Part shown: piece after piece, positions 1 through 64,000 of the stretch
Numbering within the stretch: position 1 is the first letter of the stretch
Layout: the number at the start of each line of letters is the position of its first letter
Origin: Narcine bancroftii
Lineage: Eukaryota
DNA: 64,000 nucleotides
Direction of reading: 5' to 3'
NCBI RefSeq assembly: GCF_036971445.1
Contig: NC_091473.1
Location: 210,924,001-210,988,000, forward strand
Notes under the pieces: generated by a model
Databases searched by the model: none
What the model saw: only the letters and a program-made list of their open reading frames with translations
What the model was told of the DNA's origin: nothing
Made by a program: the position numbers and the translations under genes

Positions 1-113
1 AAGTATGATTAGTGAGGGCTTGCATATTGTAGTTTGAAATCTGCTTAAGATTTTGTAATAAAGATTTGTGTAAACTGAAGTGCTCTTGGTGTGTGTCTCT
101 GTTTTCTTTCAGT
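1..113 (+). repeat. Fragment of ERV-S-like LTR (R/U5 part)
   Basis: Reverse complement of ~33590-33710 inside the class III ERV LTR; contains AATAAA. Confidence 0.6.
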
Positions 114-370
114 CGCTCAAAAGCTCATCAAAGTGCTACAACACATCCAGAAGTATAAGTTAAACAGGGAAGAATGTCAGTTTGGTGCGAAGGAAATCAT
201 CTGTCTGGGAGACAAACTGTCAGAGGCAGGTGTAGAGCCAGACATGAGCAAAGTGAAAGCAATTCTAGAAATGCATGGACCCACTGTCAAAAAAGGCATA
301 TTGAGAGTGCTGGGAATGATCAATTTCATTGGTAAATTCAATTAAAATCTGTCTTTCAAAACAATGTTCC
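114..370 (+). mobile_element. Ty3/Gypsy pol fragment (RT C-terminus)
   Basis: ORF 91..345 KLNREECQFG..ICLGDKLSEAGVEPD..KVKAI..LGMINFIGKF resembles Gypsy RT thumb. Confidence 0.7.
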
Positions 371-800
371 TATGGACTACAGCCATCAATGCATGGTTGG
401 CTGGTGCAATATAATCTTTGCGCAAGCTGTACCTGATGCCACAAAAATTGAACAGTTCTAAACCTGAACCATCAGACCAATGTTTTAGATGTGGCATTGC
501 AACAGGGATTTTGTGCACACAACTAGATCTTTATGTATTTCAGCCGGGGAAAGGTACCCTTTGTTGTGAGTGTCTTGGTCATTGTAAGTATAATTAGTTT
601 AGCGTTAGGTGTTTAATGTCAGGGGGGAATGAGTGGTGTGGAAGGGAATAAAAACAAAACAGTCAAACTCAATGATAGGACTATAAGGAATTAACAGATA
701 TGAAATGTAATTAATGTGGATATTGTTGATTATGATATTGATGATATTGATAAATGTTGGAGTTTGTGTGGAAAAATTACAAATAAAATATTCAAAATGT
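371..800 (+). mobile_element. L1-like LINE 3' end inserted in Gypsy pol
   Basis: CFRCG-like Cys motif near 480, AATAAA plus A-rich end, flanked by CAATGT(T/A)CCT duplication; 3' part recurs at ~14620-14850. Confidence 0.45.
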
Positions 801-821
801 CCCCAATGTACCTGAGGAAGT

Positions 822-1419
822 TGTGAGAAATGAGTAAAGCTAATATGAAAATATAAAAGACGAAGAAAGCTAGTATGGATATATGTGTAATGAATAAAGC
901 CAGTATGAATAGGATAAGGATAGATAATAGAATGTAGGAAGTAAAGTTAGTCTGAATAAGATAAGGGTCTTCTAGCCTATTAGACAAGAATCAGCAAGTT
1001 CCACATATGTAATTAGTAAGCCTTAGACAGAATTAGCAAGTTCTGCATATAAGAGTTAGTAAGCCCTGAGGGGTGAGAAGGTGTGAATAAGGACAAAAGG
1101 CAGGTTTGTCAATAAGGACAATAAGGACAATGACATGATGGGACATAGACAGGATACCCCCTGGTCCTCCAAGTTCACAGAAACAGCACTTAGCAGACAG
1201 GATTGCCTAATGCCAAACTCATCCAGGAGGCAGAAGAATGTAAGGGGGAGGGTACTTCTATACTGAAATAAACTGTATAAAAGTTGGGTGAGCTCCAGTG
1301 TGTGTGTGTATTCCCAGGGTAAGGGGAAGCACCCAACTTTGCATTGTTGTATAATAAATGTTCTTTGTTCTCAATTTTTGTCTTGAGCAATTTCTGTGAA
1401 GGTACTTCTGTTTCTCATA
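822..1419 (+). repeat. Solo (recombinant) LTR of class I ERV
   Basis: TGTGAGAAATGAG...GTTTCTCATA; reverse complement of LTR 8376-8898; TATAAAA and AATAAA present. Confidence 0.9.
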
Positions 1420-1918
1420 ACTTATTTCAAGTGGAACATTAGACAGCCAGTCCTCTTCCCTTGCATAAACCACAAGGGCTTTGACCAGGTTGAACTAAGC
1501 AGTCACAACCCATCTTCCAAATGGGGTTTTACTACAAGCTTTCCATCTTGTCCTGTTCCAGTCCAGCTCCTGCTGCTGACTGTCACACTGCGGAACTAAA
1601 TGCTGTCACTCTCTCTCTCTCTCTCTCTCAGAGAAAAAGTGTGTGTTTTTCTCTCTGCTTGCAAAACCACATGACCCTGTTAGCAAGTTCCACTCCAGAC
1701 AGCTTGTGGCTCCAATGAGTCCTTTCATCTGTTGCCTTTTTTGTAAATAACAATCTATTATTAACACTCTCCAAAGCTTTTGCAAAGGCTATTGAAGCCA
1801 GACTGTCTTGCATGAGCAGAGCTTCAGTACTTTAAATACGACCTGTTTTAAAGAATGTGACCTACACTAAAAAACCTGCCCCAATTTATCTCCCAAAACA
1901 TATCTATAATCTGGCACA
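1420..1918 (-). repeat. 5' half of Gmr1-like Gypsy LTR
   Basis: Reverse complement of 15883-16402. Confidence 0.8.
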
Positions 1919-2180
1919 AAGTACACCACCAAATTGGGGAAACCGCACCATGTATTCTATCTTGACACTCTCAGACCAGACAGCATTAATGACTTCCTTG
2001 AACCATCTCCCCTGGTCATTCTCTATCCTAATCCCTCCATCTCCTTTCCTCCCACTCCACTTGCGTGTTGCCAAATGCAGTCTTCGGAAGGGTCCTGACC
2101 CATCTTGCGCCAATTGAATGGGGCGACGATTCAGCCCGTCTAACCACGCAATCACTTGGCCCCCCCAAATTGCTGACACC
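1919..2180 (+). mobile_element. Penelope-like element 3' fragment (GIY-YIG C-terminal region)
   Basis: KLGKPHHVFYLDTLRPDSIN resembles PLE C-terminal KLEEQHLIFRLG.LQP.G.N; inverted copy at ~15620-15880. Confidence 0.55.
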
Positions 2181-2189
2181 CTTTGAGCA

Positions 2190-2945
2190 AGTCACAGTAC
2201 TGCTCTGTCTGAGTAGAAGCCCATTGACAGCATTCAGCTTATCTCTGATGTTGCAGTATGGCTGGCATTCACCTCTAGCCCATTCTTCAATCAGATCCTT
2301 AACGAGCTTCTGTAGAACTGTGTTCTTTTCTGTTTCATCTGTGATCTCCTTGGATTTCATGTCAGGTACGGGAAGAGATTCAGTGATCAGGTTCACATGG
2401 AGATTCACATCTGTCTCTGTGGAACTCTCATTGTGTGCTTCACTCTGTATCATTGCCCTGGATATTACATCAGCCAGCACAATAAGTTTACTCCTGTGTA
2501 CACCAGTTCAAAGTCATAATGTTGTAGCTTCATCATCCATCTTTGGATTCTCAGTGACATTTCACTGAGATATTTCTTGATTATTTCTACTATTGGCTTG
2601 TGGTCTGTCTCTGCCATGAATGTTGGTAGAGCATACACATAACTGTGAAATTTCTTGAGTGCATAGACCAGATCTAGACTCTCTCTTTCTCAATCTGTGT
2701 ATATCGACAGTCAGATATGGTCATCGATCTTGTTGCATATTCTACTGGCCTCTGATCTTCCCCCACGGCCTGCAGTAGTACCGCACCTATTCCATCTTTT
2801 GAAGCATCTGTGGAAATTTTTGTCTTTCTGGATGCGTCAAAGAACATCAGAAGTTCTGGTCTGTAGATAGAATGAACTTCAGTCATCCCCTTTCTTCTTC
2901 ATGGTTGTCTGTGCACTTGAATTCACATTTGTCCTGTAACAACTT
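2190..2945 (-). mobile_element. Gypsy RT/RNase H fragment, inverted copy of 14866-15600
   Basis: TKISTDASKDGIGAVLLQ..YTQIEKE; LADVISRA. Confidence 0.85.
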
Positions 2946-3097
2946 TGTGAAGGTACCTCTGTTTCTCACAAAATTGGGAACCAACAAGTAAACAAAACAG
3001 AAAATGGTAAAAACAACATTACAGCACTTTTTCCCGGCGTAGTGTAACTTTCAGATCAGAAGGATGAAGGACTGCACGCCAGGTGGAGGGTAGATTA

Positions 3098-6000
3098 TCA
3101 ATGTTGTTCAGCAGCTCGTTTAATTCGTTGGATGTGGCTCCATCCCTTTTCTTTCGTTCGCACGGCAGTGTCTGTAATCAAAAGTACACAATAGGTTTTA
3201 GTTAGTGATCTTGCCATGCTTTTACATATATCCAATCATCAGGTTTAATAGAATGAATAGGATACTCCAGGGGTGAGATTTGAGCTAATAAACTCTTCTG
3301 TCGTAAGTCATACAGAGAAGTAGAAAGTCCCTGTAGATATTTAGATATGTACTGGTCATTAGCCTCAGGGATAGGGGTATCAGTGTGGAATCCCATGTAA
3401 GGAAGACCAAACATCATTTCATATGGTGAGACAGCAAGGTCCTTATGAGGAGCTGTGTGAGTCCTAATTAAAGCTAAGGGTAAGCATTTAATCCAGGAGA
3501 GGCCAGTTTCCTCATGAAGTCGAGTGAGCTGATTTTTCAAGGTCTGATTCATTCGTTCAACACAGCCTGAGCTCTGGGCGTGCCATGGGGTATGGAGCTG
3601 CCAATCTATTACCAGTATTTTACACACACCCTGGAGTACCTGAGAGGTAAAATGTGTACCTCGATCTGAGTCAATAGTTTGAATCATACCGTATCGTGGA
3701 ATCACAGACTCCAGTAGTATCCTAATAACGGTCCTGGCACGATCATTAGGGGTCGGGAAAGCCTCAACCCATCGTGTGAAATGATCTACTGTGTAAACCC
3801 CTATCTTAGGTAATTCCGTAAAATCAATTTGTATCCATTGAAATGGGCATACAGCTATATCGCGACCACCAGGCATTACCTGGCACATAACCCCGCGTAC
3901 TCTGCTTGGCTATAGTGTATATTCCCGAGCAATGCAAAGACCGTACAAAAGTATCCACAAGTGCCTGTGTTCCCCAGCGTGTCTGCTGGTGGAGCTGATC
4001 AATAATTTGCCGAGCCAAGGCTTTGTTCAGCACTTGGCGTCTTTCTGCCGTCCACCACAACTCATCAACAGTTTGACGCATTCCCTGGTCCTTCATGTAA
4101 ACCTCCTCTTCCCATGAAAAGATGGCAGTCTTTTTAACCTCAAGTGGGGTGGGCAGTAACAGCTGCATGTCTATTTTCTCCGTGAGCACAGCCTGTTTAG
4201 CAGCTGCATCTGCCTGTCTGTTCCCCTGTGCTTCAGGACTGTCACCACTTTGATGGCTTCGTACATGAACTACAGCTATTTCCTCAGGTAATGTAAGAGC
4301 ATCTAGAGATTGGACAATTAAGTTTTCATGGATCAACTTTTGTCCTTTCCCAGTTATCATTCCCTGCTCTTTCCAGATCTTCCCAAAGGTGTGCACTACA
4401 GCAAAAGCGTTCTTTGAGTCTGTGTAGATCGTGCCCACCTTGTTCTCTAGACCCTGGAGAGCTCTACGGAGGGCATACAATTCACAAGATTGTGCTGACC
4501 AATGACCGGGAAGGCGACTGGCTTTAATCACTACTCCTTCCTTCCCATCCACTACACTATACCCGCTATAGCGAGTGCCATCAATGCAATGGGAAGATCC
4601 ATCAATAAACCACCTTTCACCCTCCTGTAAAGGCTCATCGCTTAAATCCTCTCTAATTTTGGTCTGTAAATCTATTACCTCTAAATATACATGCTCTAAA
4701 TCATTTGGAGAAACCAAGAAAGCTGCTGGATTGTGTTCTTTATTCGTAATCAGGGTCAAATCATCCCTATCCATTAGGATCGCTTCATATTTTAAAATTC
4801 TAAGCCACCTTCCAGCACGTTGTAAGAGAATATTGCTGACTGTGTGAGGGGTGTGAACTATCACCGGGGCACCAAACGTAATCTTTCATCCTTCCTCAAC
4901 TAAAATAGCAGTGGCTACGATGGCTTGCACACATTCTGGCCAACCACGACAAACAGGGTCTAAAACTTTTGACAGAAAAGCAACTGGCTGTCTACAGCCT
5001 GCCCTCTCTTGTGTTAGTACTCCGGTGGCCACATCTCCTTTCGCATTGGTATATAGGTCAAATGGCTTATTTAGGTTGGGTAAAGCCAACACTGGGGCAC
5101 TAATAAGGCGCTGTTTCACAAAGTTAAAATCTTTAATCTCTTCCTCTGTCCAGACAACAGCTTCGCCCCCTAGAATCGTGAGTTTATCATAGAGAAATCT
5201 GACCAGGCTAGAATAATTTTCAATCCAGATTCGGCAGTATTCCACTAAACCAAGGAATTTCCTAAGTTCTTTGGCATTCTTGGGAGGGGGGATCTGTAGA
5301 ATACCATGCATTCTCTCTCAACTTATTTTCCTAGTTCCCTGACTTACCAGATGACCTAAGTTTTTAACTTCTGATTGAACAAATTGCAATTTGGATTTGC
5401 TCACCCTGAGACCCTTATTCTCCAGAAAATTCAAAAGTTCAACAATATACTGTTTAACTAATTCGTACGTTTTTCCCGTAATTGACAAATCATCAACATA
5501 TTGTATCAACAGACAATTCTCTCTCCGAGGAGCCTCATCTAATATTTGTTCTAAGACCTGGCCGAATAAATTTGGTGATTATGTAAAGCCCTGGGGAAGG
5601 ACCGTCCACCGGTATTGATTCTTGTGTCCAGTAAAAGGATTTTCCCATTCAAAGGGAAACATGTCTCTGCTCTCTGTTGCTAACGGACAGGTCCAGAAAG
5701 CATCTTTGAGGTCAATCACACTAAACCATTTACTATGGGGATCAATTTTACTCATTATTGTATAGGGATTAGATACAACTGGGTGACAGGTGAGAATAAT
5801 TTTGTTCAGCTCCCTCAAATCCTGCACTAATCGATAGGTACTGTCTGGTTTTTGGACAGGTAAAATTGGGGTATTAAAAGGTGACATACAAGGTTCGAGT
5901 ATACCATCTTTTACCAACTGGTCAATTACTGGCTGCAGCCCCTTTCGGCCAGCTATAGGAATTGGGTACTGCTTTCGTCTAATTATTTGCTCAGGATCTT

Positions 6001-6466
6001 TTAAAGTAACTTGCAGGGGAGGAATATCTAACACTCCTCTTTTGCCTATTTTTGCCCATACTCCAGGATTTATTAGTTCCCGATCCTCCTCGGTTAATAC
6101 ATACAATTGAACCCCAATACCTGATTCCAGTGGCCTGGTGCCGCTGGCCAATTGGTCCTGTAAATCTCAACCTAACAAACAGACTCCAGCTTGGGGAACT
6201 AGTAAAATATCCTCTGTTATTACCTTTTCTCCCATTTGAATTCTTACATCTCTTAATACAGGGACTCTAAAGTCTCTTCCTCCTACTCCTGAAACTATCA
6301 CTGTCCCTTCTATCCTAACACCCTCGGGTGGTTGTAAAATACTAGACCAGGCTGCCCCAAAATCTACTAAAAAGGTCATCTTGTCACTATGGGGTCCTAT
6401 GCTTAAATTTACCAATGGTTCTCCGTGCAGCCCCACGGTGTGTATTGACTGAGAACCGTGACCCCC
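3098..6466 (-). pseudogene. pol: Class I ERV pro-pol, frameshifted
   Basis: ORFs 6167..6436 (PR, DFG at active site), 5579..6151 and 5318..5509 (RT LPQG, YVDD), 4886..5311, 3824..4864 (RNase H), 3202..3888 (IN). Confidence 0.92.
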
Positions 6467-8125
6467 CTATTCATAATCTGCTTCCATCAGGGCGTAGAAT
6501 CATGTCTCCCTGGCTCGCATTGGGCATTCTCTCTTAAAATGTCCCTCCTTTTTACAATGGTAGCAAACTAATGCTCCTGTTTCCCAATTCCTACCAGGGT
6601 CTCCATGGGGTCCTGGGAATGGTCGTCATCCCCGGAATTCTCCTCTACCCCTGCCGCTGCTCTGGTCTCTACTTCCCCATTCCTGGCGCTCCTCCCAATG
6701 TCCAGGAGCTGGCACACAGCCCCTACCCTTTCCTTGCTGTCCCTCCATGACTTCCTTGACTGCCTGCATCAAAATCTTAGCCTTTCCTTTCTGTTTTTCC
6801 TCAGACCTCTGGATGTATGCCCTTTGTGCGATCTGTAAAAGCTGTGTTATTCCCTGTTCATGCCAATTCTCAGTCTTCTGCAATTTTCTCCTGATGTCTG
6901 GGGCTGAATTAGTAACGAAGCCCGTTAATACCAATTGTTCACCCGCTGGGGATTCTATATCCAGACCCCCATATTGCTGTATGGCCGTACGCAATCTATT
7001 CAGAAATGCAGAGGAGGTCTCCTCGGGACCTTGGGGAACCTCAAATGCTTTCTTAAAATTCTGTCCCTTTGGAACAGATTCCTCGATTCCTTTTATCAGA
7101 TTAACCCTATATTCCTCCATTAATGTGTGACCATCATTAGTATTCTTATCCCAATTTGGTTTTGCCAGGGGGAATTTAAGTTCCCCAGGTATCGCCTCTG
7201 GTCCCCCTTGGTGTTCCCTATCCCAGACTCTAATCCCTGCCTGGCGAATCATTCCACATTCATCCAAAGTAAACAGAGCCCTAAAAATCGGTGTTAACTC
7301 ATCCCATGTATATATATTTGGTTGAAAAAATTGATCTAATTGTTCGGCACATCCCTGAGGATCCTCTATCAGGGAGGTCATTTCTCTCTTAAAGTTACGC
7401 ACCTCCGTACTAGTCAGGGGCTCATTTACAAAACCGAGACCCTCTCCCACGGGAACTTCCCGTAAAGGTCTCATCCAGTTAATTTCTGGCTTATAATGTC
7501 TAGGTTCCTGCTCTCCGGGAAATAAATCAAAGGGTTCTGCCCTTTCCTCCCGGAAGGTCTCACACTGTTCTGAGTCCAAGTCTCCTCTAGTACTTTGTGA
7601 ACGGGTCATCATACCACCCCTACTTTCTTCTCCTTTCTTTAGCTGTGGGGGAGGAGGGGATGGTGAAGAAGGGTAGAGCATAGGAGAGAGGCGAAAGATA
7701 GGAGCCGGTATAGGAGGAGCATAAGGTGGAGGAAGGGAATGTAACACATCCCATCCTTGTGTTTCAGGGACAAAAGGTTCCTCATCCTTCTTGTCCTTAC
7801 ATTCCTTTTCATTCAAAACCAGTTGATCAACCGATCCACTGAGCCAGCAGGCTGCACATTTTCTGCTCTCAATATTATCTCTTTGGTTTTGATAAAGCCA
7901 GATGTTCAACGCCTGACACATCCAGTCCTCATCGGATCCGAACTTTGGCCAATATACCGAATTCCCTTTTATCAGGTTTTTAACCCATTCCAGACAGCAA
8001 TACCTGACCATGGTCTATTTGTCTTTCCCGCGGATTCTCCCCGCACCCCAATCAGATAGCATTAATCCTAACGGACTTTGCTTAGTTATCTGATCATCCC
8101 GTCCTTCCTTACGACTATCTCCCAT
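6467..8125 (-). pseudogene. gag: Class I ERV gag, frameshifted
   Basis: ATG at 8125 (MGDSRK); ORF 6626..8011 with PPPY late motif and MHR-like QGPEETSSAFLNRL; CYHCKKEGHFKREC near 6520-6570; TAG at 6467-6469. Confidence 0.9.
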
Positions 8126-8355
8126 GCCACTCACACCTCCCATACTAACAGGTAAATAAAATTCCTCTTACCGTGATCCAGTAGCTATTCCTAGCGCACT
8201 TCCTTAACGTCCTCCCGTCGTTTGTTCTCAATGCCTCTTCTCGGATATCACTCGCTTCATCCACTGACCAGTCACTCACCATCCATGAGTCCAGCTGAAT
8301 CAGCCGGGGTGCACCTACCCTCGTCGTCGGGCACTCTGTCAGTGGAGGGAGTGGG

Positions 8356-8373
8356 ATCCCGGATGAGTCCCCA
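8356..8373 (-). promoter_or_regulatory. tRNA-Pro primer binding site
   Basis: TGGGGACTCATCCGGGAT, 16/18 match to MLV Pro PBS TGGGGGCTCGTCCGGGAT, 2 nt after the LTR end. Confidence 0.85.
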
Positions 8374-8375
8374 TT

Positions 8376-8898
8376 TGTGAGAAACAGAAGTACCTTCACA
8401 GAAATTGCTCGAGACAAAAATTGAGAACAAAGAACATTTATTATACAACAATGCAAAGTTGGGTGCTTCCCCTTACCCTGGGAATACATACATACACTGG
8501 GGCTCACCCAACTTTTATACAGTTGATTTCAGTATAGAAATACCCTCCCCCTTGCATTCTTCTGCCTCCTGGATGAGTTTGGCATTAGGCAATCCTGTCT
8601 GCCTACGTGCTGTTTCTGTGAACTTAGAGGACCAGGGAGTATCCTGTCGGTGTCCCATCATGTCATTGTCCTTATTCACACCTTCCCGACTCTCAGGGCT
8701 TACTAACTTCTTATATGCAGAACTTGCTAATTCTGTCTAAAAGGCTAGAAGACCCTTATCTTATTCAGACTAACTTTACTTCCTACATTTTATTATCTAT
8801 CCTTATCCTATTCATACTGGCTTTATTCATTACACATATATCCATACTAGTTTTCTTCATCTTTCATATTTTCATATTAGTTTTACTCATCTCTCACA
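8376..8898 (-). repeat. 5' LTR of class I ERV
   Basis: TG...CA termini with TGTGAGA/TCTCACA inverted ends; homologous to 822-1419. Confidence 0.9.
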
Positions 8899-9183
8899 TT
8901 ACCAATAATCTATGGAAACAATATGATACTGTGACAGATTATGTCATATTTTATATTATGTATAGATATGATTTTGGAAGAGTTAAATTGGGAGTTTTAG
9001 TGTAGGTCACAAACACAAACACTTCACAAAATAGATGTCATGTAAAAAGCAAGAGCTCTGCTCAAACCTGATGCTCCAGGCCCAGTGCCTTTGTAAAGAC
9101 AATGCTGAAGGACTTCACAAGTAGGTGTTAATTGGACATGCTGTGGAGTAATGGATTATTGTTTTGAAAGGAATAGGTGAGCG

Positions 9184-12100
9184 TGTGATGGTACACTGCA
9201 GTACATCACTTGGACAACAGGTGGATAAGCGACATAGCTTCTGGCCTATTGACACCTGACCCCCAGGTAGGCCCAAAGGGCTCATGGTATAAAGCCAAAG
9301 TCCCAACTGTGCTCTCTCTCTCTCCCCCAGGTTTACTGTAAGCACAGCTAGCAGCCAACTAGATATTTATGTGTGGAATAAAGCTGTGTTGCCCTAAACA
9401 GTATTGTGCCTGTGTTTTCCTTTGACACAGCCTGCCACAATTTATTCCACTCACATAAATATCTACCATATACCCCAGCAACAGGCAGGTTCTCCTAGTG
9501 TCCAATAATCACTCAGTGAAAGTAAAGGGTTACTGTGTGGTGCCAATAGAAATTAAAGGGATGGAGTATAGGGACTTCTGTCTGCTGGTCCTGGAACAGT
9601 TCTGCGTCACGGTGCTGTTGGGATTAGACTTCTAGTGCCAGCTGGAGAGCCTCATGGTAGTCCACAATGGACCACAGCCCCCCTAGTGCTTATGAGGCAA
9701 AAGCATTGTGCACTATTAATCCTTAATATCGAGCCCCATCCCTTATTTACCTACCGCACCCCAGACTAAACCATAGCCATAAATATCAGGAGGTACGGCC
9801 CCAGAGACCGAACTTTTATTAAAATGAAGACACGCCGAATGCTGCAGGAGGGCATCATTGAACCCAGCAGCAGCCCGTGGCGAGCCCAAGTAGTCGTAGC
9901 AAAGACAGGAGAGAAACTATGCTTAGAGGTCGACTACAGCCAGACCATTAATGTTCACACAGCTGGATGCATACCCTCTCCCCTGGATTAGCAAAATGGT
10001 GATTACGATAGCCCAGTATAAGGTCTTCTCCACCACCAACCTCAAGGCTGCATACCACCAGGTGCCTATCAGGAGGATCGTCCGGCCCTATATGGCATTT
10101 GAAGCCAATGGCCGACTCTATCAGTTCCTCCGACTCTCTTTCAGAGTAACTAACAGGGTATCACTGTTCCAGAGGGAAATGGACTGACTGGTGGATGACT
10201 ATAGCCTGGAGGCTATTTTCCCGTACTTGGACAATGTTACCATCTGCGGGCACTCAGTGAACAACCACAACACAAACCTAAAGAGATTCCTGGAGGCAGC
10301 CAAAGAACGCAACCTGACATACAATGAAGACAAGTGTGTGTTCGGAGCTAGGTAGCTGGCTTTGTTGGGTTACGTAGTACAGAACCGGGAGGTGGGACCA
10401 GATCCAGCTTGCATGCAGGCTCTGATGGACTTACCCATCCCCAGTATGCCTAAATCACTCAAAAGATGCCTGAGCTTATTTGCCTATTACACACAGTGGA
10501 TAACCCAGTATGCAGATAGGGCCCAGCCACTGATGAGAGCAAAAGAATTCCCTCTGCCCAGTAAGGCGGTCCAGGCATTTAACAGCCTGCACGACAACTT
10601 GGCACACATCACCATGAGGGCTGTGTGGTGAATGTCTGCCAAGCTGCCTGTCTCTCCCCTCTGGCAAGCCTTGCTGTACTAACATTGGCTGTGCATTATC
10701 TCTACTGATAAGGATACTCCTGTTAAGGACACTGTATATGCATCTATTGTCTTTCATTATAGTACCACGAGTTTCTACTAATAATAGCCATGATTATTTT
10801 TTGACCACATCGTCTTGGTCTACTTCATCAACTGGCACTTCAATTTTATTAGCAGAAATGGATGCAGCCCTCAACCCAGAGAGGCTAATAATCAACCAGT
10901 CTGCCCCGAGGGCCAAAGAAATTTTCAACCACTGGATTGGATTATTTCGATTACCACATGGCTCAAAACAATGTGGTCGATGAGGCGATACAGTAGGGCC
11001 ACCTGAACTCTGCTGAGTGAGGTCCCTTTTGCCATAATGCAAGGAGCTACCACTCCGGCTATAGCTCGGGAATGTCTGACTACTTACTATGCAGCGCCAC
11101 GGATTGTGGTGCTTGCTTGACACCATTTGCTGACTAGACGCCATTTGCTGACTAGACGCCAGAATCCCGGGGAAAGAGGTGCTGCTTAAGGCACTACATT
11201 CTATTCGGTCTTTATTGTGTACTGCAACAAATCAAACACCTCATGAACGTGTTTGCCTTTCCGAGGAAATCAGGAACTGTGATGGACTGGCCAGTCTGTT
11301 TATCTGAGCCTGGAATCGTGCTGCTGAAGGGCCATGCTCGGGCATGTAAAACAGACCACCGAGTCCAACCAGTTCAGCTACTGCATACTAACCCCAACTA
11401 CGCTCATGTTAGATTCCCAGACGGGAGTACTGACCCTGTACCCCTAAGAGATCTGGCCTTGCCTGGTTCGCCCCTTCCTCACAGCCCTACTCAGAGTGAG
11501 CCTGAGAAATTGGACGAACCCCCCCTCCCAGCCTGTGACCCCTAGTCAGCTTTCAGATGACCAAGCTGAGGCTCCACTGCCTCACGCTGGCGATTCTGGA
11601 GCGGGCCCAGAAGCCATTCCTTCCCAGACTACAGACCCAGGAACTGTACCAGTTCCCAAGGTTGCAAAGGAGCCACCTGTTTTGAGACAAAGCACCAGAA
11701 TTCGTAAACAACCTGAGAGGCTGACATATTCATAAAACATCTCATTATATTTCAATTGCTTGCTAGATACTGACATATTTTGGCTATTAGAGTATCTCAA
11801 GGCCAAACATGGTATCCATGTATCGCTTGCTTCAGTCTTTCCTAGCAGCTGTCCTTTTGATTTTAACCCTTCTTCTGCTGGGGAGACTGTGGTGAATGTC
11901 TGCCAAGCTGCCTGTCTCCCCCCTCTGGGGAGCCTTGCTGTACTAACATTGGCTGTGAATTATCTCTACTGTTAAGGACACTCCCCTTGGGTATAACTGT
12001 GTATGCACCAATTGTCATTATTGTACCATGAGTTTCTGCTAATAAAACCCATGATTATTGTTTGACCACATCATCTTTGTCTACTTCATCAACTGGCACT

Positions 12101-13617
12101 TCAGGCTGTAGACGAAACACTCCCCTTCCACCCTGAACCAGGAGGGACGCCCGGTGGCTTTCTTTTCTCAAATGCTGCAGGGCTTAGAAACCATGCACTT
12201 AGCAGTGGAGATAGAGGCCCAGGCCATAGTGGAGGCAGTAAGGCACTGGAAGCACTACCTGGTGGGCAGCCATTTTACACTGGTCACAGACCAACAGTCT
12301 GTAGCTTTCATGTTTGACAACCAGAACAAGGGGAAAATTAAGAATGATAAAATGTTACGTTGGATGATTGAACTGTCTACTTACTCGTATGACATCTGAA
12401 TCCGCCCGCTAAGTTAAATGAACCCCCGGATGCACTGTCCAGGGATGCTTGCATGACCACTCAACACATATCCCAGCTGCAGAACATTCACAGCGAGCTG
12501 GGGCACCCCAGAGTGACCAGGATGTTTCACTTCATTAAGAACGCCAACCTGCCATTCTCGGCAGAAGTGGTAAGGACTACTACAAAGGGTTGTCGTATAT
12601 GTGTGGAATGCAAACCACAGTTCTACCGCCCACCTGAGGCAGACCTTATCAAATCCACCTGGCCATTAGAGCATTTCAGTATTGATTTTAAAGGCCCCCT
12701 CCCGTCCACCAATAACAACTGTTACTTCCTCACTGTGATAGATAAGTTCTCCTGGTTCCCCTTCGCCATCCCCTGCGCAGATGTGTCCACGGCAGCAGTA
12801 ATAATGTGCCTGAAACCCATCTTCATCATGTGTGGATACCCTAACTATATCCACACAGGGGGGGGGGGGGGGGGGGAAAGCCTTCATGAGTGCCGAGCTG
12901 CAGCAATACTTCTGAGAGAGGGGGATTGCTACCAGCCGCACCACAAGCTACAACCCCCAAGGGAATGGGCAAGTAGAGAGGGAGAATGGTACCATTTGGA
13001 AGATGGTCCTTCTGGTATTAAAGTCAAAGGACCTCCCTGGTATCCAGGTGGCAGGAAGTGTTACCCAAGACGTTACACGTGATATGCTTGTTATTGTGTA
13101 CTGCCATAAACATGACCGCACATGACAGAATTTTCTCTTTTACAAAGAAATCGACCCTGAGCTCGGAGATGACACATTGGATGATCTCACTGGGCCCGGT
13201 GCTGATCAAGAAACATGGCCCAGTGCTGATCAAGAAACATGGCACGAGATGGACCCTCTGGTCGAGAAGGGAGAGCTGATCCACGCAAACCAAAACTATG
13301 CATTTGTGACTTTCCCTGTGTGAGCAATACCAGGACGTTTTAAAGGGGGTGAATGTGATGATACACTGTAGTACATCACTCGGCCAACAGGTTGCCTTGA
13401 GACACAGCACCCGATCTAATGACATTCGACCACCAGGTGGGCCCAGAGGGCCCATGGTATAAAGCCTAGGTCTTGACCATGTGCTCGCTCTCTCTCTCTC
13501 CCCCGGGATCTCTGTAAGGACAGCTAGCAGGCAATGAGATATTTATGTGAGTGGAATAAAGCTGTGTTTCCCCAAACAGTATTGCGCCTGTGTTTTCCTT
13601 TGGCACAGCCTGCCACA
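9184..13617 (+). mobile_element. Ty3/Gypsy LTR retrotransposon, gag-deleted and decayed
   Basis: LTRs 9184-9439 and 13354-13617; PPT AAAGGGGGTGAA; RT (LDAYPLP, YLDN), RNase H (EAVRHWKHYL), IN (SIDFKGPLP). Confidence 0.9.
10624..12103 (+). mobile_element. Nested non-autonomous Gypsy element (1.48 kb)
   Basis: LTRs 10624-10842 and 11888-12103; perfect TSD GGCTG; gag start MDAALNPERL joined to IN C-terminal remnant (VQLLHTNPNYAHVRFPDG). Confidence 0.92.
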
Positions 13618-14849
13618 GAATGATGCCGCAATCTGTCTGGTTGCAGTTTGCTGTTCTAAGAAGGTCATGTGATTTTGCAAGCAGTGAGAGACAGAGGAGA
13701 CCAAACATGCTTTCTCTAAGAGAGAGAGAACAGGCTTCTGCAGTCATGGCAAGCTGGCAGCTTGTTTAAAAACCCCATTTTGAAGACAGGTAGTGAGTTC
13801 TGAGTTCAGCCTATTCAAAACCCTTGTGGTCCATACAAGAGGAAAAGGTGGCTAGAGTGTTTCACCTGAAATAAGGGAAACAGAAACAAACTCTGTGGTG
13901 ACCTGTAGAAGAAGAGATTACCATTTAGAAAAGCCTGATGGGGAAAATTTCTTCGGCTAGATACTGAAGTGGCTGATCAGAAGGAATCAGTTAATGTGAA
14001 TCCAACGAGCAACAATCTCTCTCTGAAACCAACAAGAACCTTCCTGAGCAGTAAACAATTACTTTTAAACACCAGAGCTTGGTAAAAAGTCATAAATGTT
14101 AAATTCTATGCATAGTATAAGAATTTCCTGATATCAGTGAACTTGGAGGAGTGAGAATTGAGATTGGACTGTGAATCAAAGAACTTTTCTGAACTTATAC
14201 ACATTACATACACGTGCACTTAGAATTAGAAGGTGGTTAAGTTAGATTAAATTAAGGTAATAGTATTAAGTTAAAGTTTGATCCTGTTGTTTTTAATGTT
14301 TAAAGAAAATTTTTAAAAACTACTTTTGTTTAAGTAACCATTTGTCTTGGTGAATTTCTATTGCTGCTGGGTTTTGGGGTCCTCTGGGCCTGTTAAGAGT
14401 ACTTTCTTAAAGATCTGCAGGCCTACTTGAACTAAATAGGGGCACAGTTGTTATGTAAATTGTCCTGCCCTCCCCATTCTCCCCTCCATTGGTGAGGGAG
14501 TGGAGGGTGGGGGGGGGGTCCAACCTATTCCAGCCAGGGAAAGCTACAGAAAAAGGAAGGCAGCCTATGTGCTGAATGCCGTGACTCAACAAACCCATAA
14601 TTCCCCAAATATAACTTTTGTACCTTTGTTGTGAGTGTCTTGGTCATTATGTGTAAGTATAATTAGTTTGGCATTAAGTGTTTAATATCAGGGGGAAAGG
14701 GGATGAAAAATAAACAGTCAAACTCCACGACAGGAGTGTAAGGAATTAACAAATACGAAATGTAATTAATGTGGATATTGTTGATAATGATATTGATAAA
14801 TGTTGGAGTTTGTGTGGAAAAACTACAAATAAAATATTTAAAAAAAATC

Positions 14850-15600
14850 CCCAATGTACCTGAGGAAGTTGTTACAGGACAAATGTGAATTCAAGTGCAC
14901 AGACAACCACGAGGAAGAAAGGGGATGACTGAAGTTCATTCTAACTACAGACCAGAACTTTGACGCATCCAGAAAGACAAACATTTCCACAGATGCTTCA
15001 AAAGATAGAATAGGTGCGGTATTACTGCAGGCCGTGGGGGAAGATCGGAGGCCAGTAGCATATGCAACAAGAATGATGACCACATCTGACTGTTGATATG
15101 CACAGATTGAGAAAGAGAGAGTCTAAGTCTGGTCTATGCACTCAAGAAATTTCACAGTTATGTGTATGCTCTACCAACATTTGTGGCAGAGACAAACCAC
15201 AAGCCATTAATAGCAATAATCAAGAAACATCTCAGTGAAATGTCACTGAGAATCCAAAGACTGATAATAAAGCTACAACATTATGACTTTGAACTCGTGT
15301 ACACAGGAGTAAACTTATTGTGCTGGCTGATGTGTTATCTAGGGCAATGACACAGAGTGAAGCACACAATGAGAGTTCCACAGAGACAGATGTGAATCTG
15401 ATCACTGAATCTCTTCCCATACCTGACATGAAATCCAAGCAGATCACAGATGAAACAGAAAAGAACACAGTTCTACAGAAACTCATTAAGGATTTGATTG
15501 AAAAATGGCTTAGAGGTGAATGTCAGCCATACTGCAACATCAGATATAAGCTGAATGCTTTCAATGGTCTTCTATTCAGACAGAGCAGTACTGTGACTTG
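14850..15600 (+). mobile_element. Gypsy RT/RNase H fragment
   Basis: STDASKDRIGAVLLQ, ETNHKPLIAIIKK..RIQRL, LADVLSRA; carries the empty ERV target site AAGT at 14866-14869. Confidence 0.85.
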
Positions 15601-15882
15601 CTCAAAGGTTGTCAGCAATTCGGGGGCATTGTGTAGTGGGCCAAGTGATTGCGTGGTTAGACAGGCTGAATTGTCGCCCCATTCAGTTGGAACAAGGTGG
15701 GTCAGGCCCCCTTCCGAAGACTGCGTTTGGCAACACGTGAGTGGAGTGGGAGGAAAGGAGAGGGAGGGATCGGGATAGAGAATGACCAGGGGAGATGGTT
15801 CACGGAAGTTGTTAATGCTGTCTGGTTTGAGAGTGCCAAGATAGAATACATGGTGCTGTTTCCCCAATTTGGTGGTGTACTT

Positions 15883-16919
15883 TGTGGCAGATTATAGATA
15901 TGTTTTTGGGAGATAAATTGGGCAGGTTTTGTAGTGTAGGTCACATATAAACACTTTAAAACAGGTCTTATTTAAAATACTGGAGCTCTGCTCATGCTAG
16001 ACAGTCTGACTTCAATAGCCTTTGCAAAAGCTTTGTAGAGTGCCCGAGAGACTTCACTAATAGATTGTTGTTTGCAAAAAGGCAACAAATGAAAGAACTA
16101 ATCGGAGCTGCAGGCTGTCTGGAGTGGTACTTTCTGTTCTAACAGGGTCATGTGGTTTTGCAAGCAGAGAGAAAAACACACACTTTTTCTCTGAGAGAGA
16201 GAGAGAGAGAGAGTGACAGCATTTAGTTCCGCAGTGTGACAGTCAGCAGCAGGAGCTGGACTGGAACAGGACAAGATGGAAAGCTTGTAGTAAAACCCCA
16301 TTTGGAAGATGGGTTGTGACTGCTTAGTTCAACCTGGTCAAAGCCCTTGTGGTTTATGCAAGGGAAGAGGACTGGCTGTCTAATGTTCCACTTGAAATAA
16401 GTGAAACAGAAAGGAACTCTGTGGTGACCTGAAAGAAAGAGGTTATCATCTGGAAAACCCTGATGGGGCAGGTTTCTTCAGCAAGACATTGAAGTGGCTG
16501 ATCGGAAGGAATCAGCTGTGGGTGTCGAGCAAACAACAAATATCTCTGAAAACTGACAAGAGTCTTCCTGAATGGTAATAATTTACCTTTCAAGCACCAA
16601 AGCCTGGTGAACTTATAAAAGTTAACTTCTCTACACAGTATAAGAATTGCCTGCAACCAGTAAATTTGGAGGAATGAGAACTGAGATTTGACTGTGAATC
16701 AAAGAACCCTAACCCTTTCTGAACTTACATACACATTACATCAGCGTGGACTTAGAATTAGAATGGGGTTAATTTAGGTTAGTTAAGTTTAAATAATAAG
16801 TTGAAGTTTGATCCTGTTTTCATGTTTAAAGATACTAAAAGCAACTTTTGTTTAAGTAACCATTTGTCTTGGTGAGTATCTATTGCTGCTGGGTTTCGGG
16901 GTCCTCTGGGCTCATACCA
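15883..16919 (+). repeat. Gmr1-like solo LTR inserted in a Penelope fragment
   Basis: TG...CA with perfect TSD ACTT; Penelope-like frame on the minus strand resumes on both sides. Confidence 0.85.
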
Positions 16920-17299
16920 ACTTGGTTTAACAGTGCATGAGGCCATAGATAAATATGTCCATGTGGAAAGAGTGTTTGGTATTGAAACAAAAGTTGTACC
17001 TGGGATTGAGGTGATTACCCACTTGCACCCTGGATGAGTTCTAGAATCATCTCCCCTGGAAGAGACACCGTGACTACCTCTCCTTATCCAAGCTCCCCCT
17101 CCCCCAATGTGTGTGTGTGTTTGTGAGAGTGTGTGTATATACCATCATCCAGAGTTACAACTAGGTGCATGTATTCAGTCAGATAATAATGAAGTTGAAC
17201 TTGAACTGGGGAGAGAATTGATTCACTTATGGCCAATGTTGTGCGTGGAGGAACTGGAGTCAGGATAAGTGTAAAGGAAAGGTATTCACTCTGATTATG

Positions 17300-18600
17300 A
17301 GTGGGCCATTTGCCTTCATTAGTCAGGGACTGAGTTCAAGAGCAGCGAGATAACATTGTTCAACAAAACTCTGGTAAGGCCACACTTAGAGTATCATTTG
17401 TCAGTGATGATCGCCTCAGTATTGGAAAGATGTCAATGCTTTAGAGAGGGTGCAGATGGGGCTTACGAGCATGTTGCCTGTTTGGAGAATGTGTCATATG
17501 AAGCAAGGCTGACAGAGCTCAGGGTTTTCTCTTTGGAGCGACCAAGGATGAGAGGAATTCAAGAATATGAGGGGAAGAGATAGGGTGCACAGCCAGTTTA
17601 AGATGGCAGCGCTGCCAGTAGTGCAGCAGCTGGTGCAGACCTGTGGGGAATGGAGATACAGTGCTCACATGGCGTCCAGCAGCTCAGTCAACTACCGTCA
17701 GCTCTGCACGGGCTTTGAATGGCCCGTTGAGGGATCTGAAGGTGGTTTTCGTTGAAATTCCCCGACCGGAGGTCTGCACCCAAGTTGGCGGCACCTATTG
17801 ATCAGCAGCAGCCACGAGGGGCTACAGAGGCCGAAGGATCAGAGGACTGGAGCAAAGCATCAAAGGACAGGAAGATCACGCACCATCTGAGAGGGAAAAA
17901 ACAGAGGAGATGGCCATAGGGGACAATGACACAGTGTGGGGGGGGGGGGGAAATTCAGCATGGGGGCTCTGTGGCTGAGGGACCAGTGCATGCAGCGATC
18001 TGCTGGTGACTGGAGGTGAGGATTGAATTTGCTGGAAGTGAGGAGCTGCCAAGGGTGCTGAAGTTTTCCTGCCCATGGCGGAAGTTCGGATCTGCAGCTC
18101 AGGTTGCTGAACTCTGTGTGGAAGCGGGGGCTGGAGGTGAATCTACGGATAATCGGTGACTCTGAGGGAATTCTCTTTTGCTTCTCTCTCTGACTTACTG
18201 TAAGAAGCCTTTAGGCAATTCCTGCCAGTAGTGAATCTGTCTGCCTTGCAACAGGTAAAAAGACATTACACGTAACATGACACTGTTTTATTACTGTGAC
18301 AATAAATTGAAACTTGAAACCATTTACCCAGCTCAGCAAATGGCCAATTCCAGAGAACATCAATTTAAGACAACTGGAGGGAAGTTTAGGGTAAGTTATT
18401 TTATGCAGACTGGTGGATGCCTAGAATCCCTTGCTGGGGTTGGCATTGGAGGCTTCTGGAAGACCAACATCCAAAAGAAGAAAAGTAGAGGACTTTGTGG
18501 TGAGGGAGGGAAGGGTTAGATTGTTGTGGAGTAGGTTTACTTCAATTGGTATAACATCATGGGCTGAGGGGCCTGCACTATGCTGGAACGTTCCATGTTG
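17300..18600 (+). mobile_element. CR1 LINE 3' fragment split by a ~720 bp retroposon-like insert (~17597-18321)
   Basis: KTLVRPHLEY..SYEARL..FSLERPRMRG; insert starts AAGATGGC and ends AATAAATTGAAACTTGAAAC; mirrored at ~61380-62600. Confidence 0.6.
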
Positions 18601-20058
18601 TAGAGTCCTGGACGCTGGGTATTCAGGGCAGTGAACAGTGAAGTGTGGAAACAGATTCCAATCACACACGAGGAGAATTGTATTGTTTATTCCTCTCAGG
18701 TGACAAAATGTCACCACAAAACCATCAGACCCATAACATAACGTTTTACAAAGGGAAGAGGGAGTGGTGCAATTTAACCTCAATATAACGGTGAAAATCA
18801 AATTACAACCCACATTAACAACTTCCCACCAGATTCTGGCACAGAACCTGCTCCACAAACCTGGAACTTTCCCGGCTTCAGTCCGGTCCCCTCCCTGCAT
18901 CCTAAACCCCCATCCACTAAGTCGGTCTACTCCCTACGCACTGAGCATAGACCCGATTCCTGACGCGGTCCCCGTGTGGAACTTCAGCAAGGGAGATAGC
19001 CGCGTTTTTTCCCACAATGCAACGGGCGCCTGAAACCATACAAACGAGCAAAACAGCAACTAAAGCACGAGACCTCATTCAATGACATCATCATGCACCT
19101 TCAACTATTGGCCTACTTACATCCTCGGACACGCCTCCAGGCCAATCATCACACATTCTCCCCATCGGTTTCGGAAATAGATAATGTCAATCATGCTCCC
19201 TCGCACTTTGACAGGGAGGCAGACCGCGCATCTTTTGTAAGTAAATACATAGAAATAGTGGAGAATCTCAGGAGGTCCCGCAGCGTCCACAGGAGCTAAA
19301 AATCTATTCTCGATGCGGCGGGTGAGAACCCTTAAGAGAAAAAGTAACTTCTCATCCCCCAGCACCACTGGCTGTAGCCGGAGATCAGCGAAAACATGAT
19401 GCTCGAACTTCCACACTCTTCCCCCGCCCCTTCCCCTCCCCTCGACAGCCTGGAATAGATTTCTTCCAGTGCAGGAACTGGTCCATTTTCACAGGATCTG
19501 AATTCAGATACCTTCTCTCCTCCAATGTTTATCCTATCTAATTACTCATCCCCGTCCTCCGGATGAAGGCACCGGTTGGGAACAACGACGCTCTCACGCT
19601 CCGCTTTCACACAGGTCGAAGCTCTCCCTCCGTCTCCTGCTACCCGTAAATAATTTTAGAATTCATCATTTTTGTCTTTTGTGTACATTTCAATTGCTTT
19701 TCATTTGCGTTACAACATCGGCCTGCCTCTAGTTTCCTGATTGAATTAAAACACCCCCACAATATCCTCCACAATTCCGTGCTTTCACCTGTGTTCAATG
19801 ACAGTGGGAACTTCACCGGTTCGGCTCCGATTCCCCGTTCGCAGTGACCCGGACAGAGAGAGCGACTTCTGATTGGTGGAGCGAGGCGCTGGGATTTGTT
19901 TGCTCGGGTATCCAACCAGAACTGTCACCGCAAAATACATCACCAATGACAATCCTTTCTATCTCCAATCCCTTATTAGCATGGGGCGACGGGGCTGCCT
20001 ATTTAACCTGCGCTCTCAGATGTTGTGGTTATTTCAGTGTTTGAAGGTGATCGAGGAA

Positions 20059-20433
20059 ATGCCTGAGCAGCAGAAACCAGCTCCCAAGAAGGGCGCCAAG
20101 AAAGCCTTGGCCAAACCAGCAGGCAAGGCCGGTAAGAAGCGCAGGAGGGTGAGGAAGGAGAGTTACTCCATCTACATCTACAAGGTGATGAAGCAGGTTC
20201 ATCCCGACACCGGGATCTCCTCCAAGGCCATGAGCATCATGAACTCGTTCGTTAACGATATTTTCGAGCGCATCGCGGGCGAGGCTTCCCGCCTGGCCCA
20301 TTACAACAAGAGGTCAACCATCAGTTCCCGGGAGATCCAGACCGCCGTGCGCCTGCTGCTACCCGGGGAGTTGGCCAAACACGCCGTGTCGGAAGGGACA
20401 AAGGCGGTGACCAAGTACACCAGCTCCAAGTAA
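20059..20433 (+). CDS. H2B: Histone H2B, intact, 124 aa
   Basis: [15 protein letters not shown]...[26 protein letters not shown]...TKYTSSK; upstream CCAAT boxes, ATTAGCAT octamer-like site and TATTTAA. Confidence 0.97.
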
Positions 20434-20473
20434 AGCTCCACAGGGAACTGACCAGACAGACAGAAAACCCAAC

Positions 20474-20489
20474 GGCTCTTTTAAGAGCC
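20474..20489 (+). terminator. Histone 3' stem-loop (H2B)
   Basis: GGCTCTTTTAAGAGCC followed by purine-rich downstream element. Confidence 0.95.
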
Positions 20490-21268
20490 ACTCACAGTCT
20501 CACTGAAAGTGTTGTACCACAGTTTCCATAATAATTTCCGAGCGATTGATTATCCTGAAATTTCTGCTTAACGTGTTTATTCTCACAGTTTATGTTGATC
20601 CAAGTTTGCGGTTTCAGTGTGGCCTATTTCTGGTGTCGCTGTCGAATTCCTGCCCCCGAAAGGGCCACGGAAACGTTATCACGGTTATAAAACATTTTGA
20701 CAATCGGGAGTGATTAATGTGGGCAAAATACAAGCGTTTTCACTGTTTAATTGCTACTGTGGGCGCGTTCTATGATCTGAACCCCCGCATGATGTTACTG
20801 CCCCGAACGCCACCCTTGATCAGTCTGTTCACGTTCTTTTCCCGGAGGGACATTTAAGGCTAATTAATGCTGAGAATCGTTTCCTTTCCTGCATCTGTTA
20901 CTTCTTGAAATAAATCGGGTAATTGTTCACAGCGATTCTCGGGATATGAATACACACGATGTAAATGTGTCGTGATTGATCACTGATGAGCAGAAATCAC
21001 GCCAACAATCAGATTCACAACAACTTGTTTTCAGACTCTGCACAGATGAAATTTCACGGCCTTTTCACATTTCGGCGATTGGGGAAACCGGCCGTTATTC
21101 TCCCCGTTCAACGAGCTGCCGCCTGTTCATTGGTTGCTCTCGGAATGGGGACCTCGCTCAGCCAATGACAGTGAGCACTGAAGGTCCAATCATCAGGCTC
21201 CCTTTCCATTCCTCCAAAAGGTACAAGAAGGGCGACTGCGACGTTAGCTTTTTATTGGTAGTGAGTGA

Positions 21269-21667
<399 letters not shown>

Positions 21668-21696
21668 AGCGGCACGAAGTGAACCCAGTGACCAAA

Positions 21697-21712
21697 GGCT
21701 CTTTTCAGAGCC
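21697..21712 (+). terminator. Histone 3' stem-loop (H2A)
   Basis: GGCTCTTTTCAGAGCC. Confidence 0.95.
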
Positions 21713-22390
21713 ACTGACAGTGTCTGGAAGGGCTGACCAGGCTGGGGAGAGCGGGGGGAACGAGTTATACGTAAAATTTTTCATACATATATTTAGGCAA
21801 GTTTCTTGGCCGAATTGAACGGAGAATGGTTGGGACCGAAACAGAATTAAGGTTTAAGCATTTCTCCTCAGTTCATATTCCGACACGGATGACGTTGACT
21901 TGGCTGAACTACATTCTTCAGGACAATTAAACCAGCAACAGGATAAATCCGTACGAAAAACAAGTGGCTGGAAATGGGGACGGGTGTGCAGGATGTTGTC
22001 TGATTCAGGAACCACCTGACGGGAGGAAAAACGGAGCCCGGCCACCGGGGTCAGAAGGGACTGAGTAGCCGATTCCGTGGCATTTTATCAAAAACAATCA
22101 GCTTTCTTCTTAGTAGGTAACTACCAAGGAGAATATAAAATGACATTTAACACACCCAGACCAATATCACAGATTGGGAGGGAGGAGGAGGATCATTGGG
22201 GATTTCCATAGAAATGCTCCAGACCGACAAGGAGTGTAAATTCTGGTGAGAAGCAGTGATGACTGCACTGTTTTAATAGAAGCCCTGCAGATACAGAAAC
22301 AAATTTGGGTCGAGAATGGTACTGCTCATTCCATTGTCAGGATAGTGGGTTGGAAAAGAGCCTTTCTGGTACTTGGTGCCGAGACCGAGT

Positions 22391-22761
22391 TCAGGCGCGT
22401 CCCCGCGGATGCGACGGGCCAGCTGAATGTTTTTGGACATGATGGTGATGCGCTTGGCGTGGATGGCGCACAGGTTGGTGTCCTCGAAGAGCCCCACCAG
22501 GTAAGCCTCGCTCGCCTTCTGCAGGGCCATGACGGCCGAGCTCTGGAAGCGATCTCCCGCACCAGGCGTTGGAAGGGCAGTTTGCGGATCAACAGCTCGG
22601 TGGATTTCTGGTAGCGCCGGATCTCCTTCAGAGCCACGGTGCAAGGTCGGTAGCGATGAGGCTTCTTCACTCCGCCCGTGGCCGGAGCGCTCGGTGGCCA
22701 GCTCTTTACGAAGAACTTTCCCGCCAATGGATTTGTGCGCCATCTGCTTGGTCTGAGCCAT
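22391..22761 (-). pseudogene. H3: Histone H3 pseudogene (arm A)
   Basis: [11 protein letters not shown]..; frameshifting deletions at the KAARK region and at AQDFKTDL; stem-loop degraded to GGCTCTTTTCCAACCC. Confidence 0.95.
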
Positions 22762-23542
22762 TTCGCTTCAACAATGCGATCACAATCTGAGACATGAGGA
22801 CTGGAATATGAACCTGGCTCAGGCTCCGACTTGTAAAGTTGGTGAAGATCCGCCCCACCGCTCTGAATGGCTGGAGCAGGGATGGCAATCATCGTGTTCC
22901 AGGGTTGTGATTGGCTCCATCATCATATGACTCAGGAGCCGTTTCAGATCTGCAGCGGCGGGAGGAATATTGTCTTTGACCGAGACGTGACTTGTAGCGG
23001 ATCTTTAACCAATAGAAAGAGAAATGAAACAGGCTACCGTGCGATTGGTTGTAGTTTATTTTCAAATCGCCGGCCAATTTTGGACAAAAATTTGATGGAA
23101 AAGCGGTTCTCTCTAATTATTATTAATATAATCATATCAAATTTATTTTACATATTAATGAATTTTCTCATTCCACCAGTATGGCTGATGGACTAAACCG
23201 CAGCTGAACCCAAGGAGATTCAACTCTGCCGGAAACTGGAGAACAGCGACTGTTCCCGGGAGGGAATTTCCAGTCCGTTTTAGCGACACCACATTAAAGA
23301 GTTGTTCGGTCAGAGAGCAGAGATCGCCTCGAGGAAACTTCGGCTAGAGATCACCCCTCATTCTTTACATCCATCGACATGTCCTTTCCTCATCATGAAT
23401 CATTGTGGTTGGATTCGAAATGCACAATGAAAGAATTTCTAGACCACAATATTTTCATCTCAATCCGTGCCCGTTGTAGCAGCTCCCTCTGTGAGGCATT
23501 GGGCGGCCTTTGTTTTGTTGTGTGTAGAAAGGACAGAGTTCT

Positions 23543-23829
<287 letters not shown>

Positions 23830-24824
23830 AATTCCATTTGTTGAAATTGCTGATCAATGACAGCTCCTCTACTGCTGACCCCTTTTATACACAGCGCCCC
23901 GACCTGGCTGAGGACGCGCAGTGAAGGGGAGGGGAGGAGACAGAGTCAGAGTGACAGACAGAGCAGAGAGCGGCCTCTCATCTTCCGCCCCGGCCCCGGA
24001 AATCGCTAATTTCCAAACGTTATTAGCAGAACAGAAACAGCGACCGCGAACAACACACACGGGGTTACATTTTTTCCGATTTTCTGAAATACGAAATCTT
24101 TAAATAAGCACCGTGATATTCCCGCTGAAGCTCTGCCCCTTCGTTAACATAGGAAGGAGTCAAGGGTACATTAGAATTAGGAGCAGGATACTGCTCGGCT
24201 TTCAATAAGAGACTTGATCTGGACTTGGACTCGGCACCATTTCCCGTAACACTTAATCCTCTCTTCAGCAATCTCTGACTCTTGGAAGCATTTAATGAGG
24301 TAGCTTCACTGGGCAGAGAATTCTGCTGATTCACTTCCCTCAGGGATAAGGCATTTCCTCATCTCCATCTCAAATCTACTCCCCGGATCGTCACTACGTG
24401 CCTCCCAGATCCCATCTCCTTCCGTTTCACCCCCAAAGCCTGTCTCGTCCCCACACCTCCGCTCCTCGGTGAACAATCACCTTAACACGGCTGATATGGG
24501 AAGCCTCCCTGATTTGGCTGCAGACTCTGAAGCAGAATTCTCCCTCTTTGTCCCCGTCTCACTCTCCCCCAGAATCTGACTGAAGGAATTGTTGATGAAC
24601 GGAGACAGACGCCGATCACATCCCCAGACCGAGTGAGGCTGGTCCCGGACATCCCGTTCTCGGGGTTTTGTTTGGACACTGGGGACCGGGCGGGTGCAGA
24701 GAATGTGGTGGAGTTACCGGGGATGGCGGGGCTTCGCGTGAATGATGCCCCGCTGGAATGTGAACGCGGTGCCGGGACAGGAGTGACGTGACTGGGGTGC
24801 AGCTCTTCACTGAGGGATGTGAGT

Positions 24825-24840
24825 GGCTCTGAGAAGAGCC
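24825..24840 (-). terminator. Histone 3' stem-loop (H1 pseudogene)
   Basis: GGCTCTTCTCAGAGCC with downstream GAAGAGCTG. Confidence 0.9.
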
Positions 24841-24875
24841 GTTGGGGTCAGGAGTTATACGTTGAGCTTTTTCTT

Positions 24876-25142
24876 TCACTTCTTGGCCGCTGCCTTGAGT
24901 TTAGATTTCGGCCGGGCCCTGGATTTTCCAACCTTTTTGGTACCTTCACCTTGGTGACTTTGGCCTTCGAGGGACTCTTGATCTTCTTCGGGGTCGCCTT
25001 TTTAGCCGCTGGTTTCATGGTGCTGTGTTTCTTGCTGGGAGATTTCTTGGCGGGAGATTTCTTGGTGACTGATCTTTTGGCCGAAGATTTGGGCACCGGG
25101 AGCGGCAAGAGGAGAAGCTTCGGCCGTTGAGGTCTCGGTTAT
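24876..25142 (-). pseudogene. H1: Histone H1 pseudogene (arm A), globular domain deleted
   Basis: ATG changed to ATA; TETSTAEASP N-tail joined directly to the K/SPKK-rich tail by a ~350 bp deletion relative to 54506-55152. Confidence 0.92.
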
Positions 25143-25689
25143 GTTGGTGACTCTGTACGAATTCTTTCCGAGCCTGAGACCTGAGTGAGAAATGAAACGG
25201 GAGTCGGCAGCACAGAGCAACTTAAAGGCAGCGAGTGGACGGGGCGGGGAAATCTTGTCATTTTTTTTACTGGCGGGGCCGGCATCCTGCGCTGTGATCG
25301 GATTCACAAACACAGTGACTCCAGTCAAAGACACCGCCCCTTGAACACAGTCTCTCTGACACAATGTTCCCCTCTGCACCTTCACAGAACAAACTATAGA
25401 CGGGAGCACATTTCCCAGCACTCATCTGAGCTGCGGATTCTCGGGAGTTTCTTATGGTTTCCCAACTCAGACACTTAAATTCTATCCTCTCTGTCCTTCC
25501 CCATCTCTGAGACAGAGCGCTCGGTCGTAATTCGAGGCCTCACCTTCGTTCCCCTTCCGCTCACACCTCAATGAGTTCCGTTCCGTGCACAATCCCGAAC
25601 TCTCTTTTGTCTTCTCAGCCTCTGGCATTACTTCCAAGACCGTGACTCCACCCACCGCCGCCCCCACCCCCTTACCCCAACTAAGACCC

Positions 25690-27060
25690 TTTCTCCTGCT
25701 TCCTCCTGGGCACCGCGCCCTGACCAGCTGCTTGTTCTAGACCTTTTCATTTCCAACTGCTACCAGACATCACGCATCTCAGGTTTTCCACTCCCCCTCT
25801 TGTATTCTAATCTCATCTCCTCAGAACGATCTGCTCTCCCCTCTCCGCAACAATCCCAACCTCACCATGAAACCCACAGACCATTGTGGTGCAGTTGTGG
25901 TTTGGCCTCTGACCTCTATGTTGCTGAGGCAAGTCGATAGCTCCCAGACACATCCTCCTATGGACCCCTCCCACAGGATCCCACCAAACCACTGTCTCCA
26001 ATACAATCTCCAACCTCACCATCTCTGGTCACCTCCTTCCACCCCCCCCCCCCCATGTCCACCAACCTTATTCTCTCTCACCCATTTCTACCTTCTACCC
26101 AAGTTACACAAACCCAAGCATCTGTGTAGACCCATGACATGCTCTTGCACTATCAAACTAGATTAATTTTACCTTGACTCTATCAATGACTTCAGGTTCC
26201 TCAGACCGATCCACTTCATCTTCATGATGGATGTCCTATCCATTTATATCTCCATCCCCCACACAGAAGGTCTGAAAGTACTTTGCTTCTTCCTGGACTA
26301 AAGACCCAACCAGTCACCTTCTACCACCACCCTCCTCTTCCTGGTAGAACTTGTCCTAACTCTAAATAACTTCTCCTTTAACTCATCTCACATCATCCAA
26401 ATTAAATAAGTAGCCATGTGGTACCTGTATGGTCCCAGTTACGCCTGTTTGTTTGTGGGCTTTGTGGAGCAATCCATGCTACAAGCCTACACAGGCAAGA
26501 ACTCCTCAACTCATCTTCTGGTGTAATGACAACTACACTGGGGCTGCCTCATGTACCCACAATGAGGTTGTCAACTTCACCCTCTTCATGGCAAACTTCC
26601 ATCTCAATCTCAAACTCACCTTGTCCATCTCTGACCATGTTCTCCACTTCCTGGATCTCTCTGTCTCCATCTCAGGAGACAAGCTTTCCACATATATTAC
26701 AAACCTTATAACTCCCACAACTACACCTCCTCACACCCTGTTCCCTGCTAGGATTCCATCCACTTCTCTCAATTTCTCCATCTCCACTGCATCTGTACTC
26801 ACGATGAGCCCTTCCAGCCAGATGTTCTGAAATGTCTGACTTTTTCCACGAACATATCTTCCCCTCCACCACTATCAACTCATCCCTCACCTGCATCTCC
26901 TCCATTTTCCATTTATCTACCCTTGCCCCCTCTGCCCCAGACACCACAAACATCGAATCTCCCTCATCCTCACCTACCACTCCACCAGCGTCCGCATCCA
27001 ACATATTATCTGCTGGAATTTCTGGCACTTACTATAGGATCCCCCACCAGACTCATATTT
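25690..27060 (+). mobile_element. Penelope-like element RT, decayed
   Basis: KPTDHCGAVVV, FYLLPKLHKP, MDVLSIYISIPH, LNNFSFN, GPSYACLFVG, FLDLSVSI motifs. Confidence 0.85.
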
Positions 27061-27087
27061 TTCTTCTCCTCTCATTCTCATTGCCCT

Positions 27088-27245
27088 ATGCCAATAACAG
27101 ATTGGAAGCAGAGAGGATTGTCATTGGTGATGTATTTTGCGGTGACACATTCTGGTTGGATACCCAAGTGAACAAATCAGTGTCTTACTCTGCCAATCAA
27201 AAGACACTTTCTCTGTCTGGGTCACTGTGAACGGGGAATTGGAGT
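27088..27245 (-). promoter_or_regulatory. Orphan H2B promoter fragment (third copy)
   Basis: Homologous to the reverse complement of ~19825-19982 and to ~60026-60185, with CCAAT boxes; no H2B CDS adjacent. Confidence 0.8.
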
Positions 27246-27441
27246 GGGGGATGAGGACAACCAGTGGTGTGAAGGGTGAGGAATGTCCACAATGAATGAA
27301 GCAAGACCTGAGAGTGTAATTTCCTTGCTCAGAAAATTTTTGAAACCCATTTTCAGGGATGGAGTAAACCTTCATCTGGAAAGGCAGAGATGAATCAGAG
27401 TGGGGTCATGGTTGAATTTCTTGAGATGGAGAGCTGGACAG

Positions 27442-29075
27442 TGTTGCAGAGTCGAGAGGACCCCAAAAACAAGCTATAATTGATATGCACTACAATATAG
27501 GGTTATTTAAGCAAAAGTAGTTTTTAATTATATTTGAACAAGAAAACAGAAATAGCTTTATTACTTAACCTACTTAATCCCCCTTCTAATTCTAAGCACA
27601 GATGTGTGTAATGTATATTTAAGATTAGAAAAGTTCTTTGGATCACAGTCCAATCTCTCTGATTGCAGGCAATTCTTGGACTGTGCACAGAAGTTAGCAT
27701 TAACAAAGTTCACCAGTCTTTGGTGCTTAACAGGCAAATGGTTACCACTGAGGAGGGTACTTGCTGGTTTTCAGAAAGAGAATCCTTTCGTTCCAGGACA
27801 TCCTCGCCTGATTTCTTTCCAATCAATCTTGCTGATGAAACTTGCCCACTTCAGGGTTCTCCAGATGATCCTCTTTCTTTTGGGTCACCTCAGACAGCTA
27901 GCTTTCTCCTTTGACCAGACAGCCTTCCAAAAGTTTGCCACCTTTGTCTTTCTGGAACTGATTTCTGTGTCTCTCCTCTCTGTTTCACTCCCTCTTTGAG
28001 AGCAAAAGTGTTCTGAATCTGCCTGTAAAAATCACATGCTCTCGTGCCAGATGTATTCTGCAACATTGTGGCTCTTTCTGCAAAAGTCCTGCAAAAATTG
28101 TTTTGAAATGTGTGTGTGCAAGCTGCTCTTGCAATTCCTCCTAAGCCACCTCTAAATACTCTGTCACACCTTCCCCCATTAAAGGGAATTTTAACACTTG
28201 AGTTAAAATTCAGTTATAACCAAACTGTCTTAAAATTACTAAAGAGATAACAATACACAATATATAGCTCTCCACTGGCCACCGAGACAGAGGTGCACCG
28301 AAGAAGAGGTACAAGGACTGCCTAAAGAAAGCTCTTGGTGCCTGCCACATTGACCATCGCCAGTGGGCTGATATCGCCTCAAACCATGCATCTTGGCACC
28401 TCACAGTTCGGCAGGCAGCAACCTCCTTTGAAGAAGACTGCAGAGCCCACCTCACTGTCAAAAAACAAAGGAGGAAAAACCCAACACCCAACCCCAACCA
28501 ACCAATTTTCCCTTGCAACCGCTGCAACCGTGTCTGCCTGTCCCGCATTGGACTTGTCAGCCACAAACGAGCCTGCAGCTGACGTGGACATTGCCCCTCC
28601 ATAAATCTTTGTCCGCGAAGCCAAGTCAAAGAAGAATACAGTAATTCAATTTTGAAAGTATTTTAAAACTCGACCAATTTTAACATCTTGACAATCAATC
28701 AGCAATCACATTATTTACACCTCTGATGTGGTTAATTTGCATATCATATTCTTGTAATATCAAACTCCAGTTTAATAATCTTCTGTTTTTATTCAAAAAC
28801 ACCAGAGGATTGTGGTCAGTATATATAACAATTGGTTCATGAGATGTATCAAAATATATGTGAAAATTCTGCAGAGCAAATATGATAGCCAACAGTTCTT
28901 TTTCAATAGTGGAATAGTTCTTTTGATGAACATTTGATTTTTTTGAAAAGTAGACAACTGGATAGTCAGTTTAATTATGCTTTTGCAATAAAACTGCACC
29001 TGCTGTTCCCCAACTGGCATCCACTGCTACAGAAAATGGTCTGTCAAAGTCAGGAGATTTTAACACATGGCAATG
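27442..29075 (-). mobile_element. Gmr1-like Gypsy element 3' end: RNase H, PPT, 3' LTR (27442-28168)
   Basis: YTDHNPLVFL..LLNWSLILQEYD..IRGVNNVIAD.LSR then stop, short UTR, PPT GGGGGAAGG, TGTGACAGA LTR start; no integrase after RNase H. Confidence 0.8.
28266..28635 (+). mobile_element. RTE-clade LINE 3' end
   Basis: LSTGHRDRGAPKKRYKDCLK...CNRCNRVCLSRIGLVSHKRAC*, short UTR ending in (GAA)n. Confidence 0.8.
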
Positions 29076-29124
29076 GCTTACCCTACTACCCACCTTTGTG
29101 TTGTCTGCAATTTCTTATGTTATT

Positions 29125-32100
29125 CCCACATCTAAGTCGCTGATATACATTGTAAACAACTGTGGCCCCAGCACGGATTCCTGCTGTATCCCACTAGTCA
29201 CTGGCTGCCATTCTGAAAAGAATCCATTTATGCCTTCTCTGCTTCCAGTCCATCAACCAATTCTCTATCGACCTTAATACCGTACCTTCTATACCATGCT
29301 TTTTAAGTTTGTACGCTACTCTTCTGTGCTGAACCTTATCAAATGCCTTACTAAAGTCCAGATATACCACATTCACTGATTCCCCCCTATCCACTCTACT
29401 GGTTACATCCTCAAAAAATTCTATAAGATTTGTCAGACGTGATTTTCCCTTCACAAAACCATGCTGACTCTGTTCTATGATACCACTACTCTCCAAATAA
29501 CTGTGATTGCCTTTTTAATAACTGATTCTAGCACCTTCCCTACTATCAATGTCAGGCTAACTGGTCTGTAGTTTCCTAGTTTCTCTTTCCCTCCCTTCTT
29601 AAAGAGTGGGGTTACATTGGCCACCCTCCAATCCTCAGGAACGAATCCAGTGTCAAAGGAGGTTTGAAAAATTATCACTAATGCATCCACTATTTCCTGG
29701 GCTACTTCCTTCAGCACTCTTAGATGCAGACCATCTGGTCCTGGGGATTTATCCACCTTTAATCCCTGCAATTTAACTAATACAACCTCTCAACTTACAA
29801 TTATACCCTCCCTCACATTAGGTCTCCTATCCTCAACAATTTCCTGAAGATTAGTTATGTCCTCCTTGGTGAAAACAGAACTAAAGTCATATATAACCAT
29901 ATAACCACTTACAGCACAGAACAGGCCAGTTCGGGACTAGTAGTCCATGCCGTAACAAATCCCCACCCTCCTAGTCCCACTGACCAGCACCCAGTCCATA
30001 CCTCTCCAATCCTCTCCTATCCATGTAACTATCTAGTCTTTCCTTAAATGTAACCAATGATCCCGCCTCGACCACGTCTGTCAGAAACTCATTCCACATC
30101 CCCACCACCATTTGCGTAAAGAAATTTCCCCTCATGTTCCCCTTATAATTTTCCCCCTTCAATCTTAAACCATGCCCTCTAGTTTGAATCTTCCCCACTC
30201 TTAATTGAAAAAGCCTATCCACGTTTACTCTGTCTGTCCCTTTTAAAATCTTAAACACCTCTATCAAGTCCCCTCTCAATCTTCTACGCTCCAGAGAAAA
30301 AAGCCTCAGTCTGCACAACCTTTCCCTGTAACTCAAACCTTGAAATCCTGTCAACATTCTCGTGAACCTTCTCTGCACTCTCTCTATTTTGTTTATATCT
30401 TTCCTATAATTTGGTGACCAAAACTGTTCACAAGTACTCCAAATTTGGCCTCACCAATGCCTTGTACAATTTCATCATAACCTCCCTACTCTTGAATTCA
30501 ATACTCCGATTTATGAAGGCCAACATTCCAAATGCCTTCTTCACCACACCATCTACCTGAGTATCAGCCTTGAGGGTACTATTTACCACAACTCCTAAAT
30601 CCCTTTGTTGCTCTGCACATCTTAATAGCCTACCATTTAATGCATATGACCTATTTAGATTTGCCTTTCCAAAATGTAACACCTCACACTTATCTGTATT
30701 AAATTCCATCAGCCATTTCTCAGCCCACACCTCCAGCCTTCCTAAATCACCTTTTAATCTACAGTAATCTTCCTCACTGTCCACAACACCACCAATCTTT
30801 GTATCATCTGCAAACTTGCTTATCCAATTCTCCACCCCTACTTCCAGATCGTTAATATATATAACAAACAATAGTGGACCCATGACCAATCCCTGAGGAA
30901 CTCCACTAGACACCGGCCTCCAATTGGACAAACAATTTTCTACCACTACTCTCTGACACCTCCCATCCAACCATTGCTGAATCCATTTCACTACCTCCTC
31001 ATTTATACCTAATGCCTCCACCTTTTTTCCTAACCTCCTGTGGGGAACTTTGTCAAAAGCTTTACTAAAGTCTAAATAGACAACATCCACAGCTTTCCCT
31101 TCATCAACCTTTTTTGTAACCCCCTTGAAAAACTCAATCAGGTTTGTCAAGCATGATCTACCCCTGACAAAACCATGCTGATTACTCCCTAGCAATCCCT
31201 GTACCTCCAAATAATTGTAAATACCATCCCTCAGAACACTTTCCATCAACTTGCCCACCACAGACGTCAGACTCACGGGCCTATAATTCCCAGGTTTACA
31301 TTTAGACCCTTTCTTAAACAGCGGAACCACATGCGCCACCCTCCAATCCTTTGGCACTACCCCCGTGGCCAGTGACATCCTAAATATCTCTGTTAATGGC
31401 CCCACTATCTGTCCACTAGCCCTCCTGAGTGTCCTTGGGAATATTTTGTCCGGTTCCGGAGATTTATCCACCTTTATCTTTTTCAACACAGCCATCACTA
31501 CCTCCTCGGTTATCCTTATATGCTTCATTACCTCCCCATTATTTTTCTTTACCTCAACTGGTTCAATATTTTTTTTCCCTAGCGAATACCGAGGCAAAGA
31601 AATCATTCAAAATTTCCCTCATTTCCTCTGACTTCTCACTCAGCCTACCCTCACTATCTACAAGGGGTCCAATTTTATCCCTCACTCATCTTTTACTTTT
31701 AATGTACTTATAGAAACCCTTTTTGGATTTATTTTTACTCTGTCTGCCAAAGCCTCTTCGTGCCTTTTTTTGGCCTTTCTAATTTCTTTTTTAAGATTCC
31801 TTCTACACTCCTTGTAGTCCTCCTTCAAATTGTCAGCTCTCTGTTCTTTATACCCCTTGTACACCTCCCTTTTTCTCCTAACCAAATTTCCAATATTCCT
31901 CGAAAACCAAGCCTCCCTATGACTTCCAGCCTTTCCTTTGATCCTCACTGGGACATAACTACTCTGTACCCTCAAAATTTCTTTTTTGAATATCCTTCAT
32001 TTCTCATTTATACCCTCACCTGAAAATATCCTGTCCCTTCCTCCCCAAATCCCTTCGAAATTTGCTCTTCTCCAATCCAGAACCTCAACTTTAGGCCCCT

Positions 32101-33528
32101 CCTTGCTCTTCCCTAAAACTACCTTAAAACTAACAGAATTATGATCACTAGACCCAATTGGATCTCCAACATTAATATCTGATACCTGACCTAGCTTGTT
32201 CCCTAACAGGAGATCCAGTATTACACAGTCCCGAGTCGGTTCTTCTACTGATTGAACACATTTAATGAACTCTAGCCCAACCAGGCCTCTAACTGTATGG
32301 GTAATTCAGACAGTCTGCATACCTTTGTGCCCCATGATTAACTCACCTGTTTCTGTCCGCAATGGGCCCACATTTGTCTTAACCAACATCCTTCTCTTAA
32401 CATATCTATAAAAACTCTTATAATAATTTTTTATGTTCCCTGCCAGCTTTCTCTCATAATCTTGTTTACCTTTCCTTATTAATCCTTTTGTCTTTTTCTG
32501 CAGAACTCTGAATTTCTCCTAATCATCAGGAATATTTTTTTTGTGGCTAATTTATATGCTGCTTCTTTGGATTTGATACTCTCACTGATTTTCCTTGTTA
32601 GCCATGGATGCTCTACCTTCCTTGATTTATTCTTTTTACAAACTGGGATGTATATCTATTATACTTGCTCCAATCTATCCTTAAACAATTGCCATTGCAT
32701 TTCTACTGTAGTCCTTTAAGTACCATATGCCAATCAATTTTAGCCAATTGACATCTCATACCATCAAAGTTGCCCCTCTTCAAGTTCAGAAACTTTGTAT
32801 CTGAATCAACTCTGTCAGATTCCATTATAATGAAGAATTCTACCATATTATGGTCACTCTTGCCCAAGGGGTTCTTCACTACAAGATTGTTAATTAACCC
32901 TTCTTCATTACTCAGTACCCAGTCTAGAATTGCTTGTTCCCACGTTGGTTCCTCGACTTGCTGATTTGGAAAACAATCCCGCATGCATTCTAAGAAATCC
33001 TCTTCCTCCAGTTTGGTTCACCCAGTCTACATGTAGATTAAAGTCACCCATTATAACTGCAGTCCCTTTGTTGCATCCATTACCAATTTCCTGTTCAATG
33101 CCATCCCTAACCTCACTGCTAGTGTAAGGTAGCGTCTTGTGCCTCTTTGTTTTTCGCAGCTCTACCTACATTGATATCACATCTTCCAAGCTAATGTCCT
33201 TCCTTTCTATCACATTCACCTCTTCCCTAACCAACAACGCTACTCCACCTCCTTTAATGTTCTGTCTATGCCTCCTGAATGTCAAGTAACCCTGAATGTT
33301 GAGCTCCCAGTCACAGCCCCCTTGTGATGCCAATTATATCATAGTCATTAATAGCTATCTCCATATTCAATTCATCGACTTTTTTCAAATGCTCCTTGCA
33401 TTCAGACCTTGCATTCAGACTTACTTTACCCATATTCTATCCCATTTGCCATTATGTAAATAAGTATCTCTTTTTGACTTTCGCCTTGGTCTTACCTGCC
33501 TGCTGCTATTGCCTTTCACCTTGCTATC
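29125..33528 (-). mobile_element. Older CR1 LINE ORF2 fragment (EN-RT), interrupted by a second CR1
   Basis: ORFs 32703..32984 (ILDWVLSN..LGKSDH), 29475..29771 (KSPGPDG..NYRPVSL), 29194..29496 (QHGF..YLDFSKAFD). Confidence 0.88.
29888..32305 (-). mobile_element. Younger CR1 LINE, 5'-truncated
   Basis: ORF 30428..31606 RT with GVPQG and FADD; ORF 29971..30378 C-terminus; 3' tail (ATGGTTAT)n. Confidence 0.92.
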
Positions 33529-34282
33529 TGTCCTGGTAAACTTGTACCTCTCATTTTGTTCATTTTATATTGGTCACAGTGTTTGAGCTATTGAAAGAAA
33601 ACAGAGACACACGCTGAGAGCACTTCAGTTTATACATATCTTTATTACTAAATCTAAAGCTGATTTCAAACTACAATATGCAAGCCCTTCCCAATTATAC
33701 TTATCAATGCCTGGACTGGTCCCAACTGCTGAAGCGAGGCAACGACCGCACATTTGTAGTAGGTTGTCGGGGCGCTGGTAGCAGCTTCTTCACCTCCCCC
33801 GACCAGGACATTGATTGGACTCTAGAAGTTCTTCTTCTTGCTGAGAGATGTTTCCACCCCTCAGAGAGTCTGTAACTTCAGCAGTGGGACCATGGCTTAT
33901 ATCACCCAAAAATTGCTGACTCAAGCACTTGCGCAAAAAAAAGATAACCGAGCACGCCTCGGCTTCTATCAAATACCACAACTTTCTAGCTTATCACTTT
34001 GAATACACTGGTTTACTTCGCTTCGAGGTCTCACCTGACAGTCTGCGACCAATAATCCCATCAATCTCAAATAGCAACCGGCTAACAAGCAGGAAGATTA
34101 AACGTTCTTGGTGCCAGATGTCTTTTTGTCAGATAACTGCATCTCTGGGCCCCATGGTGGAATTTAGCTTATGTCTGCTGCTTCTTACATTATTCTCAAA
34201 GTAGGTTACTGATACTCAGCCTTGCATAAGCAAAAGCATGGTCTAAATCCTCCATTACATTCCACCCCTTGGTGGCAGTCTG

Positions 34283-35797
34283 TCACTTACGAGACCTAAC
34301 AAGAATTCGAGTACAGAAGGAGCAAATATGAGAAACCAAAACTACAATAATTACAAAAATAAGCAATAATGCGAGCAACCAACGGAGAATAGTGTGGCCC
34401 AATCCTCCAAATGTACCAGTTAACCATGAAAAAGGATTCCAACCAAGGCTCAAACTATCCTTGTGGGCCACATTACCCAGACGCTGAAGCTCACAAATAG
34501 ATTTTGAAATATGCCGAACAATATCAGAAATATTAGTGGATACATCAGGAACATACGAGCAACATTCAGAACCGACAACGGAACATGTGCCACCCTGTTT
34601 TGCTAAAAGAAAATCCAGGGCCATACGATTCTGTAAAGCCACTGTCCTGACGGCAGAGAGTTCGTGATTAAGGTCATTAAGGCCCTGACTGACAGACAAA
34701 AGGGCAAAGGATGTCTCATTGGCAATAGAGCTCATTCGATCATATAATTTGTGAACCTCTTGGGAAACGTGAATAACGCCATAACCTGGGATCAAGGCAC
34801 CAAAGAAATTCTCGACACCTGAGAGGGCATGTCTATACCGAAGGACAGAGAACATACGCATAAGCGAGGGATGATCCTGTAAATGGGAAATATGATGCAG
34901 GTAGGGGATGGCGTATGCCAAATAGCAGCAAGCACCCCAAGTAAGGGCTAGCCATGTAAAGGCGCAAGACCCACAAACCCAATAGGTCCTGTTCATAGGG
35001 TGCTTGGAAATGAAAGGGGAATATGCCAGACAATCACTGTATGCCTGTCAGGGAACTTACAAAAGCAGACAGAGCCCTTCATATGTTGAGAAACAATAAA
35101 ATAGGGGGGTGTCATATAATGGGGGTAGGAATATGCCTTCCTTGAAATATATCCAAAATGTCACGTAGACTAAAGAACTGGGCCTCCTCAGGCACAGACT
35201 TATTACCATCCATGTGAACCCTGCCTTTGGAGGGATCAAAATATTTCCAGACAGCAACTTCCTTTTGGGTGAAAGGAATGGGGATCATGGGAATGCCTAT
35301 ACCGGTATGCAAAGGGCCTACAGTACAAATCCAACAATCAGAAACATTCAGTCGGTGAGCGTACGCATAAGAAGCATGGAGAATGGAATTGTTGGACAAA
35401 TCTGAAGGAATATTTGATGTGAAGCAGGCCACCAACTCCCCCACAGAACCGGAATCCTCCCACCACTTAGTGACAGGTGGTGCAGAGTTATCACAAGATA
35501 TAAAGCAGATACAAAAATGCCCGTCACAGAAGTAGGGGGCGACTACTTCAGTTGGTCCATCCACAAACAGAATATAGGAACCGTGACCGGCAATAACATA
35601 TATAAGCTGCACTTGAGGCGGGTGACTGAGGACTTCTTTGGTGTAATGCATTGGGCCGTGTCCCCCACGGGCAACTCCCTCGGAACCTCTTCGACATTAC
35701 AAATCCAATTGCTGGCACCAAAGCAGCTGTTAAGCCAGATCAGCAGGAGCGCAAGACGGAGGACCTGGAACAAAGAAACCTGACATATGTCACTCAC
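34283..35797 (-). pseudogene. env: Gamma-type env, frameshifted
   Basis: Signal peptide; SU CWIC; TM immunosuppressive domain LQNRMALDFLLAKQGGTC; CX6CC; hydrophobic anchor. Confidence 0.92.
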
Positions 35798-38700
35798 GAT
35801 GCCGTAAACATTCAGTATTTAAACAAACTAAACCATCCTGTCCCTCAATAGCTACCCACCAAGTGTTACCCTGGGCAGGTGTCACTATTTCCCCTTTTAA
35901 AGGAGGGCCACTACCTGGTGGTGCCACCCATACCTTTTGTCCAACATTCTCTGGCTCGGTAATGAGGGGGCAATGACTGTTTTTCCTCTGGAATAGGCTG
36001 TAGTTCAGAAGCGTGAAGAAGTTGGTGGAAAGGTCTACCTCCCTTTAAAGAGCGATGATTCAAATTTTTGACTGCCTGCTGCAGCACATGGCACCACCCC
36101 TTCAGGGTCCCCAGTGGTGTTAATAAACGAATCTGTTCCTTCAGTAAGCCGTTCATTCGTTCAACTAACCTGGCAGCCTGTGGGTAATAACGAATATGGT
36201 GGACCCATAAGATACTGTTGTCAGTTGCCCAATCACTGATTGCCTTCCCAGAGAAGTGCGAGCCATTATCAGACTGAATCTCCTCTGGTACATCATAACG
36301 AGAAATTAAATGGTTTAGTCCTTGAATAGTGCTAGCTTGGTCACCCGTCTTGGTGGGAAAAGCAAAAACCAGGCCCGAAAAGGTGTCAACCATTTCTAGG
36401 ACGTAACGTTTACCCATACAGTCTGGCATGGGGCCTATGTAATCAATTTGCCAAACCGTAGCTGTGCAAGCTCCCCATCTTATTCGGCCATGTGGACTAG
36501 GAGGAACGGTGCGGGATTTCATAAGCCGGCATGCTGGGCATGTACGCATGAACATGCGACTTCATCCTGATGGACAGGTAAGGCATGTGCACGGGCCCAC
36601 ATACCTGATCCCTTCTCCCCCAAATGGCCACTCTGTTCATGTGCCCATTGAGCCAGGGGGACGGTATCGGTGCGGCTGATAGTGGCAAGCTGATCTGCTA
36701 CTGCATTATGTTGTGCCATGTTCATCGTCGCATTGGTATGGGCGTCAACGTGATATACGGTTATCTCACGATGGTGGGAAGCATCCCACAACAGCTGCCA
36801 CAACTGTTTGCCCCATACTGGGCAGTCATGTATCAGCCAGTCGTTCTTTTGCCAATCAGGCATCCATACCACTAGTCCATTAGCCACAACCCAGGAATCA
36901 GTAAACAGTCGAAGAGGGTGATCATGGGGGTCTAGTGGTAAAGTGACCGCCTTCAACTCAGCATATTGGTTGGAGCCACCATCCACCTCCTCCAATAAAT
37001 TAGTTCCCGACCTGGGATGGTAAGCCACCGCCTTCCACTTCTGCTTTCCTTGCACCCAACGGCTGCTACCATCGGTAAACCAGTGTCCTCTTGTTCTGCT
37101 GGAGTGAGCGAATCATATGGTTTACCCCATGAACTGGTGAAAGGGGTAGGGGAGGGGGCAACGTCCTCATGATTAGATGGATTATCAGCCACCTGTTCGT
37201 GTATGCGGCCCACCCATTCAGGCCCTCCGGTCACGTTACTCTGAATATACCACTTCCATTTGACAATAGAAGATTGCTGAGCTCGCCCGATCTTTAGATT
37301 AGCATTATTAGCCAGGATCCAGTTCATTATTGGAAGTGCAGGTCACAACTGAACATCTGCATCACCTATCATTCTTTCTGTCTCCAGCAGGGCCCAGTAA
37401 CAACCCAGTAACTGTTGTTCAAAAGCAGAATAACGAGGGGCAGCCTCGAGCATGGTTCATGATCAGAATACCAGAGGGACTCGGTGGCCTTCTTGTTTCT
37501 GCCAGAGGCTCCAGGAGGCCACATAATCAGTAACGGAGACCTATAGTTCATAGGGGGTATTTGGGATGCGGGGAGAAATGGACAGGGCCTGAAGAATAGC
37601 CTGCTTGGCGGACTGGAATGCCCTTTCCTGATCTTTACCCCCATAAAAAGTCTGTTTTCTTTCGGGTAACCTTTTTTAGAGGACATAAAAGCAACGCCAA
37701 GTGTGGAATATGGCATTGCCAGTATCCCAATGACCCTAGGAAATGCTGGGTCTCCTTTTTACTAGTAGGAGTGGCTAAAACTGCGATCTTATTGCGAACT
37801 TTATTGGGAACCACCTGTTCTCCAGCAATTTAGGAATTCCTAAATTCCAAGGAAAATAGCTGTCTGGGACGGGCCCTGCACCTTGGCGGGGTTAATGGCC
37901 CACCCTCTTTGCATCAGACTATCTTGGACACTCTCCATACCTTCCTGTACCATCTCTTCTATGGCCCCTTGGATCATCACATCATCAATATAATGGTGAA
38001 TCAAGAGAGAAGGCAATACTGGCACCGCCTCCAAACCATGGGCAATTAGGCTGTGGCAAATCATGGGAGAGTGTACATTGCCCTGAGGGAGGCGGGTGAA
38101 GGTATACTGGCGCCTCTTCCAAGTAAAGGCAACTGATCCTGTGAGACCTCAGCTATAAGAATACTGAAGAAGGCATTAGCGAGATCAATGACAGCATACC
38201 ATGTTCCCGAGTTCCCAGTAGCAATGTTTTCAATAAGGGTAACAATGTCTGGAACTGCCGAAGCAAGTGGTGGGGCATGTTTGTTCAAAAAACGATAATC
38301 AACTGTAATTCTCCAGGAGCCATCCGGCTTCTGGACCAGCCAAACAGGTCTGTTAAAGGGCGGCGTTGCGGGCCTCACTATCCCTTCTTCTTGCAAAGCA
38401 TTGATGGTGGCAGTAATCTCTTCTTGCCCTCCAGGGAGGCGATATTGTGGAATGCATACTGGTTTTGGTGTGGGGGGGGGGGGTGGAGGCACCATCACAG
38501 GATCCTACTTAGCCCGACCCACCACTAGTCTTTTTGTAATAGTCCGAATTCCAAATTCAAATCCCCCTTGGCTAGTATTAAGGGCCGTACCGGCCAACAT
38601 ATTAATACCCAGGATACACTTGTTAGTAGCAGCCACCAGGGCATGTAACCATACAGGGGAAGGGCCATCACCCACCATGGCATGGACTTTTATTTCCTTC

Positions 38701-38924
38701 GCCTGGGTGATCGCTGCTCCCATCTCCTCTATTCGAAATGTTGGTCCAGTCCAGAGTTCAGAGTTACCAGGAATCACCGAATGCTCCACACCGGTATCGA
38801 CCAAAGTCAAATATTGGCGGTCATTACCCCCACCCCAATGGATTGTTAACGGTATGTAGGACCGCAGGTCCCCGTGTATCCGCCGTATCTCAATGGAGTA
38901 GACACAGGTATCCCGCCTACACCC
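35790..38924 (-). pseudogene. pol: Class III pro-pol, frameshifted
   Basis: ORFs 38505..38810 (PR DTG), 38061..38498 and 37840..38064 (RT), 36519..37327 (connection/RNase H), 35911..36555 (IN). Confidence 0.92.
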
Positions 38925-40802
38925 TCATGCCTTAGTAGGGTTCGAGGGCTTCCAGGACCACATGCTACTATTATCCATAAGAGCCTTTTTAACCATTTGT
39001 TGTATCTCTTCACGGGTAACTGGAGCAAGAGAAGCTGGCTCGATAGGAGCAGCAGTGGGAGCAGAAGGCACAGCTGGGCCAGGAGGACTTAACAGCTGGG
39101 GATTATGTTCCCCTGCTTTCCTCTTATAAAAGACCACGGTAGGTTTCCCATCAATATCACTTTTAGGTACGCCTAACTTTAACAAGGTTAGAAAAAGGTC
39201 CTTTCTTGTTGATCCTTTATTAGCAACAGTCCCTCTCCTTTCATCCTGCTTGTCTGATTTAACCTGGGTTGTACGTAAGTGGATTTTACCTCCCAACTCT
39301 AATTCTCAAAACCCAGATAAGGTGTGCACCGCCTCAGACACAGGGTGCACAATTAGCGGACTAGTTACAGACAGAACCAGTTCCTGTACAGTGGGTTAGG
39401 CGGAATGAACCAATCGGGTATGCATTCTGGCCATGAACATCTCTTCGTCAGGGCTCCCCCCATGTACCGACTGCCTCAAACGCCCTGCATACAAGGCAGA
39501 AGCCAGGGCCTGTTGACGAATTACTGCTATACCCTCCTCTGGGTTGCCCCAATTGTTCTGAAATTGTAAATCCCAATCTACTGATGATGGGTATACTCAT
39601 AGCAGGGCATCCCCTAGAGTGGCGAGTAAGTAATCCACCCCTCTCATTCTACCACATAGCTCAGCAGTGACCCAGATATCAGTAGTCAATGTTCCTAATC
39701 CCAACAATTCCTCAGGGATTAAATATACATGAGCCCCTCCTTGTTCCCAAACGCACAGGAGCCAGGCCACCGGAGTTTCTCCCGTCTTTTGCCTAAGTCG
39801 ATCTCCAATGGCGGCCATTCTTTTATAGAGAAGTCACGTATCGTTGACTGCTCCTGACCCATGTTCCCACTTTGGCCCACAGGCCCTCTACCCAGTGGAC
39901 GGGGGGAGGCCGAGGCCATCCTGTCGAGGGGGAGGCCATAGAGTATAAGCAGGGATTGAGTACCTTCCCCTGGGTCCACTTGGGGGTGCATCTTGTCTTG
40001 GGTAAACTTATACCTCTCATTTTGTTCATTTAGATTGGTCACAGTGTTTGAGCTACCGAAAGAAAATAGACACACACACCGAGAGCAGTTCAGTTTATAC
40101 AAATGTTTATTACTAATTCAAAAGCTGATTTCACATTACAATATGCAAGCCCTTCCCAACTATACTTATCAACGCTTGGACTGGTCCCAACTGCCGAAGC
40201 GAGGCAACGACTGCACACTTGTAGTAGGTTGTCAGGGCGCTGGTAGCAGCTTCTTCACCTCCCCCGACCGGGACGTTGCTCGGACTCTGGCTGTTCTTCC
40301 TTCTTGACAAGGGGTGTTCCCACCCCTCGGAAAGTCTAAACTTCAGCAGCAGGACCACAGGCTTATATACCCCAAAAACAATTAATCATGCGCCTACTCC
40401 TTCTAATATTTGTCAGTCAAAATCAAAACTGAACATTACATTCTACAATTTAGAAGATTAATTATTATGGAACCAGGATGTTATAACTTCCTGGTTTATC
40501 TCGTAGATACAAAGACTTATTAAAACTTCTCGAGCAAGACAGGTTGTGACCAATTCGTCAATTTCAGAGTGTTGCATTTGACAACTGCTTTCCCTGGGCC
40601 TCACAGTGGAATTCCATTTCAAAGTGTATCTTCAGATAAGTCCCCATGGCTGAGTTTAATTACATCTGCTAGTTCTGAAAGTAAGGTGACCTGCATGTGG
40701 ACCCAGTGTCATCAGTTCCACATAAGCAAAAAGCATCTGGGTACATGGTTTTAATCCTCCATTACATTCCACCCCTTGGTCACAATCTGTCATTTGCGAG
40801 GC

Positions 40803-41234
40803 CTAACCAGTATTCGAGTACAGAGGGAGCGAAAAAAGAGAAATCAAAACAACAATTACAAAGATAAGCAATGACGCGAGCAACCAACGGAGGATAGTGT
40901 GGCCCACTCCCCCAAATGTAGCAGTTAGCCATGAGAAAGGATTCCAACCAAGGCTCAAATTATCCTTGTTGGCCACAATACCCAGATACTGGAGCTCACG
41001 AACAGATTTTGAAACATGCTGAACAATAACAAATTTATATAAGCTGCACTTGAGGCTGGTGACTGAGGACTTCCTTGGTGTAATGCATCGGACCGTGTTT
41101 CCCATGGGGAACTCCCTTGGAACGTCCTCGACATTACAAATCCAATTGCTGGCATCAAAGCAGCTGTTAAGCCAGATCACCAGGAGTGTAAAATGGAGAA
41201 CCTGGAACAAAGAAGCCTGACACATGTCACTCAC
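40803..41234 (-). CDS. env: Mini-env ORF (signal peptide plus SU start fused in frame to TM anchor)
   Basis: N-part matches 35543..35797 and C-part matches the end of 34283..34996; expression unknown. Confidence 0.6.
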   Translation of the reverse strand: MSDMCQASLFQVLHFTLLVIWLNSCFDASNWICNVEDVPREFPMGNTVRCITPRKSSVTSLKCSLYKFVIVQHVSKSVRELQYLGIVANKDNLSLGWNPFSWLTATFGGVGHTILRWLLASLLIFVIVVLISLFSLPLYSNTG

Positions 41235-43662
41235 GATACCATAAGCGTTCAGTGTTTAAACAGACTAAATCATCCTGTCCCTCAATAGCTACCCACCGAG
41301 TGTTACCCTGGGCAGGTGTCACTATTTCCCCTTTTACAGGAGGGCCACTACCTGGTGGTGCCACCCATACCTTTTGTCCAACATTCTCTAGTTCGGGAAT
41401 GGGGGGCAATGACTGTTTTTCCTCTGGAATAGGCTGTAATTCAGGAGCGTGAAGAAGTCGGTGGAAAGGTGTACCTCCTTTTAAAGGGCGATGATTCAAA
41501 TTGTCGACTGCCTGCTGCAGCACATGGCACCATCCCTTCTGGGTCCCCAGTGATGTTAACAAACGAATTTGTTCCTTCAGTAAGCCGTTCATTTGTTCAA
41601 CTAACCCGGCAGCCTGCGGGTAATAAGGAATATGGTGGACCCATAAAATACCGTTGTCATTTGCCCAATCACAGATTGCTTTCCCGGAGAAGTGCGAGCC
41701 ATTATCAGAGTGAATCTCCTCTGGAACATCATAACGATAAATCAAATGGTTTAGTCCTTGGATAGTGCTAGCTTGGTCAGCTGTCTTGGTGGGAAAAGTA
41801 AAAACCAGGCCCGAAAAGGTGTCAACCATTACTAGGACGTAATATTTACCCATACAGTCTAGCATGGGGCCTATGTAATCAATTTGCCAGACCGCAGCTG
41901 AGCGAACACCCCGTTTTATTTGGCCATGCGGACCAGGTGGAACGGTATGGAACTTCACAAGCTGACATTCTAGGCATGTACGTACGACCATGCGGACATC
42001 ATCCTGATGGACGGATAAAGCATGTGTACGGGACCACATAGCTGATCCCTTCTCCCCCAAATGACCACTCTGTTCATGTGCCCATCGAGCCAGGGGGACG
42101 GTATCAGCACAGCTGATAGTGGCAAGCTGATCTGCTACTGCATTATGTTGAGCCATGTTAGTCGCCATATTGGTATGGGCATCAACGTGATAAACGGTTA
42201 TCTCACGATGGTGGGAAGCATCCCACAACAGCTGCCACAACTCTTTGCCCCATACTGGGCGGTCATGTATCATCCAGTTGTTCTTTTGCAAATCAGGCAT
42301 CCATACCACAAGTCCATTAGCCAAAGCCCAGGAATCAGTAAACAGGCGAAGAGGGTGATCATGGGGATCTAGTGGTAAAGTGACTGCCTTCAACTCATCA
42401 TACTGACTGGAGCCACCATCCCCCTCCTCCGATAAGTGAGTTCCTGACCTGGTATGGTAAGCCACCTGTTCGTGTACGCGGCCCACCCCTTCAGGCCCTC
42501 TGGTCGCATGACTCTGAATATACCACTTCCATTTAACAATAGAAGACTGCTGAGCCCGCCCGATCTTTAGATTAGCATCATTAGCCATGACCCAATTCAT
42601 TATAGGAAGTGCAGGTCGCAATTGAACATCTGCATCACCTGTCATTCTTTCAGTCTCGAGCAGGGCCCAGTAACAGGCTAGTAACTGTTGTTCAAAAGCA
42701 GAATAACGAGCGGCAGCCTCGGGCATGGTATGTGACCAGAATCCCAGTGGGACTCGGCGACCCTCTTGTTTCTGCCAGAGGCTCCAGGAGGCCACATCAT
42801 CAATATAATGGTGAATTGAGAGGGAAGGCGATACTGGAAGGTGGGTGAAGTTATACTGGCGCCCCTTCCAGGTAAAGGCGAACTGATCCTGTGAGTCCTC
42901 AGCTATAAGAATACTGAAGAAGGCGTTAGCGAGATCAATGACAGCATACCATGTTCCTGAGTTCCCAGTAGCAATGTTTTCAATAAGGGTGACAATGTCC
43001 GGAACTGCTGAAGCAAGTGGTGGGGCATGTTTGTTCAAAAAACGATAATCAACTGTCATTCTCCAGGAGCCGTCCGGCTTCTGGACCGGCCAAACGGGGC
43101 TATTAAAGGGCGATGTTACGGGCCTCACTACCCCTTCTTCTTGCAGAGCATCGATGGTGGCAGTAATCTCTTCCTGCCCCCCAGGGAGACGATATTGTGG
43201 AATGCACACTGGTTTCATGGGGGCTGGCACCATCACAGGATCCCACTTAGCCTGACCCACTACTAGTTTTTTTGTAATAGTTCGAATTCCAAATTCAAAT
43301 CCCCCTTGGCTAGTATTAAGGGCCATACCGGCCAACATATTAATACCCAGGATACACTCGTCAGTAGCAGCCACCAGGGCATGTAACCAGACAGGGGAAG
43401 GGCTATCACCCACCATGGCACAGACTTTTATTTCCTTTGCCAGGGTGACCGCACCTCCCAACCCCTCTATTCGAAAGGCCGGTCCAGTCCAGAGGTCGGG
43501 ATTACCAGGAATCACCGAGCGCTCTGCACCGGTGTCGACCAAAGCCAAGTATTGGCGATCATTACCCCCACCCCAGTGGATTGTTAACGGTATGTAGGGC
43601 CGTGGATCCCCGTGTGTGCGCCGTGTCTCGATGGAGTAGACACGGGAATCCTGCCCACACCT
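41227..43662 (-). CDS. pol: Open pro-pol frame: PR, deleted RT, deleted RNase H, intact IN
   Basis: ORF 41227..43548 (773 aa) stays open upstream to the gag TGA; DTG, YIDD, HHCC and D-D-E motifs present. Confidence 0.8.
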   Translation of the reverse strand, partial: RCGQDSRVYSIETRRTHGDPRPYIPLTIHWGGGNDRQYLALVDTGAERSVIPGNPDLWTGPAFRIEGLGGAVTLAKEIKVCAMVGDSPSPVWLHALVAATDECILGINMLAGMALNTSQGGFEFGIRTITKKLVVGQAKWDPVMVPAPMKPVCIPQYRLPGGQEEITATIDALQEEGVVRPVTSPFNSPVWPVQKPDGSWRMTVDYRFLNKHAPPLASAVPDIVTLIENIATGNSGTWYAVIDLANAFFSILIAEDSQDQFAFTWKGRQYNFTHLPVSPSLSIHHYIDDVASWSLWQKQEGRRVPLGFWSHTMPEAAARYSAFEQQLLACYWALLETERMTGDADVQLRPALPIMNWVMANDANLKIGRAQQSSIVKWKWYIQSHATRGPEGVGRVHEQVAYHTRSGTHLSEEGDGGSSQYDELKAVTLPLDPHDHPLRLFTDSWALANGLVVWMPDLQKNNWMIHDRPVWGKELWQLLWDASHHREITVYHVDAHTNMATNMAQHNAVADQLATISCADTVPLARWAHEQSGHLGEKGSAMWSRTHALSVHQDDVRMVVRTCLECQLVKFHTVPPGPHGQIKRGVRSAAVWQIDYIGPMLDCMGKYYVLVMVDTFSGLVFTFPTKTADQASTIQGLNHLIYRYDVPEEIHSDNGSHFSGKAICDWANDNGILWVHHIPYYPQAAGLVEQMNGLLKEQIRLLTSLGTQKGWCHVLQQAVDNLNHRPLKGGTPFHRLLHAPELQPIPEEKQSLPPIPELENVGQKVWVAPPGSGPPVKGEIVTPAQGNTRWVAIEGQDDLVCLNTERLWYRE

Positions 43663-44773
43663 TCAGGCTTCAGAAGGGTTCGGGGGCTTCCAGGACCACA
43701 TGCTATTGTTATCTTTAAGAGCCTGTTTAACCCATTGTTTTACCTCATCATGAGTAACTGGAGCAGGAGAAGCCAGCTCGATAGAAGCAGCAGTGGGAGC
43801 AGAAAGCACAGCTGGGCCAGGAGGACTCAGCAGCTGGGGATGATGTTCCCCTGCTTTTTGCCTAAATCGATCTCCAATGGCAGCCAGCTCTTTTGCAGAG
43901 AAATCACGGATCATTGACTCCTTCTGACCCCTGTTCCCACTTCGGCTCACAGGGTCCTCCACCCAGTCTAGGGGAGGAGGTGGAGGCCATCCAACAGAGG
44001 GAGTAGGCAGGGGTTTGGGTATTTTCCCCTGGGTCCACATGGGAAACCGGGGTATCTATCCCTTCCATCTCTACCCTTACATCATCCCCCCTTCTGTCTG
44101 TTTGGGAAATCTGCTGCCTTATAGGGCGGGCGTGAACAGCAGATGGAGAGGGTAGTATGTTAGACACATGCTGAGGAGTATCTGCATTATTACCATTGTC
44201 ATTCCAGATATTCCCATCCCAATCCTCAATTACATCAGGATCGTCACCATTCCTTATCATGGCATGAATACGATATGGATCGGGTTCTACTCCATGCCTT
44301 TCCTTATCTGCACAGAGCTGCTGCTGGAGTTTAATATTACGGCAAATCATTTGGACATGCTTATCTTCCCATTCTTTGGCTCTGTCCTGACTGGTGCGAA
44401 CAATCTCGCTCATCATGGAACAGCATTGTCGCAGGACTTGTAGCTCCTCCTCTAATTGCTTTCTTTTGCACTGAGATTCTACTTCTCTTTGAATTAATTC
44501 TGCTTCATGCTGAACGGAGTGGCGTAATGCTGTGGCCAGCAACCAAAAACCATTCGTCAGCGTTCCCTTTTTATCAGGAAATTTACTTTGTCGAAGGAGA
44601 GTGGCAACCTGCTCTCCCAGAGATGCACTTGATGAGTCTAACTTCTCATCCCAACTAATGGGTGGTCCCAACAAAGACAGGATATTGGCCAACATGCCAA
44701 ACCCATCGTCTTTGGAAGTCCATCCAGGAATCAAGAACTGCTCAGGGCTCACCTGTTTCTTTCGGCGAAACAT
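43663..44773 (-). pseudogene. gag: Class III gag, capsid deleted, one frameshift
   Basis: ATG 44773 MFRRKKQ; ORFs 43904..44839 and 43663..44040; homologous to 45577-46280 and 38925-39993. Confidence 0.8.
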
Positions 44774-44783
44774 CTTGAGACCA

Positions 44784-44801
44784 ATCCTGCTCGCAGCGCC
44801 A
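44784..44801 (-). promoter_or_regulatory. tRNA-Ser primer binding site
   Basis: TGGCGCTGCGAGCAGGAT, near-complement of the vertebrate tRNA-Ser(CGA/TGA) 3' end as recalled; also at 46291-46308. Confidence 0.8.
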
Positions 44802-46379
44802 ATTGTCTTGGGTAAACTTATACCTCTCATTTTGTTCATTTAGATTGGTCACAGTGTTTGAGCTACCGAAAGAAAATAGACACACACACCGAGAGCAGTT
44901 CAGTTTATACAAATGTTTATTACTAATTCAAAAGCTGATTTCACACTACAATATGCAAGCCCTTCCCAACTATACTTATCAACGCTTGGACTGGTCCCAA
45001 CTGCCGAAGCGAGGCAACGACTGCACACTTGTAGTAGGTTGTCAGGGCGCTGGTAGCAGCTTCTCCACCTCCCCCGACCGGGACGTTGCTCGGACTCTGG
45101 CTGTTCTTCCTTCTTGACAAGGGGTGTTCCCACCCCTCGGAAAGTCTAAACTTCAGCAGCAGGACCACAGGCTTATATACCCCAAAAACAATTAATCATG
45201 CGCCTACTCCTTCTAATATTTGTCAGTCAAAATCAAAACTGAACATTACATTCTACAATTTAGAAGATTAATTATTATGGAACCAGGATGTTATAACTTC
45301 CTGGTTTATCTCGTAGATACAAAGACTTATTAAAACTTCTCGAGCAAGACAGGTTGTGACCAATTCGTCAATTTCAGAGTGTTGCATTTGACAACTGCTT
45401 TCCCTGGGCCTCACAGTGGAATTCCATTTCAAAGTGTATCTTCAGATAAGTCCCCATGGCTGAGTTTAATTACATCTGCTAGTTCTGAAAGTAAGGTGAC
45501 CTGCATGTGGACCCAGTGTCGTCAGTTCCACATAAGCAAAAAGCATCTGGGTACATGGTTTTAATCCTCCATTACACATCTATCCTTTCAATCTCTACCA
45601 TTACATCACCCCCTTCTCCGTCTCAGTCTGTTTGGGAAGTCCGCTGCCTTTCAGGGCAGTTGTGAACAGTGGGTGGAGAGGGGAGTACGTCAGCCACATG
45701 CCAAGGGGTATCTGCATTATTACCATTGTTATCATACCACATATTCCCGTCCCAATCATCAATTACATGAGGATCATCGACATTCCTTATCATGGCACGA
45801 ATACGATGTGGATCGGGTTCTACCCCTTTCTTTTCCTTAGATGCACAGAGCTGCTGCCAGAGTTCAATATTATGGCAGATCATTTGGACATGCTTATCCT
45901 CCCATTCTTTGGCTCAGTCCTAACTGGCGCGACCAATCTCGCTCATCATGGAACAGCATTGTCACATGGCTTCTATCTCCTCCTCTAGTTGCTCTCTCTT
46001 GTGCTGGGATTTTACTTCTCACTGAACTAATTCTGCTTCACACTGAATGGTGCAGCGTAAGGCTGTGGCCAGCAGCCAAAAACCGTCCCTCAGCATCCCC
46101 TTTTTATCAGGAAATTTACTCTCTTGAAGGAGAGTGGCAACCCGCTCTTCCAGAGGTGCACTTGATGGATCTAACCTCTCATCCTAACTAATGGGTGGTC
46201 CCAACAAACCCATCATCTTTGGAAGTCCATCCCGGAATCAAGAACTGCTCAGCGCTCACCTCTTTCTTTCGGCAAAACATCTTGAGACCAACCCTGCTCG
46301 CAGCGCCAATTGTCTTGGGTAAACTTGTACCTCTCACTCTGTTCATTTTAGATTGGTCACAGTGTTTGAGCTATTGAAT

Positions 46380-48330
46380 GAATAATCCCTAACAGCAGGA
46401 TGCATCCTCCTACAACTGTTTTCCCTTTTGCATTAGCTAACTGCATAAAAACATCTTGTATATATCGTCTACATTCAATGAATGCATGTTCATCAAAGTC
46501 AAATATTCAGAATATTTTTTACAATTTGTCATCACATACCTTCCCACTTTATCAATCATTATATCCAGTACTTCAACTTGTCAACTCTTATTTATTAATA
46601 TTGCCACTCCTCTAGCTTTAGAATTACTAGCTCTTGCTTTAGAATTACTAGCTCTACCCTTTCTACCAAATCTCTCTTTAATTTCTTATGTTCAATTTCT
46701 GTCAAATGAGTTTCTTGAAATTTTTTTTCATATAACTCAATAATATTTTTCTCTTTATTGGATTCTGAATTCAATTAATTTCAATACTAATAAATGGCAA
46801 TTTCTCCACCATTAGACATCAGAATTCAAACCTATATCTATCCAGCATCCCCCTCCACCTCACCATCAACCCAACCCTCCTTGTATAATATATTACAATT
46901 ATATAAAGTCCAAGCTAAAAATGAAAAGGGGAAAAGATAAGAAAATGGGAAAAAAGATAAGAAAGAACCCCAGAGGCACATAATGTTAAAACTTCTCTAT
47001 TCCCCTGATCAATACGGGATGTAAAGCATGTCACATTGGTGCCTATGACGTAGTGGTCAGCATCACATACCTCACTAACTGACTCAAAACACTATACCAT
47101 CCCTTACTATAAACTTTTTAATACATTAATCTTACCCAGTATAATAGATCACACACAATACAGGTTAAACCTTCCTCCCCCTTTGAACTCTCTCAAAACT
47201 CAATATATTTTCAGTTACAGCAAAATTTCTCAATTATGAAATTAATTCAGGTATTGACAACCATCTGCTGATCTTTTAGCAGGCAGTGAATCAACATATT
47301 CCTTTGCTTCATTAGGCTCAGTAAAAAAATCTATTCTTCCCTCCCAGGATGAATACCTTCAAAACATCTGGATATCTCAAAACAAAGGCATAGCCTTTTT
47401 TCCACAATTCATCTTTAACTGGATTAAACTCTTTACTCTTTTTCAAGAAATCAGGACTTGTATCTGGATAAAAGAAAATCTTCTTTCCATTATTAATCTT
47501 TAGCTTGTTTCACTGCCAGCTCCAATATCTTCTCTCTTACTTCATATCGAAGGAATCTGACAAATATCGGACGGGACTTTGGTCAGGCTGAGGTTTAGGT
47601 CTCAATGCCCTATGGGCTCATTCAATCTCCAAATCACCTTGAAATTCAGCCTGACCCAAAGATTCCGGTATCCAGCATTGCAGAAATCTTTTCAAGTCTT
47701 GACCCTTGTCCCCTTCTTTAAGTCTAACAACCTTGATGTTATTCCATCTACTAAAGTTTTCCAAAATATCAATTTTTTGCATTAATTGGTCATGCTTAAC
47801 AGCTGCCTCACTTGTACTTTCTTAATTGGACCTTTAATATTTTGAATCTCTAACACATTCCCTTTAATTTTTCCATCCAGTATTTCAAATCTAATGCCCA
47901 CCTGTTGCATTAATCTTTCCATCTTATCACCATAGTTCCTTACTTCACCAGTTAACACTTCCATAGATTGTCGAAAAAGTCTAACATTTGCTTTAATTCA
48001 CCAGAAGATAAAGACATTTTTGTACCCTTTTCTGTTTTTTTTTTCTTGATTGTAGTTCATTCTTGTTCTTTCCTTTGCTTTTCCAGATCTTCTTCTTGAT
48101 CACTGAAGCTGTGAGTGTCTGGAATCTTTTTTTAAAATTTCCTCCTTTTTTTGTGCTCTTGCACATGCACGACTCTTCACGCATGGGCAGAGTCACTTCT
48201 TCACCTGATGATGACGGCCATTGTCGGGGAGACCTTGTGCAGCTATTTCCAAAGTCTCCCCAGCTTCTGGCCACTCTTCTTTGGATATTATTTTGTGAAC
48301 AGTCCTAGGAGGCCTCTCTTCATTTTCTTG
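46380..48330 (-). mobile_element. L1-clade LINE 5' part (ORF1 plus endonuclease start), decayed
   Basis: RPIFVRFLRYEVREKIL, KIFFYPD, LRYPDVLK (ORF1); KARGVAILINK..DKVGRYV (EN). Confidence 0.75.
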
Positions 48331-48359
48331 TTCCTTTTCTTGTTTCAACACATTTCCTA

Positions 48360-51050
48360 AGAGCAAAATCTGCACATCTTGGTGACAAAGTTTCGCCAAA
48401 TAGATGAACTGTCATTCTGTATTCAATTATATCTTTACTGTAATTGCCATTACGCCACCATAACAATCACAGATCTTCTAATGGTACTTTCACTTGATGA
48501 AACATCACTTCAATATCTGCAGCAATTACAATAGGCTCTTAACAAAATCTTATCAGAACTCCTATTAAAGTATTGGTTAAGTCAGGACCTTGTAAAAGTT
48601 GAGAATTCCATGAAAATTCTTGAAATGATGCTCCACAATCAAATACTACTCATAGTTTCTCTTTTTGTGAATGTATAACTTCATGATGAAGTGAATACCA
48701 TTTTCTACCATCTTTACATTTCAAGATATATTCTGATACCTTTTCTACATAACCTTTGGCTATTATGTCTATTATTGGTATATTGCAAATGAAAGGAAAA
48801 ATTGAATCTTCTCTTCAAATTCAGCCTATGCTCTTCTGCAATTATTTTATCATCTGGCATACAAACCTGAAATTATTTTATCATTTATTATTTTATCATT
48901 TATTATTTTATCATTTATTATTTTCAATAGGATCTGTGATCTTTTTCCATGATGATTAAGTTTATTCATTAATTCAACAGTACAAAATGATGCAGTACTT
49001 CCTGGATCAAGAAATGTGTAGGTCATCAGTCTGAAGCTCTTTTTTTTTTAGCTTTAACCTGCACAGGAACTACTGAGAGAGATTTGTCACTGCCCCCAGT
49101 TAGACTGTCTGAACCGAAGCTGAAGTATTCTCTTTGACTCTCACTCATATTGATTATGAGTATTGATTAACATCCTCTCAACTTTACTTATTGAGTATGC
49201 AGTAACTTGGGATGTTTTAAACTGCATATATCACAACTGAGTCACTTATTACAAGTTTTGGTAATGTGTCCTTTACACAAGCAGCCAAAGCATATTCCAT
49301 TCATCTTTAAAAAGTTTAATTTCTTGTCATTCGACTTTTTCTCCAATCGTGAACATTTTTCGAAAGCCTGCTTTAGAAATACAAACAGTCTTTGCAATAC
49401 AAAGAGCTTTCCTGAATAGTCTGATCTTCTTTTCCCTTTCTTTCCTTGTTCTTTCTTGTGCTTGTATCTGACACAGCAGTAACAAAGATACTTCCTTTTG
49501 CTATCTGTTGAGAAGATGCTTTAGACTTCTTTACATCTTTAGGAACTATCGAAGTATCCTTAATATTTCCAAATGCTGGTATGGTGTAAACATATACATG
49601 CCATTCCAAGAATTGTTCAACATCCTCAAAAGTGGTGTCACTTATGGGAGCATCTTAAGTTCTGCAACTTTGGTTCTCCATAAATCCTACAGCTTATAAG
49701 GTAATTTATTTACAATAATTGACAAATTAGCAAGCAAATTCAGCTCTGGTAAATGTCCATGACTTCCCGTTGCATTACAACATCCTCTCAGAAAGAGAGC
49801 ATATGCTTGTAAAGCCTTTGCATCCTCTGATTTTATTGCTGACCAAGAAAGAATCTTGTCGACGTGGGCCCTTGCAATTTTATGTTCATTGCCATAATGA
49901 TGATGCAATAATTCCTTTGGTCTTTTAAGACCTTGGTCTGGATTCATATATTGGCAACTTTTGACTAACTCCTTCACCTGTCCTCCAGTAAACTGTTCCA
50001 GGTAATATAGACCAACTTTAGCTTTTTTAGTATTACTTTCAATGTGATGTTCAAAGGATTTCATGATCATCAGATATTGCAATGGATCACCATTAAAAAC
50101 TGGAATTTTCTTCTTAGGAATATTGTATGAACCTTGTTGCTGCACTAACATAGCAGAAATTTCATTTTGTTTTGCTGTGAGTGATATTGTATTGTCTTGT
50201 CCACCATGGTTTTGACTGGTTGTCTTATTAAGAATGGAGCATATGGAACTTGAACAGGTGCCATAGGTGTAGGACCTTGTATAGGACCTTGAGTTGTAAG
50301 TGATAGTATTATTGGGGATCCTTGGTATGTAAGTGATGGAATTGGTGGACATCCTTGACATGTTACTGGTTCTTCGGCAACATGAAGAAAGATCAATGGT
50401 TGAGTATGATCAACTCGTGTGGTTGAACTTTTTTGAAATACTCTCCTTTTGGGAAGATTCATCTATCACATGCTCAGAAGAGATTGAATGTCACAAGTTC
50501 TATCCACAGAGTTGGCCATTGTCATTTGAACACTAGCAGTGCTACCCGTGGCTCCTTGCTCAAGTCTACTCATCCTTATGGCTGCAGTACCCATTGATCT
50601 GCTGGAATGTTAGGTGCTAGCCCTTTGGGTATTTCACTTTGAGTGATAGATCTTGCAGAAGCCTGAGCAAATGCTTTTACTTTGGCAATATTTTTAACAC
50701 ATTGTTTCTCAAGCCCTAGTCTTTTCTTTTCTCTCTTCAATAATCTATTTCATTCTTTATGCTGATTTTTCATTTCATCTTCTTGCCTTAGTTGCTGATT
50801 CTTCATTTCAGCTTCCATACTTCCAAAGCATGTCTTTTCTCAAATCACTCACATTATACACAGACAGTAGCCAAGTCTGTTTGTGCCTTAGCATGAATAG
50901 CTGATATGCTTGAAGCTATACTTGCACTAGATGCCTTTGAAGATCTTCTTTTGCTCATAACCTTGGAAATACTATTATCAGGATTCACATTTTAACTTTC
51001 TGATACCGCTGATTGAGTCCTGCATTTTGCTTGGTAAAACACCAGTGGGG
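48360..51050 (-). mobile_element. BEL/Pao LTR retrotransposon internal fragment
   Basis: IPVFNGDPLQY..LYYLEQFTGGQVKELVKSC (gag); [36 protein letters not shown] (RT). Confidence 0.85.
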
Positions 51051-52080
51051 CTTTGCAATGTACATTTATCTGTTCCAGTTCCACTAAATTTTCAGTCAGC
51101 TAATGAGGCCTGCAGTGCATTGATTGTATCCTCTTCTTGCTTGGTAGTTGAAATGCTTCTTCTATAGTGGCTGGTTCCAATCTCCTGCCAAGTGTTGTCG
51201 GTCCACCTTGCTGGCTCAACTCACAACAAAACAGTTCTTTGATAGTAGCTGTTTTCTTGAGGTTTTTAGCCCAATGGAACTTCTTCTGGGTTCTTCACAC
51301 TGCATCCTGTCTTCTCCTGGTTCCTGGGAACTGTAAACAAATTTGTATCTTATTTGGTCCTTTTAAGAGTATTGCAGCTTGTTTGAATATCTTCTGTGAT
51401 GCTTCACACAAGCTGGCTTATCTCTGGTTGTTTAATAACAAATTCTGGGCTTCCTGGCAGATTCTGCAAACCAGAGTTGTATCTTATCTTCCCAAGGTCA
51501 CAGGTGTCTTGCAGTCCTTGGCTTGGTTTAAACTGCACAATTGGCAGACAATATAGACATTTTCTCCCAGAAAACTGGACTTCTTGTTAAATGCTTCTTT
51601 CTTTTAAATCATGTTGAGTTCTTTCAAACAAATTTTATGAGCTTTTATTCCAAACAATTCACAATTATAATTCTCTTTGAATCAAAATATAGACGACACT
51701 TTACAGGTTCTAATATATCCTAATTTCAAAATATGTCAACTTCAAAGAAACATAAGGATGGTATTCCAAATTATTATCTTATTCAACAAATAAACCAAAC
51801 TTTGTAGATGCAGCTTTATGTAGCTTAAATTGGATAAAATGAATAAATATTTTGCATAACTTTGCATTGATTTTTTCCATAACAATGAATAAACAAAGCA
51901 GTTGGATGTATTTAAAGACATAATGATATTCAACTTTAAAGAGATATACAAAAGGAATAAGACAAAATAAGACAAATTCAAACAAAATTATCTGAATTCA
52001 AAGAAAATTATCTCAAACTTATGGTTCATGGAAGAAAAGGATACAAGCTTTTCGTCTACCCAGATGTTATGATATCATAA

Positions 52081-53347
52081 TGTTTTGGGCCGAGAGGACC
52101 CCAAAAACCCAACAGTAATAAAAATTCACCAAGACAAATGGTTACTTAAATAAAAGTTGCTTTTAATTATCTTTAAACATGAAAACAGGATCAAGCTCTA
52201 ACTTATTACTATTAGCAACTGAACCTAACTTAATCCCCTTCTAATTCTAACCACATGTGTATGTAATATGTATGTAAATTCAGAAAAGTTATTTAATTCA
52301 CAGTCCAATCTCACTTCTCACTCTTCCATGCTCAACAGTATTATGCAATTCTTATACTCTGCACAAAATTTAAAATTTATGAATCTTCACCAGGCTTTGG
52401 TGCTTGAAAGGTAAATAGTTACTGCTCAGGAAGGTTCTTGTTGGTTTTCAGAGAGATTTCTTGCTTGTTGGACACAAACTGATTCCTTCCGATCAACTAC
52501 ATCAGTGTCTTGACAAAGAAACTTGCCCCATCAGGGTTTTCCAGATGATAACCTCTATCTTTCAGGTCACCACTGAATTCCTTTTTGCTTCCCTTATTTC
52601 AGGCAATCCATTTTACAGCCAGTCACTCTTCTTGTATGGACCACAAGGGCTTTGACCAGGCTGAACTAAGAACTCACAACCTGTCTTCAAAATGGGGTTT
52701 TACCACAAGCTTGCCATGTTCTAGTCCCAGCTGTGCGCTCTCTCTCTCTCTCAAAAAACCTGTTTGACTCTCTTTGCTAGCTAAACCACATGACTTTACT
52801 CGAACAACAAACTGCTTTCAGACAGACTGCAGCACCAGACCCAATATTCTGAGGTCATTCATGCTTTTCAAAATAATAATCCATTACTCCACAGCATGTC
52901 CAATTAAAACTACCTGTGAAGTCTCTATAGGAATCCTTCAAAGTTTTTGCAAAGACACTCAAACCCTGAACTGCCTGGCTTGAGCAGAGCTCCTGCATTT
53001 TAAATTAGATCTGTGTTGTGAAGTGTTTGTTTGTGACCTATTTAAAAAAAACCCCACAATTTATCTCCTTTGAAACATATCTAAATATAATATATTGTAG
53101 AGGGAGGTACAGCAAAGGAACTCACAGCCACCAGCTTGGATGCTCTCAACGACTGTTGACTCTCAACTGCCACCGCGTGAACGGTGATGTCATAAGAATG
53201 CCTGATGCATGCACTGGGCTGAAACCATGGGTAAGGAGGACTCCCGACGGCACCCTCTTCTCATGGCTGCCCCACAACGCGGCAATACAAGCGGGGCCGG
53301 TTCGCCATGCGAGTGTGCGCCGCCACAATATAACATAATCTATCACA
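52081..53347 (-). repeat. Gmr1-like solo LTR
   Basis: Reverse-complement homology to 8930-9183 plus 13618-14398; flanks ATAA/ATAG. Confidence 0.8.
53096..53327. repeat. Small solo LTR (232 bp)
   Basis: TGTAG...CCACA, GC-rich insert with perfect TSD ATAT. Confidence 0.65.
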
Positions 53348-54505
53348 ATAGTCACTATGGAAACACTACATCAATACTTTTTCTTAAAGATATAGACACA
53401 AAATTAACTATTAATCAAAAACTCAAGGTTTTAACCTTTACCGGAATATCTGATTCACTCCAAACGTCACCTCAAGTGCTGTAAGTTGGTTGGGGCAGGG
53501 TTATTTGTGGAGATCACTGGTACAACATGAGAGGGTGGCATTCACCCGGAACTCAGCAATGAACTGTAAGTTGGATTCATCCTGGAATCTAAAACAGGGA
53601 AAATCACACTCGTTTGGGATTCCAATCAGCATCTGGCATTTTCAGGGAATGTACTCCCCCGTGGATTCTTTCTCCACGTGTGTCCCAGTCCATCATTCCT
53701 CACCCTCACCTGCCAATCCACAGCAGAGTTGGAATTCATGAGGTCTTCAACTTCAGTTCTGAGGGTGTTTAGTGTATTGGTCTCCTGTTTTAAGGGATTA
53801 GGCGGATCACAATGAGACCGGGAGTAGCACCGGACTGAGAGAGTTTAACAGTGTCTGAGCCGGGAAACCTCAAGGAACTCCCGAGAATTCGCAGCACAGA
53901 CAAGGAAGTGTGCTCCAGTCTACAATTTATGTTGTGAAGGTGCAGACGGGAACATTGCGTCAGAGAGACTGTGTTCAAGGGGCGGTGTCTTTACTGGAGT
54001 CGCCGTCTTTGTGGATCCGATCACAACGCCGTATTTGCCGGCCCCTCCTTGAAAAATGACAAGATTTCCCTGTCACGGGATAGCGCCGGACCCCAGCTCA
54101 GTGCTGAAGTGGGAATGAACGACAAAGTTTTGGTTGATTTTAATATTTTTGTTGGAAAGCAGGAAACGTGTCAGTGATTGGGGGAGAGAACGCGGTCGGT
54201 GCTGCAATGAAAAGGGTTTAAATGGGAAGTGTCTCATTGAATTCGGATCAAAATCCTCTTACAACAAACATTCGGTGCTCGGAGACGGTCGGGGGTGAAT
54301 CCGGGACTCCGGGGTTTCCGATGTTAATAGGAATGGGAGAATTTTGGAGGGGGACAGAAACACAGAGGCGGTGGTGGCGGGAGCTGACAGCAGGATGTCT
54401 CCACCCCGTCCGCTCGCTGCCTTTAAGTTGCTCTGTGCCGCCGCCTCCCGCTTCATTTCTCACTCAGTTCTGAGGCTTTCAAAGGATTGCTGCAGAGTCG
54501 CCGAC

Positions 54506-55152
54506 ATGACAGAGACTGCAGCGGCCGAAGCGGCTCCTCCTGCCACTCCCGGCGCCCAAACCAAGGCTCCCAAGAAGAAGAAGGCGGCTGCCCGGCCCAA
54601 GCCACCAGGTCCTAAGCTGGGCGATCAGATCGACAGGATGTGGCGGATTGCCGCGAGCGCGGGGGCATGTCCTACTTCGCCATAAAGAAGGCTCTGTCCG
54701 CAGGCGGCGTCGATGTGCACAAGTCCGCCTCGCACATCAAGACGAGCATCAAGAGGAAATTGGACAGCGGCCTCCTGGTTCAATGCAAAGGCTCGGGCTT
54801 GTCGGGTCACTTCAAGGCCGGGAAGAAAGAAAGGACAGTGACATTGGCAAAGAAAGCGAAGAAACCAGCGGCCACAGCTTCGAAGTCCAGGAAGTCGGTG
54901 GCAAAGAAATCTTCGGCCAAAAGACCAGTCACCAAGAAATCGCCCTCCAAGAAACCCGCGGCCAAGAAATCTCCCAGCAAGAAACACGGCGCCAAGAAAC
55001 CAGCGGCTAAAAACACGGCGGCCAAGAAGGCGGCCCCGAAGAAATTCAAGAGCCCCCCGAAAGCCAAAGTCATGAAGGTGAAGGCGACCAAAAAGGTTGT
55101 AAAATCCAGGGCCCGGCCGAAATCTAAACCCAAGGCAGCGGCCAAGAAGTGA
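54506..55152 (+). pseudogene. H1: Histone H1 with a single 1-bp frameshift near 54639 (young pseudogene or sequence error)
   Basis: MTETAAAEAAPP..; globular domain in ORF 54640..55152; K-rich tail; H1 box AAACACA at 54358-54364; intact stem-loop. Confidence 0.85.
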
Positions 55153-55188
55153 AAGAAAAACCTCAACGTGTAAACTCCTGACCCCAAC

Positions 55189-55204
55189 GGCTCTTCTCAG
55201 AGCC
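55189..55204 (+). terminator. Histone 3' stem-loop (H1)
   Basis: GGCTCTTCTCAGAGCC with downstream GAAGAGCTG. Confidence 0.93.
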
Positions 55205-56163
55205 ACTCACATCCCTCAGTGAAGAGCTGCACCCCAGTCACATCACTCCTGTCCCGGCACCGCGTTCACATTCCAGCGGGGAATCATTCACGCGAAGCCC
55301 CGGTAACTCCACCACATTCTCTGCACCCCCACCCCGGTCCCCAGTAACCAAACAAAACCCCGAGAACGGGATGTTCTGGGACCAGCCTCACTCGGTCTGG
55401 GGATGTGATCGGCCCTATATCCGTTCATCAACAATTCCTTCAGGCAGATTCTGGGGGAGAGAATGAGATGGGGACAAAGGGGGAGAATTCTGCCTCAGAG
55501 TCATCAGGGAGGTTTCTCATAGCCGGGTTAAGGTGATTATTCATCGATGAAGGGAGGTGTGGGGACAGGAGACAGGCTCCGGGGGTGAAACGGAAGGAGA
55601 CGGGATCTAGGAGGCACGTAGTGAAGATCCAGGGAATAGATTTGAGATGAAGATGAGGAAATGCCTTGTCCCTGAGGGAAGTGAATCCGCGGAATTCTCT
55701 GCCCAGTGAAGCTGCCTCATTAAATGCTTCCAAGACTCAGAGATTACTGAAAAGGAGAGGATTAAGGGTTACGGGAAATGGTGCCGAGTCCCAGTGCAGA
55801 TCAAGTCTCTTATTGAAAGCGGAGCAGTATCGATACGCCGGATTCCCATCTCCTGCTCCTATTCCTAATGTACCATTGATATCACCGCTGGATATAATTG
55901 TAACGGCGCTTATTTAAAGCTTTCGTATTTCAGGAAATCGGAAAAAATGTAACCCCGTGTGTGTTGTTCGCGGTCGCTGTTTCTGTTCTGCTAATAACGT
56001 TTGGAAATTAGCGATTTCCGGGGCCGGGGCGGAAGATGAGAGGCCGCTCTCTGCCCTGTCTGTCACTCTGACTCTGTCTCCTCCCCTCCCCTTCACTGCG
56101 TGTCCTCAGCCAGGTCGGGGCGCTGTGTATAAAAGGGGTCGGCAGCAGTGGGGTTGTCATTGA

Positions 56164-56499
<336 letters not shown>

Positions 56500-56533
56500 A
56501 GAACTCCGTCCTTTCTCCACACAACAAAACAAA

Positions 56534-56549
56534 GGCTCTTCTAAGAGCC
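56534..56549 (+). terminator. Histone 3' stem-loop (H4)
   Basis: GGCTCTTCTAAGAGCC. Confidence 0.95.
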
Positions 56550-57257
56550 GCCCAACGCCTCACAGAGGGAGCTACTGCAAAGGGCACGAATTGGGATAAA
56601 AATGTTGTCTAGAATCCATCCACAATAATTCATGATCAGGGCTTGTTTGACGAGGAAAAGAGATAATGTCGACATTCATGGTGGATTTAAAGAATGAAGG
56701 GTGATCTGCAGCCGGTTTCCCTCGAGGCGATCTCCGCTCTCTGACCCACACAATTTATATTGCGGTGTCGCTAAAACGGTCTGGAATCTCCCTCCCGGGA
56801 ATAGTCACTTTTCTCCACCTCCGCCAGAGCTGAATTCCATCCGCTTCAGCAGTGGTTCAGTCCATCCGCAGCCCAATTTAAGATACACTGGTTGAATGAG
56901 AAAATTCACCGAAATTTAAAATGATCTGAGTTAGAATCAGGGAGAACTTTTTTCCATCAAACCATTCTCCAAAATTTGCGGGTGATTTGAAAATAAACTA
57001 AAGCCAATCCCACTGCAGCCAGTGTTTCTCTCTCTCTGGTTCTCAGTCAATGTACATTTGCGCTGCAGATCTGAAACGGCCCTGTGAGTCATATGATGAT
57101 GGAGCCAATCACAGCCCTGGAACACGATGATTGCAATCTCTGCTCCAGCCATTCAGAGCGCTCGGGGCGGATCTTCAACTATTTACAAGTCGGAGCCTGA
57201 GCCAGTTTCATCATTCCAGCCCTGTGTCTCAGATTGTATTTGTACTGTTAAAGCGGA

Positions 57258-57646
<389 letters not shown>

Positions 57647-58383
57647 ACCTGGCCTCGGGACTAAGTACCAAAAAGGCTCTTTTCAGGGCCACAATCCTGA
57701 CAATGGAAAGGGCTGTGCCGTTCTAGACCCATATTTGTTTCTGTCTGCGGGGCATCTATTAAAATTGCAGTCTTCACTGCTCCTCAGCAGAATTTACTCT
57801 CCTGGTCGGTTTGGGGCATTCATTTGCAAACCCAAATGATCCTCATTCAGGTAGTCCCAAAACTAGGCAATCCCTCCACACCGTCACCTCTTAATGCTGT
57901 GATAATTGTCTGCGTGTGTTAAATGTAACTGATGTCTTCGGTTGTGACCTACACACAAGTTCAAACACGGATCGTCACTGATAAAAAAATACAGAATTGG
58001 CTACACAGCCCTGACTTACTGCAGTGGCTGGACTCTGCGTTCTCCCTCCTGTCAGGTGGTTCCGGAATCAGACAACATCCTGCACACACGTGCACATGTC
58101 CATCCGCATGTTTTTCGCACCGATTTATCCCGTTGCTTGTTTAATTGACCTGGAGAATGTAGTTCAGCTAAGTAGACGTCACCTGTGTCGGGATATGAAC
58201 TGGGAAAATTCTTTAATCTGTTCCGGTCCCGAGAATTCTCCGTTCAATTCAGCACAAAAACTTGCCCAAATACATATATGAAAAGTTTTACGTATAACTC
58301 GTTACCCTGCGCTCTCCCCAGCCCGGTCAGCCCTTCCAGATATTGTGAGTGGCTCTGAGTCATTGGGTTCACTTCATGCCGCT

Positions 58384-58741
58384 TCACTTATTAGCTCCGC
58401 CGGTTTTCTTGGGCAACAGCACAGCCTGGATGCATGGTCACCCCTCCCAGTAGATTGTTGAGCTCCTCGTCGTTGCGGACAGCCAGCTGCACGTGTCTGG
58501 GGATGATGCGAGTCTTCTTGTTGTCCCGTGCCACGTTACCGGCCAGCTCGAGGATTTCAGCCATCAGGTACTCGAGCACAGCAGCCAGATAGACCAAGGC
58601 TCCTGCGCCCACCCGCTCAGCATAGTTACCTTTTCTCAGGATCCTGTGAACACGGCCCATAGGGAACTGCAGTCCAGCCCGGGACGAGCGAGACTTGGCC
58701 TTGGACAGAGTTTTATCGCCAGATTTCCCTCATCCACTCAT
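58384..58741 (-). pseudogene. H2A: Histone H2A pseudogene (arm B)
   Basis: ATG AGT GGA TGA (CGA to TGA); C-terminal deletion; 5' arm of stem-loop deleted. Confidence 0.95.
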
Positions 58742-59584
58742 CTCCACAATTTCACCAACTCCTTCACTGCCAATAAGAACCTAAGGTTGCAGTCGCCGTT
58801 CTTGTACCTTTTGGAGGAATGGAAAGGGAGCCTGATGATGGGATCTTCAGTGCTCACTGTCATTCGTTGAGCGAGGTCCCCATTCCGAGAGCAACCAGTG
58901 AACAGGCTGCAGCACGTTGAACGCGGAGAATAATGGCCCGTTTCTTCAATCGCCGAAATGTGAAAAGGCCGTAAAATTTCATCTTTGCAGAGTCTGAAAA
59001 CAAGTTGTTGTGAATCTAATTGTTGGCGTGATTTCTACTCATCAGTGATCACTCAATCACGACACATTTACATCGTGTGTATTCATGTCCCGAGAATCGC
59101 TGTGAACAGAGTTACCGATTTATTTCAAGAAGTAACAGATGCGGGAAAGGAAACGATTCTCAGCAGTAAATGTTCCTCCGGGAAAAAGACCGTGAACTGA
59201 CTGATCTCGGGTGGTGATGGCGTTCGGGGCAGTAACATCATGCGGGGGTTCAGTTCATAGAATGCACACGAAATAGCAATTGAACAGTGAAAACTCTTGT
59301 ATTTTGCCCACATTAATCGCTCCCAATTGTCAAAATGTTTAATGACTGTGATAAATGAGAATATAACATTTCTGTGGCCCTTTAGGGACAGGAATTCAAC
59401 TGGGACACCAGGAACATGCAGCACTGAAAGCGCAAACTTGGATCAACAGAAACTGCATGAAAATAAAGGCGTGAAGCAGAAATTATTATTGGAAACTTTG
59501 GTACAACACTTTCAGTGAGACTGTGAGTGGCTCTTACAAACACCGTTGGGTTTTCTGCCTGTCTGGTCGATACTCTATGAAGGT

Positions 59585-59949
59585 TTATTTGGAGCTGGTG
59601 TACTTGGTCACGGCATTCATCCCTTCCAACACGACGTGCTTGGCCAACTCTACGGGTAGCAGCAGGCGCACAGCGGTCTGGATCTCCCAGAAGCTGATAG
59701 TTGACCTCTTGTTGTAATAGGCCAGGCGGGAAGCCTCACCCACGATGCACTCAAAAATATTGTTAACTAACAAGGTCATGATGCTCATGGCCTTGCAGAA
59801 GATGCCAGTGTCAGGATGAACCTGCTTCATCACCTTGCAGATGTAGATGGAGTAACTCTCCTTCCTCACCCTCCTGCACTTCTTTCCTGCTGGTTTGTCA
59901 AGGCTTTCTTGGTGCTCTTCTTGGGAGCTGGTTTCTGCTGCTCAGGCAT
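59585..59949 (-). pseudogene. H2B: Histone H2B pseudogene (arm B)
   Basis: 365 bp versus 375 bp (1-bp and 9-bp deletions); many CpG transitions; stem-loop mutated to GGTGTTTGTAAGAGCC. Confidence 0.95.
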
Positions 59950-62900
59950 TTCCACAATCACCTTCAAACACTGAAATAACCATAACATCTGAGAGCGCAG
60001 GTTAAATAGGCAGCCCCCTCACCTTATGCTAATGAGGGATTGGAGACGGAAGGGATTGTCATTGGTGACATATTTTGCGGTGACACATTCCGGTTGGATA
60101 CCCGAGCGAACAAATCACAGCGCCTCACTCTACCAATCAGAAGTCGCTCTCTCTGTCCGGGTCATTGAGGACGGGGTATCAGAACCGATCTGGTGGAATT
60201 CCCGCTGCCGTTTAACACAGGAGAAAGCATGGAATTGTGGAGAGTGTGTGGGGGTGATTTAATTTAATCAGGAAACTTGAGTCAGGTGGATGTTTGAAGA
60301 TAAAGGAAAAGCAAATAAAATGATCACAAAATACAAAAATTATGATTTCCAAAATTGTCAACGGGCAGCAGGAGACAGGGGATGAGGGGGTTAGGAGTGA
60401 GTGTTGACCTGCGAGGTCCAATTCTGTGTGAAAGCGGGGTGTGAGGTCAACGTTGTCCCCACCGGATGTCTTCACGGAGGAGGGGGATAAAGCCGGATTT
60501 TCGTCCGGATGACAGGGTTGAGTTATTGGATCGGATAAACATTGGAGGAGAGAGGGTGTCAGTGAATTTAGCACTTGTGGAAAGGACCAGTCACTGAAAT
60601 CTATTCCAGGCAGTTAAAGGGCGGGCGGGGGGAGAGTGTGAAGCCTTTGGCATCATGTTTTCGCTTTTCTCCAGCTGCAGCCAGTGGGGCTGGAGGAGTG
60701 GGGGATGAGAAAAACCCGTGGTGACTTTTTCTCACAACCTGAAGAAGGGATCAGGCCCAAACTGTAGTGAATATATCTTTACCCATGTGGACGCTGCACG
60801 ACCTCCTGAGATCCTCCAGTATTTACTTGCAAAAGAAGTGCGGCCTGCCTCCCTGTCAGAGTGCCCAACGTGCATGTGTGAGGGAGCATGATTGACAGTT
60901 TCCATTTCCGAACACAATTGGCCTTGAGGCGGGTTCGAGGGAGTGACAGGATTCCGAAGTAGGCCATTGGTGAAAGATATGTAGGCGGGCACTGTGGGTG
61001 ATGATGTCATAGAATGAGGTCTCGTGCTTTAGTTGCTGTTTTTTTCTCCGTTATAATGGGTTAAATGGATCGGTTTCAGGCGCCCGTTGCATTGTTGGAA
61101 AAAACACGGACATCTCCATTGCTGAAGTTCCACACCTCCTCTGCATTAGGAATCGGATCTATGCTCAACGTGTAGGGAATGTACCGATTTAGTGGATGGA
61201 GGGAGGGAACGGACTGAAGCCGGGAAAGTCCCAGGACTGTGGAGCAGGTTCTGTGCCAGAATCCCAAGGGAAGTTGCTGTTAATGTGGGTTGTAATGTGA
61301 TTTTCACCGTTACGTTGAGGTTAAATGACTCTCCCTTTGTGAAACGTTATGTTATGGGTCACTACAAAGTTCTCTACATTTCTTCTTTTGGATGTTGGAC
61401 TTCCAGAAGCCTCCAACGCCAACCCCAGCAAGGCATTCTAGGCATCCACCAGTCTGCATAAAATAACTTAACCTAAACTTCCCTCCAGTTGTCTTAAATG
61501 GATGTTCTCTGGTATTGGCCGTTTGCTGAGCTGGGTAAATGGTTTGAAGTTTCAATTTATTGTCACAGTAATAAAACAGTGTCATATTACGTGTAATTTC
61601 TTTTTACCTGTTGCAAGGCAAACAGATTCACTACTGGCAGGAATTGCCTAAGGGCTTCTTACAGTAAATCAGAGAGAGAAGCAAAAGAGAGTTCCCTCAG
61701 AGTCACCGATTATCTGTAGATTCACCTCCAGCCTTCGCTCCCACACAGAGTCCAGCAACGTGAGGTGCAGATCCAAACTTCCGCCAGGGCCAGGAAACTT
61801 TCAGCACCCTCGGCAACTCCTCACATCCTGGTTCCGATCACTGGCACCCCTCCAGCCAGTTCGATCTAGTCTCTAGCAGTCAGCAGCTTCCACGGGTTCC
61901 TTGCCTCCAGTCGCCAGCATCCCACTGCATGCACTGGTCAATCAGCTACAGAGCACCCACACTGGTTCCCCCCACCCCCGCTGTGTCACCGTCCCATTGG
62001 GCCATCTCCTCTGTTTCTTCCCTCTCAGATGGTGCATGATCTTCCTGTCCTTTGATGCCTTGCTCCAGTCCTCTGATCCTTCAGCCTCTGTAGCCCCTCG
62101 TGGCTACGGCTGATTAATAGGCGTCACCAACTAGGGCGCAGACCTGCGGTCAAGGAATTTCAACAAAAATCACCTTCAGATCCCTCAACGGGCCATTCAA
62201 AGACCATGCAGAGCTGACGGTAATTGACAGGGCTGCTGGACACCATGGGAGCACTGTATCTCTGGTCCCCGCAGGTCTACACCAGCTGCTGCACTACTGG
62301 CAGTGCTGCCATCTTAAACTGGCCATTCACCCTATCTCTTCCCCTCATATTCTTTAATTCCTCTCATCCTTGGTCGCTCCAAAGAGAAAACCCTGAGCTC
62401 TGTCACTCTTGCTTCATATGACACATTCTCCAAACAGGCAACATGCTCGTAAGCCCCATCTGCACTCTCTCTGAAGCATTGACATCTTTGCAATACTGAG
62501 GCGATCATCACTGTACAAATGATACTCTAAGTGTGGCCTTACCAGAGTTTTGTTGAACAATGTTATCTTGCTGCTCTTGAATTCAGTCCCTGACTAATGA
62601 AGGCAAATGTACCACTCATAATCAGAGTGAATACCTTTCCTTTACACTTATCCTGACTCCAGTTCCTCCACACACAACAACATTGGCCCTAAAGTGAATC
62701 AATTCTCTCCCCACTTCAAGTTCAACTTTATTATTATCTGACTGAACACATGCACCTTGTTGTAAATCTGGATGATTGTATACACACACACACTCTCACA
62801 AACACACACACACACACACATTGGAGGAGGGGGAGTAACAGTGTCTTTTCCAGGGGAGATGATTCTAGAACTCATCCTCAATCTCAGGCACAACTTTTGT

Positions 62901-62967
62901 TTCAATACCAAACACTATTTCCACATGGACATATTTATCTATGGCCACATGCACTGTTAAACCAAGT

Positions 62968-63485
62968 TGGTATGAGCCTAGAGGACCCCAAAACCCAGAA
63001 GCAATAGATATTCACCAAGACAAATGGTTACATAAACAAAAGTTGCTTTTAGTATCTTTAAACATGAAAACAGGATCAAACTTCAACTTATTACTATAAC
63101 TTAACTAACCTAACTTAACCCCCTTCTAATTCTAAGTGCATGTAATGTTTATGTAAGTTCAGAAAGGGTTAGGCTTCATTGATTCACAGTAGAATCTCAC
63201 TTCTCATTCCTCCAAATTTATTGGTTGCAGGCAATTATTATACTGTGCACAGAATTTAACTTTTATGAAGTTCACTAGGCTTTGGTGCTTGAAAGGTAAA
63301 TTATTACCATTCAGGAAGGTTCTTGTCAGTTTTCAGAGAGATATTTGTTGTTTGCTCGACACCCACAACTGATTCCTTCTGATCAGCCACTTCAATGTCT
63401 TGCTGAAGAAACCTGCCCCATCAGGGTTTTCCAGATGATAACCTCTTTCTTTCAGGTCACCACAGAGTTCTTTTCTGTTTCACTT
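62968..63485 (-). repeat. 3' half of Gmr1-like LTR, cut by ERV insertion
   Basis: Reverse complement of 16399-16919. Confidence 0.85.
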
Positions 63486-64000
63486 TGTGAGAGATGAGTA
63501 AAATATGAGAGATGAAGAAAGCTAGTATGGATTGAGGGGAGAGTGATGATTTCTGGAGTAGGAGGAAGAGATTTTACGGTCCCTGTATTAAGGGATGTAA
63601 GAATACAAATGGAAAAAAGATAATAACAGAGGATATTTTACTAGTTCCCCAAGCTGGAGTTTGTTTGTTAGGACGAGACTTACAGGACCAATTGGCTATC
63701 AGCACCAGGCCACTGGAATCAGGTATCGGGGTTCAATTGTATGTATTAACCGAGCAGGATCGGGAACTAATAAATCCTGGAGTATGGGCAAAATTCCTCC
63801 CCTGCAAGCTACTTTAAAAGATCCTGAGCAAGTAATTAGACGAAAATAGTACCCAATACCTATGGCTGGCCGAAAGGGGCTGCAGCCAGTAATTGACCAG
63901 TTGGTGAAAGATGGTATATTCGAACCTTGTATGTCACCTTTTACCTGTCCAAAAATCAGACGGTACCTATCGATTAGTGCAGGACTTGAGGGAGCTGAAC
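63486..64000 (+). mobile_element. Class I ERV copy, heavily deleted (LTR start joined to pro/RT)
   Basis: TGTGAGAGATGAG LTR start, then reverse-complement homology to ~5805-6315 (IPPLQATLKDPEQVIRRK). Confidence 0.88.

Follow-up and report, generated by a model that had tools for sequence, protein, structure and literature searches.

How is reverse transcription primed in a retrotransposon whose primer-binding position is occupied by a complement of its own long terminal repeat (LTR)? This question is raised by two elements, one nested in the other, in a 64,000-nucleotide stretch of the 3.33-Gb Narcine bancroftii genome (NC_091473.1, positions 210,924,001 to 210,988,000), hereafter called the window. 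In both elements a short stretch of the LTR, the arm, is complementary to a tract lying just past the 5' LTR, at the position of a primer-binding site (PBS). The features of the nested element, with positions counted within the window, are the following:

10619..10623, + strand: left target-site duplication, GGCTG
10624-12103, + strand: nested element from LTR to LTR, with TG..CA ends and GGCTG on either side
10624..10842, + strand: nested 5' LTR, TG..CA
10756..10759, + strand: putative transcription start zone and putative primer 5' end, placed from extension ends in other copies (family LTR 134-137, 29-32 nt past the TATAA at 105)
10772..10786, + strand: arm in the nested 5' LTR, mismatched to the tract at two positions in this copy; predicted 3' portion of the primer, cut after its last A
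10843..10843, + strand: spacer, a single A between LTR end and tract
10844..10858, + strand: tract in the place of a primer-binding site, complement of the LTR arm
10858..11177, + strand: 5' part of gag, broken; its ATG (10858-10860) shares a base with the tract end
11177..11188, + strand: approximate junction of a one-off internal deletion, about 2.8 kb lost (family positions ~549 to ~3318)
11188..11733, + strand: 3' part of integrase, broken, without chromodomain
11880..11887, + strand: polypurine tract ahead of the nested 3' LTR
11888..12103, + strand: nested 3' LTR, TG..CA
12033..12047, + strand: arm in the nested 3' LTR, perfect complement of the tract, ending AATAAAA
12104..12108, + strand: right target-site duplication, GGCTG

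The initial annotation had described the tract as a perfect 15-nt reverse complement of the 3' arm with two mismatches to the 5' arm, a gag ATG beginning at the last base of the tract and a perfect GGCTG target duplication; all of these are borne out by the positions above. In 3000 dinucleotide shuffles of the nested 3' LTR, antisense matches to the 40-nt leader never exceeded 12 nt, a length reached once. The 5' arm is perfect in 25 of 30 nested-family loci, so the mismatches of the window copy are private to it. The same tract is present in 29 of these 30 loci, a biased count since the query contained the tract. Folding of the leaders, which had been proposed as a check, places the arm and the tract in a helix in the predicted minimum-energy structure of all ten leaders folded (z between -1.1 and -4.5). 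The folds also suggested a conserved second stem after the arm; this candidate was dropped as unsupported, because the stem length summed over 22 representatives was 97, whereas shuffles averaged 83.7 and reached 108.

The nested element itself says little about why the tract is kept. It had been read as a mobilised 1.5-kb non-autonomous derivative that retained the tract, a reading that did not survive comparison with its family. Full-length members are about 4.27 kb long, and among the 15 loci with two LTRs (20 were fetched, of which five had no usable second LTR) the shortened copies have breakpoints that differ from one another. Among the best 40 matches, the deletion junction is spanned in two only, the window locus and a 100% identical duplicate of it. 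A 1.5-kb family of the TRIM type is rejected on these grounds: the nested element is a one-off deletion, and it is uninformative on selection for the tract. Alignment of its two LTRs gives 192 identical and 23 mismatched columns, that is 89% identity versus 94-99% in 15 other copies of the family, so this copy is either older or chimeric.

The surrounding host element, a member of a different family of the same lineage, has the following parts:

9184..9439, + strand: host 5' LTR
9440: host spacer base
9441..9465, + strand: host tract, longer than the usual tract of its family and joined directly to the protease region, gag missing
13354..13617, + strand: host 3' LTR, with its arm at 13537-13560

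The claim that the host element shows the same spacing and polarity with a different LTR is upheld, since its tract (9441-9464) complements the arm at 13537-13560 over 24 nt in the same register; in 3000 shuffles no match exceeded 12 nt. Over 25 nt the host tract agrees with LTRs of its own family; it then passes directly into the protease region, about 1.4 kb further on, and its extra bases are missing from the internal context of ten other copies. The host element is itself an aberrant copy, of a kind discussed below. Both the host and the nested element are repeated 45.4 kb upstream (G000:C11:210887785-210889860), with 100% identity in every stretch searched, which is either a recent segmental duplication or an assembly duplication.

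The rest of the window is also rich in repeats. Broken endogenous retrovirus-like elements with Gag_p30, RNase H and integrase matches lie at 3202-8014 on the minus strand, and broken tandem copies of a similar kind occupy about 33500-46400, again on the minus strand, with pol at 41227-43662. Two 774-bp repeats, at 39993 and 44803, are 99.6% alike. A 6.4-kb inverted repeat pair (18728-25090 and 54907-61360) is 80% identical; a lysine/alanine-rich, histone-H1-like frame accompanies it at about 54600-55200, and the minus frame tested had no Pfam match. A separate reverse transcriptase (RT) frame is found at 30428-31606 on the minus strand, and a DUF1759 match below the cut-off, presumably a BEL/Pao-type gag, at 49687-50409 on the same strand.

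The arrangement seen at this locus is found, with different letters, in seven families of the N. bancroftii genome and in 22 of 26 testable metagenome loci. The metagenome scan yielded 79 loci, of which those with a gag start and 150 nt upstream of it were counted as testable; a perfect antisense match of at least 10 nt was present in 19 of them, three more became positive once the LTR was located, and four were decayed or partial. The screen of leaders against LTRs that had been suggested at the outset gave a clear excess: when the 26 metagenome windows were joined by 20 from this genome, all anchored on gag, 26 of 46 reached at least 10 nt of perfect match versus 17 of 1500 random ones. Five of the misses belong to one long-leader family, in which the tract is visible at its LTR. 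The tract-positive rows form one clade in an RT-RNase H tree (SH-aLRT 98), built by a quick method from 60 rows, with chromovirus and Mag references absent; in this tree, L133 and L156 may bear the label of a neighbouring element. The RTs of the lineage are about 50-65% identical, their LTRs are unrelated, and the geometry persists throughout. The shared spacing and polarity under different letters, together with the single clade, support the proposal of covariation and of a lineage-wide mechanism.

What is constant in this geometry was examined in 22 representatives (of 23 tried), some of them close kin. In all 22 the tract starts one base past the CA of the LTR and the arm ends in TAAA(A). 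The spacer base is A in 20 and T in two, and TTT follows it in every case, while the arm measures 10-19 nt and the loop varies from 24 to 68 nt. The hexamer of the arm is AATAAA in seven, ATTAAA in seven, GTTAAA in five and AGTAAA, TTTAAA and CTAAAA in one each, and GCC, GCT or ACC stands directly 3' of TAAA(A) in 21 of 22. The tract had rightly been taken for the complement of an LTR arm, and its description as anti-AATAAA has to be corrected: the invariant part of the arm is TAAA(A) rather than AATAAA. Arms of the seven families found in this genome have AATAAA, ATTAAA or AGTAAA at their end and leave 40-58 nt of LTR behind them; in two representatives, L092 and L149, a separate AATAAA lies within the loop. 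Compensated single changes between close relatives are seen in L096 against L099 and L101, in L092 against L093 and in the nested family against L173. Single copies show no such compensation, as six young-family 5' LTRs picked for a variant arm, and L266, retain the usual tract; L307 is a subfamily case.

A TGG-type tRNA PBS is absent from all 22 representatives. In a control family of the same genome, in which integrase precedes RT and which was returned by an SH3_Tf2-1 search meant for chromoviruses, TGG stands six bases past the LTR, which we take to resemble a tRNA primer site. This family has no complement at the first position past the LTR; an antisense match of 9-10 nt occurs in eight of 13 copies, about 19 nt past the LTR and away from the hexamer.

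The coding capacity of the lineage is best seen in a third, young family, in which gag and pol form a single frame, encoding protease, RT, RNase H and integrase in this order. This Ty3/Gypsy pol order holds for the young-family frame and the host fragments, and the best PDB match is Ty3 Gag-Pol (E 5e-63). Other hallmarks of the group are present as well, namely TG..CA LTRs, a polypurine tract and a target duplication of 4-6 bp, and the integrase-before-RT order that characterizes the Gmr1 clade is absent. Neither Chromo nor SH3_Tf2-1 was matched, at E up to 1, in the full young-family frame or in two integrase tails; with this result the lineage is not filed under Tf1/sushi. An identical 14-nt tract is carried by 67 of 68 parsed young-family copies, all found through their proteins. 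Leader variation among the young copies L081-L088 and L208-L267 lies mostly in the distal part of the paired tract and the run of T behind it, and may be the mark of the second strand-transfer joint. The named relatives of the pol proteins, a minority of the matches, carry the labels of corals, Hydra, Nematostella, echinoderms, Argonauta, Seison, Galleria and rays, and the closest named Gag relatives, 81% identical, carry a ray label. The Gag protein clusters matched in the atlas were generic only, and no relatives of the lineage were found in the viral contigs scanned.

Evidence on the function of the tract comes from copies in which it is extended as a copy of the LTR, in 254 of 1702 junctions of the young family and 61 of 736 of the nested family; the host family has seven such places, two of which are the duplicated window locus. 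The search used exact patterns, and the reversed-pattern controls returned none. Thirty young, 30 nested and seven host loci were fetched and sorted into three classes. In class A (24 of 30 young loci) the extension is a fold-back reaching LTR base 1-3. Nine of these contain the whole first LTR, seven of them with an exact 5-bp duplication on both sides; in the remaining two, the duplication is off by a base in one, and the other lies after a polypurine tract. In class B it goes from the arm through U3 and beyond LTR base 1, reaching the polypurine tract and then internal sequence (14 of 30 nested, none of 30 young and one of seven host loci). In class C it stops short and then jumps to another site. 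The class A insertions measure 433 bp in five cases and have two U3 ends, which indicates that integrase handled them; the 5-bp duplications on both sides show that they were made before integration. The two arms of the fold-back differ from each other in five of eight copies with a whole first LTR, which argues against a read artefact. Overall, the extended insertions show that the tract was extended on LTR sequence before integration. In LTR elements the 3' end of plus-strand strong-stop DNA carries the copy of the primer, and it is at this end that the structure of the fold-backs places the tract.

Several further copies are recorded here as observations. Among truncated young-family fold-backs (L319-L347) the left end lies at LTR 182-202 in ten of 15, without target duplication. 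The predicted young-family cut, 192/193, is close to these ends, which later loss of one arm explains equally well, so they were not counted as evidence. L333 starts at LTR 164 yet has a 5-bp duplication on both sides. One and the same extended-tract junction, at which the gag start is lost, is present in L324, L344 and L387; the three copies reflect either a repeated jump driven by homology or a small subfamily that was mobilised. In L303 (1564-1576) the LTR is followed by only 12 nt of tract and then by unrelated DNA.

If the tract pairs with a primer, extensions that stop short could mark the end of that primer. The young family shows an extension of more than 74 nt in 85 of the 100 matches listed. 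Its independent short ends, with L337 included and the recurrent junction counted once, lie at 21, 22, 31, 42, 44, 45, 50, 51, 52, 52, 53, 55, 56 and 57 nt, that is, eight of 14 at 50-57 nt and none at 58-74 nt. An initiator-like A is found at 52 nt, 32 nt past a TATA-like box, and one copy ending there runs on as a T run, which resembles a jump onto a poly(A) tail. Of the 17 short ends of the nested family, seven are found at 28-34 nt, TATAA being located 29-32 nt upstream, and one copy halts at 31 nt and then continues with a normal tract and ATG. Contigs from four sets presumed to derive from RNA extend over the entire LTR as well as its flanks, so that transcript starts and ends do not stand out in them. 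TATA-like boxes are located 41-70 nt ahead of the start of the paired arm, and the extension ends would point to a transcription start 15-36 nt upstream of it. Two ends overshoot the predicted start by 2-4 nt, exceeding the microhomology, and the recurrent junction shows 9/10 homology to its landing site. It should be added that the end cluster of the young family sits in the loop of a 10-bp imperfect LTR hairpin, which could also stall a fold-back copy. Against a crude uniform null, the clustering has P 0.0005 for all ends and P ~0.02 for the rows that followed once the site had been noticed, after the first 30 loci, with five of 11 ends in the expected interval. The agreement of two families at different distances is a better argument than these P values.

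We therefore favour, as the probable reading of these genomic sequences, that the tract is a self-primer binding site and that priming is free of tRNA. According to this model, the first 28-52 nt of the transcript would fold back, with only the last 13-19 nt pairing with the tract, and a cut directly after TAAA(A) would create a 3' end from which minus-strand DNA is made across the spacer base and U5. Counted from the transcript start up to TAAA(A), the primer would have a length of about 28-31 nt in the nested and about 52 nt in the young family; the cutting enzyme might be the RNase H of the element, by analogy with Tf1. The first strand transfer would take place via the short stretch from the cut to the poly(A) site. 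At its end, plus-strand strong-stop DNA would carry a copy of the primer, for which three partners can be envisaged: the tract of the correct acceptor, its own arm (giving class A) and the arm of the 3' repeat (giving class B). Class C would result from over-reading to the 5' end of the primer. The class B copies of the nested family can be accounted for by a 5' primer only via mis-transfer. Seen in this light, the name pseudo-PBS in the initial annotation was correct as to position and too weak as to function, as the aberrant copies indicate a working primer site.

Other explanations share parts of this evidence. Priming could start from the other end of the genomic RNA, if the arm of the 3' repeat, in an RNA cut or ended at TAAA(A), paired with the tract. 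An attached primer of this kind is expected to leave class B, as the nested family and one host copy do; however, none of the young loci has it, class C goes unexplained, and in two families the short extensions gather close to the predicted start. Since the arm is followed by 40-58 nt of LTR in the families of this genome, the 3' end of the RNA probably lies beyond it, and mis-transfer of strong-stop DNA onto the 3' arm yields the same products, so that we consider 3'-end priming unlikely. Alternatively, the primer could be the paired arm alone (13-19 nt), the transcript starting at the arm as in Tf1, and the extensions would be DNA fold-backs that stall randomly or at hairpins. The predominance of full fold-backs among extended young copies and the hairpin at their end cluster agree with such stalling. 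The spacing of the TATA-like boxes from the arm does not, nor does the nested cluster, which lies at another distance, is also about 30 nt past a TATA-like box and has no evident hairpin; a primer this short is improbable.

A role apart from priming has also to be weighed. The helix might only hide the 5' poly(A) signal or regulate gag translation, the primer being an outside RNA such as an internal tRNA piece. The presence of AATAAA or ATTAAA in 14 of 22 arms and the frequent position of the ATG at the tract end fit this idea. Against it, seven of 22 arms end in GTTAAA, TTTAAA or CTAAAA, L092 and L149 have their separate AATAAA in the loop, and a helix that serves to hide a signal has no need to keep exactly one base from the LTR end; moreover, the tract changes with the LTR of each family, which one host RNA would not follow. 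As a full explanation we regard it as distinctly unlikely. As a possible second role it leaves the register and the unusual-hexamer arms unexplained; in vertebrate families, where the paired arm includes the poly(A) hexamer, the priming helix may also hide the 5' signal. A tract without function, left over from an old template switch or arisen by chance in AT-rich DNA, is very improbable. Tract and arm are indeed AT-rich and inverted junctions are frequent in the lineage, but shuffles never reach 15 nt, the geometry persists over unrelated LTRs and RTs of about 50-65% identity, and the spread over families already contradicts this view.

Self-primed reverse transcription is proven for Tf1 and is otherwise mostly predicted from complementarity, in the group of Tf1 and in two plant lineages. 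Self-priming through the tract, if true, would extend this mode to a large animal lineage, whose primer and cut rule (after TAAA(A)) are apparently different. The aberrant copies supply evidence on mechanism from genome sequence, beyond complementarity, and precise positions of the start and the cut can be predicted from them. Elements of this type would be beyond the reach of tRNA-fragment silencing and would be mis-scored by annotation tools that require a tRNA PBS, and the aberrant insertions seed hundreds of short palindromes in the host genome. A broader scenario is quite possible and is put forward tentatively. An old, animal-wide, non-chromovirus Gypsy lineage might have evolved self-priming independently, using a long leader cut after the poly(A) hexamer, so that one helix both primes and silences the 5' poly(A) site. 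The price would be that palindromic 433-bp mini-insertions and copies lacking gag are produced steadily, at 8-15% of junctions; by recording the primer ends in host genomes, they would let the mechanism be worked out from DNA sequence by itself.

How the lineage relates to named clades and to other elements without a tRNA primer can be stated from partial texts of the literature. It resembles Mag A/B/C, CsRN1, Cigr-1, MolGy and LGF, which are compact Gypsy elements of the order PR-RT-RH-IN with a similar host range, and may be one of these clades; a comparison of its motifs with excerpts of papers and of five supplementary files of PMC6238403, made for a clade name, gave no match. Culex Mag elements are described as using tRNA Leu, Ser or Arg (excerpts of PMC3286476), unlike the present lineage with its lack of a TGG site, and excerpts of mollusc and annelid Gypsy surveys do not mention the PBS. 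Excerpts of the literature outside subscription journals and Repbase notes held no report of self-priming in an animal non-chromovirus Gypsy element, nor of fold-back insertions such as these. Fungal GalEa (Copia), with a conserved hairpin site, and Dictyostelium Skipper, with a polypyrimidine tract, also lack a tRNA PBS; in the passages available (PMC5445492, PMC5006619) their authors found no LTR complement, whereas the present lineage has one. Some Gypsy lineages are likewise without a TGG tRNA PBS, and self-priming has been predicted for plant Tcn1 (Ty3/gypsy) and TAR (Ty1/copia) from a complementarity of at least 10 bp starting 0-5 bp past the 5' LTR (excerpts of PMC6317226), a pattern that the present lineage shows too. 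Tcn1 groups with Tf1/sushi and TAR is a Copia element, and the excerpts of PMC6317226 make no mention of a link to the poly(A) signal or of aberrant copies.

The closest parallel is with Tf1/sushi. Tf1 and Tf2 of Schizosaccharomyces pombe, Tj1 of S. japonicus and Tf1/sushi elements in general are described as having no tRNA site and a PBS that complements their own LTR, so that a 5' piece of the mRNA serves as primer (excerpts of PMC4600332, PMC5006619, PMC6317226 and PMC3601003); titles in the reference lists of the first three indicate that in Tf1, RNase H cleaves the RNA duplex and the primer stays on. Like these elements, the present lineage carries at the PBS position a tract complementary to its own LTR, and unlike the Tf1/sushi chromoviruses its integrase has no chromodomain or SH3_Tf2-1 match. 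The Tf1 primer is 11 nt long and fully paired. The primer of the present lineage, in contrast, would be 28-52 nt long with an unpaired 5' part, and its arm, unlike that of Tf1, always ends in TAAA(A), overlapping the poly(A) hexamer in vertebrate families.

Follow-up and report, generated by a model that had tools for sequence, protein, structure and literature searches.

A young provirus inside an older relative

The window, that is, the whole 64-kb stretch analysed of DNA from the electric ray Narcine bancroftii, contains a young endogenous retrovirus surrounded by an older, decayed relative (Table 1). Its paired LTRs, of 773 nt each, differ at 3 sites, an exact 5-nt TSD flanks it, and with a primer-binding site (PBS) and a purine-rich tract (PPT) also present it is an integrated LTR provirus; the LTR comparison bears out the initial annotation, which had reported about 3 differences in 773 nt and a perfect TSD. 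The primer-binding site is presumably that for tRNA-Ser, and ARAGORN found no tRNA in the window with which it could be compared.

Table 1. Positions of the proviral features in the window
Feature	Position	Strand	Basis or remark
TSD, upstream copy	45577..45581	.	exact 5-nt repeat
5' LTR, 773 nt, TG...CA	44804..45576	-	3 differences from 3' LTR
Primer-binding site	44784..44801	-	site seen in sequence
gag remnant without capsid: N-terminal and coiled-coil part, PPPP stretch; TGA end in frame with pol	43663..44773	-	alignments
Sixth deletion, short (<20 nt), out of frame, in window copy; premature stop at 43904	44004..44008	-	comparison with family proteins and contigs
Junction D1: in-frame loss of 669 gag nt, comprising capsid and the conserved C-terminal part	43846..43858	-	older-copy and stingray alignments
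pol frame, 811 codons: PR, RT/connection/RNase H remnants, IN with C-terminal domain; no dUTPase	41227..43662	-	alignments
Junction D2: 22 RT codons lost, including QG motif region	42836..42840	-	gap of 21-23 aa against 21/21 outside proteins
Junction D3: about 150 codons lost (RT palm/thumb and connection) directly after YIDD	42793..42798	-	5-nt microhomology
Junction D4: loss of about 55 codons, among them the first catalytic Asp motif of RNase H	42460..42467	-	7-nt microhomology
pol codon 749: sense in window copy, stop in many other copies	41416..41418	-	proteins and contigs
Intron GT..AG, 3551 nt, joining gag codon 7 to env acceptor, phase 0	41202..44752	-	contig joints in X1, X7
Junction D5: in-frame loss of about 1.07 kb from env (most SU, fusion peptide, HR1, ISD, CX6CC)	41026..41036	-	alignment
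Mini-env exon, 132 codons: hydrophobic leader, SU stub, most of TM C-helix, anchor, short tail	40803..41201	-	sequence and alignment
Purine-rich tract adjoining 3' LTR	40767..40785	-	seen in sequence
3' LTR, 773 nt	39994..40766	-	LTR comparison
TSD, downstream copy	39989..39993	.	exact 5-nt repeat
Older relative, 5' part: LTR remnant, PBS, gag start	45577..46382	-	alignment
Older relative, 3' part: gag end, pol, env, 3' LTR; undeleted but decayed	33528..39993	-	89.7% identity over aligned bases

Measured against the older copy, the reference for all gap lengths, the young copy has five large gaps, of 669 nt at ~43857, 66 at ~42839, 458 at ~42797, 164 at ~42466 and ~1067 at ~41033. Three of the raw lengths, 458, 164 and 1067, are not divisible by 3, a consequence of frame breaks in the older copy itself: with outside Pol queries that copy shifts frame within the stretches that the young copy has lost, and the pol matches in the young copy all lie in one frame (3/3 queries). 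The flanks of D1 share a frame as judged by a full-length stingray relative. The initial claim of five in-frame deletions therefore holds for the flanks of all five, but a sixth deletion, out of frame and within gag, is also present. Exact microhomology in the older copy amounts to 5 nt at the RT-connection junction (D3) and 7 nt at the RNase H junction (D4), and to merely 1-2 nt at D2. Splicing was rejected as the origin of the five deletions, their ends not being GT..AG (D1, D2 and D5 were tested solely in the aligner's register).

The gag TGA (43665-43663) is in frame with pol, whose frame measures 811 codons from stop to stop; its first ATG, at codon 83, lies beyond the protease DTG at codons 43-45, so that pol needs read-through of that TGA. 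The "773-aa pol ORF" of the initial annotation was counted from a TTG at codon 39 of this frame. Read-through is a prediction, and the hairpin 3' of the TGA has z=-1.86, with 12/200 shuffles equally good. The gag frameshift placed near 43900-44040 exists, and its cause is the sixth deletion; it is not the family state, since contigs of runs X3, X7 and X9 and the family proteins P0130 and P0133 lack that deletion, and contigs have loose ends at 44007/44008 in X3, X9 and X7 (record 21). Translation of the window copy ends at 43904, upstream of 4/5 junctions, so that its pol is unreachable by translation. The window copy is thus a broken member of its family.

Copies, relatives and class of the family

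Junctions D2-D4 occur in every one of the 14 clustered proteins of Narcine bancroftii, which represent 13 gene models and 10 contigs, annotated family proteins being open by ascertainment, and D1 is carried by both proteins that span the gag junction (P0130, P0133). The initial reading thus holds on this point: neither the pol junctions (14/14) nor the gag junction (2/2) are unique to the window copy. An assembly artefact or a one-off decayed copy, to which the private frameshift alone would point, has a negligible probability with the same junctions in 13 gene models on 10 contigs. The carriers of D2-D4 form two sublineages, 13-23 aa apart in 522. The deletion set is a trait of a widespread, recently active, defective family, not of a single copy. 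The internal depth of X3 contigs is about 5,000-7,400 at several sites, against 9-24 for contigs with rare joints, and at most suggests hundreds of copies, contig depth being no measure of copy number or expression.

For the intact helper whose search the initial annotation proposed, the candidates are undeleted relatives of about 93-94% identity. They appear as contig loose ends, at 43846/43854 for D1 (X3, X9) and, for D2, in X9 and in X7 (record 18, with 8 differences in 122). No intact Narcine pol was found among the best 120 of 269 matches listed or in a second protein search, and a protein search returned no intact gag or gag-pol from Narcine above 545 aa, which is weak evidence. The element also occurs in one run each of organisms B and C (X9, X10), with values of 0.00 in two sister runs per sample; horizontal transfer was rejected in favour of probable contamination. 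The literature searched, which excluded subscription journals and Repbase/Dfam, contained no description of this Narcine family, nor was it described in literature on in-frame internal ERV deletions or on an anchored C-peptide from an ERV.

Judged from its best structure matches, the family would belong to class III (spuma-related): the top 13, among solved retroviral structures, are foamy IN or RT. A betaretrovirus-like pol was not found, and the likeness to IAP discussed below is functional only. The gag has a 49% match to its stingray counterpart, in whose cluster the members bear the name Fv1-like, and no zinc-knuckle Pfam match marks a Cys-His box on P0002, P0003 or P0133. A dUTPase after IN is absent from both the young and the older copy, where alignment to dUTPase-bearing proteins leaves a gap, and the env has a gamma-type TM (TLV_coat match, CX6CC, syncytin-1 match). 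With gag and pol in one frame split by a TGA, these features make the deleted family probably ERV-S-like.

Open frames and what may have kept them

RT, RNase H and capsid of the deleted family are dead. PR and IN retain their motifs (DTG; HHCC and D,D(35)E), and the initial annotation had proposed that the element supplies both. It is nevertheless quite improbable that the family acts as a source of working PR and IN, whether in cis or for a helper. PR has lost 0/30 conserved sites, a small number of sites, but IN has lost 5/89 in all copies, against 0/83 in the dead RT remnant and 4/172 in dead domains (P=0.28, in the direction opposite to IN retention); variable sites are 23/210 in IN against 38/394 (P=0.67), and dN/dS against the older copy is 0.54 for IN and 0.46 for PR compared with 0.22 for dead RT. 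Furthermore, a nonsense change at pol codon 749, 63 codons before the pol end and common to many copies, removes the IN C-terminal domain. IN is not preferentially conserved in the deleted family, and for IN the supply proposal is largely refuted.

A phase-0 splice joint to the mini-env occurs in 2/2 probable RNA runs (X1, X7) and 0/2 probable DNA runs (X3, X9); no run is recorded as RNA, and the status of X1 and X7 is assumed, a GT..AG joint unique to them fitting RNA. The IN-to-env splice modelled in 12/14 gene models is not among the contig joints observed and may be a prediction artefact. No stop interrupts the env stub between the acceptor and the end of the TM remnant, the part retained aligns with the syncytin-1 C-helix, and a protein search found no protein relatives at near length. 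Its tail frame differs from that of the older copy near 40831, a difference that appears family-wide, two listed contigs covering the tail matching the window without a gap. The depth of the X1 contig is 1,149 on the env side against about 88, a weak indication for which 3' bias could equally account.

D5 is outside the reach of genomic-RNA translation. Its being in frame, together with the splice and the predicted hydrophobic leader, anchor and C-helix, would follow if the mini-Env were functional, for example by interfering with related envelopes, with the gag-pol frames partly incidental. This is very improbable: one junction would be in frame by chance with a probability of about 0.4, env stubs have a dN/dS of 0.73-0.76 against the older copy, the residues directly after CX6CC are lost, the tail frame has changed, and the protein is a predicted one.

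How surprising the open gag-pol frame is depends on the null. The initial figure of (1/3)^5 is too low, as 39-49% of 5-6-mer repeat pairs are in phase in five window ORFs (longer words give higher but noisy shares), and a microhomology-aware null raises the expectation for five in-frame junctions to about 0.014. As products of in-phase shares, the four gag-pol junctions have a probability of about 0.03 under that null and 0.012 under 1/3. The statistical case consists of four events with P about 0.03, in an element that was chosen for looking in frame; D1, moreover, is in frame almost by construction, because the two ends between which it lies code for one and the same peptide in the undeleted relatives seen as loose ends.

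These shares also lend weight to an account without selection on frame, in which repeat-mediated deletions were biased to one codon phase and one well-expressed short master spread by virtue of its LTR or its size. Among rare deletions in low-depth contigs 5/6 coding ones are in frame, an excess that favours mutational bias if those deletions never amplified. Of the changes private to the window copy 17 are nonsynonymous and 5 synonymous, which matches the neutral expectation (a share of 0.77), and the U3 of the young copy is unlike that of the older copy around it. Against it, the microhomology-aware expectation for five junctions is still small, D2 has hardly any microhomology in the older copy, and the replacement of the gag stop by Ser in 3/14 family proteins (P0130, P0133, P0135; seen in gene models, not DNA) is not predicted. 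We consider this account, the main rival to the one that we favour, somewhat unlikely.

The reading that we favour, at a probability of about 0.52, is that of a class III (ERV-S-like) family which depends on helpers and in which selection maintains an open frame in cis, comparable to mouse IAP 1Δ1. A gag-TGA-pol element would have lost one piece after another, mostly between short repeats, and its descendants would have reached many loci with capsid, RT and, probably, IN supplied by undeleted relatives. The feature retained would be the open gag-pol frame rather than enzyme function, variants whose RNA was translated through gag and, by read-through, the shortened pol presumably being copied more often. 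Two cis routes can be offered tentatively. Escape from nonsense-mediated decay (NMD) is possible though doubtful; in the available text of PMC5360307, low read-through inhibits NMD, less well with a longer downstream frame. Still more doubtful, and argued by analogy, nascent truncated Gag or Gag-Pol could bring its own RNA to helper particles. The IN-truncating stop near the pol end is tolerated, as expected if frame length, not IN activity, matters, and the copies that have lost the gag stop could have taken a further step in the same direction. Selection for translatability, first suggested in the initial annotation, thus gains from the gag stop lost in three models and the tolerated late stop, and is weakened by statistics less extreme than stated and by an env junction that it leaves unexplained. 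A more elaborate version, an ERV analogue of a defective-interfering RNA that shed ~2.4 kb over several rounds under ribosome-transit selection alone, then abolished the gag stop in one sublineage and added a spliced, anchored TM C-helix able to interfere with the helper envelope, is improbable.

In the literature found, the idea that non-autonomous ERVs must stay translatable rested on one mouse subfamily with one deletion. The Narcine family is a natural experiment in a cartilaginous fish, with several independent in-frame junctions at many loci; as its natural copies differ in frameshift, gag stop and IN tail, a copy census could separate frame selection from deletion bias without engineering. 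The in-frame loss of five gene pieces hints that ribosome readability, not working enzymes, helps such passengers spread, and the family carries a warning for annotation: a long ERV ORF in which PR and IN motifs are intact is no proof of working enzymes.

Comparison with known systems

According to the available parts of PMC8278194, XtERV-S of Xenopus tropicalis is intact and has a dUTPase after IN, and ERV-S is without dUTPase and combines a class III pol with a class I TM. The ray family resembles both, as far as those parts describe them, in having gag and pol in one frame split by a TGA, YIDD, an ERV-L-type gag, CWIC and CX6CC in env (in the older ray copy) and a Ser primer site, which for the ray we have assumed (PMC8278194). 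Unlike XtERV-S as it is portrayed there, the ray lineage, full-length stingray relatives included, is without dUTPase; also unlike XtERV-S, the ray env leader comes from gag codons 1-7, and the spliced RNA therefore retains the PBS. The closest undeleted whole-gag relative found is a full-length ERV family of Hemitrygon akajei (P0139-P0151), with about 55% pol identity, the same gag start and IN C-terminus and a gag annotated as Fv1-like; belonging to another species, it is not the helper of the Narcine family.

Mouse IAP 1Δ1 (IΔ1) is internally deleted, needs Gag and Pol in trans, has an open gag-pol frame whose fusion product is reported to help in cis, and outnumbers its helper among new insertions, in the text available from PMC6466679 and PMC7411935. 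The Narcine family shares with it internal deletions and an open frame across many copies. IAP, however, is class II with one 1.9-kb deletion, whereas the ray family is class III with four gag-pol and one env in-frame deletions; the window copy retains the read-through stop, some other copies appear to lose the TGA, and a spliced mini-env RNA is probably made.

Poliovirus offers a parallel to the open-frame requirement of defective-interfering RNAs. For coronavirus and arterivirus defective-interfering RNAs that need an open frame, translation rather than the protein favours propagation, according to titles in the reference list of PMC4395149. Unlike the ray family, these RNAs are cytoplasmic and do not integrate. 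ETn, VL30 and MaLR elements are largely non-coding and, unlike the ray family, have no long retained gag-pol frame. They amplify with helper proteins, as stated in the available portion of PMC6466679.

Structure and reading frame of the young copy

The window holds a young ERV inserted in the gag gene of an older, decayed relative (hereafter the young and old copies). Its LTRs differ at 3 of 773 nt (0.39%) and its 5-nt TSD matches exactly, as the initial annotation had read. The 3' part of the old copy is 89.7% identical to the young one (3,271 aligned bases), and relative to the old copy the young one has five large gaps, D1 to D5, totalling 2,424 nt; three of the five raw gap lengths are not divisible by three because the old copy has frame breaks of its own. 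The young and old LTRs are alike over the first ~20 nt and again towards the 3' end, with 88% identity across 380 nt (40379-40743 versus 33913-34236); most of U3 is unalignable, having been replaced between the two lineages. The sequence upstream of the old element's cut 5' LTR is LINE-like in appearance, judged by eye.

Features of the window (coordinates are window positions)
Feature	Position	Strand	Remarks
Young ERV, whole element	39994-45576	-	paired LTRs and TSD
Older relative	33528-39993 and 45577-46382		two parts flanking the insert
D1	gag		669-nt gap versus old copy
D2	RT		66-nt gap versus old copy
D3	RT to connection		458-nt gap versus old copy
D4	RNase H		164-nt gap versus old copy
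D5	env		about 1067-nt gap versus old copy
Old element 5' LTR and adjoining sequence	46312-46400		LTR shortened to about 71 nt; 65/71 agree with its 3' LTR end
LTR fragment of young family	1-121	opposite to young copy	84-88% identity
Third, distant ERV pol remnant	3409-6010		28-33% identity to stingray relative
Long inverted old-repeat pair	16399-25090 and 54907-63485		80-88% identity across about 8.7 kb

The pol matches of the young copy with three outside Pol proteins lie in a single frame; those of the old copy shift frame within the D3 and D4 stretches. With a full-length stingray relative as guide, both flanks of D1 share one frame, and the env stub is stop-free from its acceptor to its end. 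Together these observations indicate that all five junctions are in frame, as had been proposed. The pol frame spans 811 codons from stop to stop, the 773-aa ORF first described for it starting at a TTG. Because the first ATG comes after the protease DTG, pol would require read-through of the in-frame gag TGA, and a hairpin 3' of this TGA (z=-1.86; 12/200 shuffles equally stable) is suggestive only as a read-through signal. The frameshift noticed in gag near 43900-44040 is real: near 44004-44008 lies a sixth deletion, short and out of frame. It stops translation of the window copy at 43904, upstream of D1-D4. The env tail of the young family departs in frame from that of the old copy at a T run (40831), where the two listed spanning contigs both agree with the window sequence.

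A family with shared junctions

The top protein match is a Narcine bancroftii model (97%), and the window is probably from this electric ray or a near relative of it. The cluster of this model has 14 proteins, taken to represent 13 gene models from 10 contigs, P0005 and P0127 being isoforms. The identical junctions that the initial annotation had suggested looking for do occur in other copies: D2, D3 and D4 are common to 14/14 proteins, and D1 is present in both of the two that span it, each with open gag. For D5, neither a bridging record nor a loose end (a contig part leaving the window match) was found among the records listed. In 3/14 proteins Ser replaces the gag stop without a missing residue. 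Over 522 shared positions, residue differences number 1-4 within one group, 1-20 within another and 13-23 between the two, and 14-27 between the window copy and all others. Because groups with common junctions differ in this way, the family must have kept diversifying after the deletions arose.

Four of the 15 listed sequencing runs, all seen as contigs, were compared with 40767-45640, and figures are from among the rows listed. Loose ends at 44007/44008 (runs X3, X9) and record 21 of X7 represent copies without the window gag frameshift. Others at 43846/43854 (X3, X9) and 42839 (X9; X7 record 18) continue into sequence resembling the old copy's D1 and D2 interiors, respectively, and undeleted relatives therefore exist; of the intact helper that the initial annotation had suggested looking for, none was found as a protein among the matches listed. 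In each of the four runs the LTR bins far exceed the internal bins in depth, and long loose ends of X1 run into other sequence, which suggests numerous solo LTRs as well as LTR-driven transcripts. Inside the LTR (44862-44987), X7 has four short skips at high contig depth, two of them with CT..AC ends on the + strand. An X3 contig connecting the LTR end (45576) to the IN region (42034) is probably another family insertion into a family copy, like that in the window. The element also appears under two other organism labels (X9, X10), in one run each and in none of their sister runs, a probable contamination.

Loss of function and proposed selection for an open frame

D1 removed the capsid together with the conserved C-terminal region of Gag. 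D2 took away 22 residues (a gap of 21-23 residues with 21/21 outside proteins) and D3 about 150 residues directly after YIDD; with D4 RNase H lost its first catalytic motif. RT and RNase H of the family can no longer function. PR and IN had been described as kept intact, and their motifs are still there in the young copy; for IN, function is not kept. Sites were scored if at least 70% of up to 21 outside proteins conserve them and the old copy retains them; of these, the family has lost 5/89 in IN (all fixed), 0/83 in RT, 1/53 in connection, 3/36 in RNase H and 0/30 in PR, the comparison of IN with the dead domains (P=0.28) running contrary to IN being kept. Values of dN/dS against the old copy, which blend pre-deletion selection with old-copy decay, are 0.54 for IN, 0.46 for PR, 0.22 for RT, 0.26 for connection and 0.36 for RNase H, with gag and env at 0.61-0.77. 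A variant at 41418, found in all four runs and in the sole X1 contig over the site, turns pol codon 749 into a stop, where the family protein P0005 terminates. It deletes the IN C-terminal domain, which is retained in full-length stingray relatives and required by retroviral IN. IN function thus appears not to be preserved, and these losses make it improbable that the family supplies PR or IN, for which the surviving motifs and the unchanged PR sites would speak.

Of the variants, 40 are shown (32 coding; 75 further ones are not among them). Variants close to fixation relative to the window copy comprise 17 nonsynonymous and 5 synonymous changes (neutral share 0.77), and the shared ones 5 and 5 (P=0.054), with the codon-749 stop among the former five. 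Because the 22 changes exceed the LTR-divergence expectation, the window copy may form a separate sublineage; alternatively, its LTRs may have been homogenised.

Two probable RNA runs, X1 and X7, show a 3551-nt joint with GT..AG ends that the probable DNA runs X3 and X9 lack. This splice links gag codon 7 with the acceptor at 41201 in phase 0, and its predicted product of about 139 residues has a hydrophobic leader, a short SU stub, most of the TM C-helix (assigned by alignment to syncytin-1 through the old copy) and a membrane anchor, in that order. In 12/14 gene models the same acceptor is apparently paired with a donor within IN, as inferred from the C-terminal peptide; that splice was not seen among the listed joints of the four runs. 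A role for this mini-Env seems improbable.

The chance of five in-frame junctions, previously put at (1/3)^5, or 0.004, was too low. Identical word pairs in five window ORFs are in phase in 35-36% (2-mers), 39-44% (5-mers) and 37-68% (7-mers) of cases, and junction-suited shares give about 0.014. Only four junctions count for genomic-RNA translation (about 0.03), because D5 comes after the pol stop, beyond the reach of ribosomes except on spliced RNA; both values are affected by the element having been chosen because it looked in frame. Six of the 13 joints listed in the four runs are further deletions within coding sequence, after exclusion of the splice, of four LTR joints, and of two single ones that remove the gag start and reflect the old copy, respectively. 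Their net size is divisible by three in five cases (78, 36, 270, 846, 42; the exception is 1121), with P 0.018 under 1/3 and 0.05-0.07 under 0.42-0.45; adding the window copy's own break gives 5/7, with P 0.045 and 0.12-0.15. These rare joints, with short flanking sides and low contig depth, cut both ways: if never amplified, they would point to mutational bias. Frame-biased deletion with a founder effect we regard as unlikely though far from negligible.

The family is helper-dependent, its in-frame junctions fixed, its capsid, RT and RNase H dead and its IN without special conservation. Helper dependence, one part of the original proposal of a streamlined element selected for translatability, stands; as to the selection, we would put at about 0.52 the probability that the open gag-pol frame is selected in cis, through NMD inhibition or a cis-acting truncated Gag or Gag-Pol, taken jointly. 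According to PMC5360307, NMD can be inhibited by low read-through, the level required growing with the distance from stop to mRNA end. By this route a short, in-frame pol would be favoured, a stop close to the pol end tolerated and loss of the gag stop rewarded. Alternatively, truncated Gag or Gag-Pol could be cis-acting, a mode of help reported for IAP 1Δ1 (PMC6466679, PMC7411935).

Relation to known elements

The closest solved structures are foamy-virus IN and RT. The lineage is ERV-S-like, class III, because of its foamy-like IN/RT, read-through TGA, Fv1-like gag and gamma-type TM, without dUTPase; for this assignment it was compared with XtERV-S by its published description (PMC8278194). 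In the stingray Hemitrygon akajei there is a young ERV-S-like family of full-length elements (P0139-P0151); several of its gag models bear the name Fv1-like, and its gag-pol models apparently cross the stop by a predicted intron. Neither the ray family nor any ERV with several in-frame junctions was found described in the open-access literature searched. In its way of working the family would be similar to IAP 1Δ1, yet it is not an IAP.
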